64,000 nucleotides of DNA from contig JAXLTW010000004.1 in the NCBI GenBank assembly GCA_046329865.1, forward strand, positions 91,533 to 155,532, in the 5' to 3' direction. How positions within the stretch are numbered: the stretch's first letter is position 1; each line of letters opens with the position of its first letter. Both the position numbers and the translations under genes were made by a program. The stretch comes from Chitinophagales bacterium (lineage in GTDB: Bacteria > Bacteroidota > Bacteroidia > Chitinophagales > JADIYW01). The notes beneath the pieces are model-generated. The model searched no databases and had not been told where the DNA came from. It saw only the letters and a program-made list of their open reading frames with translations. This document shows, piece by piece, positions 1 through 64,000 of the stretch.

Positions 1-239
1 AATACACAATTATAGGGGTGTAGGTTGTCGTATTTTGACTATAATTCTATATTGTCTGATTGGTCAAATAGTCCGATTTTTGACCTAAATCAATAATGTT
101 ATCCATTTAAAGGGTATTGTTTTTGATAAAAGGTGGACAGAGAAACAAATTTCGATACATTCTAAAACCATAAAACTATGAAATACAAGCTGTTGCTTGT
201 AATTATCCGAAATTAGTTCACCATTTTTTCATAAAGACG

Positions 240-269
240 GTGTGTGCCGAAAGGCACACACTTTTTTTT
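240..269 (+). terminator. Rho-independent terminator whose T-run overlaps the first, 5'-degenerate CRISPR repeat
   Basis: GTGTGTGCC (240-248) pairs with GGCACACAC (253-261) around a GAAA loop. A T8 run follows at 262-269. Confidence 0.6.
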
Positions 270-2632
270 ATAGATTGATTTTAAATTGTGTTCTTTATAT
301 ACTAATTTCAACTATTTATGACTATCGAAGGAAATACTAACGGTTGTGAATTGATTTTAAATTGTGTTCTTTATATACTAATTTCAACAAAATCTTCCAT
401 AGCACATTTATCATGGAGTTGTGAATTGATTTTAAATTGTGTTCTTTATATACTAATTTCAACTATCAAGGAGGTAGCCAACCTGATGACGGAGTTGTGA
501 ATTGATTTTAAATTGTGTTCTTTATATACTAATTTCAACGCAGCACCGCCTGGAACTGGCAAAGAAGAGTTGTGAATTGATTTTAAATTGTGTTCTTTAT
601 ATACTAATTTCAACTTACTTTTTTGGCGCCCAAAAAAGTAACCAGTTGTGAATTGATTTTAAATTGTGTTCTTTATATACTAATTTCAACAAGGCCTGTT
701 GTAAATATTCCCGACTGGTAGTTGTGAATTGATTTTAAATTGTGTTCTTTATATACTAATTTCAACAAATGTGACTGATCCGATGTATCATTAGGAGTTG
801 TGAATTGATTTTAAATTGTGTTCTTTATATACTAATTTCAACGTAGCCATCTAACGGCTGTGGGTAAAATTCGTTGTGAATTGATTTTAAATTGTGTTCT
901 TTATATACTAATTTCAACGGCGATGCTATCAAGTTCGTAATGCTGCAGGTTGTGAATTGATTTTAAATTGTGTTCTTTATATACTAATTTCAACTAAATA
1001 CTCCTGAGTATGCAAACATCTAAGTTGTGAATTGATTTTAAATTGTGTTCTTTATATACTAATTTCAACAAATTCTTTCCAAATAGTTGCTTCATCACCG
1101 TTGTGAATTGATTTTAAATTGTGTTCTTTATATACTAATTTCAACAACGTGGATGAAGTGGTGAGCTTCAACGGAGTTGTGAATTGATTTTAAATTGTGT
1201 TCTTTATATACTAATTTCAACAACATAAACGGCAAACAAGTAGTATGGTAGGTTGTGAATTGATTTTAAATTGTGTTCTTTATATACTAATTTCAACTTA
1301 AAATAATACGTGACCATAGCACATTTATCATGGAGTTGTGAATTGATTTTAAATTGTGTTCTTTATATACTAATTTCAACTATCAAGGAGGTAGCCAACC
1401 TGATGACGGAGTTGTGAATTGATTTTAAATTGTGTTCTTTATATACTAATTTCAACGCAGCACCGCCTGGAACTGGCAAAGAAGAGTTGTGAATTGATTT
1501 TAAATTGTGTTCTTTATATACTAATTTTCAACTTACTTTTTGGCGCCCAAAAAAGTAACCAGTTGTGAATTGATTTTAAATTGTGTTCTTTATATACTAA
1601 TTTCAACAAGGCCTGTTGTAAATATTCCCGACTGGTAGTTGTGAATTGATTTTAAATTGTGTTCTTTATATACTAATTTCAACAAATGTGACTGATCCGA
1701 TGTATCATTAGGAGTTGTGAATTGATTTTAAATTGTGTTCTTTATATACTAATTTCAACGTAGCCATCTAACGGTTGTGGGTAAATTCGTTGTGAATTGA
1801 TTTTAAATTGTGTTCTTTATATACTAATTTCAACGGCGATGCTATCAAGTTCGTAATGCTGCAGGTTGTGAATTGATTTTAAATTGTGTTCTTTATATAC
1901 TAATTTCAACTAAATACTCCTGAGTATGCAAACATCTAAGTTGTGAATTGATTTTAAATTGTGTTCTTTATATACTAATTTCAACAAATTCTTTCCAAAT
2001 AGTTGCTTCATCACCGTTGTGAATTGATTTTAAATTGTGTTCTTTATATACTAATTTCAACAACGTGGATGAAGTGGTGAGCTTCAACGGAGTTGTGAAT
2101 TGATTTTAAATTGTGTTCTTTATATACTAATTTCAACAACATAAACGGCAAACAAGTAGTATGGTAGGTTGTGAATTGATTTTAAATTGTGTTCTTTATA
2201 TACTAATTTCAACTTAAAATAATACGTGACCAACAGATCGTTGGTTGTGAATTGATTTTAAATTGTGTTCTTTATATACTAATTTCAACTTGATAGCAAA
2301 TTTAAATGAATATGGGTCTTGAATAGCTACGTTGTGAATTGATTTTAAATTGTGTTCTTTATATACTAATTTCAACTCAAGGCATGTATTGAATGTTTTG
2401 GCTTTCCGTCCTTAAGTTGTGAATTGATTTTAAATTGTGTTCTTTATATACTAATTTCAACAAGGTGCGTGTTGTGAATTGATTTGCTTTATCAAAATGA
2501 TGCAGGTTGTGAATTGATTTTAAATTGTGTTCTTTATATACTAATTTCAATCAAGCTGGCCTATTGTGAATTGATTGATACAGCGTGTCAGGAATTGATT
2601 TTAAATTGTGTTCTTTATATACTAATTTCAAC
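267..2632 (+). CRISPR. Type II (Bacteroidota-style) CRISPR array with 31 repeats of 46 nt and mostly 29-30-nt spacers
   Basis: Consensus repeat is GTTGTGAATTGATTTTAAATTGTGTTCTTTATATACTAATTTCAAC. Repeat starts were indexed by hand: 267 (5' 7 nt degenerate), 343, 418, 494, 569, 645, 721, 797, 873, 949, 1024, 1100, 1176, 1252, 1335, 1411, 1486, 1562, 1638, 1714, 1789, 1865, 1940, 2016, 2092, 2168, 2244, 2331, 2416, 2506 and 2587 (5' 5 nt degenerate). The + strand is assigned as crRNA sense because the tracrRNA anti-repeat (11127-11150, + strand) is complementary to repeat nt 2-25 as written. Confidence 0.97.
400..2232 (+). repeat. Tandem duplication inside the array. Copy 1 is 400-1316 and copy 2 is 1317-2232, each about 12 spacer-repeat units.
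   Basis: The same 12 spacers occur in the same order twice, with a period of 917 bp. The junction spacer at 1298-1334 is a 37-nt chimera. Confidence 0.9.
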
Positions 2633-2687
2633 TGATACAGCGAAATTAGTAGTATTTACAGGGCTTTCCGTTGAAATTTGTATGCAT

Positions 2688-2735
2688 AAAATGCCTGTTT
2701 CATACCAATTATTGGGTGGATGCAGGCATTTTTTA
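2688..2735. terminator. Possible bidirectional terminator between the array trailer and the cas2 3' end
   Basis: AAAATGCCTG (2688-2697) pairs with CAGGCATTTT (2723-2732). The long loop contains a nested CCAAT-T-ATTGG hairpin, with an A-run before and a T-run after. The loop is unusually long for a classic terminator. Confidence 0.35.
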
Positions 2736-2845
2736 TTTCTTACTCCGGATTGCCGGATATATCGAAAAAGGTAAGCCGTTGTTCCCTTGAAAAAGGGAAT
2801 CTACGGGTAGCTTGCCTGAGATTCTCGCTTTCTCGGGAATAACAG

Positions 2846-3208
<363 letters not shown>

Positions 3209-3254
3209 TTAATTTTAGCCATAATTATTTACTTACTTTTTTATAATAGGCATT

Positions 3255-3366
3255 GTTACTTTTTTTCTTAGTCAATCTGCCTGTCGCAGACAGGAAAAAG
3301 TAACCAAACCTGCCTGCCGTCAGGCAGGAAAGACAAGGCAAAACCAATTGCTCCGCTGGTTTTGCC
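3255..3366. repeat. Cluster of three consecutive stem-loops upstream of cas2
   Basis: Hairpin 1 pairs GTTACTTTTT (3255-3264) with AAAAAGTAAC (3295-3304) and encloses CCTGTC-GCA-GACAGG. Hairpin 2 is CCTGCCTG-CCGT-CAGGCAGG (3309-3328). Hairpin 3 pairs GGCAAAACCA (3337-3346) with TGGTTTTGCC (3357-3366). Confidence 0.5.
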
Positions 3367-3472
3367 AGCCCACGCTTCTTTACGTATTGCGTTATTCAGC
3401 ATGTTCAATTTTATATATCTATACCTAACAACGACCATCCATACACATGGGAGGGTGTAAGTACCCCTTTTT

Positions 3473-4258
3473 TCAGACAGTGCAAATTAGAGTTTTTTGT
3501 TGATTTAATAAATTAATTTTCCATTCATTGGGTGTTTGATTTTGTAAAGATTCGTGCGGTCGTCTGTGATTGTATTCTTCTATCCATTCATCAGTGAGTG
3601 TTCTTACTTCAGCCAGATCAAAAAATAAGTAAGCATCTAACACCGCTTCTCGATACAGCCGGTTAAAGCGTTCTATAAAGCCATTCTGCATAGGTCTTCC
3701 AGGTTGAATATATTGAAGTTTGATTTCATTGTCTGTACACCATAATTCAAAGTCTTTGGAGGTAAATTCTGGTCCGTTGTCAGTTCTTATCATTTGTGGT
3801 TTTCCTCTGTGTCTGATAATTTGTTGCAGTGTCCTGATGACTCTTTTTGCTGAAAGGGATGTGTCTATCTCTATGGCCAGCACTTCTCTAGAGCCGTCAT
3901 CCATCACATTAAACGTTCTGAATTTTCTGTTGCCGACCATACTGTCGCTCATAAAGTCCATGCTCCAGCTTTGATTGATATGGCGCTGTTGTGTCAGCGG
4001 TTGTTTTACCCTTGCCGGCAGCCGTCTTTTACCTCTTCGTTTTCTGTTCAACTTTAACAGCTTATATATCCGATATACTCGCTTATGATTCCAGTCTTTG
4101 CCTGCTCTGCGGATATAGGCAAACAGCTTTCTGAACCCATACGAAGGATGTTTAAAGGCTAAATCCTGCAATAGGGTAATTACCTCCGAGTCGTCTTTTC
4201 TGCTTTGATAGTAGTAACCGGAACGTGGTAATGAGGTCATCTTACAGGCCCTGCTCAC
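3473..4258 (-). CDS. IS3-family transposase OrfB (DDE/rve integrase core), probably made as an OrfAB fusion by -1 frameshifting
   Basis: Integrase-core-like motifs are WSMDFM, REVLAIEID, IRTDNGPEFTS and YNHRRPHESL. The -1 frame read from the A7G site continues without a stop into SRACKMTSLPRSGYYYQ. Confidence 0.9.
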   Translation of the reverse strand: MSRACKMTSLPRSGYYYQSRKDDSEVITLLQDLAFKHPSYGFRKLFAYIRRAGKDWNHKRVYRIYKLLKLNRKRRGKRRLPARVKQPLTQQRHINQSWSMDFMSDSMVGNRKFRTFNVMDDGSREVLAIEIDTSLSAKRVIRTLQQIIRHRGKPQMIRTDNGPEFTSKDFELWCTDNEIKLQYIQPGRPMQNGFIERFNRLYREAVLDAYLFFDLAEVRTLTDEWIEEYNHRRPHESLQNQTPNEWKINLLNQQKTLICTV

Positions 4259-4290
4259 CGGAACGTCATAATCCTTTACAATGGATTCTG

Positions 4291-4590
4291 TCAGTTCCCT
4301 CTGTTTACAGGGCCCCAGCCTTTTTTTGAGATAACATCCTTTAAGATGGCATGATCCATACTCAATTCAGCAAACATCCGCTTCAGCCTTGAATTTTCTT
4401 CTTCCAACTCTTTGAGTCTACGTACATCAGAGGCCTCCATACCTCCGTACTTGCTCTTCCAGTTGTAAAAGGTAGCCTCTGAGATGCCATGCTCCCGGCA
4501 TAACTCCTTGGTGGTTCTGCCACCTTCCTGTTGCCGTAAAATGGAAACTATCTGCGTTTCCGTAAATCGTGTCTTTTTCATAATAAACAA
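4291..4590 (-). CDS. IS3-family transposase OrfA (HTH)
   Basis: FTETQIVSILRQQEGGRTTKELCREHGISEATFYNWKSKYGGM followed by a leucine-zipper-like LKELEEENSRLKRMFAEL segment is typical of IS3 OrfA. Confidence 0.9.
   Translation of the reverse strand: MFIMKKTRFTETQIVSILRQQEGGRTTKELCREHGISEATFYNWKSKYGGMEASDVRRLKELEEENSRLKRMFAELSMDHAILKDVISKKGWGPVNRGN
4320..4328 (-). promoter_or_regulatory. Programmed -1 ribosomal frameshift site (A7G slippery run) of the IS3 transposase
   Basis: The minus strand reads TCAAAAAAAGG near the end of orfA. A -1 shift joins orfA to the orfB frame with no intervening stop. Confidence 0.6.
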
Positions 4591-4652
4591 TTTAAATTTA
4601 AGAGTTTTACTCCATTTTTAAACTGTCTGATTTTTAGGGACACTTACAAGGG

Positions 4653-4870
4653 GAGGACGGTAAGTGGTTCACATTTCATAAAGCGCATTTCAAAAATAAT
4701 AGCTAACCTGTATTGATACCTACTAACTAGACTGAATCGCACTGTCTCATTCCCCCTCCTGGGATAATAGAAGTAGTTCACATTTCAAAAGTGCATATAA
4801 AAATACCATCTAATTCGTATTAATACCTAAAACTAAACTGTATCGCACTGTCCCATTTCCCCTCCTGGGA
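4653..4870. repeat. Two tandem copies of a roughly 109-bp intergenic repeat between the IS and cas1. A degenerate third copy is interrupted by the IS.
   Basis: GTTCACATTTCA occurs at 4667 and 4776. Both units end in CGCACTGTC..CCCCTCCTGGGA. The sequence left of the IS (about 3400-3455) ends in CATGGGAGGG and resembles a unit end. Confidence 0.7.
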
Positions 4871-4889
4871 GGGGATAAAGGGGTGGGTA

Positions 4890-5780
4890 TCAGCCAATTT
4901 GCGGGTACAACAGCTTCTTGCTCTTCCCTTCAAAACAAGCCGCCAGAGATGCCGTCGTGCGTTGCAAACCTACCATCAATGGACTGTCTTTGCCGTCAAT
5001 GTTTAAATCTATATTCGGAATATTTAATAGTTGTCTTTTGATTTCCGTTGTCAACTCTTGTTCATCGCTTTCTACCATGATTTCTTTCACCAAATGGTCC
5101 ACATAGGGACGATAAGGTTCCATGATGTCATCTGCCAGACAATAGGCATTGTATTTGTTGCGGTGATGAATCCCCAACGTGGGCAATAAGCCGGAAGAAA
5201 CCAGGCCGCGCGCTACGGTAGCCCGCAGGATGGCGTAGCCGTAATTCAAAAAATTGTTCGGGTATTCCCCGAAACGTTCCCGAACAAAAAACGGGTCTTC
5301 CTCATTAAAGAGCACTTTCCAGTAATAGCGGGCAGCCTGCGCTTCCTGATTGGTGCTGTCGCCGCTCAACACTAGTTGCACATAACGTTTCAGATAGCTG
5401 TTGTCTATTTCCCATTTTTCGAGCACTGCCGACTGGTTTTGTATTTTGGCTTTAATGGTTTGTTGCCACAATTGTTTTTTCAATGGTTCGGAAGCCTCAA
5501 TCTGTGCCTTGAATTTTTCGGATTGCTGGGTATGTCCGTCCAGGTTTAAAAGTAATCCGGTGGGATGATGTTTGTCATTGCAGGTAATCACAGCGGCATT
5601 GTTTTCCAGTAGCCGGTGCAATACCGCATGGGTAACAGAAACCTGATAATGGTCTATAACTACGACGCCTATATCTTCAATCGGCACAGTACGTTCCGCA
5701 TCTTCGGTTTTAATCAGCAATTGTTGCTGCTGTACCGACAGACGAGACGGATTGCCGAAATAGAGAGTGCGTTTGATCAT
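4890..5780 (-). CDS. cas1: CRISPR-associated endonuclease Cas1 (type II)
   Basis: The 296-aa product begins MIKRTLYFGNPSRLSVQQQQL, a typical type II Cas1 start. It contains NFLNYGYAILRATVARGL and MEPYRPYVD. It starts immediately after the cas9 stop. Confidence 0.93.
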   Translation of the reverse strand: MIKRTLYFGNPSRLSVQQQQLLIKTEDAERTVPIEDIGVVVIDHYQVSVTHAVLHRLLENNAAVITCNDKHHPTGLLLNLDGHTQQSEKFKAQIEASEPLKKQLWQQTIKAKIQNQSAVLEKWEIDNSYLKRYVQLVLSGDSTNQEAQAARYYWKVLFNEEDPFFVRERFGEYPNNFLNYGYAILRATVARGLVSSGLLPTLGIHHRNKYNAYCLADDIMEPYRPYVDHLVKEIMVESDEQELTTEIKRQLLNIPNIDLNIDGKDSPLMVGLQRTTASLAACFEGKSKKLLYPQIG

Positions 5781-5781
5781 G

Positions 5782-8700
5782 TCATGCTTTTGAGATGTTA
5801 CCTAATCTATCCACTTTGAGTTTGATGCAAAATTCTTTAATCATAATAGGTTTCTCATTTTTATCATATGAACAGTTGCTGTCTAGGAAATCTTGCATTC
5901 TTTCGCTTTTGCTATTCGTTCCATTTTCATTTTTGACAATTTCCGACGCATTAGAATATGGAATAAAATGTGCTTCTTTATCAGTGCAACTAACAAATTT
6001 GTATACTCTTTTAATTTGAGCTTTGTTCAAAGAACCAAAAGAAGCAACATTTATATTTTTTTGCTCATTCTCTGTTGGTATATACACCAAATCATTAGGT
6101 GATAGAATTATATCTTCATTTAGATCGATTAATCCATTCTCTTTACTTAGTATTTTATCTTTTTCCTCTTTTATTGCAACTCTGAGAGAAATTGTCTCAT
6201 AATTTGTGTTTCCCTCTGTTTTAGTAATTCTAAAATGAAAATTACCGCCTGTTTCTACCCATTTATGAGAGTTTGATTTTTTCTTTCCGATAGAAAATTT
6301 AAGTGATGCACTTTCTGAAATAGGCAATCTTTTAACAGGAATTTTTCTGTTTCTGTTAAACTCTTCTATCCCTTCAGTTGAAAATGCTTTATCTATATCG
6401 TTATCATTATTTTGTAGATGAAGTAATAAGTCATTTCGTAGTTTCAAATCTGCTATTTTATAGATTCTGTCTTTTATAGCATCAGACGTTGATAAAGCTC
6501 CGGTTCCTGTTCTTATTGAAAGACTTGTAATAGGTTGTCTTTTTCTGTATTTGGTATTGGCTATTTTAAAGTCTGCAAATTCAATCACTTCATCATTAAA
6601 GGATATTGGATTCTTTGATATATACTTCTTAGTCTCTCCAATCTTATTGTCGTGCATACCTAAAATTTCCTTCACAGCGTCTCTAATTCGCTCATCTATT
6701 ATTAAATTCGCCTTTCCAATATTATCTGTAATTTTCAATCTGTCATAATGCAAAATAATTTCCGCACTTGGATTGTCTGTATGTAACGGCTTTCTAACAC
6801 TCCAATGTTTGTTATTATCATTCTTTTGACTGATAAAACCTTTTATAGGTCTTCCATTTGGATCCAATCTTAAATCTCCGTTTTCGTCATAGTAACTTTC
6901 GTATTTGTTAGATGATTTTGAAATTAGTTTAAAATCGTTTTTGAATGAAACAATACAATGTTCAAGTGCTTCTAAAGCTACTTTCTTATAATCTTTTCTT
7001 CTAGTGTTAGAATAATTGTTTTGCCAATCCATGTCTATAACCGATGATTTATCATTCACTTCAGACAGTTTGGTTCTAAAAGAACCTGGCAACATATAAA
7101 TCCAAACTCTTTCGTTTGGATTTTCTTTGTTTGGTTCGCTATACATTATTTGCCGTTTAATACCTGCTCTCTGTTTTTTTATGGCTTCTATTTTTTCTTT
7201 CTTTTTATAGTTTAATCCCGAATTGACATTATTAATGTATTGAACATGATTTTCTGTGCAAAGTGCAACAATTAAGGCATCTAAGGCATGATGACGGTGG
7301 TCTAGTCTTTTTATTTCAAATTTTTCATTTTTCTCTAAAATGTATTTTGTATTGATATCAAAATATTTGTGCCCGCTTTTTGAAATCTTATACTTACCGA
7401 AATCTTCCGATTTGTGCAGTACATTTAATCTTTCAAATCTTGGCGTTAAAAGTTCTGTCCAAACTTGATTAAATTTCCACTCCTTTTTTAACTTATCTGT
7501 GATTGCTCCAGAAACAGGAAGCAGATTTTTTGAACGAAACTCTACTTCACCTTCTTCACGAACTACATGGCTAAGCAGTTCCATTGCTTTACGAGCAATG
7601 TGCTTTGCATTGTTCATCTGACTGTCTGTAAAGCCGGTTGGAACTTCTTTAGAAAGTAAAATAAAACGCTTGGCATCTCTGAATTGAGTTTTTACCAAAC
7701 TCACATATGTCTCTTCATTCATCAATTCAAATGTGATTTTCTTGTTTAGGATTTCATCAAAAATGGTATGTGATTTCCCACCAAATTGTGCTATAAATTC
7801 TCTTGCAGTGTTGTCGGACTTAAATCTGTTTAAAAAAGCTTCACAAACTACCTTATTATTCAGTGAGTCATTTGTTACAGATGCTCTTGGTAAAATGTGG
7901 TCAATGTTGTACTTGTTTCCATTAAATAAATCTGTCAACTTTATCATTTCTCCTGTGTAAGGAGATCGATAACCTTGTTCAATCCAGAGTTTATACTTTT
8001 CAAAATCAGTCTTACTTATTCTTTGTTTTTTCAGAATAACTTCAATCTCTTTTTTATCAAACTTACCGGAATTGTCGTCGTAAAATCTTTTTTCTGAATA
8101 GCTTCTTGCTTTTGCTCCATCTTCTACGATTTTCAAACGTTCGAAATGGTCTTGGTTTCCTTTTTTAGCATTGTATGGAGATTGGCTCAAAAATTCTTCT
8201 AAAATATTTCTCAATCTTTCATTTTCTGTTCTACTGTTTTTTTGTCGTTCTGCGATTTCTTTCTTTTCATTATTCGATTTTTGTAGCTCTCTCGCAACTT
8301 CTAAATGAATTTCTGAAAAGAAATTCTTACTAGATTTCCCATAATATTCCCATATATCTGCTACTACTTTCATTGTTTCTTTGAGTACTTTTTCTGCTAC
8401 AGGATTATTAAGTGAATGATGTTTTAATTCTTTGTTTATCTCACCTCTTATTTTTTGTGGACTGTCCCAGTATTTTGCTTGCGCTAATTCAGAATGTCTT
8501 CCGTAAATAAAATAGGATGCTTGTGTTAAATTCAAAAATCTAAAATCTTCTATTTTTGTGAAGCTCTTAAAAGTATTGAACAGCCCTTTGGGATATGGCA
8601 ATTCACCATGTTTTGTATCCACTTCATTTAAAACCGATTTGCTGTAATCAATTTCTTTTGCAGACCAATTAATTGTAGCACATTTCTCAAGAATTATATT

Positions 8701-11049
8701 TACCCTTTGGAGATATTTTTTCTGCCAAGGTTCATCAAATTTTACTTTTGTTAAAAAATTATCTTCAACCCTCATTACAGAAAGTAATTTTCGTAATGAT
8801 TTAGACGAATATGCAGCATATTTTGATGGAAACTTCGGAAATGTTTCAAAATTTTTGCATAAACTCTCAAATATTTTTTCATCAACTTCAGGGCCTTCTA
8901 AATACTTTCTAAAAAAGTTTTGAATACTAGTTTTTCCAAATTTCGGATTATTTTTATCTTTTGTCTCACTTTGCTTTGTTCGCTCTTTTGGACTAACAGA
9001 ATATAAATAATGCCATAGCTCAATTTCTTTTTTTTGCGTCATAAAACTTTCAAAGTCAGTAAATCCAGATTGTTTAAACTTGTTTTCAAAGCTCTTTCTA
9101 GTTTCATTTCCCTTAAATTCTTCTTCTTCAGGAAAATTCCACAAAATTTTCCTTTCTCCTTTCTTGCCAACATCTAACCCGAATTGCTTCTTGCAAAAAT
9201 CTAAAAAATCATCAATTGCAACTGTTGAGCGTTTATTGAAATGCTTAAATAGCGCTTGATAATCGTCGGGTTTAAAATACTCGGATGTTATATCCACATT
9301 CGTTTCAGACTTTCCTTCCGCATCTTTTGCTTCTAATTGAATCAATCTGATGTTATGGATTTTATCCCATATTCGAAACTCCTGAAATAATGGGTGTGAG
9401 GCTGATACCGCTTTTTTATAGATAGGTCTTTCGGTAACTTCTCCTGTTGTTGTATCAATTTCTTCTTTCCAATAATCGATTTCATATTTACAGTCAGCAA
9501 TTTCAGATTTTTTGGGTTTCAAAGGTCTTTGATACAGCAAAATATCTTCGACAAGCAAATGAGCTAGAGCGTTTTTGTTTTGAAATAATGCTTTTGCGTG
9601 TACTTCGTTATGAGGATATAAAAGTTTCACGCATTGCTCAAAAACCGATTGGTCTTCTAAGGTTTTGTGAAATTGTCTTTGTGTAGCAATAATTTGCTTA
9701 AGTTCTTCACGGTAAAATTTTCTATCAATGGTTTGAAATAAACCACCAATAATTTTAGTTCTGTTTCCCGTTTCTGCGTCGCTTTTTATAATATCATATA
9801 TCTTAGGGGATATAAAATATTTGACCAAATTGGTTTCTTTATCTATATAACCTTTTTCGATGTTAAATTTGATTGCATCTTTTTCTGTTTTCTTCTTAAG
9901 TAATGTCCAATCCTTACTTCCTTCGCTATTAAAGTCAGGTGTCTTTATGCTTGGAATTAGTGTTTCTGGTTGACCTTTGATATTATATGTGTTTGATATT
10001 ACAAATAAATCTTTAGCGATTTTTCCTTCGTTTTCTAGTTTGGTTGCTAAATCGTGATAAGATTTATTCGGTTTCTCTTTTTTTTGTTCTTTTATCCAAC
10101 CGTTAGAGTAAATGAAATAGTATATTTGCTTGAATATTTTGTCATCTGTTTCTTTGTGTTCTATTTTTGAAAGAGTCAGGTTGTATAAATCACTTATTTG
10201 ATATACCACTTTTTCCTTTTCGATATTTCCTGCATTGTCTAGTTTAGAAATTTTTAAAACCTCTTTTATCTCGTCTTTGAACGTAAGTTGTTCATTAGTA
10301 TATTCTTTATAGGTAAAGTTTTCAGCATCGTTTAGTGTTATTTCATAGAAAGTACCATTTTTATCAGATTTTTTCTCGGAACTGATTACTTTTAAATCTA
10401 ATAATTCCTTTATTTCATCAGATTTTTCATTGTTATTTTCAATTTCATCGAGTTCTGTTCCTCTTTTTTGATTATAGCTTAATAACACCCAAGCAAGTTC
10501 TTCTAAAGAAATTTTTTCTTTCAATGCTTTTTGTCTTAGATAATAAATAGCCCAATCCTTTGGTACTCTCTTTCCTTTTGTATTTTTAATTTCTGAATTT
10601 ACTTTCTGCAAATCCTTTACCATTTCTTCAAAAGCATCTTCAAAATAAAATGCTTGTTTGTTTTCACTGTTTTTAATAGGCAAATACGCAATTTTAGGCT
10701 CGGTTTCATCTTTGAATTTTCCACATCTCTTACCATTTCTTTCAAAATCAATTTCAATTTTGTAATGCTCTGGTAATGCTTCCAATAAATTCAAGACTAA
10801 GTGTAGGCGATCTCTCCTTAAAAGATAACGCTCTTTTGTAATCCTTGCACGATGAAGTGCAGTCCTATTTCCAGCTGCACTTGTGATTTTCTGCCCAGCA
10901 TTGAATTTCGAAAATTCCTGCCCATCCATAGGAATAATTCTTGCTCCAATCCCTACTATTTTTAATAATTTCTCTTTGTAGTCAATTTCAATTAATGCCC
11001 AGCCAATGCTGTTTGTTCCTAAGTCTAATCCTAATATCTTTTTCATCAT
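5782..11049 (-). CDS. cas9: CRISPR-associated endonuclease Cas9, 1755 aa
   Basis: RuvC-I is GLDLGTNSIGWA (D9). The arginine-rich bridge helix is RTALHRARITKERYLLRRDR. RuvC-II is IHLEVARE (E917, codon at 8299-8301). HNH is YNIDHILPRASVTNDSLNNKVV (D1050-H1051, codons at 7897-7902). RuvC-III is DHRHHALDALIVA (H1253, codon at 7291-7293). Confidence 0.97.
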   Translation of the reverse strand: MMKKILGLDLGTNSIGWALIEIDYKEKLLKIVGIGARIIPMDGQEFSKFNAGQKITSAAGNRTALHRARITKERYLLRRDRLHLVLNLLEALPEHYKIEIDFERNGKRCGKFKDETEPKIAYLPIKNSENKQAFYFEDAFEEMVKDLQKVNSEIKNTKGKRVPKDWAIYYLRQKALKEKISLEELAWVLLSYNQKRGTELDEIENNNEKSDEIKELLDLKVISSEKKSDKNGTFYEITLNDAENFTYKEYTNEQLTFKDEIKEVLKISKLDNAGNIEKEKVVYQISDLYNLTLSKIEHKETDDKIFKQIYYFIYSNGWIKEQKKEKPNKSYHDLATKLENEGKIAKDLFVISNTYNIKGQPETLIPSIKTPDFNSEGSKDWTLLKKKTEKDAIKFNIEKGYIDKETNLVKYFISPKIYDIIKSDAETGNRTKIIGGLFQTIDRKFYREELKQIIATQRQFHKTLEDQSVFEQCVKLLYPHNEVHAKALFQNKNALAHLLVEDILLYQRPLKPKKSEIADCKYEIDYWKEEIDTTTGEVTERPIYKKAVSASHPLFQEFRIWDKIHNIRLIQLEAKDAEGKSETNVDITSEYFKPDDYQALFKHFNKRSTVAIDDFLDFCKKQFGLDVGKKGERKILWNFPEEEEFKGNETRKSFENKFKQSGFTDFESFMTQKKEIELWHYLYSVSPKERTKQSETKDKNNPKFGKTSIQNFFRKYLEGPEVDEKIFESLCKNFETFPKFPSKYAAYSSKSLRKLLSVMRVEDNFLTKVKFDEPWQKKYLQRVNIILEKCATINWSAKEIDYSKSVLNEVDTKHGELPYPKGLFNTFKSFTKIEDFRFLNLTQASYFIYGRHSELAQAKYWDSPQKIRGEINKELKHHSLNNPVAEKVLKETMKVVADIWEYYGKSSKNFFSEIHLEVARELQKSNNEKKEIAERQKNSRTENERLRNILEEFLSQSPYNAKKGNQDHFERLKIVEDGAKARSYSEKRFYDDNSGKFDKKEIEVILKKQRISKTDFEKYKLWIEQGYRSPYTGEMIKLTDLFNGNKYNIDHILPRASVTNDSLNNKVVCEAFLNRFKSDNTAREFIAQFGGKSHTIFDEILNKKITFELMNEETYVSLVKTQFRDAKRFILLSKEVPTGFTDSQMNNAKHIARKAMELLSHVVREEGEVEFRSKNLLPVSGAITDKLKKEWKFNQVWTELLTPRFERLNVLHKSEDFGKYKISKSGHKYFDINTKYILEKNEKFEIKRLDHRHHALDALIVALCTENHVQYINNVNSGLNYKKKEKIEAIKKQRAGIKRQIMYSEPNKENPNERVWIYMLPGSFRTKLSEVNDKSSVIDMDWQNNYSNTRRKDYKKVALEALEHCIVSFKNDFKLISKSSNKYESYYDENGDLRLDPNGRPIKGFISQKNDNNKHWSVRKPLHTDNPSAEIILHYDRLKITDNIGKANLIIDERIRDAVKEILGMHDNKIGETKKYISKNPISFNDEVIEFADFKIANTKYRKRQPITSLSIRTGTGALSTSDAIKDRIYKIADLKLRNDLLLHLQNNDNDIDKAFSTEGIEEFNRNRKIPVKRLPISESASLKFSIGKKKSNSHKWVETGGNFHFRITKTEGNTNYETISLRVAIKEEKDKILSKENGLIDLNEDIILSPNDLVYIPTENEQKNINVASFGSLNKAQIKRVYKFVSCTDKEAHFIPYSNASEIVKNENGTNSKSERMQDFLDSNCSYDKNEKPIMIKEFCIKLKVDRLGNISKA

Positions 11050-11114
11050 TTATAGTAGTTTTATGATATTTACTCTAATTTATTAAAAATATTTCTTTAA
11101 TCTGATTTTTTCTA

Positions 11115-11122
11115 TATATTTG
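11115..11122 (+). promoter_or_regulatory. Bacteroidota -7 promoter motif (TAnnTTTG) for the tracrRNA
   Basis: TATATTTG is an exact match to the consensus. It ends 5 nt before the anti-repeat. Confidence 0.55.
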
Positions 11123-11126
11123 CAGT

Positions 11127-11205
11127 ACACAATTTAAAATCAATTCACAATAAGGATTATTCCGTTGTGAAAACATCTAAGGCGGGGCAACTCGCCTTTT
11201 TTTAT
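11127..11205 (+). ncRNA. tracrRNA (anti-repeat, linker and terminator hairpin)
   Basis: ACACAATTTAAAATCAATTCACAA (11127-11150) is the exact reverse complement of repeat nt 2-25. It is followed by TAAGGATTATTCCGTTGTGAAAACATCT and the terminator AAGGCG-GGGCAACT-CGCCTT plus a T7 run (11179-11205). The 5' end is inferred from the promoter motif and has not been mapped. Confidence 0.85.
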
Positions 11206-11331
11206 TATTGAGAGACATAGAATCCCTGCTTTCCATAAATATCTCCCCATTTTTATCTCCACACCCGTTTAAAACTCTTTTTGTATTTATAATCTCAGTG
11301 CCTTATACTTGCAGTGGAAGAGTACTGATTT

Positions 11332-13914
11332 ATGTCCACCGAAGAATACAACGAACAGCAGAACGGCCACATTACCACTATCGACGGCTTATATGAGAAC
11401 TGGTTTTTAGATTACGCCTCCTATGTCATCATGGAACGTGCCGTCCCGGCATTGTACGACGGGTTTAAACCCGTGCAGCGTCGTATCCTGCATGCCATGA
11501 AGGAAATGGATGACGGGCGCTACAACAAGGTCGCCAACATCGTTGGTAGTACCATGCAGTACCACCCGCACGGAGATGCTTCCATCAATGATGCCATCGT
11601 CCATATCGGTCAAAAAGATTTACTCATCGACTGTCAGGGCAACTGGGGCGATATCCGTACCGGCGACAGCGCCGCAGCACCCAGGTACATTGAAGCCCGT
11701 CTTTCTAAATTCGCTCTCGACGTCGTATTCAACGAAGACACCACGGAATGGCAATTGTCCTACGATGGCAGAAAGCGAGAGCCGGTGGAATTGCCGGTCA
11801 AATTTCCCCTGCTGCTCGCACAGGGCGCCGAAGGAATTGCGGTGGGCTTGTCCACCAAAATCATGTCGCACAATTTCTGTGAGCTGATAGATGCATCCAT
11901 TAAATACCTGCGCAAAGAGCCGTTTGAACTGTTTCCGGATTTCCTTACTGGCGGCCTGGTAGATGTACGTGAATACAACGACGGCAAACGCGGTGGTCGT
12001 ATTCGTGTACGCGCGAAAATAGAAATTGTCGATAAGAAGACACTCAAAATAACGGAAATCCCTTTTGGCACCACCACCACGGATTTGATTGATTCTATTC
12101 TGAAAGCCAACGAAAAAGGCAAAATTAAAGTAAAGAAAGTGGTGGATAATACCGCCAAAGATGTCGAGATACTGATAGAACTGCAGCCGCAGGTGTCGCC
12201 GAGTGTGACCGTGGATGCCCTCTATGCCTTTTCAGATTGCGAGTTGTCCATCTCCCCAAATACCTGTGTGATAATAGGCGATAAGCCGCATTTTATCGGA
12301 GTAACAGAAGCCCTGAAACTATCTACCGATACGACACTGGAACTACTGAAACGCGAGCTGGAGATAGAATTGAAAGACCTGGAAAATAAATGGCATTTTT
12401 CATCGTTGGAGAAAATCTTTATTGAACAAAAAATTTATCGCGACATAGAAGAGGAAGAAACCTGGGAAGGGGTGATTGCCGCCATCGACAAAGGACTGAC
12501 GCCTTTCAAAAAACTACTGATGCGCGAAGTGACGGAAGAAGATATCGTTCGGCTGACGGAAATCAAGATCAAACGCATTTCGAAATTCGACAAAAAGAAA
12601 GCGGATGAATACATCAGAGGACTGGAAGAGCAGATGGAGGAAGCGAAAAAGAATTTAAAGTCGCTGACAAAATACGCGATACGATATTTTGAAGAACTGC
12701 TCAAAAAATATGGCAAAGGCAAAGAGCGCAAAACGGAAATAGCCTTGTTTGATGTGGTGGAAGTGAAAACGGTGGCCGCCAATAATGAAAAACTGTATGT
12801 CAACCGCGCCGAAGGCTTTATCGGATTTGGTAAGGATTTGAAAAAAGAGGAATTTATTTCCGAGTGCTCCGACATTGATGATATCATTGCATTTATGAAA
12901 GACGGCACCATGAAAGTGGTGCGCAATTCCGAAAAGGTATTTGTTGGCAAAGACGTGATCCATGTGGCGGTCTGGAAAAAGAACGATGAACGTACCACCT
13001 ACAACTGCGTTTATCTGGATGGCAAGTCGGGAATCAGTTATGCAAAACGGTTTAACGTAACTTCCATTACCAGAGATAAGGAATATCCGATTACGCAGGG
13101 AAATCCGAAATCTAAAATTTTATATTTTTCCGTAAACCCGAACGGCGAAGCGGAAAGCTGCAGCGTGGTGTTGTCGCCTTCGTGCAGCGCGCGCAACAAG
13201 GTGTTTGAATTTGATTTTTATAATCTCGATATCAAGGGGAGAGGTTCGGTAGGAAATATCGTAACGAAATATCCGGTAAAGAAAATAGAGCAGAAAGGAA
13301 AGGGCAGAACTACGCTCGGCGGCGTGGAAATCTGGCTGGACGATACCGTGGGACGTTTGAATACGGAAAAACGCGGCCGTTATTTAGGCTCCTTCCAGAA
13401 TGATGACAGGATACTGGTGGTGCTGAAATCCGGCGAATACTACCTGACTAATTTTGATCTGACGAACCGCTATTCGATGAATGACCTATTTGCCATTGAC
13501 AAATTATATCCCACCACCACCATAACGGCGGTGCATTATTCGGACAGCAAGAAAGCAAATTATGTGAAACGTTTCTTGATTGAAACCACTACCATTGATA
13601 CCAAATACAATTTCATCTCGGATGAATCGAATGCACGGCTGGTTTTCGCCACCTTATACACCAATCCGACGGTAGAATATACGCTGGATGCTGGCAAGGG
13701 CAAAGTAAGTGCGCCCTATACCGAAAACCTGGCTGATTTTATCGAAGTGAAAGGCTGGAAAGCCATCGGAAATAAATTATGCGGCGGCTCCATTAAAGAG
13801 ATAAAGCTGGTGGAAACGGCGCACGATGATGAACAGGACGCTAACTTTGACGTAGCGTTCGAAATCACCAACTTATCCGACAAGAAAGAACCCGAACAGG
13901 GAGAGTTGTTCTAA
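11332..13914 (+). CDS. parC: DNA topoisomerase IV subunit A (GyrA/ParC family, Bacteroidota ParC-like)
   Basis: YASYVIMERAVPALYDGFKPVQRRILHAM, MQYHPHGDASI and the catalytic-Tyr context AAPRYIEARLS. The 860-aa length fits ParC rather than GyrA. Confidence 0.85.
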   Translation: MSTEEYNEQQNGHITTIDGLYENWFLDYASYVIMERAVPALYDGFKPVQRRILHAMKEMDDGRYNKVANIVGSTMQYHPHGDASINDAIVHIGQKDLLIDCQGNWGDIRTGDSAAAPRYIEARLSKFALDVVFNEDTTEWQLSYDGRKREPVELPVKFPLLLAQGAEGIAVGLSTKIMSHNFCELIDASIKYLRKEPFELFPDFLTGGLVDVREYNDGKRGGRIRVRAKIEIVDKKTLKITEIPFGTTTTDLIDSILKANEKGKIKVKKVVDNTAKDVEILIELQPQVSPSVTVDALYAFSDCELSISPNTCVIIGDKPHFIGVTEALKLSTDTTLELLKRELEIELKDLENKWHFSSLEKIFIEQKIYRDIEEEETWEGVIAAIDKGLTPFKKLLMREVTEEDIVRLTEIKIKRISKFDKKKADEYIRGLEEQMEEAKKNLKSLTKYAIRYFEELLKKYGKGKERKTEIALFDVVEVKTVAANNEKLYVNRAEGFIGFGKDLKKEEFISECSDIDDIIAFMKDGTMKVVRNSEKVFVGKDVIHVAVWKKNDERTTYNCVYLDGKSGISYAKRFNVTSITRDKEYPITQGNPKSKILYFSVNPNGEAESCSVVLSPSCSARNKVFEFDFYNLDIKGRGSVGNIVTKYPVKKIEQKGKGRTTLGGVEIWLDDTVGRLNTEKRGRYLGSFQNDDRILVVLKSGEYYLTNFDLTNRYSMNDLFAIDKLYPTTTITAVHYSDSKKANYVKRFLIETTTIDTKYNFISDESNARLVFATLYTNPTVEYTLDAGKGKVSAPYTENLADFIEVKGWKAIGNKLCGGSIKEIKLVETAHDDEQDANFDVAFEITNLSDKKEPEQGELF

Positions 13915-14071
13915 TCTATAAAAACGTCATTCTTGTGAATACGGGAATCTCCTTTTGAATTGACATTTATCAGATTTTCCGTGAAATCAGGGGTAATCTG
14001 TCAGCATTCTGCTGAAAAAATTTTCTGAAGTCGATTCCATTTGCTATATTCGATTACCAAAACTCTTTAAA

Positions 14072-14842
14072 ATGAAGTATTTATCTATCAAATCCAATCG
14101 GATTTTTCTTCTCTTGTTGCTGTTTATTACAGGTTCTGTTTATGCTCAATCCGGTACCAAAACGGTTTTGCAATGGGCTGTATTAGCGAAAAATGGTGAG
14201 AAAAAACTGGCGGGTGCAAATCTGACCGGTGTTCAACTGCAAAAAGTGGATTTAAGCGGAGCGGATTTGAGCAATGCTAATTTAACCGGAGTTAACCTGA
14301 GTGAAGCGAATTTGACAGGAGCGAAATTATACGGCTGTAATTTAACCGGCGTTAATTTTACGGGAGCGAATTTAACAAGAGCGAATTTTTTAGCCACTAA
14401 TATGCATTTTGTCAATCTCAAAAATGCAAATCTGACACAGGCGCTTTTACAGGAAGCAGATTTGCAATATGCTATTCTGAATGGCGCTGATATGACTGCC
14501 GCTAATCTTATTTTATCCAACCTTCAGAATGCCGATTTGCAAAATACAAATCTGTCGCAGGCGTTGTTTGTGTATGAATCCACCCCGACAGCACAGTCTA
14601 CCACCATTTATGAAAATAAACCCAAATCGGGAAGCAGTGCGGCAGAAGCTGCAAAAATATTAGCCCCTGAAATTGTAGAGACGGAGTCTTTAGGAATGGC
14701 ACTCGAGAAAATGGAACAAACGAAAACTATGCCGGTCAGACTTACCGGTGCAAAGATTAATACCAATACGAAAGGTATCACAACTGCCTGGGCTAAAAAG
14801 AATGGAGCGGTGTTGGTGCCGGCTACAGGGTTGATCAAATAA
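14072..14842 (+). CDS. Secreted pentapeptide-repeat protein
   Basis: Signal peptide LLLLLFITGSVYAQ followed by long A(N/D)L(T/S)G-type pentapeptide repeats. Confidence 0.8.
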   Translation: MKYLSIKSNRIFLLLLLFITGSVYAQSGTKTVLQWAVLAKNGEKKLAGANLTGVQLQKVDLSGADLSNANLTGVNLSEANLTGAKLYGCNLTGVNFTGANLTRANFLATNMHFVNLKNANLTQALLQEADLQYAILNGADMTAANLILSNLQNADLQNTNLSQALFVYESTPTAQSTTIYENKPKSGSSAAEAAKILAPEIVETESLGMALEKMEQTKTMPVRLTGAKINTNTKGITTAWAKKNGAVLVPATGLIK

Positions 14843-14851
14843 AGATGCAGG

Positions 14852-15718
14852 GTGTTTGTACTTCCCACACCTTTACAGCCTATTCAGAACCATCTTACCC
14901 GAGCGAATAATATCCGTTTATTCCTGAAACGGGATGATTTGATTCATCCGGAAATTTCCGGCAACAAATGGCGTAAGCTAAAGTATAATATAGCGCAGGC
15001 AAAACTGGAGCATAAATCCACCCTGCTGACGTTCGGCGGAGCGTATTCCAATCATATAACGGCAACTGCGGCTGCGGGAAAACTGCTGGGATTTAGGACC
15101 ATCGGGATTATAAGAGGAGAGGAGTATCACCCGTTGAATAAAAGCCTGCAATTCGCGGTGGATGCCGGCATGCAGCTAATCTACCAGAGCAGGACAGCCT
15201 ATAAAAACAAAGAAACGATCCCTGCTGCATTATTTCCAAATCTTGATTCCATATATGTCATTCCAGAAGGCGGCGCCAACGGCCTGGCCGTTAAAGGCTG
15301 TGAGGAGTTAGTAGCAGAAATAGATACTGACTTTGATTATATCTGTTGTGCCTGCGGAACCGGCACCACGCTGGCCGGGATTGCCGGTCATTTAAAACCA
15401 CATCAGCAGGCGATAGGGTTTCCGGTGCTGAAGAATGGGGCGTTTTTGTCGGATGAAATTAAAAGGCTCACTTCAGCCGATTTTCAGTTGATGACGGATT
15501 ATCATTTCGGAGGCTATGCCAAAACCACGCCTGAACTTCTTCAGTTTATAAAGGATTTTTATACCGAACATCAGGTGCTGCTCGATTATGTTTATACCGG
15601 AAAAATGATGTATGGCATTATGGATTTAATTGCTAAAGGTTATTTTCCGCCGGAGTCCACCGTTATTGCCGTTCATACCGGTGGCGTGATGAATGCCAAT
15701 GTATTGGATACAAAATAA
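14852..15718 (+). CDS. PLP-dependent 1-aminocyclopropane-1-carboxylate deaminase / D-cysteine desulfhydrase family protein
   Basis: GNKWRKLKYN (PLP-lysine context), TFGGAYSNH and a glycine-rich GTGTTLAG loop. The start is an apparent GTG. Confidence 0.75.
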   Translation: MFVLPTPLQPIQNHLTRANNIRLFLKRDDLIHPEISGNKWRKLKYNIAQAKLEHKSTLLTFGGAYSNHITATAAAGKLLGFRTIGIIRGEEYHPLNKSLQFAVDAGMQLIYQSRTAYKNKETIPAALFPNLDSIYVIPEGGANGLAVKGCEELVAEIDTDFDYICCACGTGTTLAGIAGHLKPHQQAIGFPVLKNGAFLSDEIKRLTSADFQLMTDYHFGGYAKTTPELLQFIKDFYTEHQVLLDYVYTGKMMYGIMDLIAKGYFPPESTVIAVHTGGVMNANVLDTK

Positions 15719-15722
15719 TGTT

Positions 15723-16829
15723 CTACTGCTTAATTCTTTTTAATTCCTCCCATTTTTGTTCGTTCATTAGCTCATCTTGGTTCGGGTCATACCCCTGTAA
15801 TGTGGTACCAATATACTCTCCGTTGTTGTTCATCCAATATTGATTCGCACCTTCCTGTACCTTATAGGTTTGTCCGGTTGCTGTATTTTGAACATTCGTA
15901 CGTTCATAAATATTATCTACAAATTGTTCCTGATTCTTATCACTTGCTGCATTGCGTTGTTTCCATCCGCTCATAATGGCATCATTGATAGCTTCGCTTT
16001 TATTGACAAATGCGCGCTGGCTGGCTTCAAAAGCAGCCTGATTTTTTGCCATCCTTTGATTAAAGGCCGCCCAGCTCTGTCCAACCCGTTGGGCTTCCTG
16101 TTTATTGTAAGCAATTATAGGTTCCAGGTTATAGCGCATATTAGACAGCGAAAAAATGTATTGTTTTTTGGCCTTTTCAAAATAAGCAGGTGCTGCCTCT
16201 AATCCGGATGACAGGTAGTACCAGTATTGCATGGCTGGAGATGTGCTGATATTCAGATGAATCAACAGGAAATATGGATTCCCGTCTTTCGTCTTCCATT
16301 CTGTGCCATAGGCTGTAGCTGTAGTTTTACTCGGAAGGGCCTTAAATAATTGGTCGCTGTACCATTTATCCAATTTTGATATTTCCGGGAGTTCATAGTG
16401 CTTTACAAACTGCATACCGTTGTTGCTGAAATAGGGAATGAAATCTTCCTGAATCAGCCGTTCAATTCCAGGCATTTCCCGCATTTTTTGCCCGCTTTGA
16501 TCATATGAACGTTGAAGTCTTTCATCATAATTATACATAAAAGATTGAAGCTTAAAATCAGTTACCTTAATTCCATGCGGGCCGGAAATACCGGTTTTAG
16601 AATCAACTGTCCAAGAGGAGGGAACAGGAATTAACGCCATAACGGTTCCGTTTCCGTCTTTTATTTCCTTCATTTCAAGCTTTTCCCAAAAATTAGAGGA
16701 TTTTGAATCTTTATTTTTAGAAACAGATCCGTCTGCTCCTGAAAAATTCTCTCCGTTCTCTTGTTTTTTGCTGTTGGTGCATCCTGCTAAAATGAGGGTA
16801 TAGACAACAATTAGAAAATAAGTTCTCAT
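15723..16829 (-). CDS. Hypothetical lipoprotein
   Basis: Lipobox LILAGC at the N-terminus. No domain recognised. Confidence 0.6.
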   Translation of the reverse strand: MRTYFLIVVYTLILAGCTNSKKQENGENFSGADGSVSKNKDSKSSNFWEKLEMKEIKDGNGTVMALIPVPSSWTVDSKTGISGPHGIKVTDFKLQSFMYNYDERLQRSYDQSGQKMREMPGIERLIQEDFIPYFSNNGMQFVKHYELPEISKLDKWYSDQLFKALPSKTTATAYGTEWKTKDGNPYFLLIHLNISTSPAMQYWYYLSSGLEAAPAYFEKAKKQYIFSLSNMRYNLEPIIAYNKQEAQRVGQSWAAFNQRMAKNQAAFEASQRAFVNKSEAINDAIMSGWKQRNAASDKNQEQFVDNIYERTNVQNTATGQTYKVQEGANQYWMNNNGEYIGTTLQGYDPNQDELMNEQKWEELKRIKQ

Positions 16830-16926
16830 AGTTTTTAAGTTTAACTGAAAAATGGTTAACTAAAAATACCACATATTTTCCGGAATGGGTAGAGTTTTAT
16901 AGAATGCCTGATGCAAGTTTTTCTAC

Positions 16927-16959
16927 AAAAAAAAAGCCGTCATTGACGGCTCTTTTTTT
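16927..16959. terminator. Bidirectional Rho-independent terminator
   Basis: A9 run, AGCCGTC-ATT-GACGGCT hairpin, then a T-run. Confidence 0.7.
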
Positions 16960-16974
16960 ATGATAGGATGGTAA

Positions 16975-19057
16975 TTACCACATTTTTGCCCGTTCTTCTT
17001 CCGGATTATACATGTCATCTCCCGGTTTCACTTTAAATGCTTTATGCAAATCCGCTAAATTGCTTAGTACGCCATTCACTCTGTATTTTGCCGGGGAGTG
17101 CGGGTCTGATAATATTTGTGCATTCTCATGGACTCCGGACGCATACTGTTCTCCAGACAATCGTATAATTAATAAATAGCGTTGTTCCGGTGTCAGCCGC
17201 TGATTAATTTAGGCGCATTTCCGACAGCGCTTTTTTAAGCGCATTGAAGCCGATCATCATACCGCCTAAATCAGCGATGTTCTCACCTAATGTCAATGCA
17301 CCGTTTACATAGATGTTGTCTTCCGGAAAAGGAGAGTATTTGCTGTATTGTGCTACAAATTTATCGGTTAATGCTTCATAGCGTTTTTTGTCTTCCGGTG
17401 TCCACCAGTTTTTCAGGTTACCTTCGGCATCATATTGACAGCCTTCGTCATCAAAACCATGTGTGATTTCGTGACCGATAACCATTCCAATGCCACCATA
17501 GTTGACCGCATCATCGCCGTTGGCATAAAAGAAAGGTGGCTGCAGGATGGCTGCCGGAAATACAATCTCATTAATCAACGGATTGTAATACGCGTTGACG
17601 GTTTGTGGCCCCATCAACCATTCTGTGCGGTCGATTTTATCTTTTTTCATTCGTTCCAGCACGCGCAGGTTTTCAGCATAAGAACAGTTTAACACATTTA
17701 AAACATACGGCTGATTGCTGACATCGGTTTTTTCATACGTCCACCATTTATCCGGATAGCCGATTTTTACATCAATTTTCTGGAGTTTCTCCAGTGCTTT
17801 TGCCTTGGTTTCAGCGCCCATCCATTCCAGGTTGTTGATACGTTCAGCCAGCGATGCACGAATGTTTTCAACCAGATCGATTGCGCGTTTTTTAGCTAAC
17901 GGAGAAAATTTGGTTTTCACATATTCCTGTCCGATTAAATCTCTGAGCAGGTCTTCGGAAATGCGGGAAACGCGTTTCCAACGAGGTTCCATCGTTTTAA
18001 CACCGCCCAATGTTTTTCCAAAGAAATCAAACCGCGCCTGTACAATTTCGCTGTTCAGGTATTTCGCATTGGAATTGATTAAATGGAATTGCTGATAAGA
18101 TACCCATTTGTCGAGCGGCAGGGCAACCAGCAAACTATCCAGTGCATGCATAAAAGTTGGCTGACCTACTATGATTTCTTTGGGTGCTGCGTTCATTTCT
18201 CCAAAAAATGCATCCCAGTCAAAATTTTTGAATTCACTTTTTAAACGGTCGATTGTATATAAATTATAATTCTTTTCCGGATCGCGTAATTCCAATTTTG
18301 ACAAAGAAGCTTTTGCTATGGCCATTTCCACTTCCAGTACCTGCTCAGCCAGTTGATCAGCGGGAACTGTTTTATCCAGTTTCGCCAATGTCATAATTGA
18401 TTTAATATAACCTTTGTAAGCTTCCAGATTTTTTTTCGATTTTTCATCCGTGCGGAAATAAAAATCCCGGTCAGGCAGTCCTAATCCGCCCTGACTGATA
18501 TACATGACATAACGGGTGGAGTTTTTTGCATCCACTTCCACATAATAGCCAATCGGAGTATTGATATTACGCAGTTGCAATTTTGCCATATCTTTTGCAA
18601 AGGCCTGAGGTGTAGTGGCATTCTGAATATCTTCCAGCCATCCCTGAAGGGGTTGTACACCTGCTTTATCTATTGCTGCGGTATCCATGGCACTTCTGTA
18701 AAAATCACCGAGAATCTGCAGGTTAGAGCCTTTGGGAGCTTTTATTTTCAGGTTGGCGGCATTCTCTAAGATGCGTTTTATGACAATTCTGCTTTCTTCA
18801 TCTAATTTTTCGAACATGCCAAAACCTGCTTTGTCATTAGGGATAGGATTTGACTTTATCCATTTTTCGTTGACATAGTCATAAAAGTCTTTAGTGGGTT
18901 TGGTGGTGGCGCTGAAGTCGCTGGTTTTGATGGCGACATCTTTTACTGCCTTAGTTACGGTTTTTTGTGGGGATGTCTTTACCGCTGCCGGTTCTGCTGC
19001 CATTGCCGAAAAGCTGAAAGCTGATACCAACAATGCAGGAAAAATTGTTTTATTCAT
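16975..19057 (-). pseudogene. M13-family zinc metallopeptidase (PepO / endothelin-converting-enzyme-like) disrupted near the 3' end
   Basis: The 617-aa ORF carries VIGHEITHGFD and GENIADLGG, then stops at the TAA at 17204-17206. The conserved C-terminus (SDPHSPAKYRVNG...ERAKMW) is in another frame (16975-17160). See the finding at 17140-17210. Confidence 0.8.
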
Positions 19058-19125
19058 AGATAAAAATAATTAAGTTGCAAAATTAGTAGAAAGAAGTGAC
19101 TTAATATTACAATAAGTACAACTAT

Positions 19126-19623
19126 TTATTGCTTCAGGTCACTGACGACAGGTTCTCCTTTTCTTGAATATTTCATCCAGGTACGCTCGTGCAGGTAGTA
19201 CAGGAAAACTTTGGTGATGACTTCCGTAAAGCCGATTTTTAAGGCTTTGCTGTAATCGCCTGTCCAGAATGTGGCAATAATGATGGTGTCCAAAGTTCCT
19301 ACGATACGCCAGCTGATGCCTTTTACGACACTTCTTAGGTGAGATTCTTTCCAGATATCGTCTTTGTGTTCATAATCGCTTAATTCTTCAGCGGTCAGTT
19401 GTTTCTGGGTTTCCAGCCTGATTAATCCCCATTTTATTTTAAACCAGCCCCTTTCATGCAGATAAAAGAGAAAAATTTTAGTAAAAACTTCCGTAAAGCC
19501 TATTTTCAGCGCATTGCCAATGCTTCCTGTGAAAATATAGGACAGCATCATGGTGTCGAGCGTTCCGATAATTCTCCAGGTAACCCCTTTGGTCAGACTG
19601 ATAAAGTGCTTGTCTTTTTGCAT
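19126..19623 (-). CDS. Membrane protein with two tandem DUF2061-like repeats
   Basis: Internal duplication: KGVTWRIIGTLDT...FTEVFTKIFLFYLHERGW aligns with KGISWRIVGTLDT...FTEVITKVFLYYLHERTW. Confidence 0.6.
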   Translation of the reverse strand: MQKDKHFISLTKGVTWRIIGTLDTMMLSYIFTGSIGNALKIGFTEVFTKIFLFYLHERGWFKIKWGLIRLETQKQLTAEELSDYEHKDDIWKESHLRSVVKGISWRIVGTLDTIIIATFWTGDYSKALKIGFTEVITKVFLYYLHERTWMKYSRKGEPVVSDLKQ

Positions 19624-19701
19624 ACTATAATTATATAGTCTATGGGATTAGTCGAGTATAAAAATACACAATAATTTGATTTTGTGTACTCTTTACGGAA
19701 A

Positions 19702-20286
19702 TTAATATAATCGAACCGGAAACTCAACTTCGATATCACTTTCGCCATCCGCATTGGTGATGTCACCCGAAGCCACACCGGCTGCATTTTTTGCAGGTTC
19801 ATGTCGCAGGGTGATGCGGAACGAACCGTTAGTCAGGGTGTTTGAAGTGGCGCAACGGAATGCATTGCCAATGGGAAACCCGTTCTTGTCAGCATCCAGA
19901 TAAGAAATAGAGTTCAGCAACTCAGCAGGCGATGACATAAAGAAAAACTGGTGTTCTTCGCCCAATTCAATGATCTCATTCGTAACGGTATCCGCCGGAA
20001 AGTCGCGCTCGTCCAGCAGTAAAAGTGTGGCATTATACGTTCGGTTCTTAGGTAACAGGATGCTGTCCTGTACCGGAGGTTCGCCGCCTTCGCCATCTAT
20101 ATCCGTAAAAGAGAAGGAGTAAGAGGTATACGGAGCAGTCGTATCCGTAAAGGTAATACGAAGGGTAGTGATCAATTCTTGTTCCGGGGCAGGGGTGCGC
20201 GGTTCTTTGCGACATCCTGATACACCCCAAAACAAAATTATGAAGAGTAAGATACGACGGATATTGAAAGTAGACATAGGGTGCAA
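19702..20286 (-). CDS. Hypothetical lipoprotein co-transcribed with the upstream TonB-dependent receptor
   Basis: Lipobox GVSGC. It begins 1 nt after the receptor gene ends. Confidence 0.55.
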   Translation of the reverse strand: MHPMSTFNIRRILLFIILFWGVSGCRKEPRTPAPEQELITTLRITFTDTTAPYTSYSFSFTDIDGEGGEPPVQDSILLPKNRTYNATLLLLDERDFPADTVTNEIIELGEEHQFFFMSSPAELLNSISYLDADKNGFPIGNAFRCATSNTLTNGSFRITLRHEPAKNAAGVASGDITNADGESDIEVEFPVRLY

Positions 20287-22662
20287 TTAGTCTTGATGAA
20301 AGGTATATTTTAAACGGAAAATCAGATTCCACCCGGTTTCATCTGAATAATACCGGAAGCGGTTCAGGTAATCCCGGTAGACGGTATTGGTCATATTTTC
20401 CGCAGTTACAGAAAACGACAGCCGGTGTTGTTGCCGTATGATGTAATCGAATCCGGCTTCGCTGTTCAGCATGGTGTATGCATCCGGATCAGGTTTATAA
20501 TCGGGGATCAATGCCGGTGTGTTTAGTTGTTTAAAGACATGCGACACTTGTAGTGCCAGATGCACATTTTGTACGTGTTTAAAATCGTGGTGCAATTCAA
20601 CAGAACCGCTAATACGATCGGAAGGCAAATAGATCAGGTGGTCGTTAGCAGAGGTGTTTCTTCCACGCACAATCGATGCTTTAAACCCAAGGCTGAGGTA
20701 GTTGAGCGGGTCACTGCTCAGAGTGACATCCAGGCCGAGCAAACGGGCATTGGTTTGATAGTAGCGGAATGCAGGAAAAGCGCCGCGTATGGTTAGTACA
20801 GGATCCGGCAACGGCGCCAGATAGATGTAATCGCGAATAGAAGAGAGATAAAAGGTCAGTTCTGCCTGAAGGTATTTTTGATAATGCATACTGGCCGTAT
20901 TTACCCACTTGATGCCCTTTTCCGGGCGCAGGTTCTCGTTGCCAAATTCCAGTGCGGCAATGCCATGGTGCAGGCCTTCGCTGAACAATTCGCTGGCATT
21001 CGGAAAACGCGAAGAGTAGGAGAGGTTGGTTTGTAATTGAATTATATCGGTGTTGTTGTGCCAACTTGCCCCACCTGTGAAGGCATACGTATGAAAGTTG
21101 TATACCGGTTTCAGTAAAGTATTCTTCTTATCGAATTTATAGCCATAAAATTTCGTGAACTCATAGCGTGCTCCTGCCTCCAGTACGAAATTGCCGATAG
21201 TGTAGGTTTCCATGTCATAGATGCCCAACGTGTACTGGTAGTAATCCGGTATCAAGGGACGGATACCAGTTTCGGGATTATTGGCATTGTGTTTGGCTAA
21301 AAAGTTGACACCCGATTTTCCCTGCAAACGGCTGTCGTGTTTGGCAAAAGAAAACGAGCGGCTGTAGGATGCAGCAAGATTATTCGATAATAAGCGCATA
21401 TCCAGGGCAGGGATGGAAGAGCGATTTCCACGACGGATATCAAACTCTTTCCGGTTGTTCAATTGAACTGAATAGATGATAACAACATGTTGGTCGTTGT
21501 GAAAGAATTTACTGATCGTAAGTTTACTCAGATGATGCGTAATTTTTTGTTGCGGGTTTTCCAATGCGTAGGTGAAGGGACGCACGATCAGCGGCGTGTC
21601 ACGGGCAATGGCGTTGTTGAGGTCAGTGAGGTTGCCGATGTGGGCACTTCGCAGGATACCGAGTTGCTGGCGGAACAACGCATAATAGACATTTACGTCC
21701 CATCCCTTTTTCAGAAAGCCCATACCGGCGGAAAAGTTGCCTTCGCGCTGGCCGGTATTGGTCAGGTTGTAACGCGGTGTCTGCTGGTCGCCTGCAAATT
21801 TGAAAGTCCCTTGCAGAAAATATGCCACCTGTTTTTTGAACCCTTGTTCCACGCGTGCAGAAGCAGTGATCCCACGATCGTTGGTCTGACCGACCAGGCT
21901 CAGTGAAGCGAGCAGGTGCTGCTTTTTTTTCAGCACAGCAGGTTCCATCAGTACCATGCCACCCATGGCATCCGTGCCGTATTCCAGGCTGCCGGCGCCT
22001 TTCACAACCTTGATCGTGTTGGAGGCAAAAGGATCGATTTCCGGGGCGTGGTCGGTGCCCCAGTCCTGGGTTTCCAGGCGCACGCCGTTGCTGATGATGG
22101 ATATACGGTCGCCATACATACCATGTATGACGGGCTTGCTGATGGTCGTGCCGGTTTTCAATTGGTTCACACCTGCAATCGTTGACAGTATACTGCCGAG
22201 GTCTTTTCCTTCCAGTTTGGAGAGCGTTTTGCTGTCGATCTCGCTGGTCGTTTGGGTGTGCTCATGTACCGATTTAGTAGCTACTGCCGTTATCTCTGCC
22301 AGTTCTTCTTCGTGATGCTCTAAATAAAAATCATGTTCAGTATTTGCCGTCAGGGTGAGTTGTACGGTATCCGGAGTACAGCCTACATGTTCAATGACAA
22401 AAGTGTAAGTGCCGGTACAAAGATTCTTGAACTCGTAATGGCCAGCTGCATCGGCAGCGGTTCCTTGTTGCAATTCCACGATATAAATATTGGCGAAATC
22501 CAGCCTGGATTGCTCGTGCCGGTCGATGATATTTCCGCTGATGGAAAGATGGCAATCTTGTGAAGCCATAGCCAATGGTAATGCGATCAACATCAATAGT
22601 ACGGGCAATACTTTATGCAACATAATTGCAAATATAAAAAATCCATTTTGTATATGCAACAA
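20287..22662 (-). CDS. TonB-dependent receptor with CarboxypepD_reg-like N-terminal domain
   Basis: The plug and barrel end in the aromatic terminus YTFHQD. The N-terminal segment is GNIIDRHEQSRLDFANIYI. The more likely start is the internal Met at 22623, which gives the signal peptide MLHKVLPVLLMLIALPLAMA. Confidence 0.85.
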   Translation of the reverse strand: MLHIQNGFFIFAIMLHKVLPVLLMLIALPLAMASQDCHLSISGNIIDRHEQSRLDFANIYIVELQQGTAADAAGHYEFKNLCTGTYTFVIEHVGCTPDTVQLTLTANTEHDFYLEHHEEELAEITAVATKSVHEHTQTTSEIDSKTLSKLEGKDLGSILSTIAGVNQLKTGTTISKPVIHGMYGDRISIISNGVRLETQDWGTDHAPEIDPFASNTIKVVKGAGSLEYGTDAMGGMVLMEPAVLKKKQHLLASLSLVGQTNDRGITASARVEQGFKKQVAYFLQGTFKFAGDQQTPRYNLTNTGQREGNFSAGMGFLKKGWDVNVYYALFRQQLGILRSAHIGNLTDLNNAIARDTPLIVRPFTYALENPQQKITHHLSKLTISKFFHNDQHVVIIYSVQLNNRKEFDIRRGNRSSIPALDMRLLSNNLAASYSRSFSFAKHDSRLQGKSGVNFLAKHNANNPETGIRPLIPDYYQYTLGIYDMETYTIGNFVLEAGARYEFTKFYGYKFDKKNTLLKPVYNFHTYAFTGGASWHNNTDIIQLQTNLSYSSRFPNASELFSEGLHHGIAALEFGNENLRPEKGIKWVNTASMHYQKYLQAELTFYLSSIRDYIYLAPLPDPVLTIRGAFPAFRYYQTNARLLGLDVTLSSDPLNYLSLGFKASIVRGRNTSANDHLIYLPSDRISGSVELHHDFKHVQNVHLALQVSHVFKQLNTPALIPDYKPDPDAYTMLNSEAGFDYIIRQQHRLSFSVTAENMTNTVYRDYLNRFRYYSDETGWNLIFRLKYTFHQD

Positions 22663-22745
22663 GATTGCAGGATTCAGAATGAAGTAAGTTAGAACATGGT
22701 TAGTGTCTGAAGATAGCTGGTCGTCAGGTTGATTTTAGCATTGAG

Positions 22746-23069
22746 ATTTCAGGTGTATGATTGGGGTTTGTACTAAGTCAGTTTCCAGCACGTTGTGTCT
22801 TTTCGGCGAGACACGAAGAGAAAACTTGCAGAAGTCGTGAGTAGTGAGTATTAAGTATTAAGTAGTGAGACTTCAGATATAAGATTGGGATTTGCACTCA
22901 GCCCGTTTCCAGCCCGCTGTGTATTTTCGACGAGGCACGATGAGAAAACTTGTAGGAGTCGTTAGTATTGAGTATTTAGTAGTGAGACTTCAGATATAAG
23001 ATTGGGATTTGCACTCAGCCCGTTTCCAACACGCTGTGTCCTTTCGACGAGGCACGAGGAGAAAACTTG
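22746..23069. repeat. Tandem intergenic repeat of about 117-123 bp, roughly 2.7 copies
   Basis: Units start at 22746, 22869 and 22986. The shared core is CAGATATAAGATTGGGATTTGCACTCAGCCCGTTTCCA...GAGAAAACTTG. Confidence 0.8.
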
Positions 23070-23130
23070 CCCGAATCTCTGGTTAAGCTAGAATTATCCA
23101 GAAAATAGGAGGTTCAATTAACCTGCATAA

Positions 23131-23159
23131 AATAAAAAAGTCCCGACGTAAGTCGGGAC
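23131..23159 (-). terminator. Native terminator left behind with the displaced tRNA-Val 3' fragment
   Basis: GTCCCGAC-GTAA-GTCGGGAC hairpin, with a T-run on the minus strand directly after the tRNA fragment. Confidence 0.65.
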
Positions 23160-23162
23160 ATT

Positions 23163-23207
23163 GTGGGCGCACACGGATTCGAACCGCGGACCCTCTGCTT
23201 GTAAGGC
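23163..23207 (-). repeat. attL: 45-bp copy of the 3' part of tRNA-Val (anticodon loop to acceptor end), not a functional tRNA
   Basis: 43 of 45 positions are identical to 29137-29181. Homology ends at the anticodon-loop position. Confidence 0.85.
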
Positions 23208-23310
23208 GACAGATTTGCACCTTTCGTATAATCTACATATCTTTAAAGTAGTTGATAATCAATAGGATTTGATGTAATATGCAGGTATATATTTGAATAT
23301 GTTGTTAGCA

Positions 23311-23330
23311 TTTACTTGCGAAATACTTGC
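23311..23330 (+). promoter_or_regulatory. 20-bp repeat TTTACTTGCGAAATACTTGC, copy 1 (candidate integrase arm-type site or promoter operator)
   Basis: Identical 20-mer at 29068-29087 in the same orientation. It contains an internal TACTTGC-GAAA-TACTTGC direct repeat. Confidence 0.5.
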
Positions 23331-23362
23331 GAAAAAAATTTGAACCTTAAAAACTACATACT

Positions 23363-24628
23363 ATGAATACTACTGTTGTTTTTTCATTAGACTATCGTAC
23401 TCCCAAGAAAGATGGCACCTGTGCTTTATTACTTAGAATTATTCATCATGGAAAACCTGCACAAATTACGACAGGGATTTATTTACATGAGAAGGATTGG
23501 GATGACAAAAAGCGTCTTATTAAGTCATCCTATAAAGGAACTGAATCAATAACCCGCCTAAATAATTACTTACAAAAACAAAAAGCCGAAGCACTTGATA
23601 TTATTACTAAACTTGCCGATAATAAAACGTTAGATTCATTTTCTGTTTATGACCTCAAAGACCTTATTAAAAAGAAATCTGACAAGGTTTCTTTTATTAA
23701 ATATACGGAAAAATTGATAGAACAGCTTAAAGAAGTAAATAGAATTGGAAATGCACGGGCTTACAAATCTGCCTTAGATGCTTTGAAATCCTTTAATAAA
23801 GATAAAGATGTATCGTTTCAGGAAATAAATCTACGGTTTTTAGAAAAGTTTGAAAGTTCCCACTTAGCCAAAGGAAATAGTTATAATAGCATTTCTGCTT
23901 ATTTACGTGCGACTAGAGCAATATATAATAAGGCTATCAAAGATGGTATTATTGAAAGAGAGCTATACCCTTTTGACAAATTTACTATTAAGAGCACCAA
24001 AACCCGTAAACGAGCAATTGGATTGGATGCTATAAGCAAAATAGAGGCTTTGAAATTTAAATCAACGGAACTCGCATTTCACGCACGAAATTATTTTTTA
24101 TTTAGCTTCTACACACGAGGTATGCCTTTTGCAGATATGGCAGAATTAAAACTTTCAAATCTTATAGATGGAAGAATATTTTATCAACGTAAAAAGACAG
24201 ATAAGCCCTATAACATTAAAATTACTGCTGAGATCAAAAGGATTTTGGATTTTTATGTAAAAGATAAAGAAAAGGATGAATACATTTTTAATATCATTAA
24301 AAGAGAATCAATTACAGATCAATATAAAGACGTTGAGTGGGCAAGAAAAAGGTATAATAAGAAACTAAAATACATTGCAGAGTTGTGTGGTATTCAAGAA
24401 AATTTAACTAGTTATGTGTCTCGTCACAGCTTTGCTACTCGAGCAAAAAATTTACAAATTCCAATAGCTGATATATCTGATATGTTAGGTCATGAGAGTA
24501 TTAAAACTACTGAAGTATATTTAGATAGTTTACCAAGTGATATTTTAGATGAATACCATAAGAAGGTAATAAACTTGAAGCTTAAAATTGTTAATTCTAA
24601 ATATAAAATACAAAAAGGGACTAATTAG
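23363..24628 (+). CDS. Site-specific tyrosine recombinase (Bacteroidota phage-integrase type)
   Basis: The C-terminal catalytic region is SRHSFATRAKNLQIPIADISDMLGHESIKTTEVYL (R...HxxR...Y). The N-terminus is Arm/SAM-like. It is adjacent to attL. Confidence 0.9.
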   Translation: MNTTVVFSLDYRTPKKDGTCALLLRIIHHGKPAQITTGIYLHEKDWDDKKRLIKSSYKGTESITRLNNYLQKQKAEALDIITKLADNKTLDSFSVYDLKDLIKKKSDKVSFIKYTEKLIEQLKEVNRIGNARAYKSALDALKSFNKDKDVSFQEINLRFLEKFESSHLAKGNSYNSISAYLRATRAIYNKAIKDGIIERELYPFDKFTIKSTKTRKRAIGLDAISKIEALKFKSTELAFHARNYFLFSFYTRGMPFADMAELKLSNLIDGRIFYQRKKTDKPYNIKITAEIKRILDFYVKDKEKDEYIFNIIKRESITDQYKDVEWARKRYNKKLKYIAELCGIQENLTSYVSRHSFATRAKNLQIPIADISDMLGHESIKTTEVYLDSLPSDILDEYHKKVINLKLKIVNSKYKIQKGTN

Positions 24629-24791
24629 TAGTTACTAAAGAACACAGAAGCAACTTTATTAAAAGGTATTTGTATTAACCATATTGCTTATAGGTTCTGT
24701 CCAGCAGTACTTGTTTCCTCTTTTCGTTGACAGCAGAATAGTAAGCACTTTTGACAGTTCCATCAACTTTATTTTGCACCAATACATACTT

Positions 24792-24820
24792 AAAAAGGAG
24801 CCTTGTGGCTCCTTTTATTT
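24792..24820. terminator. Bidirectional terminator between the integrase and lipoprotein genes
   Basis: AAAAGGAGCC-TTGT-GGCTCCTTTT hairpin. Confidence 0.65.
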
Positions 24821-24837
24821 ACATGTGTAAGGGTTGA

Positions 24838-25374
24838 TTAGTATTTTCCTGCAAATTTACCGTTAGTAATATTTACATCAGTTCCATCGGTATCATTATG
24901 TAATGTACCGCTGAATGTACCTTCAATTTCGCTCGTTGTAACTTTGGTAACTACAATAGTAAATTCACTTTCAGACGGAGTAGCTGCCCATCCCGTTGCT
25001 CCCTTAGTATAGGTAAATGTAGGCAATACAGTAGATGATGGCATAGTTTTAAAATTATATGTACCAGGGGTAATATCAGCAGGCAGTAACATCATTACAA
25101 TTTCAGACGTGAAAGTTGAGGTATTCACGTAACTGGCAGCCAAGTTAATCTCAGCGCTAGATTTCGCAATGGTACTGACTAAGTCATTCGAATTAAAATT
25201 TCCTGATGTAGCACCAGAGCACGTTAAGGACACACGGCTTTTACCCGCAGCCAAAGGTGAGGAAGAAGTAGAATCCTTTTTACAAGAATTTAAAAAGAAA
25301 ACTACAGTAGCCAACATTAAAATAATTGAAGATCTTTTCATAAATAGATATTTATTTGTTTTTAATGACATCAA
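24838..25374 (-). CDS. Island lipoprotein, paralogue A
   Basis: Lipobox FLNSC. The C-terminal motif EIEGTFSGTLHNDTDGTDVNITNGKF is shared with the neighbouring gene. The likely start is the internal MKRSSIIL. Confidence 0.65.
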   Translation of the reverse strand: MMSLKTNKYLFMKRSSIILMLATVVFFLNSCKKDSTSSSPLAAGKSRVSLTCSGATSGNFNSNDLVSTIAKSSAEINLAASYVNTSTFTSEIVMMLLPADITPGTYNFKTMPSSTVLPTFTYTKGATGWAATPSESEFTIVVTKVTTSEIEGTFSGTLHNDTDGTDVNITNGKFAGKY

Positions 25375-25439
25375 AAATAATGCACTAAATTAAATAAATA
25401 AATACCGGATTGGTGGTATATACATCTTGTTTAAAAAAA

Positions 25440-25952
25440 TTAATGAGAAAAGATTGCATAGAAATTACCATTAGTTATCGAGATTTTTGAACTGTCAGAA
25501 GAATTGATGGCTGTTCCGCTAAAAGTACCTTCAATTTCAGCATAACTAACTTTAGTAATATTTACGGTAAAATTACTTCCAGTCCCAGCATTCCATATTC
25601 TGTCGTCATATGAATAAATATTCTTTTTTAAATATTTAAAACTTATATTGGGTGCACCTAGGTCATTTAAGTGGTATGTACCTGCTGTGATAGTAACCGG
25701 AATCAAAAGTGATGCATCTTCGCGGGTAGAAGTAGAATTATTTATATAAACTGCATCCAGCACCATCGAAGTAGAATTATAAGCACTAAAGCTGTACCCA
25801 TCATCTGATTTATAATTTCCAGATAATGCACCACCAATAGAACAAGATATTCTGCAACGACCCGGAAGCAGAACAGTATTCTGGTTTTTCTCTTTAGTAC
25901 AGCCGGAAATTAAAAGCATAGTTATTGTCGCAAAGAATAATAATTTTTTCAT
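25440..25952 (-). CDS. Island lipoprotein, paralogue B
   Basis: Lipobox LISGC. It contains EIEGTFSGTAINSSDSSKISITNGNF. Confidence 0.65.
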   Translation of the reverse strand: MKKLLFFATITMLLISGCTKEKNQNTVLLPGRCRISCSIGGALSGNYKSDDGYSFSAYNSTSMVLDAVYINNSTSTREDASLLIPVTITAGTYHLNDLGAPNISFKYLKKNIYSYDDRIWNAGTGSNFTVNITKVSYAEIEGTFSGTAINSSDSSKISITNGNFYAIFSH

Positions 25953-26265
25953 AGTTTAATTAATTACATCTCAAATTTAAAAATAATTATCAGATTTCAG
26001 ATTGACTAATGATAATAAGCGTAGTAGTTTATTTAAACAATAAAAAAGCATTGTAATTCAAATACAATTAAGTTTTTACTAACCCCCTTATTTATTAGAA
26101 TCATTTTATATTTAATAAGTATTAAATAAACTAAGGAAATGTTTTCTATCAATTATAATAGGCAATTAATATCAGAAACATAAAAAAATAATCTTTTGCA
26201 TACTAAATATCGCAATTTGGGTATAATTTTGGGATAAATTTTAGATACATTTAATTATATTAATT

Positions 26266-28623
26266 ATGAAGACTCATATCGAATATAACCGCTTTTATGT
26301 TATTGTATTTTTTATATATTTAATATCATCACAACACCTCTTGCTTGCACAGGTTTACCAAATTAAAGATAAGACAAAATATTATGTTGCGTCTGATAAC
26401 TTTGGAGCCGCTACCCAATACAACCTGATCTTAGATAAGAAAGGCTACGAAACAGTAGCTAAATCATTAGGAGTCTCAAAAGAGGATGCTAAAAAAATAA
26501 TAGAACAATGTAGTGCCAACTATCAACCCAAAATGAAGAGAGGTAATGATTATGGATATATCATGTATAAGATTTGTGAAGTTAAAATACCATTGGAGAG
26601 CGATCACTTTTATGGAGAAGTGATGTACTTAATGTACTTTCCCAATGACATCAACTCGCACCTGCCGCCGGATAAACTTGCCGCTAACGGAAAAGGATTT
26701 TTCCAATTAGAATTTCCCCAGCGTGTATCCACTACTCCTTACAAAAATGAAACGTATAAACCGCAAACAAACAGCAAAAATGATAATTATTCATTTGGTT
26801 TCGTTTTTAAATCTAATACAATAGACTCTATAGTTGTAGAAAAGGTCATCAATACCAGCCAAGCCAAAACGGCAGGGCTTCAGGCCGGGGATATCATCGT
26901 ATCTGTAAATGACGTCAATTTAAGATATTACGACAGGCTAAAAGCCCTGGAATTATTTAAAAATTGTGGATTTACGAATAATAAATTTAAGATAATTCGT
27001 AAGGACAAAGAAGTTATCCTCAATATTGATAAAGTAAATACAAACGTTTTACAAACCGTTTGCATAACTGGCAATTGCGATAATGGCGATTGTTCGTTTG
27101 AAAATATTAATGGGTATACGATTCAAGGCAAATGTATGAATGGAATATTACAGGGCAAAGTAAAATTTATAACAAAAGAAGGTGTAGTCTTTTATGAAGG
27201 CGAAATATATAAATACCCTGGAATAGAAAATAATTATAGATATAAAGGCTATGGTATTGAAAAATATACAAACGGTGATAAATACGAAGGCCAATTTCAA
27301 AATGGTAAAAGAGATGGCAATGGTATATATACTAAAGCTAACGGGGAAATACTTAAAGGATATTGGCGCGAAGGCAAATATTATGATGAAATTGCAAAAG
27401 GATTCGACCTGGAGAAAATTAAGACGTTTAATGCAACAAGGTACTACCTGTACGAACAAGAACTTGGCTTCCTGAAAAATGCCAATCAAGTTACGTTTAG
27501 CGATTCATCCGTAACTGAATTTAAAAAGAACAATGGCTTAACGGACACAGAATTTGACAAATTAATAAAACTTTGTGACTTCCAATACAAACCCCAAAAC
27601 TTGAACACTCCCGAAAAAGTTAAAACACTTGTAAATGATAATCAGGAAAAATATCCTTATACCATCTATTCATTGGGTACACTAAAAGCTGTAGACGGCA
27701 AATATTACATGATCATTAGGATGCCGGAAGACGAAAATAGATGGTTACCGGAAGCCATGCACTTTACAGAAGATAATTCATTATTTTTTATCGCACCGTA
27801 TTCTGAAATTAGATCCATAGACTATGTTAGATACATAGACTACAAGAAGCAAAAAGAAGGTGCTGAATTTTGGAAAAAAGCGGAGGAAAAAAATGATGCA
27901 GCCTTATCCGAATATTTTAATCAACATGAAAAAAATCAATATCTGGGAATTGCTATCTATCAATTCTCGTTTTGGAATTATCAAAAAAATGATTTGGATT
28001 ACAATTATGCATTCGTAAGCGTTTCGGGTGCACCCGGACAAAAACTGTCAAATGCAGACTACAATGCTATGGACAAGCTGGCAGGAGTGGAGGGCAAATC
28101 GAAGATTAAAAGAGAATATAAAGAAGGTATGGACGAATCGAAAGCGGAGGAATATGTATTTAATCTAACACGCACACACCGGTTTAGCATTACACAAAGA
28201 TATAATTATCGTATACCGCCAAACAGCAATACTGCCGGCAAATATCCTGCATCCTCTTATTCAAAAGAAGAAATCGAAGGTATTGACAAGCAACTTAATG
28301 ATGCTTATACTTCCGCCAAGTTGCTCACAAATGAAATGGCAGAAGATAAAACGGTTGAGAAAGCAGAGTTAAGGAAAAAAATTGCGCAAAATATTTTATC
28401 AACAAATGGTGATGTAGTGAATGAACCTGCTAAAGTAGTCATTACAGATGTGTCCACCTCTGATAAATATTATAACGATACTAAAAAATTTATCGGCAAA
28501 ACGGGAAATGTAGAAGGAACACTGCTTCAAGACACGGATGGTACTTACTATGGGATGATAAAATTTGAAGGAGAAAAATCTTCTACGATATTTTATAAAG
28601 TAAAAGTAAAAATTATTAATTAA
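26266..28623 (+). CDS. Large secreted or membrane-anchored protein with PDZ and MORN repeats
   Basis: The N-terminus is hydrophobic. A PDZ-like segment reads TAGLQAGDIIVSVNDVNL. MORN-type repeats are YEGEIYK, YKGYGIEKYTNGDKYEGQFQNGKRDGNGIYTKANGEILKGYW. An N-terminal module is internally duplicated at about aa 390-520. Confidence 0.65.
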   Translation: MKTHIEYNRFYVIVFFIYLISSQHLLLAQVYQIKDKTKYYVASDNFGAATQYNLILDKKGYETVAKSLGVSKEDAKKIIEQCSANYQPKMKRGNDYGYIMYKICEVKIPLESDHFYGEVMYLMYFPNDINSHLPPDKLAANGKGFFQLEFPQRVSTTPYKNETYKPQTNSKNDNYSFGFVFKSNTIDSIVVEKVINTSQAKTAGLQAGDIIVSVNDVNLRYYDRLKALELFKNCGFTNNKFKIIRKDKEVILNIDKVNTNVLQTVCITGNCDNGDCSFENINGYTIQGKCMNGILQGKVKFITKEGVVFYEGEIYKYPGIENNYRYKGYGIEKYTNGDKYEGQFQNGKRDGNGIYTKANGEILKGYWREGKYYDEIAKGFDLEKIKTFNATRYYLYEQELGFLKNANQVTFSDSSVTEFKKNNGLTDTEFDKLIKLCDFQYKPQNLNTPEKVKTLVNDNQEKYPYTIYSLGTLKAVDGKYYMIIRMPEDENRWLPEAMHFTEDNSLFFIAPYSEIRSIDYVRYIDYKKQKEGAEFWKKAEEKNDAALSEYFNQHEKNQYLGIAIYQFSFWNYQKNDLDYNYAFVSVSGAPGQKLSNADYNAMDKLAGVEGKSKIKREYKEGMDESKAEEYVFNLTRTHRFSITQRYNYRIPPNSNTAGKYPASSYSKEEIEGIDKQLNDAYTSAKLLTNEMAEDKTVEKAELRKKIAQNILSTNGDVVNEPAKVVITDVSTSDKYYNDTKKFIGKTGNVEGTLLQDTDGTYYGMIKFEGEKSSTIFYKVKVKIIN

Positions 28624-28732
28624 TGTATACCTTACAAAATTAGTGTAGCACAAAATAAATTTATTAATTTATATGATATGTTGCTATATTTAAAAATTCT
28701 TATCATTGGTAAAGATAGAATTTAACATTTCA

Positions 28733-29005
28733 TTAGGCGTTTTCTTGTAAATATTCTTCAATAGATTTACGGTCATATAATATAATCTTCCTACCTATGT
28801 TAGTAAATCGCACTTTCCCATTATTTCTCAAATGCATCAATGTGGTGTCACTTGAAATGTTTAATTTCTTTTTTGCTTCCTCTGGTGTAATCCAAAGTTC
28901 CTCTTTCCCTTTTAAGTCGTGTGTTTCTTTAATGTACAACACCACCCGGTCTATTAATTTCTCAAAAGCAGGGTTGTCTAAGCAGATTATTTCATTAGTT
29001 ATCAT
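28733..29005 (-). CDS. Excisionase-family / HTH DNA-binding protein
   Basis: The 90-aa product contains LWITPEEAKKKLNISSDTTLMHLRNNGKVRFTNIGRKIILYDRKSIEEYL (HTH_17-like). It sits at the island end opposite the integrase. Confidence 0.7.
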   Translation of the reverse strand: MITNEIICLDNPAFEKLIDRVVLYIKETHDLKGKEELWITPEEAKKKLNISSDTTLMHLRNNGKVRFTNIGRKIILYDRKSIEEYLQENA

Positions 29006-29067
29006 GGTAGAAGAAAGATACGAAATAATTGTAAAATCTAATAAGTGACTCTATGGGCTACCAGTCT

Positions 29068-29087
29068 TTTACTTGCGAAATACTTGC
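29068..29087 (+). promoter_or_regulatory. 20-bp repeat TTTACTTGCGAAATACTTGC, copy 2
   Basis: Identical to 23311-23330. It lies between the excisionase gene start and attR. Confidence 0.5.
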
Positions 29088-29091
29088 AATA

Positions 29092-29126
29092 AAATAAAAA
29101 AGCACTTAGTTTTTAACCTAAGTGCT
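29092..29126 (-). terminator. Island-encoded terminator for the reconstituted tRNA-Val
   Basis: AGCACTTAG-TTTTTAAC-CTAAGTGCT hairpin, with a T-run on the minus strand immediately 3' of the tRNA. Confidence 0.6.
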
Positions 29127-29134
29127 TGATTATG

Positions 29135-29212
29135 TGGTGGGCGCACACGGGTTCGAACCGCGGACCCCCTGCTTGTAAGGCAGATGCTCTGAACCAGCTG
29201 AGCTATGCGCCC
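29135..29212 (-). tRNA. tRNA-Val (anticodon TAC), CCA encoded
   Basis: The reverse complement is GGGCGCATAGCTCAGCTGGTTCAGAGCATCTGCCTTACAAGCAGGGGGTCCGCGGTTCGAACCCGTGTGCGCCCACCA. It has a 7-bp acceptor stem, a GCTC/GAGC D-stem, the anticodon loop CTTACAA and a GTTCGAA T-loop. Confidence 0.92.
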
Positions 29213-29320
29213 GAAATATTGATGTAAAGCGAGTGCAAAGATATAAAATACTTTTTATTAAACAAGCATACTTTGAAAAAATTGTGCAATATTTACATTT
29301 ACGTATAGTTTCTATAAAAC

Positions 29321-30484
29321 ATGAATTTCTATCAGCATAGAAACCGATGGAAAATACTTCTTTTCCTCTTTGCCGTGAGTATCATATTTTTCACCTTATG
29401 GTATACGCACCGTCTTGCCAAGTCGATAGCAAGAGAGGAGATAAAAAAAGCGGAAGAAATTGCAGAGGCCTATAAGGTGCTGAGCAGCAATACATCAGAT
29501 GAAATTGAATTGTCCAAAGCGCTGGATAAGATAAAGTTTAATGACAATATTCCGGTTATCTGGACAAATGCTAGTGATGAAATACTGGCTCATAAGAATT
29601 TCGACTCTACTAAAGTAGCGAAGGACAAAAATTATTTAATCCGGCAATTAAAGACACTCAAAACCATCCGGCAATTTATAGAAATTGATTTGCCCGACAG
29701 CGAACGGCAATATTTATACTACAAAGATTCTGACCTGCTCATCGGTATTCGAAAATATCCGTTTTATGTTTTGGCATTGGTTGCCCTGTTTTTTATCATC
29801 AGTTATGCGGCCTTCACATCTTCCAGAAGGGCCGAACAGAATCAGGTATGGGTAGGGCTTGCCAAAGAAACGGCGCATCAGTTAGGCACGCCATTGTCTT
29901 CCCTTTCAGCCTGGATAGATATTCTGCGGGAAAAACTAAATTCGGAAGAGGATGAGATGATGTTTGAAGAGATGCAGAAGGATATAGACAGACTGGTGTT
30001 GATTGCGGAACGATTTTCTAAAATCGGTTCCGTTCCGGAATTGCAGCGCCATCGTGTTACGGATGTATTGCAGCATGGGGTGGATTATATTTCCAAACGC
30101 GCATCTAAAAAAATAAGTATCTATCTGTTGAAATCCAATGAAAATATCATTGCGATGCTAAACCCGCCGCTCTTTGAATGGGTGCTAGAAAATGTGATGA
30201 AAAATGCGCTGGACGCTATGGAGGAATCTGGTGAAATTCATATTCATGCTTATGAAAAAGACGGATTGGTGAACATTGATATTCAGGATACGGGAAAAGG
30301 AATTGCCAAAAACAGTTTTGAACAGATTTTTGAACCCGGTTTCAGTACCAAAAAAAGAGGCTGGGGACTGGGTTTGACGCTTGCACGAAGAATTATTGAA
30401 GAATATCATCATGGAAAAATTTTTGTGAAGGATTCATCTTCCAAAGGAACCACTTTTCGCATCATCCTGAAAGCAGAGGCTTAG
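29321..30484 (+). CDS. Sensor histidine kinase (orphan, no adjacent response regulator)
   Basis: Two TM segments, the H-box ETAHQLGTPLSSL, and HATPase_c motifs NALDAM, DTGKGI and GWGLGL. Confidence 0.85.
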   Translation: MNFYQHRNRWKILLFLFAVSIIFFTLWYTHRLAKSIAREEIKKAEEIAEAYKVLSSNTSDEIELSKALDKIKFNDNIPVIWTNASDEILAHKNFDSTKVAKDKNYLIRQLKTLKTIRQFIEIDLPDSERQYLYYKDSDLLIGIRKYPFYVLALVALFFIISYAAFTSSRRAEQNQVWVGLAKETAHQLGTPLSSLSAWIDILREKLNSEEDEMMFEEMQKDIDRLVLIAERFSKIGSVPELQRHRVTDVLQHGVDYISKRASKKISIYLLKSNENIIAMLNPPLFEWVLENVMKNALDAMEESGEIHIHAYEKDGLVNIDIQDTGKGIAKNSFEQIFEPGFSTKKRGWGLGLTLARRIIEEYHHGKIFVKDSSSKGTTFRIILKAEA

Positions 30485-30566
30485 TTTAGGATTGAATATC
30501 TGCAATAGTAAATGAAATTTTATTGCTAATTTTAGGCACTGCTAATTTCCAAATTTCTGACTGTTC

Positions 30567-31697
30567 ATGAACGTATATTTTGATAATGCCGCCACTACAC
30601 CGATTGATGAGGAAGTATTGGAGGCTATGATGCCTTATCTGAAAGAACACTTCGGCAATCCGTCAACGCAATATTCCTTTGGCCGCGATACAAGAGCAGC
30701 CGTGGAAGAGGCGCGTAAAACCGTTGCACAGCTCATCAATGCCCAGCCATCTGAAATTATTTTTACCTCCGGTGCCACCGAAGCCAATAATATGGCTATA
30801 AAAGGTGCGGTGATGTATCTGGGGGTAGAACGTATCATTACTTCACCCATTGAGCACCATTGTGTGGAGTATTCGGTAGATTTCTGCAGAGACCATCTTC
30901 AAACAGAGGTGTCGATGGTTAAGATAGATGACCGGGGAAATGTGGATTTGGATGATTTGAACCGTTTACTGGCCGGTTCTTCCAAAAAGACACTGGTCAC
31001 CTTAATGCACGCTAATAATGAAATAGGCACTTTGCTGGAAATTGAAAAGGTCGGTGCGATGTGCAGGCAATACCATGCGCTGTTTCATTCGGATACGGTA
31101 CAGACATTCGCCCATTTACCAATAGATGTTCAGAAAATGCAGGTAGATTTTATAACAGGGGCGGCACATAAATTTCACGGACCGAAAGGCGCCGGTTTTT
31201 TGTTTATGAGAAAACAAAATAAGGTGCAATCCCTCATTCATGGAGGCGGGCAGGAGCGTGGCTTTCGCGCCGGAACCGAGAATGTATATGGAATTGTAGG
31301 ATTGGCGGCTGCTGCAAAAAAAGCGTATGCCCATCTTGAACAGGATGCAGCCTACATTAAAAGTATTAAGGATTATTTTATCGACCAGTTGAAACTGAAC
31401 TTCCGGGATATCGATTTTAATGGTAATATCGATGACAGAAGTTTGTATACGGTGTTGAACGTTTCGTTTCCGCCCAATGATAAATCCGCATTGTTGTTAT
31501 TTACATTGGATATGGAAGGTATCTGTTGCAGTGGCGGCAGTGCCTGTGGCAGCGGCGCATCTGCCGGTTCCCATGTGGTGAGGGCGCTGCATAAAGATGA
31601 GAACAGGGTGTCCATCCGTTTTTCCTTCTCAAAACATAATACGAAAGAAGAAGTGGATTATGTGGTAAGTAAACTGAAACAAATCTATTCTATTTAA
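30567..31697 (+). CDS. Cysteine desulfurase family protein (NifS/IscS-like, class V aminotransferase)
   Basis: YFDNAATTP, SGATEANN, the PLP-lysine context AHKFHGPKG and the active-site loop SGGSACGSG. Confidence 0.85.
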   Translation: MNVYFDNAATTPIDEEVLEAMMPYLKEHFGNPSTQYSFGRDTRAAVEEARKTVAQLINAQPSEIIFTSGATEANNMAIKGAVMYLGVERIITSPIEHHCVEYSVDFCRDHLQTEVSMVKIDDRGNVDLDDLNRLLAGSSKKTLVTLMHANNEIGTLLEIEKVGAMCRQYHALFHSDTVQTFAHLPIDVQKMQVDFITGAAHKFHGPKGAGFLFMRKQNKVQSLIHGGGQERGFRAGTENVYGIVGLAAAAKKAYAHLEQDAAYIKSIKDYFIDQLKLNFRDIDFNGNIDDRSLYTVLNVSFPPNDKSALLLFTLDMEGICCSGGSACGSGASAGSHVVRALHKDENRVSIRFSFSKHNTKEEVDYVVSKLKQIYSI

Positions 31698-31706
31698 TAT
31701 CGAGAA

Positions 31707-32594
31707 TCAGCATTGTGCTGTAACCAGGCTGCTGATGATTAAATCACTTACATCTATTTGATTGGATGCATGAGGAATGGTATTACAGGTGACCACATTG
31801 CCGACACCCGAATTCAACAGATCCTGGTATGCATTTCCAGAGAATAATCCGTGCACTCCTATACAGACAACGGGTTTTAATCCGGCTTCCTTTAAATGAC
31901 CGGCTGTAACAATCATGGTTTTTGCAGTAGAAATGATATCATCAATCAAGACCGGGGTATATTCTTTATATTGGTCAACATTCGGAACAGCAATATGTAC
32001 TTCTGTATCGCTGATTCTTGTTTTGTTTAAGACAATATAAGGGGTATTCATCTTTTCAGCCGTTTTAGCCACCCATTGTTCACTTTCACTGTCGGGGCCA
32101 ACCAACAATGGTCGCTCGATGTTTTTATTTACCCAGGCGGAGATGAGTGAAGTGGCATGTAAAACTTTGCAGGGAATTGAATAGATTTCGGACATTGAGC
32201 TGCGTCGATGCAAATGCGGGTCTATGGTAATCAATTCATCTATAAATGCTGATAGCAGCGAAGCAAAATAAGCGCTTGTCACCGCTTCTCCCGGGTGAAA
32301 CTGCTTATCCTGCCGCATGTAAGCAAGATAGGGCGTCACTAATGTAATTTTCAGCGCACCTTCCTCTTTGAGCAATTTAGATAAAAAGAAAAGAGGTATA
32401 AATTTTCTGTCAGGATGAAAAAGGGAGTCAATTAATATTATTTCCTTGTTGCGTACATCCGTAAGTAAGCGAACATAGGTTTCGCTATCCGGAAATGTGT
32501 GCAGTGTCATTTCTCCGATTGGGATGTGTAACTTTTGCGAAATGGTTTTCGCGATAGTTTCATTACCCGGAAAATAAAATAGGATTCGTTCCAT
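31707..32594 (-). CDS. Ribose-phosphate pyrophosphokinase (PRPP synthetase)-like protein
   Basis: HTFPDSETYVRL, VTPYLAYMRQDK and the PRPP-binding loop VLIDDIISTAKT. The start overlaps the upstream stop (TAATG). Confidence 0.75.
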   Translation of the reverse strand: MERILFYFPGNETIAKTISQKLHIPIGEMTLHTFPDSETYVRLLTDVRNKEIILIDSLFHPDRKFIPLFFLSKLLKEEGALKITLVTPYLAYMRQDKQFHPGEAVTSAYFASLLSAFIDELITIDPHLHRRSSMSEIYSIPCKVLHATSLISAWVNKNIERPLLVGPDSESEQWVAKTAEKMNTPYIVLNKTRISDTEVHIAVPNVDQYKEYTPVLIDDIISTAKTMIVTAGHLKEAGLKPVVCIGVHGLFSGNAYQDLLNSGVGNVVTCNTIPHASNQIDVSDLIISSLVTAQC

Positions 32595-34078
32595 TATTCA
32601 AAAGTAATCAGATGATTGATGGTCTTGACATATTCTTTCACATATTCCAGTTGCCCTTTTCCTTCCGCATATATGGAATACAGGACATCGCCTTTCATGA
32701 CGGACTTTCCGATCGGTGCGTTAAAAAGTATGCCGGCACCCGGAGATTTTGGTGCGCCGGCGAGTTTAGCGATACGGGCCAATTTCCGAATGTCAATTTC
32801 TTTTACAATGCCATCTTGCTCTGCGGTCACATCAAAAGTGTATTCACCTTTTTCCGGAATGGAGAATCTTCCCTGTGCCAGGCAGATGGCTTTCAGTTTT
32901 TGAAAGGCTTTTCCGGAGGTAATGATTTCTTCCGCCAGCTTCTTTCCATCTCCGGCATCACATTTTTTTGCGAGTTCCAGCAATCTTCCGGCCAGGGAAG
33001 TGGCACGGTCTCTCAGGTCTTTCGGAGCACCGGCTTCGTTATTTAAAACACTCAGTACATCCAATGCTTCTAAAGCAGGACCGATGCCTTTTCCAACCGG
33101 TTGAGAGCCATCGGTTATCATGACGGTTATGTTCAGTCCTATCGCTTCTCCCACTGCTTCAAAATAATATTTCATTTTCAAGGCATCTTCATGCGAACGG
33201 ACTTTAGCGGTCTTTCCAAATGGAATATCAATGATAACATGGGTGGAACCGGCAGCTGCTTTTTTGGACAAAACGGATGCTATCATTTGCGGTTCACTGT
33301 CTATATCCAGTGCCTTTTCCACATAAATCAACAGATCATCAGCAGGGCTTAATTTTACCTCACCGCCCCATACCAGACAGGCATTTTCTTTTTTGACCAC
33401 TTCTTTTATTTCTTCAATGGAAAGATTGACATTGGTGATGGTTTCCATCATATCGGAAGTGCCCGCAGGGGAAGTGATGGCTTTAGAAGATGTTTTAGGG
33501 ATAATCAGTCCGGCAGCAGCAGCAATGCTCACTACAATAGGAGTTGTACGGTTGCCGGGTACACCACCCACACAGTGTTTGTCATAAATTTCTGGTTGCT
33601 CCCATTTGATTTGTTGCCCTGCCTGTATCATGGATTTTGTCAGGTAGACCATTTCCTGCAGGTTCATATTGTTGCCGGCGCAGGCAGTAACGAAAGCCGC
33701 CAGTTCTATATTGGAGTATAGTCCATTTACAACGTCTGCAATAATTTCGTTGTAGGCGGCTTCAGTCAGTTCTTTGCCATAAATTTTTGCTCTTACATAA
33801 CTCAATGAGTTGATAGGCTGAAGATGTTTTACGACAATCGTGTCACCTTCCTGCACATTCAGCCTGTTCATCGCTTCTTCAGATAGCCCCGCTTCGCCTT
33901 CCTGGAGCAGGTTGGTATGGACGGTGTTGAGTGTTGCAATGATCTTTGAACCGTTGAAATGTACAAATACCCTGGTCAATACCTTAAACCCCTCAGAGTG
34001 TGTAAGCGGAGAATCTTCCCTGATATATAGGGTGTTTTCGTGGGATGCGTGTATGCCGATATTTCTTAAACGGAACAT
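32594..34078 (-). CDS. Thymidine phosphorylase family protein, long AMP-phosphorylase-like form (494 aa)
   Basis: DKHCVGGVPGNRTTPIVV, TSPAGTSDMMET and an N-terminal extension of roughly 90 aa relative to classical DeoA. Confidence 0.75.
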   Translation of the reverse strand: MFRLRNIGIHASHENTLYIREDSPLTHSEGFKVLTRVFVHFNGSKIIATLNTVHTNLLQEGEAGLSEEAMNRLNVQEGDTIVVKHLQPINSLSYVRAKIYGKELTEAAYNEIIADVVNGLYSNIELAAFVTACAGNNMNLQEMVYLTKSMIQAGQQIKWEQPEIYDKHCVGGVPGNRTTPIVVSIAAAAGLIIPKTSSKAITSPAGTSDMMETITNVNLSIEEIKEVVKKENACLVWGGEVKLSPADDLLIYVEKALDIDSEPQMIASVLSKKAAAGSTHVIIDIPFGKTAKVRSHEDALKMKYYFEAVGEAIGLNITVMITDGSQPVGKGIGPALEALDVLSVLNNEAGAPKDLRDRATSLAGRLLELAKKCDAGDGKKLAEEIITSGKAFQKLKAICLAQGRFSIPEKGEYTFDVTAEQDGIVKEIDIRKLARIAKLAGAPKSPGAGILFNAPIGKSVMKGDVLYSIYAEGKGQLEYVKEYVKTINHLITFE

Positions 34079-34079
34079 T

Positions 34080-34946
34080 TTATTTGATTAATGAATCATG
34101 GTGGTTGTTTGCTGCCAGCTGACAAAGCTGATTACCTTCATCATAAACAGCTTTAAGTCTGGCTTCTTTTACTCCGGCGCTTCGAAGTATATTTTCATCG
34201 CGATAGATTTCCCGGACGAGAATATAATTCTTTTCCATCAGGTTCTGTTTTTCGGTTCTGGTCAGAGAGGTAAGGCAGGTGAGCGGATATGAACCAGTTT
34301 TGTCTATGATGTCTTTCAGGGAATTGTTTTTTGGATAGTTCCAGCTCAGCATGTACATCTTCTTACACATTCCGTAGGCAAGCGCGTCATCGGTGAACTT
34401 TGTATTTGTAGCTATCCAGCCGATAAATTTGCTGGTATCATCTTTGATCAATCCATTATCGAGTACATCCTGAAACCGGGCAAAAATATAGAGCGGAGTT
34501 TTTACATCTACAGAAAATCCGGACTGATTGCGGTATTTGCATTCAACGTAGACAATGGTGTTGTCTTTTTCCGCGACCACATCAATCTCATGTGAAACGC
34601 ATTTCCCTTGTACAATTTTACCCACCTCTGCGCGGTATCCTTGTTTTTTAAAAAGTTCGGCTATAAAACGTTCAAAGGGAAAGCCGGTTGGGCCAAATTC
34701 CATCAGGCCTCTCTTCAGGTAATAGCGTGCAGCCTTGGTTTTGGATTGGCTGCGTAGCAGCTTAAATGCCTCACTATAAATTTTTTTAGTGGTGATACCC
34801 TCGTATAAAGTCGGCAGCAAGGTATCTGTAATGGTCTTAATTTCTTCTTCCGTCGCGTGGGCGCGGGACAATGAGTTTATTAATTTCTCCAATGAAAACG
34901 CTTCACTCTCGCCGGATGCTTTGGTTACGTATATTTTATCTTTCAT
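34080..34946 (-). CDS. ATP-cone domain protein fused to an Mrr-like PD-(D/E)xK nuclease-fold domain
   Basis: The N-terminal ATP-cone is IYVTKASGESEAFSLEKLINSL...KIYSEAFKLL. The nuclease-like core is FERFIAELFKKQGY...HEIDVVAEKDNTIVYVECKY. Confidence 0.65.
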   Translation of the reverse strand: MKDKIYVTKASGESEAFSLEKLINSLSRAHATEEEIKTITDTLLPTLYEGITTKKIYSEAFKLLRSQSKTKAARYYLKRGLMEFGPTGFPFERFIAELFKKQGYRAEVGKIVQGKCVSHEIDVVAEKDNTIVYVECKYRNQSGFSVDVKTPLYIFARFQDVLDNGLIKDDTSKFIGWIATNTKFTDDALAYGMCKKMYMLSWNYPKNNSLKDIIDKTGSYPLTCLTSLTRTEKQNLMEKNYILVREIYRDENILRSAGVKEARLKAVYDEGNQLCQLAANNHHDSLIK

Positions 34947-34954
34947 TCCTGATG

Positions 34955-35458
34955 TTAATCTATTGATTCAAACAATCCCAGTTCCTTATTTTTTCGAACG
35001 TTATTCCAATGAAAATATTTTCCGTTCATGGAGATATAGATTCCTAACGGCAATGTCTGAACAAATGCAAGCGCTGCCCCCAGATTGAATAATCCGTCAG
35101 AACTGCCAAATTTATAAGGTATCATGGCGCCTGTCAGTACAACTGTTTTATCGGTAATCACGGCAGCCAGCAGTTTAGCGGTTTCCACCATTGTATCCGT
35201 TCCGTGTGTAATGACAATCTTATCTTCCTCACAGTGCATACAATTATGAGCGATGATATTACGGTCTTCGTTTGTCATTTCCAGGCTGTCAATCATCATT
35301 AATGTCCGGATATTGACATCCAGTTTGCATCTTCCGAGTTCCAGCATTTCGGGAAGGTGGGTGTCTTCAAAGAACAGCTTTCCGTTGAGTTCATTGTATT
35401 CTTTGTCGAATGTACCGCCGGTGATAAATAATCGTATCTGCATAGGTTTAATCTTCAA
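34955..35458 (-). CDS. Asparaginase N-terminal-domain-only protein (167 aa)
   Basis: TGGTFDK (catalytic Thr motif) and ITHGTDTM. Confidence 0.65.
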   Translation of the reverse strand: MKIKPMQIRLFITGGTFDKEYNELNGKLFFEDTHLPEMLELGRCKLDVNIRTLMMIDSLEMTNEDRNIIAHNCMHCEEDKIVITHGTDTMVETAKLLAAVITDKTVVLTGAMIPYKFGSSDGLFNLGAALAFVQTLPLGIYISMNGKYFHWNNVRKNKELGLFESID

Positions 35459-36011
35459 CTACTAATGTTTTTGGAATGGAATCATGCCAGAAAATCCCGG
35501 AAGTGAACAGGCCGCTGACATATTCAAATGGGATGATTCTGCAAAATGATCTTACCAGGCACTGACCGAAACTCAATTCTGTTCCATCTCCTGAAATCAC
35601 TTTGGTTCGGGTGAAAAATTTACCAATGGTTTTGCCAAATTTATATTCCAGTAAGGCATAGTAAAGAGGAAATGTAATCAGAAACAACATCTGTATCGTT
35701 TCGTTTTCTGTCATGATGAAGGTATATCCCCAATAATTTATCAGGAATATGATCAACAGGATGATGGCGATAACACAGATGATGTCTATCATGTAATTCA
35801 TAAATCGTTTGGATAAAGGCGCTGTTACAAAGGTTTGTTTTTCTACCAGATCCAGCAGTTCAGATTCATTGGTCAGTTCAAATTCTTTTTTCACCTTGAA
35901 GCCGGTATCGTATTCACTGACATGCCCGCAATTCAGGCACCTGACCTGCGTTTGGGAAAATTGCTCGTACAATGTATTGCCACAGGATGAACAAATGAAG
36001 GAGGAGTGCAT
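35448..36011 (-). CDS. Zinc-ribbon plus RDD-family membrane protein
   Basis: The N-terminus has CSSCGN...CLNCGH. It is followed by multi-TM RDD-like segments RFMNYMIDIICVIAIILLII and YALLEYKFGKTIGK. Confidence 0.6.
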   Translation of the reverse strand: MHSSFICSSCGNTLYEQFSQTQVRCLNCGHVSEYDTGFKVKKEFELTNESELLDLVEKQTFVTAPLSKRFMNYMIDIICVIAIILLIIFLINYWGYTFIMTENETIQMLFLITFPLYYALLEYKFGKTIGKFFTRTKVISGDGTELSFGQCLVRSFCRIIPFEYVSGLFTSGIFWHDSIPKTLVVED

Positions 36012-36045
36012 TGCAGGTTGGATTAAGCTTTAAAAATACGTTTTT

Positions 36046-37041
36046 TTACAATTCTAAAATAAATTTCAGGGTATCTACATTGTCGGCATAATCATTTAAC
36101 CCCGGCTGCTGGCTTTTTCCAAAAGGTAAATAGCCTTTACCGACCACACATTGAATCTGGTCCTTTTCAGCCATGATAGCATCATTCACTGCTTCAATGG
36201 TCTCATACCGTTCCAAATGCAGGCAGGAAATCGGGGAGTGCAGACTCTTGTTTTCTACAATGTTGATGAAATCAATATCTGTTAACGGGGTTTGGTTCAT
36301 CAGGTACAAAGTCCGCTGATAATCCAGGTTGTTCATATACTGATTGTGCTCCATTAAGTGGCTGAAATCAGCTAAGCCTTCTTTTAGTTGATTGAGGTCA
36401 TAGGCTTTTGGCACAAAAATTTTCGATACATTCCGGCATCCGAGACCGAAATAATCAAAAATATCGGCACCTAAGTCCTTTAGTTCTTCCTTTGCCTCAT
36501 TTCCCGACAAGATAGCGATGGAATTTCGGTTTCTGCGGATGATGTTTTTATATTTCCCAAAATAATATTCGAAGTGTTTAGCGGCATTGTTGCTTCCTGT
36601 GGCAATAATGGCGTCAAAATTTTCCAGTTTTGGCTGTATGGAAATAAAATCCTTGAATCCGGGCTCGATTTCTATCAGTTTTTCTAACAGGTGAGGTAAT
36701 AGAAACCGATCTTTGTCGGATAATTTAAGCTGTAATTTATTTCCCGATACCAAAACACATAAAATATCATGAAAAGCAACCATGGGAATATTACCAGCCG
36801 CTACAATGGCAATTGTTTTGGGTAATTGATTTGAAAAATCATATCCGGAAACCCATTTTTCCAGTTTTTCTTTTTCCAGAAATTCAGTGGCTATATTTTC
36901 TAACGCCTTTTTAGTGTTTTCTTTGGTGAACCAGGTGTTGTGTATATAGGTTTTCTGTATTGTCTCCTGTAAGGTTTCAGGGTATGCTTTGATATAATTT
37001 CCCAGTTGGACAAGTGCCTGTATGCGGGTTTCTGTATTCAT
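36046..37041 (-). CDS. Acyl-CoA reductase (LuxC-like) family protein
   Basis: My overall resemblance call rests on length, IAIVAAGNIPMVAFHD and GLGCRNVSKIFVP. The same family commonly sits next to a ferredoxin gene in Bacteroidota. Confidence 0.55.
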   Translation of the reverse strand: MNTETRIQALVQLGNYIKAYPETLQETIQKTYIHNTWFTKENTKKALENIATEFLEKEKLEKWVSGYDFSNQLPKTIAIVAAGNIPMVAFHDILCVLVSGNKLQLKLSDKDRFLLPHLLEKLIEIEPGFKDFISIQPKLENFDAIIATGSNNAAKHFEYYFGKYKNIIRRNRNSIAILSGNEAKEELKDLGADIFDYFGLGCRNVSKIFVPKAYDLNQLKEGLADFSHLMEHNQYMNNLDYQRTLYLMNQTPLTDIDFINIVENKSLHSPISCLHLERYETIEAVNDAIMAEKDQIQCVVGKGYLPFGKSQQPGLNDYADNVDTLKFILEL

Positions 37042-37088
37042 TAACTATAAATTATTGTTTTTCTCTTATCAATTTTGTGACCAATGTA

Positions 37089-37096
37089 TATATTTG
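37089..37096 (+). promoter_or_regulatory. TAnnTTTG promoter motif upstream of the ferredoxin gene
   Basis: TATATTTG lies 17 nt upstream of the ATG at 37113. Confidence 0.5.
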
Positions 37097-37112
37097 TGCA
37101 AAAGTACAACAA

Positions 37113-37460
37113 ATGGCAATCAGAATAACCGATGAATGTATAAATTGTGGCGCATGCGAACCGGAATGCCCGAATAATGCTATTTACGAAGGCGGCATCG
37201 AATGGGCTATCAAGGATGGCACTAATGTCAGTGGAACATATCTACTGAAAGACGGCAGAGAAGTGGGTGTGGATGAAAAGCAAAAGCCGGTTTCCAATGA
37301 AGTCTATTTTATCGTAACCGATAAATGTACCGAATGCAAAGGATTTCATGAAGAGCCACAGTGTGCGGCAGTTTGTCCGGTGGATTGTTGTATTCCTGAT
37401 GAAATGAATGTAGAAACAGAGGAAGAGCTGTTAGCCCGAAAAGCAAGATTGCATATATAA
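37113..37460 (+). CDS. 4Fe-4S dicluster ferredoxin
   Basis: MAIRITDECINCGACEPECP and CTECKGFHEEPQCAAVCPVDC. I prefer the start at 37113 to the ORF-track start at 37014, which would overlap the divergent gene. Confidence 0.85.
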   Translation: MAIRITDECINCGACEPECPNNAIYEGGIEWAIKDGTNVSGTYLLKDGREVGVDEKQKPVSNEVYFIVTDKCTECKGFHEEPQCAAVCPVDCCIPDEMNVETEEELLARKARLHI

Positions 37461-37482
37461 TCTGTTAAAACGAATAGTAAAT

Positions 37483-37514
37483 AAAAAAGTCCCGAAGAAA
37501 TTCGGGACTTTTTT
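37483..37514. terminator. Bidirectional terminator
   Basis: A6 run, GTCCCGAA-GAAA-TTCGGGAC hairpin, T6 run. Confidence 0.75.
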
Positions 37515-37535
37515 ATTATATTGATTTTGAATTTG

Positions 37536-38495
37536 TTATTGTGCGAAAGCTGCTCTTGGTCCGCCTGTTGCAAACACTGCCAGCATTCTTGATTTTTGAC
37601 CTAATGAGAACATATACATACATGGATCATCAGTATAATCCATATAGTTCATGGTCATTTCAATTGGGGTTCCGGTGCAGGTAGATAAATGGCCTGCAGC
37701 AGGACAGCCGTAATTGGCGGTATTGTGTGTTGGTGTATCATTTACTAAGTCACTTCCGCAGGTGGCATCACCCCAGATGTGGCGTAAGTTCATCCAATGG
37801 CCTACTTCGTGTGTAGCCGTTCTGCCTTTGTTATATGGTGCCTGTACGGTTCCGGTGCGACCAAACGCAGTGTTTAAAATAACTACACCATCGGTAGAGG
37901 AACTTCCGCCTGGAAATTGCGCATATCCTAAGATGCCGTTCGATAGGGTACAAGACCATAAGTTCAGTTTAGTAGTTGGTGAAGTCGGATTAATACCGCC
38001 TTGTGTACTCTTTTTCATGGCATCATTGGTTCCCCAGCTCTTTTTAGTGGTAGATTTTCTGATTACCTGATCCAATACAAAGCGAATACCAACATTTGCT
38101 TTAACAGCAGAAAAAGTAGAAGGAACTAGACTATAATCAGCGTTTGTAGCATTGAAGTCCTCATTTAACACGTCAATCTGAGACTGAATCTGTGCCAGAG
38201 AAATGTTTTCAGCGGTAGTTCTGTATAATACATTCACGACAACCGGAATTTCAATGACACCATTCACTAAACGGGAAGTGGCGCCTTTGGCAATCGCCTC
38301 CTGTGTAAATGTTTCGATGGAATTCATACGAGCTTCTAATGTAGGGTCGGCTTTCATTTGTGCAGCCAATACTTCCATGGATCCGCAGCTTCTTTGAGTG
38401 ATTGCTGAGTTAGCAGCGTCATTAATCAGGTTGTTTTTCTGACAACCGGAGAACAAGATAGCAGCCATAGAGCCAACTAAGATGAGTTTTTTCAT
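37536..38495 (-). CDS. M43 (pappalysin/cytophagalysin-like) zinc metalloprotease, lipoprotein
   Basis: HEVGHWMNLRHIWGD zinc site. Lipobox LFSGC. Confidence 0.8.
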   Translation of the reverse strand: MKKLILVGSMAAILFSGCQKNNLINDAANSAITQRSCGSMEVLAAQMKADPTLEARMNSIETFTQEAIAKGATSRLVNGVIEIPVVVNVLYRTTAENISLAQIQSQIDVLNEDFNATNADYSLVPSTFSAVKANVGIRFVLDQVIRKSTTKKSWGTNDAMKKSTQGGINPTSPTTKLNLWSCTLSNGILGYAQFPGGSSSTDGVVILNTAFGRTGTVQAPYNKGRTATHEVGHWMNLRHIWGDATCGSDLVNDTPTHNTANYGCPAAGHLSTCTGTPIEMTMNYMDYTDDPCMYMFSLGQKSRMLAVFATGGPRAAFAQ

Positions 38496-38661
38496 TTAAA
38501 GAATTTTATGTTAATAAATAGTTTACGACTTAAAAATGTAATCTAATTTAAGACTAATCTTCCTAGAAGGAAAGAAAAATGCGATTTATTTTATACACAA
38601 AAGTGCATTTTTAACAAAAAAAGGAATGAATTGGTCAATATGGGGGTTTACTGAACCTGTA

Positions 38662-41532
38662 TTATTGAACAATCACGGCGCTGCTGTAGGTTGAGGTTGC
38701 ATCCTTTAGTTTCAACCAATAAATGCCTTTGGGAAAATGACTCATATCAATATCAAACAAAGAAGATGTATTATATGCTTTCTTTTCCATGTACAGGACA
38801 TCACCTTTGATATTGACAATTTCCAGTTCAATGGTACCATTGGTTTTATTTTCAAATTGAACACTGAATTTGCCTGTATTCGGGTTAGGGAAAAGTTTTA
38901 GGTTACTTATATTTTCCTGATTCGCTTTGATTGCAGATAACAGGATGATATTCGTTCTCACTGTATTCGTTGCTATCGGCTGGTTATAATCAAAAAAGAT
39001 ATGTGCGGTATTATCTATTGTGCTGCCCAATGATAAACCGGTTTTAGGTTTCACTTTATAGGAAACATATCCGGTACTGGAAACATCCAGTGTATCATAG
39101 GACAAACGAATATTACTGAAGGTAAACTTCAGGATGTGATTGTCCAGAATATCAAGTGTATAATCATGAGAGGAGCCGATTAGTTGCAATGAGGCGGGAT
39201 CCACATTGCAGCTCAGGGTATCCAGCACCACTACCTTGAATGCCGTGTCATTACCGTAGTTTTGGAAATGGATGATATAAGAGATATAGGCTCCGTTACT
39301 GATTTGGGAGGGAGTCAATGCACTTCCGGACAAAATGGATTTTTCATTTGGGTCATAGGAAGTACGAATAAGCTCACTTACTTCAGCCGTATTATCGGAT
39401 GGTGTCAAATCTATGGAATCACTTTCAAACCAGGCAGTGGAAAGGATGGTGTCTCCTCCATTTAAAGATGTAGGTATGTCGGCTGTAAAATCAATAGTGG
39501 CTGATTGGTAGGAGTTGGGCATAAAATTGGTAATATCCCAAACCAGCGTATCTCCATGGATGTAGGAATAATTGGGGTTAGCACTTATGTTCAGCAGCCG
39601 GCTGTCCATTCGCAATTTAAGTTTTCCGTTTGCCGTTGTGGTGCCAAAATTGTGTATGGAAACAGTGTAACGATTGTTTTGACCCATGCGGGTTATCCCG
39701 TTATTAACCAACTGTGTACGGATGTCATTTTTTCCGGGAACAGGATGCAAGGCAAAATAGATGGTGTCCGTATGGTAGTAATCTGCATGAGAGGTAATGT
39801 GCTGTGACGGCGAGACTGTGTAGTAATCAATATACAGCTGAAGTTTAGTTACATAACTTCCGGTGTCAGTATAAAAGTTGAAAGGGTGTGTGCTTTGCAG
39901 ATGCTGGGATTGTATGTCGTCTTGTTGTTGAGTAATGGCATACCCGTCACCAAAAAGCAGTTCGCCATTATCCTGTAAATTGTTATCGTTGCTGTCAATA
40001 AATGCGGTGCCAGTAATGCTATTGAAATTGTGAGAATAATATCCAATGTATACATCGTACTGCCCTAAATAACAAATATTGTTCTCATTGGTGGCAAGCA
40101 TAAATTTTCCATGATCATAGTAGCTTTGATAAAAAAAGTAATCCGGTTTGGGAACTATCAGCATACTGTCTTTGACGGATCCGTTTTGCATATCCAGTAC
40201 CTTGATTAAATAGAGCGTCTTGCAGGCAGTGCAAGAAGATTTGTAATAACTGGCAATAAAATAAATGTCTTTCCCGGTATACGAGAATTGTGTATTGGCT
40301 CCGTGAAGTTCATTATTGAACTTTACCCAGTAGTCGCCGTCATAATAGATGGTGTCATCAAATTCAGCCTGACTGATCCATTTTCTTTCTCCATTTTCAA
40401 TTAACTCATTATTCAGAAAGATAGAATTGTTGTTTACGATGATTGTATTTATGGGGTTGTTGAGGATAACTCCCGTGTTGTATTCCCACAATAGATTAAA
40501 GTGAATATCAAAACAACGGAGGGTACTGTCCGTATATGCAGAAGGTATAAAAAACAGGTGAGAGCTATCGTCATAAACACCATTGTAGCTTAACATCTGC
40601 AAATTAGAGATGTTTACAGAATCTGTTCTTATGTTGGATAAATCGTATGGGTCAAGGAAGGCCCTTAAGGTGTATCCCATAGAACGATTGCTGTAAAACA
40701 GGATTATAGAGTTGGAAGAGCTAAAGTCACAGACCGGCTCATTTATCATGTCATATTGTGTATCAGGCAATGTATCGCTTTTAATAAGATTGCCCAAGGT
40801 ATCCAGTAATCCGTAGACTAACACAGAAGAGTCTATATAAAAACCCCAGGAGTTACTTTCGTATACGATAAATCTGAAAAATGTGTTTTTATTGCTTAAT
40901 GGTAAAAATGTTATTTTATAAAAATTGTAGTTGTTGTCCGGGAATATGCCTGATTTAGACATGCTTTTTTTCCAGATGCATTTTCCGGTATTGGAAATAG
41001 ATACCACCATACTCTCTGTTAGTTCGGATTCGTTGTTATAAATTAGATATCCGCCATCTTTCTTTTTCCGGATGATGTAATTGACGTTGTCTGTGTAGGG
41101 AATACTGTCTGCCCCCCATTGCCAGTTTCCATCGTTGTCAAATTTTGCGCCTCTCATTCTCGATTGCTGAATAGTTCCGGTGCTGTCTTCTGTTGCATCA
41201 TAATAGATAGCAAAAAATCCACCCTCATCATCAAACGATATATTGTTAGCATATAATTGCAAATAGGGAAGCAGGGAGTCAATCTGTTTATTGAACAGGG
41301 TATTTTTATTTTGATCGAATTTGATGATCCTGTATGTTAGATTATTCAATACAGCCGGATCACTATCAAATATCTCGTAGAGCAGGCTGGTTGTACCATC
41401 CTTATTTTCATGAGTTGTTACGATAGCGTCGTTAGTAGTACTTCCAATACATTCTTCTCTTACCAGCTGTTGTGCAAATGTGAGCGTTGAAAAGAGAAAT
41501 ATCCCCACCGTAAACACTATACCCTTATACAT
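38662..41532 (-). CDS. Large secreted protein with T9SS C-terminal sorting domain
   Basis: Signal peptide. A DUF11-like segment is YDPNEKS...YIIHFQNYGNDTA. The C-terminus is LKLFPNPNTGKF...GIYWLKL. Confidence 0.75.
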   Translation of the reverse strand: MYKGIVFTVGIFLFSTLTFAQQLVREECIGSTTNDAIVTTHENKDGTTSLLYEIFDSDPAVLNNLTYRIIKFDQNKNTLFNKQIDSLLPYLQLYANNISFDDEGGFFAIYYDATEDSTGTIQQSRMRGAKFDNDGNWQWGADSIPYTDNVNYIIRKKKDGGYLIYNNESELTESMVVSISNTGKCIWKKSMSKSGIFPDNNYNFYKITFLPLSNKNTFFRFIVYESNSWGFYIDSSVLVYGLLDTLGNLIKSDTLPDTQYDMINEPVCDFSSSNSIILFYSNRSMGYTLRAFLDPYDLSNIRTDSVNISNLQMLSYNGVYDDSSHLFFIPSAYTDSTLRCFDIHFNLLWEYNTGVILNNPINTIIVNNNSIFLNNELIENGERKWISQAEFDDTIYYDGDYWVKFNNELHGANTQFSYTGKDIYFIASYYKSSCTACKTLYLIKVLDMQNGSVKDSMLIVPKPDYFFYQSYYDHGKFMLATNENNICYLGQYDVYIGYYSHNFNSITGTAFIDSNDNNLQDNGELLFGDGYAITQQQDDIQSQHLQSTHPFNFYTDTGSYVTKLQLYIDYYTVSPSQHITSHADYYHTDTIYFALHPVPGKNDIRTQLVNNGITRMGQNNRYTVSIHNFGTTTANGKLKLRMDSRLLNISANPNYSYIHGDTLVWDITNFMPNSYQSATIDFTADIPTSLNGGDTILSTAWFESDSIDLTPSDNTAEVSELIRTSYDPNEKSILSGSALTPSQISNGAYISYIIHFQNYGNDTAFKVVVLDTLSCNVDPASLQLIGSSHDYTLDILDNHILKFTFSNIRLSYDTLDVSSTGYVSYKVKPKTGLSLGSTIDNTAHIFFDYNQPIATNTVRTNIILLSAIKANQENISNLKLFPNPNTGKFSVQFENKTNGTIELEIVNIKGDVLYMEKKAYNTSSLFDIDMSHFPKGIYWLKLKDATSTYSSAVIVQ

Positions 41533-41706
41533 AATTTTATTGTTTATGTAAAAATATACAATTCTGATAAGATTGTCAGGTACAAATTATACATCATGTT
41601 AAATACAGAAGGTGAAAAAAGTTCTTAATGCATTTATATTCAGTTGAATATGCCTGTATTTGTAAGAAGCTGTTTTGGGGATATAAGGTGTTTTTCAATA
41701 GGCAGC

Positions 41707-42603
41707 TTACTTTATAAACATATTGCTGACCACAAGGTCTTTGCTGCCGGCTTCATATTTGTAAAATCCTTCGCCGCTTTTTACACCCAAATAGCCGGCA
41801 GTGACCATATTTACCAGCAGCGGGCAGGGGGCATATTTCGGATTTCCGAAACCTTCATGCAACACTTTTAAAATGGCCAGGCATACATCCAATCCAATAA
41901 AATCAGCGAGTTGCAAAGGCCCCATCGGATGTGCCATACCGAGTTTCATAACCGTGTCAATTTCATAAACACCGGCAACACCTTCATGCAGAGAACAAAT
42001 GGCTTCGTTAATCATCGGCATTAAAATTCGGTTGGCTACAAAACCCGGATAGTCGTTTACTTCCACCGGAATTTTTTGAAGTGCCTTGGATACTTCAAAG
42101 ACAAGCTGTGTGGTTTCATCACTGGTCGCATAACCGCGAATCACTTCTACCAGTTTCATCACGGGAACGGGATTCATGAAGTGCATGCCAATTACTCTGT
42201 CAGGACGTTTTGTTGCTGCGGCAATGCGGGTAATGGAAATGGAGGAGGTATTGCTCGAAAGTATGCAGTGCAACGGACAAACCTCATCCAGTTCTTTAAA
42301 TATTTTTTCTTTAATGCTAAAGTTCTCGGATGCAGCCTCAATCACCAGATCGCTGTTCGCCGCCGCTGCTTTTAGTACGGTATAGGTTTGGATACGCTGA
42401 AGGGTACTGATTTTCGTTTCTTCTGTTATGGCACCTTTCTGTATTTGCCTGTCCAGATTTTTAGTGATGGTCTGGATGGCTTTATCCAGTGCCGATTGTG
42501 CGATATCCACCAACGCTACCTGATAGCCAAATTGTGCACAAACATGCGCGATGCCGTTTCCCATAGTGCCTGAACCGATTACTGTTATCTGTTTGATGGA
42601 CAT
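41707..42603 (-). CDS. hbd: 3-hydroxybutyryl-CoA / 3-hydroxyacyl-CoA dehydrogenase
   Basis: VIGSGTMGNGIAHV Rossmann motif, HFMNPVPVMKLVE and GFVANRIL. Confidence 0.85.
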   Translation of the reverse strand: MSIKQITVIGSGTMGNGIAHVCAQFGYQVALVDIAQSALDKAIQTITKNLDRQIQKGAITEETKISTLQRIQTYTVLKAAAANSDLVIEAASENFSIKEKIFKELDEVCPLHCILSSNTSSISITRIAAATKRPDRVIGMHFMNPVPVMKLVEVIRGYATSDETTQLVFEVSKALQKIPVEVNDYPGFVANRILMPMINEAICSLHEGVAGVYEIDTVMKLGMAHPMGPLQLADFIGLDVCLAILKVLHEGFGNPKYAPCPLLVNMVTAGYLGVKSGEGFYKYEAGSKDLVVSNMFIK

Positions 42604-42639
42604 TTTTCGTTATTTTAGCGCAAGTTATCAAATTTTAGT

Positions 42640-44661
42640 ATGCTATTCCAACAATTTTTCCTGAAATATAAATCAGACAATGAAACGAAAGAGATAAGTG
42701 CTGCTGACTTTTCCGTGTTTGAAAACGAATCGCTGAAGGTTGAATTTTTGCTGGATGCTGTCGGGGATGATAATCGGTATAAGGTGCATTTAATCGCTAA
42801 GCATCCGATAGAGCTGATTGATTTTTATATCACAGCCGGAGTGGATTACCGTGAGACGAAAAATATTTTCTGTAACGGGTTTCAATCCTGGACAGAAACC
42901 CGGTTATTTGATACTACTGAACAATTGAAAGGGCAGCGCAGGCTGCTGAAAGCAATAGGAGAGGCCTATGGCGACGGTAAATTTTACCGCTATAAAAATC
43001 AGAAAGGGACAGTACACAGCTGGACGTATACTTATATCCAGTTGCCCAAACGTCATCTGTTGTTTCTGGGTTCTTTAAATGATAGTATCGGGTATACAAT
43101 CTTTGAACACCATGCCCCCGATAATCAGTTATGGATTAAGAAGGATTGTGAGGGACTGTCTGTGCGGGATGAAGTTGTCTTACTGGATATACTGCACATC
43201 CAATCGTATGAGTTTGTCTGTTTTCAGCGCTATTTTGATGCACAGCAATTAAAGCCTGTTCCGGTCAAGCCAGCCATCGGCTGGACCAGCTGGTATTATT
43301 ACTATACCAATATTTCCGAAAAAATCATTGAAGACAATTTAATATCCTTTACAAAAAATAAGGTCCCCATTGAAATCTTTCAGATTGACGACGGGTATCA
43401 GAAGGCGGTAGGCGACTGGCTGCATTTCAATGAGCGTTTTCCGAATGGGTTGACTTCTATCGTTGATAAAATTCATGCGCAAGGAGTGAAAGCCGGATTG
43501 TGGCTGGCGCCGCTTGCCTGCGAGCAAAAGTCATTCATTGTTAAAGAAAAACCCGATTGGATACTAAAAGATGAAAACGGTAAGTTTTTAAAAATCGGGT
43601 TTAATCCATTGTGGAGTTACTGGTTTTATGCATTGGATGTGTACAATGATGAAGTGCGGGCATACCTGAAAATAGTTTTTCATACCGTTCTTCGTGAATG
43701 GAATTTTGACCTGGTCAAACTAGATTTTCTGTATGGTACCGCCCTCATGCCGAGGTATGGCAAATCGCGTGGACAAATCATGCAGGAATCGATGGAATTT
43801 TTGAGAGAATGTGTGGGAGAAGATAAAATGATATTGGGATGCGGGGTACCCTTGAGTGCCGCTATCGGAACAACAGATTATTGCCGTATCGGACCGGATA
43901 TCCATTTGACCTGGGATTTTAAAGTGCTGAAATGGATTCGTGCCCGCGAACGGCCATCTGTATTGAATGCCATCCATAATACCATTTCCAGAAGACAGTT
44001 GTCGGGAAAATGGTTCTGGAATGACCCGGATGTTTTTTTACTCCGAAAAAATAAGAACATGCTGTCCTTCGATGAAAAATATTCATTGTTGCTGGCTAAC
44101 CTGCTGTTCGGTCATTTACTCTTTACTTCTGATAATATCGGTGAATACGATGAAAGCACCCTGTTGTTGTATAAATCCATCTTTCCGCTGATGGCCGTGG
44201 AAGATGTTCAGGTGATTTATCAGGATAATTTTTATACCATCCATTTCAGGATTAAAGACAAATATTATCTGGCGCTTATCAATACCGGAGAATCTTCCAA
44301 GATGTACAAACTGCCGGACAACCTGTATTATGATAATGTAAAACAGGAATTGGTAAAAGGAGACAAACGAATTGAAATACCCAAACACAGCTCCAAATGC
44401 TACCTGACCGTCGGTTTTACGCCATTCGCCATAGCCGGCAGCAACGGTCATTTCTTTTCTGGCACAGAAATTGAAAATATATTTTTGACCGGCAATACTA
44501 TTGAACTGAAATGGGCGGAAGGGATATTGAACGATGTGAAGGTATATATTAAGGTTCCGGTGGGCTTTGTTATTGAAACAATAAACAAAAGTGGAAACTT
44601 TAAAAGAATTGAAAAGAACGGATTTTCTATCATTGAAGTGGAAAAACGTACTTTAAATTAA
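42640..44661 (+). CDS. Alpha-galactosidase-like glycoside hydrolase (GH36 family)
   Basis: GWTSWYYYY, FQIDDGYQKAVGDW, KAGLWLAP, VKLDFLY and WNDPD. Confidence 0.75.
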   Translation: MLFQQFFLKYKSDNETKEISAADFSVFENESLKVEFLLDAVGDDNRYKVHLIAKHPIELIDFYITAGVDYRETKNIFCNGFQSWTETRLFDTTEQLKGQRRLLKAIGEAYGDGKFYRYKNQKGTVHSWTYTYIQLPKRHLLFLGSLNDSIGYTIFEHHAPDNQLWIKKDCEGLSVRDEVVLLDILHIQSYEFVCFQRYFDAQQLKPVPVKPAIGWTSWYYYYTNISEKIIEDNLISFTKNKVPIEIFQIDDGYQKAVGDWLHFNERFPNGLTSIVDKIHAQGVKAGLWLAPLACEQKSFIVKEKPDWILKDENGKFLKIGFNPLWSYWFYALDVYNDEVRAYLKIVFHTVLREWNFDLVKLDFLYGTALMPRYGKSRGQIMQESMEFLRECVGEDKMILGCGVPLSAAIGTTDYCRIGPDIHLTWDFKVLKWIRARERPSVLNAIHNTISRRQLSGKWFWNDPDVFLLRKNKNMLSFDEKYSLLLANLLFGHLLFTSDNIGEYDESTLLLYKSIFPLMAVEDVQVIYQDNFYTIHFRIKDKYYLALINTGESSKMYKLPDNLYYDNVKQELVKGDKRIEIPKHSSKCYLTVGFTPFAIAGSNGHFFSGTEIENIFLTGNTIELKWAEGILNDVKVYIKVPVGFVIETINKSGNFKRIEKNGFSIIEVEKRTLN

Positions 44662-44692
44662 ACGATAAAACTAGTTAGTTACTGAGGCATTT

Positions 44693-45841
44693 ATGAATAA
44701 TATTTATAAAAGAATATTCAGTTGTCTGCATCTTCACTGTTTTCTGCTTATTATTTACCTTTTTGTGAATAGTTCAGTCGTTGTTGCACAAACCGGTGAT
44801 CCTGTTTTTGACTTTGCCAAACAGCAATTTGATGATAAATTGTACCTGCCGGCTATTTCTTCCCTTAAAGGTTATATAGCCAGAAAACCCAATGATGCCA
44901 ATGCGTTGTATCTGCTCGCAAAATGTTATTCCGAAATAGGGGATTTTACACAGGCGAATATTACTTATGAAAAGGTATTAAAGTACAAACCCAAGATATT
45001 TGAATTATACGAAGATTTAGGTAACAATAATAAGAAACAAAACAAGTTTGAAATTGCCGCCCAATACTATTCCCAGGCGCTGTTATTGAGAGATACCAGT
45101 ATCCGTGTGCTTAATAACCGGGGTATGTGTTTTTATTACCTGGAAAATTTTGAGGCTGCCATCAGGGATTTTAATAAAGTACTCAAACTGGATTCAACTT
45201 ATTACCTTGCATATAATAATCGAGGCTCTTCCAGATATAATAACCAGAATATTGCAGATGCGAGTATCATTGATTTGCGGTTGGCAGAAGCTGATTTTAA
45301 TAAATGCATCAAACTGCAGCCGGATTTTGAATTAGCGTATCGCAACAGAGGAATTGTACGATTTTACATGGATAGCCTCAATGCCTCTTATAAGGACTTG
45401 TGGACGGCTATTCAACTGGATCCTGAAGATGCCAATGCACATTATTATTTAGGAAAAAATTTATTTAAACAAGGTAAATATCCCGTTGCTATCAAGTTTT
45501 TTGACAATGACATCAAACTCGTGAATTATAAATCCGATATGTTTCTGGATAGAGGTATCTGTAAGCTGGAAATGAGCGATTTTGAAGGGGCGAAGGAAGA
45601 TTTCGTGATGGCTTCGCTTATCAATAAGCAGGATCCGAAGATATCCTACCACATGGCACGTTTATATGCGGCAGAAGATGATAAATCCGGAATTACCTTT
45701 GCGCTGAGAAGAGCTAAGGAACTTGGCTTATTCATCAATACGAAGTATTTCACGTATATAAATAAGGACAAGTACTTTGTCAATTTTCTGAAAGATAAAG
45801 ATTTTATGGCACTCATCGAGGAACTGAAATGGGGTAAATAA
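44693..45841 (+). CDS. Tetratricopeptide (TPR) repeat protein, secreted
   Basis: Signal peptide followed by multiple TPR-like A..Y..AL repeats. Confidence 0.7.
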   Translation: MNNIYKRIFSCLHLHCFLLIIYLFVNSSVVVAQTGDPVFDFAKQQFDDKLYLPAISSLKGYIARKPNDANALYLLAKCYSEIGDFTQANITYEKVLKYKPKIFELYEDLGNNNKKQNKFEIAAQYYSQALLLRDTSIRVLNNRGMCFYYLENFEAAIRDFNKVLKLDSTYYLAYNNRGSSRYNNQNIADASIIDLRLAEADFNKCIKLQPDFELAYRNRGIVRFYMDSLNASYKDLWTAIQLDPEDANAHYYLGKNLFKQGKYPVAIKFFDNDIKLVNYKSDMFLDRGICKLEMSDFEGAKEDFVMASLINKQDPKISYHMARLYAAEDDKSGITFALRRAKELGLFINTKYFTYINKDKYFVNFLKDKDFMALIEELKWGK

Positions 45842-45843
45842 TC

Positions 45844-48402
45844 TTAACCGCCCCCTTCAACGCCGCTGCCACTGTCTTCAAAGTTGGATTTCTTCTGCTT
45901 AGGCATATTTTGTTTCTGTTCCGATTTTCCGAAACGATAGGTAAATACGATATTGCCCACCGTGCTTTCCCAAAAACGTTTCACCTCTCCGTTAAAGGTA
46001 CTGCCATAAGTAGAAACGCCAAAATACTGAGAATGAAAAATATCACTGACATTGATGGCAATACTGGCCCTGTTCTCCTTTAAGAAATCATATTTAAATC
46101 CCAGGTTTGCAAACACCATCGGCCTGATTTCACCCTGTAAGAATTTGATTTTGCTTCTATAAGACACCATCAGTTGCAAGGTAGCTTTTGGTGTGATGTT
46201 GAATGTATTCATCAGACGCAGGTTGTACTGGAAGCTATTGGTGGTGGCATCCACTTCACCATTGGGCACATCTCCCTGTATTTTGTTGTAAAATAAGTTA
46301 GCAGAAAGCACAAAATTCCACCACCTGAAAAGAGTGGTTTTATTGGTGAACTCTACACCGATGTTTTGGCCGGTATTCAGATTGTCAAAGTTTACAATAG
46401 AACGCCCAATGCTGTCAACCGTTCTGAACCGGGTGAAAACATTATAGGCATATCGGTAGTAAACCGTAGTGCTGAAAAAGACACTTCGCTGAAAAGCAGA
46501 GTCTTTTTTAGATGGTTTAATATCTATGTTTTTTACGTGTGTTAGTTCTACTGCATGCGTATAAGCAGGTTTCATTTTCGGATTTCCGGTCAGGATATTG
46601 TAAGGGTCGCTGTAATTTCCAAACGGATTAAGTTGCTCCGGGTTGGGCCGGTTAATACGCTTGCTGTAACTTACACTAAGTGTGTGTGCTTTTTTCAGGT
46701 TAAAGGAAATGGAAGCAGACGGGAAGTAGTCGAAGTATTTTTGACGGTAAGACTGATTGCCTACATCCTGTGTCAAATCGATGTTTGTATTTTCCAGCCG
46801 TATGCCTGCTTTGTAATTGGCTATTTTCTTGATACTTCCTCCAAAAATGATGTAACCGGCATGTATCATTTCCTGATACCTGTATTTGTTTGAGATGGAA
46901 CTGTCGAAAACAGTTGTGAGTGTGGTGGTGTTTAAAGAATCCGCATAGAGTTCGGTGAAATAATCACGCATATTGAACCTATAACCAAATTCCAGTTTTG
47001 ATTTTATCTTTTTAAATGGTTGTGCGTAATCGGCCTGTAAAAATCCGGATTGGCTGGTATTGTAATTATTGTTCGTCTGACGCTGTGGAATCATTGTGAT
47101 TTCAATGTCATTTTCATCCAAGGTTTTTTGGGTATAATGTATGGGTTTGGTGGTTCTGTCAGAGTAGGCATAATTTCCTGCAATCACCAGGTCATTGCTG
47201 TTGTCCTTAAAGGTTCTACGGTAAGATGCGTTGATTTCTGCGTTTCCGTTTAAGCTTCTTGAATCCGAATAACGGTTGTAGGAATTGATATATTCTGACA
47301 AGGAATCCAGAAAATCGGTATTGACCTTGCCTTTGGAAATTCCATTGGACTCACTCAGTAAAACAGAAAAGGATAAGGTGTTTTTTTCTTTTATATACCA
47401 GTCTAGATTTGTATTCAGCGTATTGGAAAAATTCAGGTTTGTTCCATAGTCATTGGTGTTCAGGTAAAAGGGAGACTGGCCGGGAAAGAAGTTATACCGA
47501 TTCCCGCTCCCTTTGTAGTAGGATTCTGTAAACCGGAAATTATAGGACGTCGAAAAATTGATGTTTTTTTTCCTGTAATTGATGGTTACACCGGTATTGG
47601 CATCATATTTTGTCCCATAGCCAATTGTAAAATTGCCGTTTAAGCCAGCTTTTGTATTTTTCTTTAAAACTATATTGATAATTCCCACTTCGCCTTCCGC
47701 ATCGTATTTAGCGGATGGATTATTGATGACTTCAATGCTTTCAATCTGTGATGAAGGGATGGCATCCAAAATGGCTTTCGTGTTATTGGCGGTAATGCCC
47801 GATGGACGACCATTGATAAAGACCTTTAAATTGCCCGAGCCGCGCATGGAGAGATTACCATCCTGGTCCACTTCCACTACGGGTACCTGTTTCAGTGCAT
47901 CGGTTGCAGAGCCACCGGCAGCCATTGTATTTTTATCAATATTGAAAACTTTCTTTTCCGCATTGACCGTCATGATACTTTTTTCCCCGGTGATTTGTAC
48001 TTCCTGCAGCACTTTGGCATCTTCGGTCACCTTAATCGTCCCTAAATTTGTTTCCACTTTATCAGGAGGAATGATTAATAATTTTGCGATGGTATAATCT
48101 GTATAGCCTACAAAACTAACCGTTAGCCGATAGGCTCCTAACGGGATGTTTGTAATTTCAAAGTATCCTTTGTCATCCACCAGGTTTCCATAAATTTTGC
48201 CGGAGTCTTTCAGGCTTTGTATGGTAACTGAAGAATATTCCAGCGGTGTGTTTTTTGCGGCGTCAACTACTTTGCCGTAAATCCTGCCGATAGCCGGAGG
48301 CGGACCGCTAAAGCCCTGCGGTGCTTGTGCTGAAATAGTGTTATAAAACAGGAATAGGAAAAATGAAATAAGGAGTATCCGTAAAGTAAGTTTTCTTTTC
48401 AT
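45844..48402 (-). CDS. TonB-dependent receptor / outer-membrane beta-barrel protein with CarboxypepD_reg domain
   Basis: GRIYGKVVDAAKNTPLEYSSV, a plug region, and a long barrel ending with an aromatic-rich strand. Confidence 0.8.
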   Translation of the reverse strand: MKRKLTLRILLISFFLFLFYNTISAQAPQGFSGPPPAIGRIYGKVVDAAKNTPLEYSSVTIQSLKDSGKIYGNLVDDKGYFEITNIPLGAYRLTVSFVGYTDYTIAKLLIIPPDKVETNLGTIKVTEDAKVLQEVQITGEKSIMTVNAEKKVFNIDKNTMAAGGSATDALKQVPVVEVDQDGNLSMRGSGNLKVFINGRPSGITANNTKAILDAIPSSQIESIEVINNPSAKYDAEGEVGIINIVLKKNTKAGLNGNFTIGYGTKYDANTGVTINYRKKNINFSTSYNFRFTESYYKGSGNRYNFFPGQSPFYLNTNDYGTNLNFSNTLNTNLDWYIKEKNTLSFSVLLSESNGISKGKVNTDFLDSLSEYINSYNRYSDSRSLNGNAEINASYRRTFKDNSNDLVIAGNYAYSDRTTKPIHYTQKTLDENDIEITMIPQRQTNNNYNTSQSGFLQADYAQPFKKIKSKLEFGYRFNMRDYFTELYADSLNTTTLTTVFDSSISNKYRYQEMIHAGYIIFGGSIKKIANYKAGIRLENTNIDLTQDVGNQSYRQKYFDYFPSASISFNLKKAHTLSVSYSKRINRPNPEQLNPFGNYSDPYNILTGNPKMKPAYTHAVELTHVKNIDIKPSKKDSAFQRSVFFSTTVYYRYAYNVFTRFRTVDSIGRSIVNFDNLNTGQNIGVEFTNKTTLFRWWNFVLSANLFYNKIQGDVPNGEVDATTNSFQYNLRLMNTFNITPKATLQLMVSYRSKIKFLQGEIRPMVFANLGFKYDFLKENRASIAINVSDIFHSQYFGVSTYGSTFNGEVKRFWESTVGNIVFTYRFGKSEQKQNMPKQKKSNFEDSGSGVEGGG

Positions 48403-48448
48403 AGTTTGTTGATGCTATCCGTAATCAGTACTGAGTGTTGTAAAAATA

Positions 48449-48841
48449 TTACAGTTTGGTAAAAGAAATTGCCAGCAAAACCCAGCCGATGATAAAACAC
48501 AATCCGCCTAATGGTGTAATGGGCCCTAAAACGGGAGTCAGGGCATCTGTACCCAACAGACTGCGAGTGGCCAGCAAATAAAGGGAGCCTGAAAAAAATA
48601 AAACGCCGGCTGTAAAAAACCAGCCTGCAAGTGTCAGTGTACGGGGCTGAATTTTATCCGCTAAAAATGCGACTGCCAGTAATGCCGCCACATGGTAGAA
48701 CTGGTAGCTGACTGCTTTTTCGTAAATAGTATGCTGATACGCATCCAGTTTATCTTTCAGTGCATGTGCACCGAAGGCGCCTAATACTACCGCCAAGCCA
48801 CCGTAAATGGCTGCAATGATTCCAAATGTTTTATGCATCAT
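48449..48841 (-). CDS. DUF423 (YgdD-like) membrane protein
   Basis: GGLAVVLGAFGAHALK and four TM segments in 130 aa. Confidence 0.75.
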   Translation of the reverse strand: MMHKTFGIIAAIYGGLAVVLGAFGAHALKDKLDAYQHTIYEKAVSYQFYHVAALLAVAFLADKIQPRTLTLAGWFFTAGVLFFSGSLYLLATRSLLGTDALTPVLGPITPLGGLCFIIGWVLLAISFTKL

Positions 48842-48960
48842 TAAAAGTTTGTGTAAATTTAGGTATTAAAGGTTAAAACGAAAGAAGAGCTGAATTTATT
48901 AATCTATGAATAACAGAATATTTTCCCTTAATTTCCATCAGATAATAATTAAGTAACAAC

Positions 48961-49809
48961 ATGGATGTAAAATTATTTCAACAATATGCCGGAAAGTTGC
49001 CAGCTTCAGAGTTGATGCCTGTTTTGTTTTTTGGACATGGCAGCCCCATGAATGCGATTGAAGATAACATATTTACAAAAGGATGGCGGGAGAGTGTGAG
49101 AGACTTGCCTAAACCATCGGTGATATTGTGTATATCTGCTCATTGGGAAACACGTGGTACATTTGTAACAGCCATGGAAAAACCAAGAACTATACACGAT
49201 TTCGGGGGTTTCCCGCCCGAATTATATAACGTAAACTACCCGGCACACGGAAGTCCGGAGTTGGCAATAGAAGCCCATAATGCCGTTACAAGAACTAATA
49301 TCGGTCTGGATGAACACTGGGGTTTGGATCACGGGTGCTGGAGTGTACTGATAAAAGCTTATCCGGATGCGGATATTCCTGTGGTTCAGCTAAGCCTCGA
49401 TTATACCCAACCACCGCAATATCACTTTGACCTGGCGAAAGAAATTGCAGCGCTACGCCGGAAAGGCGTATTGATTGTCGGAAGTGGTAATATTGTTCAT
49501 AATTTACGAATGCTGGACTGGCAGAACCAGACTGGTGGTTTTGATTGGGCTATCGAGGCAAACGCCAAATTTATAGAGTTGATACAGCAGAGCGATTATG
49601 CGTCTTTAATCAATTATGACAGGTTAGGAAAAGCTTGTCAATTGTCTGTTCCAACACCAGAGCATTACTTGCCGTTTTTATACACGATGGCCTTGAAAGA
49701 CGAACACGAAAAGGTTACATTTTTTAATGACCAGTTAGTGATGGGCTCAATTTCAATGTTATCGCTGAAAATAGACAATGCAACTGTAAATGGACGAGGA
49801 TATCTTTGA
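48961..49809 (+). CDS. ygiD: 4,5-DOPA dioxygenase extradiol (class III extradiol dioxygenase, YgiD-like)
   Basis: PVLFFGHGSPMNA, ISAHWET, GLDHGCWS and GSGNIVHNL. Confidence 0.8.
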   Translation: MDVKLFQQYAGKLPASELMPVLFFGHGSPMNAIEDNIFTKGWRESVRDLPKPSVILCISAHWETRGTFVTAMEKPRTIHDFGGFPPELYNVNYPAHGSPELAIEAHNAVTRTNIGLDEHWGLDHGCWSVLIKAYPDADIPVVQLSLDYTQPPQYHFDLAKEIAALRRKGVLIVGSGNIVHNLRMLDWQNQTGGFDWAIEANAKFIELIQQSDYASLINYDRLGKACQLSVPTPEHYLPFLYTMALKDEHEKVTFFNDQLVMGSISMLSLKIDNATVNGRGYL

Positions 49810-49811
49810 TT

Positions 49812-50969
49812 TCATTTAACCAACAGGTTATTCATTCGTTCATACTCATGTCCAAAACGAATGAACATACCAATGCTGTAAGGTTTTTCATCTTTTACCT
49901 TTCTTTTCAGGTAATAATCTTTATCACCGATGCAGGTACCCTTACAGACGTTTTTAGTGGTGAGATATTTTTCGGAAATTTGTTTGATGCTGTATTCCCG
50001 CAATCCATTATAAGCTAAATCGATACTTTTTTTAAAGGAGGAATCTGTTACGATACCCAACTCGATGGCTTTTGTGATTCCGAAGGAAAACATGGCTGTA
50101 CTTGAACTTTCGATGAAGTTTTTCGGATCCAGGGGCCGCGTAGGCAGCTGATACCAGTGTCCGTTTTCCTTGTTTTGTAATTCCGGAAGATGGGCAATCA
50201 TTTCTTTCAGATACCCTGCCAGTTCAGCCCATTGCGGATGGCTTTTCGGTATCGTCTCTAATGCATCGGATAAGGTTACGATGATCCATCCGTTGCCACG
50301 TCCCCATATTTCAGCGCTTTTGCCGGTTGTTTTATCCGGCCAGTTTAACTGACCGCAAAATGTACAATGCGACTTCTGGTCGCTGTCCCAGCCATGTACC
50401 CACAATCCCCATTCCTTATTTTGTAATTTATCCCGGTGAACACGGATTTGCAACACGAGTTCATCGATGTATGCAGCATCACCTGTGGCCTTGTACATTT
50501 CCAATAAAAATTGTCCAATCATAAAAATGGTGTCATCCCACAACTCCAAATCTTTTCGCAAATGTGAAACACCGCCTTCTTGGGTGCGCTTTATTTTTTT
50601 ATAATCTGAATATATTTTCTTACAGGCTTTCTTGTACTTTTCATCTCCGGTGATTCTTGCAAGCAAGGCCATGCCGATTCCGGACGCTACGGCGTTGGGT
50701 ATTTTTCCATTGGCAATAGAATAGGTTTTATCCATTGCTTTATGAACATAGTCAAGATAGAGCTTCTTATGCTGTTCCGGGCTGTAATCGTATTGTTTAA
50801 TCATGGTGTACAGCAGGGAAGCATTCATCCAGTTCCAGTGATACGTTGAGGGTGGAAGGTATTTCTCACGCGCATAGGTATCCAGTGAATCGGACCAGGT
50901 TTGTGCACAGGTCTGTTCATGTTTTCCCAAAAAGATAAAGATTAAAGCAATCAGCATTTTCGATTTCAT
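49812..50969 (-). CDS. Glycoside hydrolase family 88/105 (unsaturated glucuronyl / rhamnogalacturonyl hydrolase-like)
   Basis: LWDDTIFM and WGRGNGW motifs. Signal peptide present. Confidence 0.75.
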   Translation of the reverse strand: MKSKMLIALIFIFLGKHEQTCAQTWSDSLDTYAREKYLPPSTYHWNWMNASLLYTMIKQYDYSPEQHKKLYLDYVHKAMDKTYSIANGKIPNAVASGIGMALLARITGDEKYKKACKKIYSDYKKIKRTQEGGVSHLRKDLELWDDTIFMIGQFLLEMYKATGDAAYIDELVLQIRVHRDKLQNKEWGLWVHGWDSDQKSHCTFCGQLNWPDKTTGKSAEIWGRGNGWIIVTLSDALETIPKSHPQWAELAGYLKEMIAHLPELQNKENGHWYQLPTRPLDPKNFIESSSTAMFSFGITKAIELGIVTDSSFKKSIDLAYNGLREYSIKQISEKYLTTKNVCKGTCIGDKDYYLKRKVKDEKPYSIGMFIRFGHEYERMNNLLVK

Positions 50970-50987
50970 CGGAACTATGAATGGCGG

Positions 50988-53066
50988 TTATCGTTTGATA
51001 AGTAGTTTTTGAGTATAGATATCCTGCTGACTTTCCAGTAACAGCATATACATTCCTTCCGTCCAGTCTTTGGTGGAAATGGTAATGGTGTTGCCCGGCG
51101 GTGGAGCAATTATTTTTTCCGAATAAATTTCAGCACCCTTGATATCAAATACGCTCAGTGTAGCAGAGCGCAGGGAGAGCGGCAGGGCAACTGTCACAGC
51201 ATCGGTGGCCGGATTTGGAAAAATTGTTAATGATTTTACTTCCTTGCTGCTGTTCAGAACAGCAGTAGGTGTTTGAGTCGGTCCGGAAAAGATATCACCG
51301 TTCCACGCATATTCTATCGTCTTTCCATCCACCACAATTTTGGAGTAGTACACCCATTGCAAAGTCGGCAGATTGAAATACCATTTTTCTTCATATTGTG
51401 ATTGTTCAATGAGCTGTTGGAAATGATCGAAACTGCCATACATGTCAGCATTACCCACCATAAATACCCACGTTTGTCCGTCAGGGTTGTTGCAGGCTTT
51501 CACCCCATTTATTTCACCTGTACAATTTCTGCGGACTGCTACATATCCGTCACCTTGTCTTCCCAGCAACCAGTTTCCACTTTCCCTGATTTCATCAAAT
51601 TTATTTGACTGCCAATGTAATTCAACATCTAGCTTATCATCTTTATATCCAAATAACGCTAACCCTTTTTCCGGTCTGTACATCACCAACGCAATATTGT
51701 CTGTTTGTTTTACATATGGTAAATGTATGTTAGCATTGTGTGATGGCCGGTTATCCCAGTCTATGTTAGGTTTGCCTGATAGGGTGAACACGGCAGTTGT
51801 TCCGGCATTTGCCATCACAGGGAATTGCTGGTATCCCAATTTCCCTTTCCAGAAATCCTGTAAGGAAGATAACGTAACGGATTTATTTTTAAAGATGGCA
51901 ATAGTGGGATTATAGATTCCCGAGCTTTTGCTGATAGGGCTTGCGATTTCTGCTATTGCAGGAGCAAGATCCGATGGCAGAAACGAATACTGCCTGAAAT
52001 CAGCAAATTCAAAATGCCCCCAAAGATTTAAATCTTTTAAGAGTTGAAAAGTAGATTTTGAAACATCCGGATGAAAATAATCTCCCGAACTCCATTGGAA
52101 AATAACTTTATCTTTTGCAGACATCGTATTATTGATATTGTTTATACCATTCTGCAACGTATGTCCAATGGTAAAAACGGTATTCAATGTCGTTGTCAGT
52201 GAATTTATCACGTCACTCACCTCAATGGATGAGGTTGATAGAAAACCACCGGAATGCGATGCGCCACCTGGAATTTCCCCTAATCCGGTCAGCAAATAAA
52301 TTAAACTGTTGTGATTTTGTCCGTATGCGGTTTCATATTTTCCCGGATAATTACGTCCGGCGGTCGGGAAAAACACACCTTTATCATTCGTTAACATCAG
52401 TAAATCTTTTAACAGGCGCCGAGATGCCTGCGCTGCCAGATCTTTTATTTCCGCGTCTTGTGAAAAATCGGCAAGATTGAGCAAGCCGGACAAACAATAA
52501 GGAGCATACGTGGAAGAAAAGAATTCATAAAATCCATATTGTACTTTTAATTGAAGGTAATGCCGCAATCTTCTTTCTAAGGTACTGTCAATGATTTTTC
52601 CATATTTTTCATGGAGCAGCCAATCCGAAGACATCCACATGATCATGTGGTTTTCTGACCAGTATTCTCTGTTGGTTTCATTTTTCTCCAGCCAGAATGG
52701 TATGGGACACAAAACTGGTAAAATCAGACTATCGTATTCCCCATGGGTGAATTCTAATACACGTATCAGCTTGACAATGTCAAAATCAACCGTACTTTTT
52801 GTGGCAATGTTATTCAGAATAGTCGTTAATTCGGTAGGGTCGACTGCAACGCCTTTATACGCCTGTATGGTGATTGCATCCGAATTTAAGGATGACAACG
52901 CATTGTCGATGTACGCAAGTCGACGGGCTTCATAGTCGGCGGGATTGGAAAATGAAATGGAATGGAAAAACAATAATCCCGAAAAAAGGAATAAAATGTG
53001 TTTTTTCCGTGACGATAAAATGCTGAGTGGATTGTATATAGTTGCCATAACTCTAAGATAATACAT
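50988..53066 (-). CDS. Secreted hypothetical protein with T9SS C-terminal sorting domain
   Basis: The C-terminus is LTIFPNPATDAVTVAL...GMYMLLL. The body is not recognised. Confidence 0.6.
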   Translation of the reverse strand: MYYLRVMATIYNPLSILSSRKKHILFLFSGLLFFHSISFSNPADYEARRLAYIDNALSSLNSDAITIQAYKGVAVDPTELTTILNNIATKSTVDFDIVKLIRVLEFTHGEYDSLILPVLCPIPFWLEKNETNREYWSENHMIMWMSSDWLLHEKYGKIIDSTLERRLRHYLQLKVQYGFYEFFSSTYAPYCLSGLLNLADFSQDAEIKDLAAQASRRLLKDLLMLTNDKGVFFPTAGRNYPGKYETAYGQNHNSLIYLLTGLGEIPGGASHSGGFLSTSSIEVSDVINSLTTTLNTVFTIGHTLQNGINNINNTMSAKDKVIFQWSSGDYFHPDVSKSTFQLLKDLNLWGHFEFADFRQYSFLPSDLAPAIAEIASPISKSSGIYNPTIAIFKNKSVTLSSLQDFWKGKLGYQQFPVMANAGTTAVFTLSGKPNIDWDNRPSHNANIHLPYVKQTDNIALVMYRPEKGLALFGYKDDKLDVELHWQSNKFDEIRESGNWLLGRQGDGYVAVRRNCTGEINGVKACNNPDGQTWVFMVGNADMYGSFDHFQQLIEQSQYEEKWYFNLPTLQWVYYSKIVVDGKTIEYAWNGDIFSGPTQTPTAVLNSSKEVKSLTIFPNPATDAVTVALPLSLRSATLSVFDIKGAEIYSEKIIAPPPGNTITISTKDWTEGMYMLLLESQQDIYTQKLLIKR

Positions 53067-53163
53067 TTAATAGTTAATCGCTACAGGTATTTCTGCGGTA
53101 TCATCATAATTCCTGTTTTTGTAGAATTAATCGTATTTTTAGCGTCTGATAGACTGTACAAAA

Positions 53164-55179
53164 ATGTCAAAAAAAAAGAAAATAAATAAACCAGCTCATT
53201 CTCATCCGCATAAAAGAGATAAAAAAAATACCAAAAAAGACCATGAAACTTTTTTGGTCGGAGAAGAATTAACCGGCGTGATAGATATTGCCCGTAGTGG
53301 GGATGCCTATGTCAGTATTGAAGGGAAATCCAAGGATTTTTTTATACATAGAAAAAATACCCATCATGCATTTGACGGGGACACCGTAAAGGTACAGCGG
53401 CTGCATAAACCGAATGCGGTGAGGCCGGAAGGGATTGTAACGGAAGTAGTCAAACGAAAACGTTCCCATTTCATAGGTGTGGTAGAGAGAGTTAATGATA
53501 CATGTTTTGTAGTTGCCGACAATCCGGGTATCAAGTCCGATTTTTATATACCGGAAGGCCGTTCCCAGAAGGCCAAACATCATGATAAAGTAGTAGTGGA
53601 ACTGGTGGAATGGCGTCCGAAGGACAAAAACCCAATCGGACATATCACTGAGATATTAGGTCAGGCAGGCAGTAACGACATTGAAATGAAATCTATTTTA
53701 GTGGAAAATGGATTTTTCACCTCTTTCCCTAAAAATGTGCTGGATGAAGCAGACGAGCTGGAATTCAAAGTTTCTGATGAAGAAAAAAAGAATCGCAGGG
53801 ATTTTACAGATATTCCTACATTCACAATTGACCCGGCAGATGCCAAAGATTTTGATGACGCATTGTCCTTCCGCGTATTGGAAAATGGACTGTTTGAAGT
53901 GGGTGTACACATAGCCGATGTTTCACATTATGTAAAAGAACATTCCGCCATGGAAAAAGAGGCGTTCAAAAGGGCTACTTCGGTTTATCTCGTGGATAGG
54001 GTAGCTCCGATGTTTCCGGAAAGGCTATCCAATATCATTTGTTCTCTTCGTCCGAATGAGGATAAATGCAGTTATGCGGCAGTTTTTCAGATGGATGAAA
54101 AAGCGGCGGTCAAAGATGTATGGTTCGGCAGAACGGTGATTCATTCGAAAAAACGATTCAGCTATGAAGAGGCGCAGGAAATTCTGGAGGGTAAGGAAGG
54201 CGTATTTAAAGAGGAGTTATTGAAGCTGAATGAGCTGGCTCATATTTTACGCAGAGAGCGTTTTAAAAACGGCTCTATCGGGTTTGAGGCGCCGGAAACC
54301 AAGTTTCAACTGGATGATAACGGCAAACCTGTCGGTGTGTATATCAAAGAGCGTAAAGATGCGCATTTGCTGATTGAAGATTTTATGTTGCTGGCGAATA
54401 AATATGTGGCGAAGTTTATCGGTAAGGATAAAAATGAAAATGGAAAAATTCCATTCGTCTTCCGTGTGCATGATTTGCCCAATGAAGAAAAATTAATCGA
54501 CTTCCAGTTGTTTGCCCAGAAGTTTGGGTATAAGATACAGTTTGATAATCCGAAACAGATAGCCCGTGAGTTGAACCGGCTGATGCAGGAAATTGAGGGA
54601 AAACCGGAACAGGCGGTCTTGCAGCAACTGGCGATTCGCTGTATGGCAAAGGCGGTCTACACAACCAATAATATAGGCCATTACGGATTAGGTTTTGATT
54701 ATTATACACATTTTACGTCGCCTATCCGTCGTTATCCGGATGTAATGGTGCATCGTTTGCTGGATAAAATCATGAACAATAAAAAATTACCGACCAAAGA
54801 CGAACTGGAATATCAATGCAAGCATAGCAGTGAACGTGAACGCGCCGCCAATGACGCAGAACGCTCATCCGTTAAATACAAAATGGCTGAATTTATGCTC
54901 GACAGAATTGGAGAACACTTTACAGGCGTTATCTCCGGTGTGAAAAACTGGGGAATTTATGTGGAGTTGCCGCAATACAATTGCGAAGGATTGATCCGTA
55001 TCGAGACGATGAAAAATGACAATTATACTTTTGATGAACGCAAAATGCGATTCTTAGGCAGGCATCATGGTCATACCTATCAGCTGGGAGATAAGATTGA
55101 CGTCACCCTTACAGGAGTGGATATTGAAAAGAAAACGATTGATTTTGAGATGAAGGAAACGCACGGGATGCTGTTGTAA
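53164..55179 (+). CDS. rnr: Ribonuclease R
   Basis: Basic N-terminus. RNB-domain motifs are IDPADAKDFDDA, YLVDRVAPMFPERLSN and HFTSPIRRYPD. A C-terminal S1 domain is present. Confidence 0.9.
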   Translation: MSKKKKINKPAHSHPHKRDKKNTKKDHETFLVGEELTGVIDIARSGDAYVSIEGKSKDFFIHRKNTHHAFDGDTVKVQRLHKPNAVRPEGIVTEVVKRKRSHFIGVVERVNDTCFVVADNPGIKSDFYIPEGRSQKAKHHDKVVVELVEWRPKDKNPIGHITEILGQAGSNDIEMKSILVENGFFTSFPKNVLDEADELEFKVSDEEKKNRRDFTDIPTFTIDPADAKDFDDALSFRVLENGLFEVGVHIADVSHYVKEHSAMEKEAFKRATSVYLVDRVAPMFPERLSNIICSLRPNEDKCSYAAVFQMDEKAAVKDVWFGRTVIHSKKRFSYEEAQEILEGKEGVFKEELLKLNELAHILRRERFKNGSIGFEAPETKFQLDDNGKPVGVYIKERKDAHLLIEDFMLLANKYVAKFIGKDKNENGKIPFVFRVHDLPNEEKLIDFQLFAQKFGYKIQFDNPKQIARELNRLMQEIEGKPEQAVLQQLAIRCMAKAVYTTNNIGHYGLGFDYYTHFTSPIRRYPDVMVHRLLDKIMNNKKLPTKDELEYQCKHSSERERAANDAERSSVKYKMAEFMLDRIGEHFTGVISGVKNWGIYVELPQYNCEGLIRIETMKNDNYTFDERKMRFLGRHHGHTYQLGDKIDVTLTGVDIEKKTIDFEMKETHGMLL

Positions 55180-55185
55180 ATCGCA

Positions 55186-56253
55186 TCACATATAATCCGC
55201 GTCATACCCCCATCGGTATTCCATCAAATATCCAAGTGCCTGATCCACCCTCAGGTCTTCAAATAATGCCCTGTAAATGTTTTGGATAATAGGCAGTTTT
55301 ACACCTGTAGTGTCTGCCAGTTTCTTGGAGATACTGACAGTTTTAATACCTTCCGCCACTTCGGTGGAAGTGGCAATGATTTGCTCGAGGGTTTCACCCT
55401 TGGCCAGTCGGGCACCAACGGTATAGTTTCGGCTCATTGGTGATGTACAGGTGGCAATCAAATCACCAATACCTGCCAGTCCCAGAAATGCCTGTTTATC
55501 TGCACCCATTGCCGTCGCCAGACGAATAATTTCCCCCAAGCCGCGTGTGATTAAGAATGCCATCGCATTGTTGCCATATCCAAGTCCGCCTAATGCACCA
55601 GCCGCTAAAGCCATCGAATTTTTTAATACTCCCGCCAACTCCACCGCATAAATATCGTGGTTGCTATATACCTGCAGACGTTTGCTTCGTATCGCTGTTT
55701 CGCCTTCTTTTATCACTTCGTCGAACTTGCTGGCAATAACGGTAGCAGCCGGATGCTGGTTGGCGATTTCTCTGGCAAGGTTGGGACCGCTCATGCATCC
55801 GACTCTCTTTACACAGGTTTCTTCCAATATTACCTTACTCATCGTGTAGATATCCTGAGGATGCAATATGATATCCTTATCCAGTATAGACTTGCCGGGT
55901 TCTAATTTAATGTCAAAACCTTTTGTGCAATGTATCATCATGTGATACGGCTTCAGGTACGGAGCCATATCCCGCATCACCTGTCGGAAACTGTCCGACG
56001 ATACGGACGGAAGCAACAGAAAGCACTTTTCTGTGATTTCCTGCATATCGTTGGTCGCCGTGACATTCGGATGGATAGACTGATCATTATTAACCCGGTC
56101 CCTGTTAATGATTTCAACAGCCTCCGGTCTTCTGGAGTATAAATACACCTGTCCGTTTTCTGCAAGCAAATTGGCAACGGCAGTTCCAAAACTACCGGCG
56201 CCTATGACAGCTACAGGATGTTTATCAGATGTGCTTTTCGAGACCATAGCCAA
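55186..56253 (-). CDS. gpsA: NAD(P)H-dependent glycerol-3-phosphate dehydrogenase
   Basis: VIGAGSFGTAVA, SGPNLAREI, GVLKN and GDLIATC. Confidence 0.85.
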   Translation of the reverse strand: MAMVSKSTSDKHPVAVIGAGSFGTAVANLLAENGQVYLYSRRPEAVEIINRDRVNNDQSIHPNVTATNDMQEITEKCFLLLPSVSSDSFRQVMRDMAPYLKPYHMMIHCTKGFDIKLEPGKSILDKDIILHPQDIYTMSKVILEETCVKRVGCMSGPNLAREIANQHPAATVIASKFDEVIKEGETAIRSKRLQVYSNHDIYAVELAGVLKNSMALAAGALGGLGYGNNAMAFLITRGLGEIIRLATAMGADKQAFLGLAGIGDLIATCTSPMSRNYTVGARLAKGETLEQIIATSTEVAEGIKTVSISKKLADTTGVKLPIIQNIYRALFEDLRVDQALGYLMEYRWGYDADYM

Positions 56254-57892
56254 ATAATCTGTTATGATAGTAATACAATAGTTTTAAATCTTCACTGGTA
56301 ATGTTACCTGCCTTGTTGTGCATAATCGGCAGGTTGGCATGGTAGATGCAAACGTTGTTGATACCCAGCTCTATGATTTCCTCCAGTTCTTTTGTCGTCA
56401 TGTGTGGCGCCAGTTTAATCATGTTTTTATTATTCAGCATATAGAGTTCATCAATCACTCTTTTTACGGATGTCTTAAATTCATCCCAGCTGATTTCCCT
56501 GTCCTCGTCGGAGGTGCGCAGCAGCGTAAACAAATCCGGGTAGTCCAGCTGTTTTTTCAATAGTTCAAATGCGACGAATGCAACAACATGTGAAGCGTAA
56601 ACGACATTATTTCTGAAAAAGCCTTCAATTATTTTATCACCCAGCATTTGTGTGTAAATTGTCTCGCGCTGATCATCTGCTTTTAGCTGTCCTTTGTTGA
56701 CGAAATAATTTCTGATTTCCAGTTTGTGTCCGGTTTTGTCCAGACTGTTGCCATCATTATCGACAGCATTACCAAAAATATCCATTGGTTCGCTTAGGGA
56801 AAGTGTGATATCCGTTGATTTGGAAAATGTTTCCCAGAAAAACTTCCAGATGGCTTTCCCGGTAGTTTGCGTATTATCGTAAACAAGATACTGTTCTTTA
56901 CCGGTGCGTTTCAGCTGTTCTTCTATCAAAGAAGAAGCTTCCAAAACAAAATGATAACTGATGGTGAGCGGAACAATAAATATTTTTGGAGCGAGATTCG
57001 CAGGATTTTTTTCATAGTGGATACGTTGTGCTTCCACAACTGTACCGAGTAGTCCGAGTTTTAAATCTGTTTCGATGTTACCGGCTCTGGAGCGGGTGCC
57101 ACCCGGAAAAAAAATGGTATGCGCACCGGCCAGAACATTTGTCTTGGAAAACGACTTTAAGGTTTCGAGATAAATGGGGTTCTTTTTCCTCCTGTCTAAT
57201 TTATAAGCACCTAAATTACCCATGAACACACTGAAGAATTTAGAATTAAAGAGATTTAATCCGGCACCGTACTGAAAAGCCGGCATGCCGATATAGTCCA
57301 TTCCAAAGCCTATGATAACTGAATCCAGATTGCTGAAATGCGTAGGCACTAAAATAACGGTGCCTTTGGTTGCGAGTGTACGCAGTTTCTCCACCGGGCC
57401 GGAAACAACCAGTTTGTCTTTCAGTTTTTCTTCCGGGTTAAAAAGGCCTTTAAAACCACCGAAATGAGCATTGAACAAACGCGCAAAAAATCGACGCAGA
57501 ATCTGCCGAGCAAACCAGAATAAATTGGGAATGAAATTTCCTATGATTTCGTTGGCATACCGCGACATGATATCCTGCAGCATTTCCTGATGCTGTTCCC
57601 TGGATATATCTTCATCAGTATGTGCCGGATCTGCTTTTAGCAGTCGTTTTTTTATACTGCCCCAAAATTCACGGTCATCTTCAGGGTCTACTTCCCATGG
57701 GTCGTTTTTTATCCGTATATGTTCGAGGTAGAGCGTCTTTTGCAACTGGTTGCGCAATGCCTGAAGCGTTGGGTTGGCTTTATTGAATTCTAATACCGCT
57801 TCTGAAATAGTTTCCTGTAATATTTTATCCCTTTTTTTGGCTATCAGGTTGATTGGCCAGTCTTTTATTTTGGGAATTACTGATTCGAGCAT
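56225..57892 (-). CDS. Glycerolipid acyltransferase (PlsC/PlsB-like, HX4D motif)
   Basis: PTHFSNLDS (HX4D) and FFPGGTRSR. The 3' end overlaps gpsA by 29 nt. Confidence 0.75.
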   Translation of the reverse strand: MLESVIPKIKDWPINLIAKKRDKILQETISEAVLEFNKANPTLQALRNQLQKTLYLEHIRIKNDPWEVDPEDDREFWGSIKKRLLKADPAHTDEDISREQHQEMLQDIMSRYANEIIGNFIPNLFWFARQILRRFFARLFNAHFGGFKGLFNPEEKLKDKLVVSGPVEKLRTLATKGTVILVPTHFSNLDSVIIGFGMDYIGMPAFQYGAGLNLFNSKFFSVFMGNLGAYKLDRRKKNPIYLETLKSFSKTNVLAGAHTIFFPGGTRSRAGNIETDLKLGLLGTVVEAQRIHYEKNPANLAPKIFIVPLTISYHFVLEASSLIEEQLKRTGKEQYLVYDNTQTTGKAIWKFFWETFSKSTDITLSLSEPMDIFGNAVDNDGNSLDKTGHKLEIRNYFVNKGQLKADDQRETIYTQMLGDKIIEGFFRNNVVYASHVVAFVAFELLKKQLDYPDLFTLLRTSDEDREISWDEFKTSVKRVIDELYMLNNKNMIKLAPHMTTKELEEIIELGINNVCIYHANLPIMHNKAGNITSEDLKLLYYYHNRLFGYGLEKHI

Positions 57893-57997
57893 AGCTGTTT
57901 AATCCACTTGTAAGTAAGTAAAAATAGGGATTAAATCATAAAAATCTATGTTTTTTGTTTAAATGAACTTTTATACATTGCAGCAGTTATAAAAATC

Positions 57998-58654
57998 ATG
58001 CATTTTTCCCCCGAAATAAAATATAATATCGATGAACTGGAGCGGATTATTTCCAGAGGGGAAGGTGTGCAGCTGGATTTCAAACAAGCCATTACCAGTC
58101 AACGTAAGATAGCACGGACACTTGCTGCATTCGCCAACAACAGAGGCGGGAAGTTACTGATAGGAGTGAAGGATAACGGCATGTTGATGGGCTGCGATAC
58201 GGAAGAGGAAATGGATATGATTCATGAAGCGGCCGAACATTTTTGCGAGCCACCGGTAGATGTGGTCTTTTCGATATATGAAACGGATGATTCGCTCACC
58301 ATATTAGAGGTAGATGTCAATAATAGTTTAAGAAAACCACATTTCGCCCAGGACGATCATGGCAAATGGCAGCTGTATATGAGAAGCAGTGACAAAACAA
58401 TGCTGGCATCTAAAAATACACAGCGGATGCTGGAAGTGGAAGATGGAGAGGAGGTGGACACTACATCTCTGGATTCTAAAGAACGGTTTATACTGGATTA
58501 TCTGAAAATCAGACAGACCATTACCGCTAAAATACTGGCACAGCAACTGAACATTTCACTCCAGCGGGCAAATATGATGCTGGTTAAACTGACTAAGCTC
58601 GGATTAATTCTGTATAACAAGGATGAACGCGGAGCATATTATTTATTACGATAA
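57998..58654 (+). CDS. AlbA_2 (Schlafen-like) DNA-binding domain protein with C-terminal winged HTH
   Basis: GEGVQLDFKQAI...LAAFANNRGGKLLIGVKDNG, followed by a C-terminal HTH-like ITAKILAQQLNISLQRANMMLVKL. Confidence 0.6.
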   Translation: MHFSPEIKYNIDELERIISRGEGVQLDFKQAITSQRKIARTLAAFANNRGGKLLIGVKDNGMLMGCDTEEEMDMIHEAAEHFCEPPVDVVFSIYETDDSLTILEVDVNNSLRKPHFAQDDHGKWQLYMRSSDKTMLASKNTQRMLEVEDGEEVDTTSLDSKERFILDYLKIRQTITAKILAQQLNISLQRANMMLVKLTKLGLILYNKDERGAYYLLR

Positions 58655-58675
58655 TTCAGTATCCTTACTCATGGG

Positions 58676-61600
58676 TTACTGTTCCTTTGTAGTAAATGAA
58701 ATATTTTTATTAAAAAGCTCGTCAAATCTTTCTTTTGACTTTATTTTATCTTCTATCAGATTTATCGATTTGATGGACGAAGTGTCAACAGGTGCTTCTT
58801 TAGGTTTTTTGTCTTTTTTGTTTTTAGGACGGAATAATTCTTTTAAGCTGTCAAAATCTTTCTGGAAGGAAATCGCACCACCGGTTCTCACCCTGTCCTG
58901 GTTGATGATGTCAGTAGTATAATTGGTGGTCCTGGCATAGGTTTTCAGACGTATTCTTCCATCCGGAGTCACCAGGTATTCCAGTAGAAAGTCACCGGCA
59001 ATCCCTGTATTATTGGTGGTTTGTCCGGTAGTTGTATTGGCAACGGTGTTATTGGCATTCCCGAAGTTGACATTACCGCCTATGGTCAGAATCAATCGGC
59101 TGCCTAGTAATTCCTGCTTATAACTGAAGCCGAAGTTTCTCGATTCTTTGGATTCCAGATCACTGAGCAGCAAATCGATGGATGCGCCTTTTATCACTTG
59201 TGATAAACCCTGAGACAATAGTTTGGAAATCTGGCTGGTCAGCAATTGTGTAACGGTATTGGAATATGCCTGAAATTTTTGGTCGGAAGCAGAACCTAAC
59301 GGCCAGAATGAACTGAATAACAACAAGGTTCCGGCTTGTTTATCCACCTCCGCGTCATTTTTGGAAATCTCGTCCAGTACACGCATCAGTTCATCGGACT
59401 GTGCAGAGGCGGAGCCTTCAGTGGGCGCGATTCTGAATCCGATTTTGGTTTTTTCCAGTGTTCCGGTAATCAGTAGGTTCAGGTCGATTGGAAACGTTCT
59501 GTTCTTGATGGTTGAATTGCTGTCAACAATATTCCGCACCGAAGCAGCTTTTACATTGTAAAGTCCTACGATATTTAATTCTGCTTTCAGCGGATCACCA
59601 TTGAAATTAATGGTACTGCCTTTGCGGACATTGAAGGTTTTATTTAAAATTCCCTGAAAATTGAAATCATATTTTCCTTCCGTAAGGTTGTATGTCCCTT
59701 CTATGTTAAGTTCTCCTTTTTTGTTCATCGTCAGGTTCAGGTTGCCTTCGCCCCGCCCGATGATTTTGTCATTTGAAGATGGATCTAGAATGATGTTAGC
59801 GACAGCATCCGGTGTTGCCGTAATATTCATGTTTAGATTCAAGCCGCTGATTTTTGACTTATAATCTATTTTTTTTATGGTATCCCTGGGGTCGACAAAC
59901 TTTACAAAACTATATCCTTTATCTGCCGCCTTATCGGAAACCGGTAAATTGAATTCCGTATTTTTCATTGTTTCCATTCTGGTTACATCTATGAACAAGT
60001 CATTAAAGAAACCGGAAATATTCACTTCTCCTTTTGCAAATACTTTTCCATAAAAATCCTGATTTTCATCATAGGTGATATTCATGAAATTAAAGCCGGC
60101 AGGCGCGCTGAAGTTGACGTTTTCCGCTTTGAAATTTTTAAATCCGGTATGCTGCAGTTTTCCGGAAACCAAAGCCGTATTGCCAAAGTTATCATATACG
60201 GTCATCTCGCCGAAATCGAATCCTTTTTGAGTGAGTTTAACTTCCTCATTCACCAACTTGAATGTGGTGCCGAGATAGCGCATTTTTAATTCAGCGGTAT
60301 CTATTATCTGTGCTTCACCCAGCAATACCGGTTTCTTTATATTTCCGGTCACCTTTACATTTCCTTTTACGAAGGCTCTTGGCACCAGAAGTTCTTTTTT
60401 GAGCAGTGCTTCCAGGAAGTTGAGGTTGACTTTTTCGATGTCGGCATTCACATCTAAGTTTTCTTTGCCGGGTACCTGCATGTCGTAAGTTCCGTCAAAT
60501 GACAACTGATAATTATCGTCTTCTATGGTGCCGCCAGCCTCCAGTATTTTTTTGCCGTTTCTGCCATAAACGCCATCCAAACCGATATATTTTACTTTGT
60601 AATCCAGTACCTGCAAATCATTTATGGTGATATCCGCGTTCGCCTGTAATTTGGTCAGGATGTTTTTCAGGTTGACGGTACCAGAAAGTTTACCGTTTCG
60701 TATCGCACCCGTTGAATCAATCAGCTGACCGATATCTGTCAAGTCTAAGTTTTCGATATTGATTTTTGCATCAGATAAGGTGTTTCGCCCGTTTTGTATG
60801 TTTATTTTCTGTTTATCCTGAATCAGCGAGAAATTTTTGGCAATGAAGATGCTGTCAATGATCACCAGCTCATTTTCCTTCTGAACGGTCCATATCTTTT
60901 TGTTCAGCATAAGTTTTGAATTCAGGATTTTAGCGGTAATGGTGTCTTTATTAAAGTCTAAAGTAGACAGTAATCGCACCGCATTATCAGCCGTGTCGCT
61001 TGAGATATTTACATGGGTTAACAATTGTTCCAATGAGCTGTTTAGTCCGAGATGGATATCGTCTATCGCTGTTTTTCCGGATTGTATTTTTTTAATTTCG
61101 CTGTTGAGCAGCAGATCTCTGTCCTGTATATCGCCTGTCAGACCGATGTGGTTAAAGGCAATGTCTTTATAATTGGCAGAGTCCATGCGGGCATTGATTT
61201 CAAACAGATTCTCTTCGGTATTTATACTGGCATTCAAATCCAGTTCGCTGATGTATTTCAGGCCGGGAACGAAGACCTTGAATAAGCCGAAGTCGGATTT
61301 TAAATTCAAACTGGCTTCTACCTGCTGCGGCTTACTGAGTTTGTAATCTCTTTCTGTCGGTTTTATCAGTTTGGAATAATTACTGAGGAAAACTTTCATG
61401 GATGGCACCAATGAAACGGGGTCAAACACACCGGTAAAATTCGCATTAAACTGATCAGAGGTGATTGTATAATTTTTGGTTGTTCCATCGTTTTGAAGGT
61501 CAATATCCACATCGGATAAAACAAGTATGTCCTTTGCGTTCTGAAGTATCAGGTTGCTGAATTTCCCTGTTCCCCTCAGATTTTCTATTTTATCGCCGAC

Positions 61601-63553
61601 AGCGTGGACTTCTCCATTGAGTGAAATCATCAGGGTGTCTTTCGTGAAATTAAGTTTCTTCAGGTCTGCATTTTTAATGCTGGTGACGAAGTCAAATTTT
61701 GGCAGCTTTTCATTAAAGTCAGCTGTACCGTTGAAATCTATCAATAAACAATTGTCATCGTAAAATGCCTTTCCCTTAAATTTTTTCCCATCCAGCAATC
61801 CATCTACCTTTATCTTGTCAAATACAAATCCGTTGAGGTAGAAATTTCGGATGGTACCGGTAAGTCTGGTGTTCAGGTCTTTTGCATTAAATCCATTTCC
61901 ATTGGCATTCAGGTCTACATCCGCTGTGCCAAATAATTTATGATTGCCGGTTAGTTCGGCTATATTGATTTTTGTTGCTATGATATTGCCCGAATAATTA
62001 GGCGCCTTTCCTTTAGGAAAACTCATTCTGACATCTGTGGTGATGCTGCCTAAGTTGGTCGTTGACAGATTGCCGCGGGCAACAAAATCATTGATGAATC
62101 CAAAATAGGAGCCTTTGAAATTGATGATACCCGCATTTTTCAGCTGTTCGGGGATTTTGACGTAGGGGAGGAATGTTTTTAAATCATTCGTAGATGTTGT
62201 AATGTTATTGGCTTTTATATCAAATAAGGTCTGATTTACAGCAGGCAATCCCTTTATATTTCCGCTTATGTTGACCACCGTATTTTTGCCGGCTTTCAGG
62301 AACAGCTCATCTACCCGCAGGTTCGCTAATTTCCCTTTTATATATCCGTGCATATCGACGGAAGGAGGAATATATTTCAGAAATTTGGGGGCGAAAACTC
62401 CCACATCTTTGGCTTTTGCAAACACTTCTTTTAAATCGGCTTTCAGGATGACCTTGTTTTGAAAATCACTGAAAGATCGCCACTCATCTAAGAACTGTAT
62501 GGAAAGATTCCCTTTAATTTTGGAATCATTGAATGCAATGTCCGCGTTGTCCAGATAAATGCCGCCATTATCCAGCAATGCGATACCTTCCAGTTTTTTT
62601 ACAGTTGCATTACTGTCAGCCAATGCCTGCAAACGTTTCATATCGACATGCATACCTGTAGAATCCCAGCGATAGTTCCTGAAATCCAGTTGAATGTCAT
62701 GAATATTCATCCGGCTAATCAGGAATGTTCCGGCTTTCTGGTCTTTATGATGGAAATCCATGGAATGGGTGCCATTCGCAATGGTCAGTTTATCTACCGA
62801 AATGTTGAGCTTTTTCCCTAGTCCCTGAACATCAAAACCTTTGCTGGGTTTGCCGCTTGATTTTTTTTCCTTTTCATTGTATTGTGTCAGCTTAAAGTAA
62901 GGGTCTGTCAATTCAATTTGGTTCGCGTCTATCTTTAGATGGTTAATATTCAATTCTCTTACATCAATGAATACTTTTGAAAACTGTATGTCGAATCGTT
63001 TGTCCTTAAAATGGTCATCCAGAATAATCTTTCCGTTTGTCAGGATTAATTTATTCAGTTTTAATTCTAACGGAGAGGAGCTTGTCGTTGTATCGGTCGG
63101 TTTTTTGTTTTTGGAAGCTAATTTTGACAGGATAAAATGATAGTTGTAGAGGCTGTCATCAAACCCGCGATATCCGTTGAGCCTCAATCCATCCATACTG
63201 ACATTGTCAACATATATTTTTTTATCCCGCAAACTAGTGATTTGTTCCAGCAGGTTTCTTCCCAGCATCAGATCGGCTCCCAACGTCTTAACATACAAAA
63301 GGGTATCGTTTTTATCTTTTTGGGAAGACAAGTACACCCCATGTATATCCAGTGTTCTGATAAAATGAATACTGACGGAGTCTACTTTTACGGTACTGCC
63401 TAATTCTTTTGACAAATATTCGCTTACTTTGTGGACCAGATAAGTTTGTACTTTCGGCTGTTGGATCAAATAAAAGGTGGAAACGAATAAAAGGAGCAAT
63501 ATCAGTACAATGACTAACAGCGTTCGAAAGGTATATTTAAAGAATTTTTTCAA
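58676..63553 (-). CDS. tamB: Translocation and assembly module protein TamB (DUF490 family)
   Basis: The 1625-aa product has an N-terminal TM anchor, a long beta-rich repetitive body, and a C-terminal region typical of TamB (GGNVNFG...GDFLLEY). Confidence 0.8.
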   Translation of the reverse strand: MKKFFKYTFRTLLVIVLILLLLFVSTFYLIQQPKVQTYLVHKVSEYLSKELGSTVKVDSVSIHFIRTLDIHGVYLSSQKDKNDTLLYVKTLGADLMLGRNLLEQITSLRDKKIYVDNVSMDGLRLNGYRGFDDSLYNYHFILSKLASKNKKPTDTTTSSSPLELKLNKLILTNGKIILDDHFKDKRFDIQFSKVFIDVRELNINHLKIDANQIELTDPYFKLTQYNEKEKKSSGKPSKGFDVQGLGKKLNISVDKLTIANGTHSMDFHHKDQKAGTFLISRMNIHDIQLDFRNYRWDSTGMHVDMKRLQALADSNATVKKLEGIALLDNGGIYLDNADIAFNDSKIKGNLSIQFLDEWRSFSDFQNKVILKADLKEVFAKAKDVGVFAPKFLKYIPPSVDMHGYIKGKLANLRVDELFLKAGKNTVVNISGNIKGLPAVNQTLFDIKANNITTSTNDLKTFLPYVKIPEQLKNAGIINFKGSYFGFINDFVARGNLSTTNLGSITTDVRMSFPKGKAPNYSGNIIATKINIAELTGNHKLFGTADVDLNANGNGFNAKDLNTRLTGTIRNFYLNGFVFDKIKVDGLLDGKKFKGKAFYDDNCLLIDFNGTADFNEKLPKFDFVTSIKNADLKKLNFTKDTLMISLNGEVHAVGDKIENLRGTGKFSNLILQNAKDILVLSDVDIDLQNDGTTKNYTITSDQFNANFTGVFDPVSLVPSMKVFLSNYSKLIKPTERDYKLSKPQQVEASLNLKSDFGLFKVFVPGLKYISELDLNASINTEENLFEINARMDSANYKDIAFNHIGLTGDIQDRDLLLNSEIKKIQSGKTAIDDIHLGLNSSLEQLLTHVNISSDTADNAVRLLSTLDFNKDTITAKILNSKLMLNKKIWTVQKENELVIIDSIFIAKNFSLIQDKQKINIQNGRNTLSDAKINIENLDLTDIGQLIDSTGAIRNGKLSGTVNLKNILTKLQANADITINDLQVLDYKVKYIGLDGVYGRNGKKILEAGGTIEDDNYQLSFDGTYDMQVPGKENLDVNADIEKVNLNFLEALLKKELLVPRAFVKGNVKVTGNIKKPVLLGEAQIIDTAELKMRYLGTTFKLVNEEVKLTQKGFDFGEMTVYDNFGNTALVSGKLQHTGFKNFKAENVNFSAPAGFNFMNITYDENQDFYGKVFAKGEVNISGFFNDLFIDVTRMETMKNTEFNLPVSDKAADKGYSFVKFVDPRDTIKKIDYKSKISGLNLNMNITATPDAVANIILDPSSNDKIIGRGEGNLNLTMNKKGELNIEGTYNLTEGKYDFNFQGILNKTFNVRKGSTINFNGDPLKAELNIVGLYNVKAASVRNIVDSNSTIKNRTFPIDLNLLITGTLEKTKIGFRIAPTEGSASAQSDELMRVLDEISKNDAEVDKQAGTLLLFSSFWPLGSASDQKFQAYSNTVTQLLTSQISKLLSQGLSQVIKGASIDLLLSDLESKESRNFGFSYKQELLGSRLILTIGGNVNFGNANNTVANTTTGQTTNNTGIAGDFLLEYLVTPDGRIRLKTYARTTNYTTDIINQDRVRTGGAISFQKDFDSLKELFRPKNKKDKKPKEAPVDTSSIKSINLIEDKIKSKERFDELFNKNISFTTKEQ

Positions 63554-63598
63554 CAGCTATCTAAAAGTGACAAAATTACGAGAATTTAAGCAATAATT

Positions 63599-64000
63599 AT
63601 GCCCGATATAGTCATATTAGCGATAGAGTCTTCCTGTGATGATACATCCGCTGCCGTATGTATAAACGGTGATGTTGTTTCCAATCTGACAGCGAGCCAG
63701 AAAATACACGAACAATATGGTGGTGTGGTTCCAGAACTTGCCAGCCGTGAACATGCAAAGAATATTATACCGGTGGTGGCTGAAGCGATTAAAAAAGCCG
63801 GTATCGATAAAAAGGACATTTCAGCTGTGGCTTTTACCCGCGGTCCCGGATTAATGGGCTCTTTGCTGGTGGGAGGTATTTTTGCCAAATCATTTGCACA
63901 GTCCTTAAGTATACCTTTGATAGATGTCCATCACATGCAGGCGCATGTCCTCGCACATTTCATTGATGCACCCAGGCCCTCATTTCCTTTTTTATGTCTT
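63599..64000 (+). CDS. tsaD: tRNA N6-adenosine threonylcarbamoyltransferase TsaD (5' part, continues beyond the window)
   Basis: Manual translation from the ATG at 63599 gives MPDIVILAIESSCDDTSAAVCINGDVVSNLTASQKIHEQYGGVVPELASREH. This ORF is absent from the ORF track because it is open at the window edge. Confidence 0.85.
   Translation, partial: MPDIVILAIESSCDDTSAAVCINGDVVSNLTASQKIHEQYGGVVPELASREHAKNIIPVVAEAIKKAGIDKKDISAVAFTRGPGLMGSLLVGGIFAKSFAQSLSIPLIDVHHMQAHVLAHFIDAPRPSFPFLCL

What the first reader, a model, noticed from the sequence alone, without database searches (positions are those of the whole stretch)
389..2243. 917-bp tandem duplication of 12 spacer-repeat units, with its junction inside spacers at a CCA microhomology
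Spacers 3-14 (464-1251) reappear in the same order at 1381-2167. The junction spacer (1298-1334, 37 nt) is a chimera. Its first part, TTAAAATAATACGTGACCA, is the 5' part of the intact spacer at 2214-2243. Its second part, TAGCACATTTATCATGGA, is the 3' part of the spacer at 389-417. Both parental spacers carry CCA at the breakpoint.

The duplication therefore did not arise by simple repeat-repeat recombination. An illegitimate or microhomology-mediated event between two spacers is more likely.

The copies differ at four positions:
- T3 to T4 in the repeat at 1486-1532
- T6 to T5 in the palindromic spacer
- C to T in spacer 1760-1788
- A4 to A3 in spacer 1760-1788
Basis: seen in the sequence. 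Interest (0 to 1): 0.65.

Follow-up and report, generated by a model that had tools for sequence, protein, structure and literature searches.

The report
Tandem duplication inside a CRISPR array
A bacterial CRISPR array (type II-C, wastewater Bacteroidota) contains a 917-bp block of twelve repeat-spacer units twice in a row, joined through a hybrid spacer rather than a repeat; this is an unusual detail of an ordinary kind of array rearrangement, and no public reads could confirm it.

Summary
Positions 267-2632 are a CRISPR array of 31 repeats of 46 nt. Positions 400-1316 recur at 1317-2232, with 913 of 917 positions identical. The joint is a clean 37-nt chimeric spacer (1298-1334): 19 nt of spacer 2214-2243, then 18 nt of spacer 389-417, with CCA shared.

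The array belongs to a type II-C locus. It has cas9, cas1 and cas2 on the minus strand, an IS3-family element between cas1 and cas2, and a tracrRNA upstream of cas9.

The spacer at 2214-2243 matches a viral contig 30/30, so it is parental and the chimera is derived.

The most likely reading is a very recent, genuine duplication made by template switching between two spacers. The four copy differences would then be unpolished consensus errors.

Three limits apply:
- A 3-nt microhomology is barely above chance (P about 0.05-0.08).
- A two-step route gives the same sequence.
- An assembly artefact is not excluded, because no public run or contig holds these spacers.

The leader-proximal end (2290-2642) is also scrambled.

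Block duplication of spacers is known. A junction inside spacers is an uncommon variant. Interest is low to moderate.

The parts
267..2632 (+). CRISPR array: 31 repeats of 46 nt and 30 spacers, transcribed on the + strand towards cas2
   Evidence: for the array. The strand follows from the tracrRNA anti-repeat.
267..312 (+). Terminal (leader-distal, oldest) repeat. Its first 7 nt are degenerate: TTTATAG instead of GTTGTGA.
   Evidence: The leader-distal end repeat is degenerate in the same way in relatives L002, L003 and L004.
389..417 (+). Parental spacer S02 (29 nt). Its 3' 18 nt, after CCA at 397-399, form the second half of the chimera.
400..1316 (+). Copy 1 of the duplicated block (917 nt)
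1298..1334 (+). Chimeric junction spacer S14 (37 nt): S26[1-19] + S02[12-29], with CCA at 1314-1316 common to both parents
1317..2232 (+). Copy 2 of the duplicated block (916 nt). It carries the extra T in repeat 1486-1532 and T5 in the palindromic spacer, the two differences that could be polarised, plus T1775 and A3 at 1783.
2214..2243 (+). Parental spacer S26 (30 nt). It has an exact protospacer in IMG/VR UViG_3300033066_001203, with 3' flank ATAAAGGAGAAG.
2290..2642 (+). Irregular leader-proximal units:
- The 'spacers' are 41, 39, 44 and 35 nt.
- Partial repeats lie at 2471-2485 and 2563-2576.
- Leader 10-mers recur inside spacers: GGCTTTCCGT in S28 and TGATACAGCG in S30.
- Repeats R30 and R31 are mutated.
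2633..2740 (+). Leader and variable-end flank. It holds inverted partial copies of the repeat 3' end and a hairpin followed by a T-run (GCCTG...CAGGC TTTTTT).
   Evidence: Leader polarity follows the type II-C literature (PMC8092290).
2846..3175 (-). cas2 (109 aa)
3471..4632 (-). IS3-family insertion sequence (two transposase ORFs, terminal inverted repeats) lying between cas2 and cas1
   Evidence: In L001, cas2 and cas1 are adjacent.
4890..5780 (-). cas1, type II (TIGR03639, 318 bits)
5782..11049 (-). cas9, an intact ORF of 1755 aa (TIGR01865, 276 bits; HNH and RuvC_III domains)
11117..11205 (+). Candidate tracrRNA. The anti-repeat is a 34-nt match to repeat positions 2-35, of which 24 nt are perfectly complementary to positions 2-25. 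It is followed by TAAGG..CCG and a terminator, GGCGGGGCAACTCGCC plus T7.

Best explanation
This is a genuine and very recent head-to-tail duplication of 917 bp inside the array of a type II-C CRISPR-Cas locus.

Inferred ancestral order: ...S01-S02-S03...S13-S26-S27...

Inferred mechanism:
- During replication, or repair of a break, a growing 3' end had just copied ...GTGACCA in S26.
- It left its template and re-paired with the CCA of S02, 917 nt behind.
- Synthesis went on from there.
- The block from S02 position 12 to S26 position 19 was therefore copied twice.
- A 37-nt hybrid spacer marks the joint.
- The event did not use the 46-nt repeats and needs no long homology (a RecA-independent, slippage or template-switch type of event).

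Consequences:
- No new target is gained.
- The 21 repeat-proximal nt of the hybrid are those of S02, so its guide is a second copy of the S02 guide.
- Eleven other guides are doubled in dose.

The four differences between the copies are most likely consensus errors left where polishing reads map to both copies, not divergence.

Shown: the structure, the parentage of the hybrid, the locus type and the strand. Inferred: the mechanism, the recency and the error status of the differences.
For: - The structure and the clean joint are in the sequence. Both halves of the hybrid match their parents exactly, without the noise of a garbled consensus.
- S26 is a complete viral protospacer, 30/30, lying in a small ORF beside a 547-aa ORF that looks like a large terminase subunit (not tested). 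The 19-nt part in the hybrid is therefore the truncated derivative.
- The hybrid is 8 nt out of register (19 + 18 = 37 nt). This does not fit a collinear switch between two reads aligned through the repeats.
- The locus is otherwise coherent. It has intact cas9, cas1 and cas2, a tracrRNA with an anti-repeat and terminator, and a promoter-like TTGATT-17-TATACT in every repeat.
- Block duplications of spacers are a known outcome of array dynamics. About 3% of spacers in CRISPRCasdb are reconstructed as duplicated (PMC11472070).
- Recency follows from that paper's figure that spacers are lost 374 times faster than a site mutates. By my arithmetic, all four differences arising before any of the 24 duplicated spacers is lost has a probability of about 0.17^4 = 0.0008. 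Four real mutations are therefore unlikely.
- Three of the four differences are homopolymer-length changes. No gene in the other 61 kb is split by a frameshift.
Against: - No read-level or independent support was found.
  - The chimera, S13 and the S02 3' part are absent from the genome and metagenome contig collections.
  - No public run holds these spacers. Related strains carry the same repeat and flanks but entirely different spacers.
- The indel signature suggests a long-read metagenome assembly. Arrays of related long-read MAGs (L006, L008) are visibly garbled compared with short-read assemblies of the same lineage (L007, L009).
- The leader-proximal end of this same array is irregular, which could also be a consensus problem.
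- Three bases of microhomology are expected at 5-8% of random joints.
- The hairpin at the S26 breakpoint is not significant (-5 kcal/mol, z = -1.5).
Confidence: 0.55

Rival explanations
1. Assembly or consensus artefact. The organism has one copy of the block. The second copy and the hybrid spacer would come from one of three sources: a chimeric or mis-overlapped long read; a mixture of array variants in the population; or polishing of a false join, where reads clipped from each side meet at a chance CCA.
For: - Three of the four copy differences are homopolymer-length changes, and they lie only in the duplicated block. The rest of the window has no frameshifted gene.
- The sample type is a wastewater or activated-sludge metagenome with several co-existing strains that differ in all spacers.
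- Related long-read MAG contigs have garbled arrays.
- The variable end of this array is irregular.
- No independent sequence contains the chimera.
Against: - Assemblers join reads at long matches, which here means in the repeats. They do not join inside spacers at 3 nt.
- The joint is clean and 8 nt out of register.
- 25 of the 26 repeats from R02 to R27 are perfect, and the two copies agree at 913 of 917 positions. Local consensus quality is therefore good.
- A 2.4-kb array is easily spanned by single long reads.
Confidence: 0.28
2. A genuine duplication made in two steps. First, ordinary misalignment between repeats R27 and R02 duplicated 13 whole units, giving ...S13-R-S26-R-S02-R-S03.... 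Then a 68-bp deletion between the CCA of S26 and the CCA of S02 removed 11 nt of S26, one repeat and 11 nt of S02.
For: - It yields exactly the observed sequence.
- Repeat misalignment is the accepted common route to spacer duplication and loss (PMC11472070).
- Other partial-repeat remnants in this array (2471-2485, 2563-2576) show that small out-of-register deletions or joins have happened here.
Against: - It needs two events where one suffices.
- The second step is again an illegitimate 3-nt event, so nothing is saved mechanistically.
- No intermediate was found in any collection.
Confidence: 0.12
3. An old duplication whose four differences are real mutations accumulated since the event.
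For: - Spacers are not under selection against indels.
- One difference is a C-to-T substitution rather than a homopolymer change.
- For the two differences that can be polarised (the repeat consensus and the symmetry of the palindromic spacer), the derived state lies in copy 2.
Against: - Published rates give spacer loss 374 times the per-site mutation rate. Under those rates, 4 changes with all 24 spacers retained in perfect register is very improbable (about 0.0008 by my arithmetic).
- Two 917-bp copies at 99.6% identity would also be collapsed quickly by homologous recombination.
Confidence: 0.05

Closest known systems
Spacer-block duplication in CRISPR arrays by repeat misalignment (replication slippage or unequal exchange between repeats), as reconstructed by SpacerPlacer (PMC11472070)
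   Same: A contiguous block of repeat-spacer units is present twice, head to tail, inside one array. No new spacers are gained. The product is expected to be unstable.
   Different: The joint here lies inside two spacers and creates a 37-nt hybrid spacer. The block is 12 units, longer than the mean of 2.7 spacers reported for block deletions. No paper describing such hybrid spacers turned up in the searched library.
RecA-independent tandem duplications between very short homologies in bacterial chromosomes (replication slippage, template switching).
   Same: Direct head-to-tail copies, a joint with a few shared bases, and no need for long homology.
   Different: It happened in a region full of 46-nt perfect repeats that offer a much easier substrate. 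The 3-nt overlap is itself only marginally non-random.
Type II-C CRISPR-Cas loci of Bacteroidota (for example Flavobacterium columnare, PMC8092290) and Neisseria meningitidis
   Same: - cas9-cas1-cas2 followed by the array, with no csn2 or cas4.
- Repeat starting GTTGT.
- Array transcribed towards the leader (variable) end next to cas2.
- Promoter-like element in each repeat.
- tracrRNA upstream of cas9.
   Different: - The repeat is 46 nt (36 nt in F. columnare).
- An IS3-family element lies between cas1 and cas2.
- Cas9 is 1755 aa.
- The leader-proximal units are irregular.
- The PAM is unknown. The single protospacer has the 3' flank ATAAAGGAGAAG.

Membership tests
Type II-C CRISPR-Cas locus | cas9 present with HNH and RuvC domains | tested here: met
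   TIGR01865 scores 276 bits (cut-off 100). Pfam HNH_4 and RuvC_III both match.
Type II-C CRISPR-Cas locus | cas1 and cas2 present; no csn2 (II-A) or cas4 (II-B) in the operon | tested here: met
   Cas1 matches TIGR03639 at 318 bits and Cas2 matches TIGR01573 at 72 bits. The only other ORFs between the array and the gene beyond cas9 are IS3 transposase ORFs.
Type II-C CRISPR-Cas locus | tracrRNA with an anti-repeat complementary to the repeat | tested here: met
   Positions 11117-11150 (+) give a 34-nt match to repeat positions 2-35, of which 24 nt are perfectly complementary to positions 2-25. A terminator follows. Expression was not tested.
Type II-C CRISPR-Cas locus | crRNAs transcribed from promoters inside each repeat, towards the leader end | tested here: inconclusive
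   TTGATT-17-TATACT is present in every repeat on the + strand, but it matches the consensus at only 9 of 12 positions. No RNA data were found.
Repeat-mediated spacer duplication (repeat misalignment) | The junction of the two copies lies within a repeat, leaving all spacers intact | tested here: not met
   The junction lies inside spacers and gives a 37-nt hybrid. It is compatible only as the first step of a two-step route.
Short-homology (microhomology) tandem duplication | Direct head-to-tail copies with a few bases shared by both parental sequences at the joint | tested here: met
   Copies 400-1316 and 1317-2232 are head to tail, and CCA is shared. Chance expectation for 3 or more shared bases is 5-8%, so the feature is met but weakly informative.
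Short-homology (microhomology) tandem duplication | Formation independent of homologous recombination, through replication template switching or end joining | not testable with these tools
   This needs genetics or a time series in a cultured strain.
Genuine genomic feature rather than an assembly product | Independent reads or assemblies contain the junction | tested here: inconclusive
   No run or contig with these spacers exists in the searched collections. This gives neither support nor contradiction.

The most novel reading that the evidence does not exclude
The hybrid spacer may not be an isolated accident. The same array also has partial repeats embedded in over-long leader-proximal 'spacers' and leader 10-mers copied into spacers (2290-2642). 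Together these could record a recurrent, repeat-independent rearrangement process acting on this array. One candidate is aberrant, off-register strand transfer or disintegration by Cas1-Cas2, perhaps after the IS insertion uncoupled cas2 from cas1. Another is break repair after self-cleavage.
Probability: 0.08. Interest if true: 0.55.

Novelty: new variant of a known kind. Interest (0 to 1): 0.25.

Why it matters
If the duplication is real, CRISPR arrays can be rearranged by events that ignore the repeats and create hybrid spacers. Models of array evolution and spacer-based strain typing assume whole-unit gain, loss and duplication, so such events would be misread as new acquisitions.

There is also a practical point. 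Duplicated blocks and variable ends of arrays in metagenome assemblies are places where consensus errors gather, so odd spacers there should be checked against reads.

The biological consequence for the cell is small. No new target is gained and 12 guides are doubled in dose.

Tried and rejected
- **Read support.** Three run searches used the junction region, the cas region and a housekeeping region (one search failed on length). Two read layings covered eight runs. Only repeat words and the array flanks were found. Related strains, with up to 74% of words shared, carry other spacers.
- **Exact-pattern scans.**
  - The chimera was absent from genome contigs.
  - S13 and the S02/S14 shared part were absent from metagenome contigs.
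  - The repeat itself was found in three other MAGs, with no shared spacer.
- **Exact look-up of the window's Cas2 and Cas1.** Neither is on record.
- **Cas2 homologue search.** It found relatives of at most 90% identity. Their arrays share no spacer with the window.
- **Protospacers.** S26 was found. S02, S08/S20, S05/S17, S27 and S28 were not found (one search failed). The C/T difference could therefore not be polarised.
- **Hairpin-induced stalling at the breakpoints.** This was rejected as evidence. The S26 hairpin has z = -1.5 and S02 has z = +0.7.
- **Self-targeting.** No spacer matches the rest of the window at 6 or fewer mismatches.
- **Are S27-S30 diverged copies of the leader?** Only two 10-mers and two partial repeats are significant. 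S27 shows nothing.
- **HIRAN domain at the end of the long Cas9.** It is absent in the window and present as a separate ORF in relatives.

Full report
**What is there**

Positions 267-2632 of the + strand are a CRISPR array.
- It has 31 copies of a 46-nt repeat, GTTGTGAATTGATTTTAAATTGTGTTCTTTATATACTAATTTCAAC.
- Spacers are 29-30 nt over most of its length.

On the minus strand to its right lie the cas genes (Pfam, NCBIfam):
- cas2 (2846-3175);
- an IS3-family insertion sequence (about 3471-4632; inverted ends);
- cas1 (4890-5780; TIGR03639, 318 bits);
- an intact cas9 of 1755 aa (5782-11049; TIGR01865, 276 bits).

There is no csn2 or cas4, so by gene content this is a type II-C locus.

Upstream of cas9, on the + strand, 11117-11150 is an anti-repeat. 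It gives a 34-nt match to repeat positions 2-35, of which 24 nt are perfectly complementary to positions 2-25. It is followed by TAAGG...CCG and a G+C hairpin with T7. This is a typical tracrRNA layout.

The anti-repeat fixes the crRNA strand as +. The array is therefore transcribed towards cas2. [quoted passage not shown] Every repeat here carries TTGATT-17-TATACT, a weak consensus match.

The leftmost repeat (267-312) is degenerate in its first 7 nt. The leftmost repeats of related arrays are degenerate in the same way. It is therefore the old terminal repeat, and the leader is the cas2-proximal flank (2633 onwards).

**The observation**

It is correct.
- Copy 1 is 400-1316 (917 nt) and copy 2 is 1317-2232 (916 nt).
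- They differ by one substitution (C858/T1775) and three single-base homopolymer changes: an extra T at 1525 in repeat 1486-1532, T6/T5 at 619/1537, and A4/A3 at 866/1783.
- Each block has 12 repeats and 11 whole spacers.
- The joint is the 37-nt spacer 1298-1334. Its first 19 nt equal the start of S26 (2214-2243). Its last 18 nt, or 21 counting CCA, equal the end of S02 (389-417).
- One small correction: eleven intact spacers are duplicated, not twelve. The twelfth unit carries the hybrid.

**Parentage**

S26 matches an IMG/VR viral contig 30/30. The match lies in a small ORF beside a 547-aa ORF that looks like a large terminase subunit; I did not test that assignment. S26 is therefore an original acquisition, and the 19-nt piece in the hybrid is a truncated copy.

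This rules out the hybrid as an independent acquisition or as the ancestor of the other two spacers.

**Mechanism**

A single repeat-repeat exchange cannot put the joint inside spacers.

The simplest account is one template switch, or illegitimate join, from CCA in S26 back to CCA in S02, 917 nt upstream. I regard 'microhomology-mediated' as plausible but weakly supported, for two reasons:
- A random joint shows three or more shared bases 5% of the time with equal base frequencies, and 8% with this composition.
- Hairpins at the breakpoints are not significant.

A two-step route gives the same sequence and cannot be told apart from it here. It would be a repeat-mediated duplication of 13 units, then a 68-bp CCA-to-CCA deletion that removes a repeat.

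**Consequence**

The 21 repeat-proximal nucleotides of the hybrid are those of S02, so the guide it encodes duplicates that of S02. The extra T in repeat 1486-1532 lies outside the part that pairs with the tracrRNA.

**The four differences**

Outside the array, the ORFs of 110 aa or more are long and closely packed. The adjacent same-strand pairs I tested are separate genes, not split ones. Indel errors are therefore rare in unique sequence, yet 3 indels lie in 1.83 kb of duplicated sequence. This is what one expects if polishing reads cannot be placed uniquely in two near-identical copies. That expectation is my inference from general practice.

Real divergence is unlikely. SpacerPlacer reports spacer loss at 374 times the per-site mutation rate (PMC11472070).
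- With 1834 sites and 24 duplicated spacers, the chance that a point change precedes any spacer loss is about 0.17.
- For four changes the chance is about 0.0008 (my arithmetic).

If the duplication is real, it is very recent.

**Is it real?**

I could not test this.
- No public run holds the spacers.
- In eight wastewater or activated-sludge runs with related strains, only the repeat words and the flanks are present, and even the oldest spacer differs.
- The hybrid, S13 and the S02 3' part are absent from the genome and metagenome contig collections.
- The window's Cas2 and Cas1 are not on record exactly.
- Relatives with Cas2 at 90% identity or less share no spacer.

Three points count against an artefact:
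- The joint is clean.
- It is 8 nt out of register.
- It lies in unique sequence, where assemblers do not join reads.

Five points keep the artefact reading alive:
- The error signature points to a long-read metagenome assembly.
- The community holds several strains with different arrays.
- Two related long-read MAG contigs (L006, L008) have badly garbled arrays, although their cas genes are also fragmented, unlike here.
- Short-read assemblies of that lineage (L007, L009) are clean.
- The variable end of this very array is irregular.

I put about 0.67 on a genuine duplication (0.55 one-step, 0.12 two-step) and about 0.28 on an artefact.

**The irregular leader-proximal end**

The last four 'spacers' are 41, 39, 44 and 35 nt.
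- S29 and S30 contain the first 14-15 nt of the repeat.
- S28 and S30 each contain a 10-mer that recurs in the leader, GGCTTTCCGT and TGATACAGCG.
- R30 ends in T, and R31 starts GTCAGGA.

Neither S27 nor S28 has a viral match. This could be real scrambling by further out-of-register events, or consensus over a heterogeneous variable end. I could not tell which.

**Comparison and novelty**

Duplication of spacer blocks is known and is ascribed to repeat misalignment. Short-homology tandem duplication is a known bacterial process (my own knowledge). I found no description of hybrid spacers made this way in the searched library.

I file this as a new variant of a known kind, in an otherwise ordinary type II-C locus of a wastewater Bacteroidota. 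The exact repeat also occurs in MAGs labelled Chitinophagales and Bacteroidota. Interest is low to moderate and depends on read confirmation.

Noticed in passing
window 2290-2642: The leader-proximal end of the array is scrambled. The 'spacers' are 41, 39, 44 and 35 nt. Partial repeats sit inside S29 (2471-2485) and S30 (2563-2576). Leader 10-mers recur inside S28 (GGCTTTCCGT) and S30 (TGATACAGCG, again at 2633-2642). Repeats R30 and R31 are mutated.
   Followed up: partly
window 3471-4632 (and 4662-4870): An IS3-family insertion sequence lies between cas2 and cas1. In the related MAG HKST-UBA57 the two genes are about 90 nt apart. Next to it is a 106-bp repeat, 1.9 copies, that carries IS-end-like sequence.
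   Followed up: partly
window 5782-11049 (-): The Cas9 ORF is 1755 aa, which is unusually long. About 1000 aa precede the HNH domain. No extra Pfam domain was detected.
   Followed up: no
L007 3559-4038 (also L008, L010, L012; fused to cas9 in the gene calls of L009 and L011): Relatives with Cas2 90% identical carry a 159-aa HIRAN-domain ORF (PF08797, E = 1.7e-12) between cas9 and cas1. The window has no counterpart.
   Followed up: partly
window 615-644 and 1533-1561: Spacer S05 is a 12-bp-stem palindrome (DNA fold -9.4 kcal/mol, z = -5.2). Its copy S17 has lost one T, which breaks the symmetry. No viral match was found.
   Followed up: partly
window 2643-2652 and 2670-2683; leaders of L001 and L006-L013: The leader contains inverted partial copies of the repeat's 3' end (GAAATTAGTA, GTTGAAATTTGTAT). 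GAAATTAGTAT is conserved in the leaders of related loci. It may be a leader recognition motif.
   Followed up: no
window 19702-22662 (-): A TonB-dependent-receptor ORF of 791 aa (Plug and CarboxypepD_reg domains) ends at a stop and is followed in the same frame by a 194-aa ORF with no Pfam match. This may be an in-frame stop or a pseudogene.
   Followed up: no
L006 (GCA_964269645.1) and L008 (GCA_963851735.1): These public MAG contigs have garbled CRISPR arrays (spacers of 8-110 nt, repeats with indels) and fragmented cas9. Short-read assemblies of the same lineage (L007, L009) have clean arrays that share some of the same spacers.
   Followed up: partly
window 239-270: A strong + strand terminator (GGTGTGTGCC GAAA GGCACACACT followed by T8) runs directly into the degenerate terminal repeat of the array.
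   Followed up: no

Follow-up and report, generated by a model that had tools for sequence, protein, structure and literature searches.

The AMPpase of T. kodakarensis phosphorolyses all NMPs and dNMPs to the base and ribose-1,5-bisphosphate (R15P; PMC8376864; PMC9700705). Enzymes of the thymidine-phosphorylase (TP) and PRPP-synthetase (PRS) families are encoded together with a beta-CASP MBL in the bll3117-bll3116-bll3115 operon (TP/PRS/MBL) of Bradyrhizobium, which is induced by microoxia at both the transcript and the protein level (PMC6515984) and depends on FixK2, with a FixK2 box at -74 (PMC9104804). A metal-dependent RNase, a cation ATPase, USPs and CRP regulators are present in the lxa locus of B. 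cenocepacia (PMC3721108). [quoted passage not shown] The 64-kb stretch of Chitinophagales DNA that was analysed here (the window) contains the following genes:

36046..37041, minus strand: LuxC-like acyl-CoA reductase family gene (PF05893, 3.4e-08)
35448..36011, minus strand: RDD-family membrane protein with a zinc-ribbon, CxxC...CxxC (PF06271, 3.7e-16)
34955..35443, minus strand: short-chain L-asparaginase (RrA-type scASNase; PF00710, 7.8e-26)
34080..34946, minus strand: ATP-cone/PD-(D/E)xK protein (PF03477 and PF04471)
32594..34078, minus strand: long thymidine-phosphorylase-family enzyme (TP-like; NF003338, 654.6 bits)
31707..32594, minus strand: PRPP-synthetase paralogue (PRS-like; NF005537, 381.9 bits)
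30567..31697, plus strand: class-V aminotransferase (NifS/cysteine-desulfurase-like), convergent (PF00266, 1.6e-79)

An ORF check recovered all five minus-strand ORFs, from the RDD to the PRS-like gene, where the first-pass annotation had placed them, and profile HMM searches bore out its domain assignments. A sixth co-directional gene, the LuxC-like one, lies 34 nt upstream of the RDD gene and is the first of the run. As had been described, the sequence has a gap of 8 nt between the asparaginase and ATP-cone genes, a gap of 1 nt between the ATP-cone and TP-like genes, and a TAATG overlap at 32594 in which the PRS-like gene starts on the stop of the TP-like gene. The 11-nt overlap reported between the RDD and asparaginase genes probably does not hold, as it requires a TTG start at 35458, the mechanical maximum of the ORF. 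Since most of the listed homologues measure 161-164 aa and a protein of 162 aa is called on identical contigs, the asparaginase most likely starts at the ATG at 35443, 4 nt away from the RDD gene. Four metagenome contigs that are almost identical to one another show the same gene order, as do the loci L001-L003.

The distribution of these genes was studied in 80 genomic loci with ATP-cone relatives, the best-scoring of at least 578 matches and therefore biased to close relatives. In a tblastn search with the five proteins, RDD and asparaginase were found in 4 of the 80 loci (L001-L003 and L005), which belong to close Chitinophagales relatives, and the complete set of five is confined to the very closest of these. 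Blastn shows that L005 retains the ATP-cone gene alone of the ATP-cone/TP/PRS block. In L084-L086, whose asparaginase is 83% identical, the series Fdx/LuxC/RDD/Asn is followed directly by convergent NifS/HK; the stop of the NifS-like gene is 8 nt from that of the asparaginase, with no ATP-cone/TP/PRS genes between them, and the 3.3-kb block at 34946-31707 of the window has no blastn counterpart in L084. The NifS-like gene marks the right-hand edge of the inserted or retained block. Since LuxC-RDD-asparaginase exists in relatives that do not have the other three genes, the five genes are not one conserved system; the run is a lineage-specific joining of two unrelated units in a small Chitinophagales lineage.

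Unit A (LuxC-like/RDD/short-chain L-asparaginase) is a conserved local block of a Chitinophagales clade. The order Fdx(-)/LuxC/RDD/Asn is repeated in L084-L086, L001-L003 and L005, and RDD adjoins the asparaginase gene also in relatives that do not have the ATP-cone/TP/PRS block. The LuxC-like gene is part of unit A and lies outside the nucleotide module; a Bacteroidetes-type -7 element, TACTTTTG, is found ahead of it at 37106-37099 as a match to the consensus only. In the translation of the RDD protein, residues 7/10 and 25/28 are paired cysteines, a CxxC...CxxC pattern that is readable in the sequence, the HMM match to the zinc-ribbon being under the cutoff. The asparaginase had been described as a stand-alone N-domain; the domain was right, but the enzyme class is already known, namely the RrA-type short-chain asparaginases. 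Its best PDB match is RrA (8UOO, 2.2e-35, full length), of which it keeps TGGT, DK (K19), Y21 and HGTDT, and it is an ordinary cytoplasmic enzyme of this type. The scASNase neighbours in other lineages are unrelated, for instance an AsnA-like gene or an unknown 240-aa protein.

Unit B begins with the ATP-cone/PD-(D/E)xK protein, in which an ATP-cone (residues ~1-80; PF03477, 26.0 bits, cutoff 25.8) precedes a PD-(D/E)xK nuclease core (~88-200; Mrr_cat PF04471, 28.8 bits, cutoff 21) and an AF1548-like C-terminal helical domain (~205-280). A comparison of 18 sequences (52-73% identity) showed no variation at the cone residues K9, G12, E15 and K21 or at the nuclease residues H119, E120, D122, E135, C136 and K137; the predicted catalytic D-E-K of the PD-(D/E)xK fold is retained in all of these homologues. 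Residues 93-275 match AF1548 (1Y88) at 4e-35. A Foldseek search with the AF2 model (pLDDT 87.1) returned 1Y88 first (5.6e-15, TM 0.78), followed by MspJI, Can2, Cdn1 and NucS; NucS/EndoMS and Hjc are structural neighbours as well, and the NrdR cone appears at rank 47. The relatives share 46-87% identity across Bacteroidota, with a uniform architecture over 561 clusters, and one of them (P0365) bears an N-terminal histone-H1-like Hc2 extension. The protein is predicted to be an AF1548-like, adenine-nucleotide-gated nuclease.

The TP-like enzyme is made up of Glycos_trans_3N, Glycos_transf_3 and PYNP_C domains and has an N-terminal extension of ~90 aa. Its scores exceed the cutoffs of the curated models NF003338 (434) and TIGR02645 (587.1 bits, cutoff 434.6), and its 492.4 bits against TIGR03327 AMP_phos are under the equivalog cutoff of 535. 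The best PDB match is the T. kodakarensis AMPpase 4GA5 (3.2e-102, residues 52-479, ~48% identity), and sequence comparison places the enzyme in the AMP/NMP-phosphorylase clade. It is also 43% identical to the TP portion of a PhnN::TP fusion. Such a fusion occurs in Variovorax beside nadC; in Cupriavidus, the PhnN annotation spans the TP match. The fusions show this TP clade in partnership with a kinase that makes PRPP from R15P, which supports a link between R15P and PRPP. The PRS-like protein (Pribosyltran_N, Pribosyltran and Pribosyl_synth domains) exceeds the cutoffs of NF005537 (322) and TIGR01251 (210.2 bits, cutoff 113), has the M. jannaschii Prs 1U9Y as best PDB match (4.1e-46) and keeps the RQDK, DPHLHR and KxR motifs. 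In 19 of 20 family members, DDIISTA[K/R/Q/H]T takes the place of DDIISTGGT as the ribose-5-P loop, and the protein groups by its motifs and model scores with the PRK07199 subfamily, which is archaeal class-III-like. The substrate of Prs is R5P and not R15P, a point against the mechanism proposed below, in which such a diphosphokinase would act beside an R15P-producing enzyme.

Of the 80 loci (the best 80 of at least 578), 21 have TP-PRS downstream of the ATP-cone gene and in the same orientation. The main partners to which the ATP-cone gene is coupled in translation in other Bacteroidota are a beta-CASP RNase-type metallo-hydrolase and a P-type ATPase. Among the 68 loci with a usable downstream flank and the 71 with a usable upstream one, the immediate same-strand neighbour is a beta-CASP MBL in 21 cases downstream and 7 upstream, a P-type ATPase in 10 and 9, respectively, and TP in 4 downstream; the gaps to downstream neighbours are mostly -37 to +33 nt. 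The MBL protein contains Lactamase_B, Beta-Casp and RMMBL (RNA specificity) domains. Contiguous ATP-cone/MBL/TP/PRS genes are found on a Pontibacter plasmid and on a plasmid of Criblamydia (Chlamydiota), and overlapping MBL/TP/PRS triads on plasmids of Ralstonia, Celeribacter, Sphingomonas and Bradyrhizobium. No relatives of MBL, USP or P-type ATPase were found anywhere in the 64-kb window. Unit B is best read as a reduced copy, devoid of the beta-CASP RNase, of a widespread and horizontally mobile module composed of [ATP-cone nuclease]-beta-CASP RNase-TP-like-PRS-like genes.

The module is found in islands of stress, low-oxygen and metal genes. Neighbour families in these loci comprise USP, D-2-hydroxyacid dehydrogenase, PEP synthase, PFK, phosphoketolase and acetate kinase, as well as receiver-Crp regulators, Mla ABC transporters and Cus/P-type metal transporters. 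Low-oxygen induction is on record solely for the proteobacterial triad, which is devoid of the ATP-cone gene. No FNR-type box was found near the window operon, nor a shared upstream motif across the Bacteroidota loci. Since the 8-nt gap leaves no space for a promoter of its own, transcription of unit B probably comes by read-through from unit A or starts at a promoter within the asparaginase gene.

The explanation that we favour, and consider somewhat better than evenly probable, is that two units have been joined and that unit B is an energy-stress-linked module which would lead from RNA or nucleotides to ribose-bisphosphate and PRPP. When the energy charge falls, the ATP-cone would sense the adenine-nucleotide pool and gate the PD-(D/E)xK nuclease which, with the beta-CASP RNase where present, would free 5'-NMPs from RNA or from nucleic acid of another kind. 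The TP-like enzyme would then phosphorolyse NMPs, including AMP, to the free base and R15P, and the PRS-like enzyme would tie the ribose-phosphate pool to PRPP, the bases and ribose thereby being re-used or sent into central metabolism. In that case, the module would buffer the adenylate pool and recycle nucleotides in hypoxia or dormancy. A route from NMP phosphorolysis through R15P to PRPP, regulated by the ATP-cone protein, had been proposed for the five genes together; it does not apply to the five, but it is supported for the three-gene sub-module, in line with an AMP/NMP phosphorylase as closest solved relative, the PhnN::TP fusions and the cross-phylum module with the beta-CASP RNase.

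Several other scenarios may be considered. The PRS and TP genes are tightly coupled and overlapping in all phyla, which would also fit a product-substrate relation via PRPP: the PRS paralogue would make PRPP, and the TP-like enzyme would be a phosphoribosyltransferase that, under stress, builds a nucleotide or a compound similar to one, from PRPP and a base or other acceptor or, alternatively, from a base and R15P to give an NMP. The enzyme belongs to glycosyltransferase family 3, a fold common to the PRPP user TrpD, it has weak matches to anthranilate phosphoribosyltransferase (TIGR01245, 6.9e-13; 9UCW, 7e-10), and the position of PhnN::TP beside nadC is equally compatible with PRPP made for a transferase. 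Nevertheless, this anabolic role is unlikely: the similarity to NMP phosphorylase (3e-102, ~48% identity) is far above that to TrpD, and a degradative supply of NMPs fits better with the co-occurring beta-CASP RNase and PD-(D/E)xK protein, both of them predicted nucleases. It seems improbable, too, that the ATP-cone protein is mainly an NrdR-like nucleotide-sensing DNA-binding regulator, or a DNA-repair or recombination nuclease, which would control or accompany the stress genes beside it, with no NMP feed to the TP-like enzyme. An ATP-cone joined to a nucleic-acid-binding module follows the logic of NrdR, whose cone is a structural match; NucS/EndoMS, Hjc and the Hc2 extension of P0365 point the same way, and in most loci TP-PRS is missing where the commonest partners, the beta-CASP hydrolase and the P-type ATPase, are present. 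Yet the D-E-K triad, invariant throughout the family, points to catalysis beyond binding, and translational coupling to a beta-CASP hydrolase with RNA specificity suggests a common substrate.

The spacing of 4, 8 and 1 nt plus an overlap implies that the genes are transcribed together in this genome, and one dedicated pathway of five or six genes could be imagined, for instance a membrane-associated asparagine deamidation or ammonia release tied to nucleotide metabolism. The co-occurrence expected of the five-gene system first proposed is contradicted by 76 of the 80 ATP-cone loci, where RDD and asparaginase are missing; with the nucleotide genes also missing beside LuxC-RDD-asparaginase in relatives, and with scASNase set beside unrelated genes in other lineages, a single pathway is highly improbable. 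An anti-phage or abortive-infection role, in which the ATP-cone would sense a phage-induced change in dNTP or ATP and free the nuclease as TP and PRS deplete nucleotides, would agree with the mobility of the module, its presence on plasmids and the resemblance of a sensor with a PD-(D/E)xK effector to Can2/Card1 and Cap4 (Foldseek; weak PADLOC matches to CARF_PDDEXK domains). The first-pass annotation, which had offered this model, recognised no named pathway or defence system in the cluster, and PADLOC (nothing real) and literature searches agree; no PADLOC system matches TP, PRS, RDD or asparaginase. The model itself is called into question by the recurring neighbours, which are USPs, fermentation enzymes, metal transporters and Crp-type regulators and include no defence genes, by a conservation and uniformity of architecture atypical for defence genes, by the lack of relatives among the viral contigs of IMG/VR, by the distance of more than 20 kb to the window's CRISPR-Cas9 locus and by the oxygen control of the proteobacterial triad via FixK2, so that a defence function is very unlikely.

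The energy-stress module can be set against known systems part by part. Can2/Card1, Cap4 and Cdn1, which are structural matches, likewise fuse a small nucleotide-binding sensor domain to a PD-(D/E)xK nuclease, but the sensors of Can2/Card1/Cap4 are CARF or SAVED and that of the window is an ATP-cone; unlike these proteins, the window protein has no cyclase or CRISPR partner and its context is not defence. In class I/III ribonucleotide reductases and NrdR, the cone is carried by the reductase or a zinc-ribbon repressor rather than a PD-(D/E)xK nuclease; K9, E15 and K21 of the window cone align with K9, E15 and K21 of E. coli NrdA, whose R10 is replaced by Ala in this putative nucleotide-binding cone. 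AF1548 of Archaeoglobus fulgidus (1Y88, AF1548-like_C PF22357), a structural-genomics protein, has a homologous nuclease core and C-terminal helical domain, its predicted catalytic D38/E51/K53 aligning with D122/E135/K137, but not the N-terminal ATP-cone. The 162-aa asparaginase aligns end to end with RrA of Rhodospirillum rubrum (PDB 8UOO series), with the same motifs, and is an unremarkable Chitinophagales member of that family, of which only the adjacency to nucleotide genes is lineage-specific. [quoted passage not shown] The bll3117-bll3116-bll3115 operon of Bradyrhizobium diazoefficiens, known from expression tables only, agrees with the window in its TP-like and PRS-like families and in their tight order, but has a beta-CASP MBL and no ATP-cone nuclease, the reverse of the window. 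E. coli PhnN, which converts R15P to PRPP, is a P-loop kinase, and the window has a Prs-fold diphosphokinase paralogue instead. Finally, the TP-like protein shares its long N-terminal extension with the T. kodakarensis AMP/NMP phosphorylase (TK0352/0353; 4GA4-4GA6) and, by analogy with this archaeal enzyme, would convert NMP and Pi to base and R15P. The archaeal pentose-bisphosphate pathway continues with R15P isomerase and type III RuBisCO, neither of which turned up in the large ORFs of the window; here the partner is a PRS paralogue (and elsewhere also a beta-CASP RNase), which would route R15P to PRPP/R5P rather than to RuBP.

The five minus-strand ORFs of the run lie exactly where the first-pass annotation had placed them, and the domain assignments of all five proteins were each confirmed by Pfam and NCBIfam. 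They are listed here in transcription order together with the LuxC-like gene that precedes them, a sixth co-directional gene located 34 nt upstream of the RDD gene, and the convergent gene that follows:

36046-37041, minus strand, LuxC-like gene
35448-36011, minus strand, RDD membrane protein (PF06271, 3.7e-16), two CxxC pairs visible in the N-terminus
34955-35443, minus strand, short asparaginase
34080-34946, minus strand, ATP-cone/PD-(D/E)xK nuclease
32594-34078, minus strand, thymidine-phosphorylase-family (TP-like) protein
31707-32594, minus strand, PRPP synthetase paralogue (PRS-like protein)
30567-31697, plus strand, NifS-like gene

Reading of the minus-strand junctions corroborated the 8-nt gap, the 1-nt gap and the TAATG overlap that separate or join the last four genes of the run. 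By contrast, the 11-nt overlap claimed between the RDD and asparaginase genes requires a TTG start at 35458. The ATG at 35443, which leaves a 4-nt gap, is the likelier start, since most of the homologues listed have 161-164 aa and the gene callers give 162 aa on identical metagenome contigs. A scan for sigma-70 promoters and terminators found promoter-like sites no commoner than in shuffled sequences. The Bacteroidetes -7 motif (TAnnTTTG) had six matches in the region versus 1.8 expected by shuffling, all of them consensus matches only, including these two:

37106-37099, minus strand, -7 element TAnnTTTG (consensus match only), 65 nt upstream of the LuxC-like start
35114-35107, minus strand, -7 element TAnnTTTG (consensus match only), within the asparaginase gene, 168 nt upstream of the ATP-cone start

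The second of these elements might be an internal promoter of the nucleotide module.

The conservation of the run was studied by anchoring the search on the ATP-cone/nuclease, its most distinctive protein. A scan of one genome per species recovered at least 578 ATP-cone loci; the best 80, nearly all from Bacteroidota and with 46-87% identity, were used, a sample that is biased toward close relatives. In tblastn searches of these best 80 of at least 578 loci with the window proteins, TP-PRS genes are found on the same strand downstream of the ATP-cone gene in 21 loci. The RDD and asparaginase genes accompany the ATP-cone gene in only four (L001-L003 and L005), all of them from close Chitinophagales/Sphingobacteriales relatives which also have in common with the window the flanking Fdx, LuxC, NifS-like and histidine-kinase genes. 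The decisive evidence comes from the reverse test, anchored on the asparaginase, a protein that is 75-91% identical among the homologues listed within Chitinophagales. Three relatives in which it is 83% identical (L084-L086) have the order Fdx (minus strand), LuxC, RDD and asparaginase, directly followed by the convergent NifS-like and kinase genes; the ATP-cone, TP and PRS genes are all absent between the asparaginase and NifS-like genes, and blastn homology between the window and L084 skips from 34968 to 31663. In L005, blastn shows that the ATP-cone gene alone is retained from the 3.3-kb block: its positions 9600-10842 contain RDD-asparaginase, a 400-nt spacer and a lone ATP-cone gene, before the convergent NifS-like gene. 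This arrangement implies that the ATP-cone gene and the TP-PRS pair can be separately gained or lost at exactly this site.

The run is therefore a mosaic of two adjoining blocks, the local LuxC-RDD-asparaginase block and a 3.3-kb ATP-cone/TP/PRS block (34946-31707), whose presence varies independently of the first. The genomes compared are compatible both with an insertion of the latter here and with its loss from the relatives. The tight junctions had been taken as the sign of a candidate five-gene system. A genuine five-gene pathway is nevertheless disfavored, as the genes fail to co-occur and the RDD and asparaginase genes accompany the ATP-cone gene in just 4/80 loci; close spacing in a single genome gave no indication of a five-component system. 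The RDD protein and the short asparaginase are bystanders from the local syntenic block, known or ordinary genes. The asparaginase, a single N-domain (PF00710, 7.8e-26), was rightly described as stand-alone from its domain and motifs, but it is not an orphan. It aligns over its full length with 8UOO (2.2e-35), including the TGGT threonine, Lys19, Tyr21 and HGTDT, and has the features of the RrA family, namely a single N-domain of ~160-185 aa carrying these residues. The 8UOO series corresponds to Rhodospirillum rubrum RrA, the prototype of a family of cytoplasmic short-chain L-asparaginases that occurs in ~7% of bacterial species (PMC10949315). In lineages at a greater distance, unrelated genes lie next to the short asparaginase.

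The ATP-cone/TP/PRS genes, on the other hand, belong to a real and widely distributed module without assigned function. Its neighbors were defined by de novo ORF clustering in the best 80 of at least 578 loci, with usable flanks in 68 loci downstream and 71 upstream of the ATP-cone gene. The most frequent immediate same-strand neighbor of this gene encodes a beta-CASP metallo-hydrolase (MBL; 21/68 downstream, 7/71 upstream) of ~459 aa with Lactamase_B, Beta-Casp and RNA-specificity RMMBL domains, ahead of a Ca/Mg-type P-type ATPase (10/68 and 9/71, respectively) and the TP gene (4/68 downstream). The gaps to the downstream neighbors, mostly between -37 and +33 nt, indicate translational coupling with the ATP-cone gene. 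Other families that recur in the 80 loci are enzymes and stress proteins (tandem USPs, D-2-hydroxyacid dehydrogenase, PEP synthase, PFK), regulators (ArsR, a PAS kinase, a receiver-Crp regulator) and transport proteins (Mla-type ABC, Cus RND, VIT1, multicopper oxidase). The full four-gene ATP-cone/beta-CASP/TP/PRS set is found in L081 and L082, the four genes are adjacent or nearly so in L048, L049, L061, L075, L079 and L080, and L056 and L001-L003 have a three-gene form devoid of MBL. The window likewise has three of the four module genes, closely packed on one strand, and no beta-CASP gene; a search for MBL, P-type ATPase, USP and the other recurrent neighbor families across its 64 kb found none except for a weak histidine-kinase match.

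Several module copies are carried by plasmids. A Pontibacter actiniarum plasmid (NZ_CP021236) has the order 2-hydroxyacid dehydrogenase, ATP-cone, MBL, TP and PRS, and one from Criblamydia sequanensis (Chlamydiota) encodes CusA, a P-type ATPase, phosphoketolase, GlgP, ATP-cone/MBL/TP/PRS and then acetate kinase. Triads of overlapping genes in the order MBL/TP/PRS or TP/PRS/MBL are present on plasmids from Ralstonia, Celeribacter, Sphingomonas and Bradyrhizobium; they are devoid of the ATP-cone gene and adjoin P-type ATPases, USPs, Hsp20 and Mla genes. In loci without TP-PRS, a 179-aa AAA_28 P-loop kinase-like protein (NadR-RNK/dNK-like) is repeatedly encoded after the ATP-cone or beta-CASP genes (L058, L062, L063, L047, L069 and L070; e.g. 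L063 12258-12797); this protein is a possible alternative partner in the handling of nucleotides or nucleosides.

The ATP-cone/nuclease has 2251 homologues, forming a uniform family of 270-295 aa and 561 clusters (50% identity, E of 1e-30 or better). The score of its cone is marginal (PF03477, 26.0 bits for a gathering cutoff of 25.8), and its K9, E15 and K21 align with the same residues of E. coli NrdA, the Lys/Glu/Lys that contact the nucleotide in RNR. K9, G12, E15 and K21 are invariant in 18 sequences with 52-73% identity to the window protein, and nucleotide binding is predicted. The second domain (Mrr_cat, PF04471; 28.8 bits, cutoff 21) has the alpha-beta-beta-beta-alpha-beta core of PD-(D/E)xK nucleases with its conserved D...(D/E)xK triad, and the AF1548-like C-terminal domain follows it. 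The family profile matches Archaeoglobus AF1548 (PDB 1Y88) over residues 93-275 (hmmsearch, 4e-35), and the D38/E51/K53 of the latter, predicted to be catalytic (PMC1821046, PMC1874628), align with D122/E135/K137 of the window protein. The HEIDV...ECK motif noticed at first pass is thus real and conserved across the family. Its putative catalytic residues have not been lost in homologues, as H119, E120, D122, E135, C136 and K137 are invariant in the same 18 sequences (52-73% identity). The AlphaFold model (pLDDT 87.1, pTM 0.82) displays the cone as a beta-hairpin plus helices; Foldseek searches with it retrieved 1Y88 first (5.6e-15, TM 0.78), then MspJI, Can2, Cdn1, NucS/EndoMS and Hjc, the N-terminal part being matched by the NrdR ATP-cone. 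No description of this fusion was found in the literature searched, and a Rosetta-stone search of the protein found an Hc2-like basic extension, some unannotated extensions and nothing else. The Hc2-like case is P0365, a relative of 512 aa whose 235-aa N-terminal extension resembles the chlamydial histone-H1-like Hc2, which hints at nucleoid or nucleic-acid association.

The TP-like protein passes NF003338 (654.6 bits, cutoff 434) and TIGR02645 (587.1, cutoff 434.6) and falls below the AMP_phos equivalog TIGR03327 (492.4 bits versus a cutoff of 535). Its closest solved relative is the AMP phosphorylase of Thermococcus kodakarensis (4GA5, 3.2e-102), which converts all NMPs and dNMPs plus phosphate into the base and ribose-1,5-bisphosphate (R15P) (PMC8376864, PMC9700705). 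The long form of the family, defined by an N-terminal extension of ~84-90 aa that precedes the TP helical bundle, is recognizable in the window protein: Glycos_trans_3N starts at residue 94 and the 4GA5 alignment at query residue 52 and chain residue 48. This extension is comparable to that of the T. kodakarensis enzyme, whose N-terminal multimerization domain has 84 aa (PMC8376864). A link to R15P comes from a plasmid of Variovorax sp. SRS16 (NZ_LR594669; L083 6242-8395), in which a 717-aa protein annotated as PhnN and adjoining nadC combines a guanylate-kinase-like N-terminus with a TP-clade C-terminus sharing 43% identity with the window protein; in the Cupriavidus pauculus plasmid NZ_CP033971 (H20), a comparable TP match coincides with a gene annotated as PhnN, a candidate second case. 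PhnN converts R15P to PRPP (PMC9700705), and the fusion supports, as a Rosetta stone, a connection of the AMP-phosphorylase-clade TP with R15P/PRPP, no discussion of which was found in the literature searched. The NMP-phosphorolysis model put forward at first pass consequently keeps its TP step, backed by the closest solved relative and the PhnN::TP fusion, and loses its five-gene scope.

The PRS-like protein passes NF005537 (381.9 bits, cutoff 322) and TIGR01251 (210.2, cutoff 113) and has the archaeal class III Prs of M. jannaschii as its best PDB match (1U9Y, 4.1e-46). RQDK, DPHLHR and the flexible-loop KxR are conserved, whereas its ribose-5-P loop (residues 218-226, ~31917-31943) reads DDIISTAKT versus STGGT in the M. 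jannaschii enzyme. DDIISTA[K/R/Q/H]T replaces STGGT in 19/20 family members linked to TP-like genes, and the basic second-position loop residue that characterizes this subfamily might reflect a different phosphorylated substrate. No functional study of the PRK07199 Prs paralogues or of the ATP-cone-nuclease family was found in the literature searched.

Low-oxygen induction is documented for the proteobacterial triad. In Bradyrhizobium diazoefficiens, bll3117 (TP family), bll3116 (PRS) and bll3115 (MBL fold) are induced by microoxia at the transcript and protein levels (PMC6515984); they constitute a single operon that depends on FixK2 (FixK2 box at -74) and are listed alongside phosphoketolase/acetate kinase (PMC9104804). 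The lxa locus of Burkholderia cenocepacia resembles the loci around the ATP-cone relatives in the kinds of genes present, namely those for a metal-dependent RNase, a cation ATPase, USPs, Crp-type regulators and ABC transport (PMC3721108). The regulation of the Bradyrhizobium operon and the likeness to lxa place the module in an oxygen/energy-stress context rather than in a defence context. In the window, the FNR/FixK box TTGAT-N4-ATCAA has five matches for ~7 expected, none of them near the operon, and a de novo search for enriched palindromes and 7-mers upstream of the module genes of the 80 loci found nothing convincing.

Phage defence, the other role proposed at first pass, could draw on the nuclease core, whose weak domain-level matches to CARF_PDDEXK and ZorD were the outcome of a PADLOC-DB v2 search with six proteins; TP, PRS and RDD had none and no system was called. 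Genomic context and conservation disfavor this explanation: module neighborhoods consist of stress and metabolic genes and not of defence genes, relatives of the ATP-cone protein are absent from IMG/VR viral contigs, and the CRISPR locus of the window lies more than 20 kb away. The impression that the combination matches no named pathway or defence system was borne out by literature searches, which found no functional study of it. The CRISPR locus (type II) and the other features of the window are the following, the remaining large ORFs being ordinary chromosomal genes:

274-2636, CRISPR array of at least 26 units, period ~76 nt, repeat ~47 nt GTTGTGAATTGATTTTAAATTGTGTTCTTTATATACTAATTTCAAC
3473-4258, IS3-family transposase, between the array and the cas genes
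4890-5780, minus strand, Cas1
5782-11049, minus strand, unusually long Cas9 (1755 aa) with HNH_4 and RuvC_III
23363-24628, tyrosine integrase (Arm-DNA-bind_5 and Phage_integrase), one boundary of a low-GC segment
28733-29005, HTH_17 excisionase-like gene, within the low-GC segment
29135-29212, minus strand, tRNA-Val, other boundary of the low-GC segment
53164-55179, plus strand, RNase R homologue (RNB, CSD2 and S1 domains), no link to the operon
57998-58654, plus strand, small Schlafen AlbA_2-domain protein, no link to the operon

The low-GC segment (~23363-29212, GC ~0.32) also encodes two DUF6252 proteins and a 785-aa PDZ/MORN protein and looks like a small element integrated at tRNA-Val. 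On the NifS side of the operon, the histidine-kinase gene (29321-30484) comes first and the segment immediately after it.

The gene content, conservation, coupling and homology of the module and the oxygen regulation of the proteobacterial triad are established, and from them we infer a four-step mechanism as the most likely one, including all the catalytic activities, the cone ligand, the flux direction and the regulation in Bacteroidota. When the energy charge drops, the ATP-cone would gate the PD-(D/E)xK nuclease; nucleases, including the beta-CASP RNase where present, would generate 5'-NMPs; the TP-like enzyme would phosphorolyse these NMPs, including AMP, into bases and R15P; and the PRS paralogue would connect the ribose-phosphate and PRPP pools for re-use. 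As a result, the adenylate pool would be buffered and nucleotides recycled in hypoxia or dormancy. Against this nucleotide-recycling mechanism stand the absence of the beta-CASP gene from the window, the failure to find a regulatory motif and the bias of the 80-locus sample. Other functions may be envisaged for the individual proteins: the ATP-cone protein, which has NrdR, NucS/EndoMS and Hjc among its structural neighbors, could act as a regulator in the manner of NrdR or as a nuclease in repair, and the PRS/TP pair could be anabolic, linked through PRPP, as the TP fold also includes TrpD.

A further-reaching version of this mechanism is tentative and, in our opinion, rather improbable. It would combine the first nuclease allosterically switched by an ATP-cone with a beta-CASP RNase, with an NMP phosphorylase and with an altered-loop PRS in a new bacterial pathway from RNA to NMP, ribose-1,5-bisphosphate and PRPP/R5P, used in hypoxia or energy stress and plasmid-spread across Bacteroidota, Chlamydiota and Proteobacteria, with R15P-derived PRPP as a possible substrate or product of the PRS paralogue. 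If the four-step mechanism proposed above is correct, a mobile oxygen-/energy-responsive module in several bacterial phyla would dismantle RNA and nucleotides by phosphorolysis. Three large uncharacterized families (the AF1548-like ATP-cone nucleases, the bacterial "thymidine phosphorylase family proteins" and the PRK07199 Prs paralogues) would acquire a role, the recurrent genes of microoxia and dormancy expression lists would be accounted for, and the targets of ATP-cone regulation would be extended. The archaeal pentose-bisphosphate pathway differs in that it includes an R15P isomerase and a type III RuBisCO; IF-2B and RuBisCO domains are absent both from the window ORFs of at least 150 aa and from the recurrent neighbor families scanned. 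The closest characterized analogue of the ATP-cone/TP/PRS module is the archaeal NMP-phosphorylase/pentose-bisphosphate pathway, of which the proposed route would be the bacterial counterpart, saving ribose as bisphosphate/PRPP through a chemistry so far established in archaea only.
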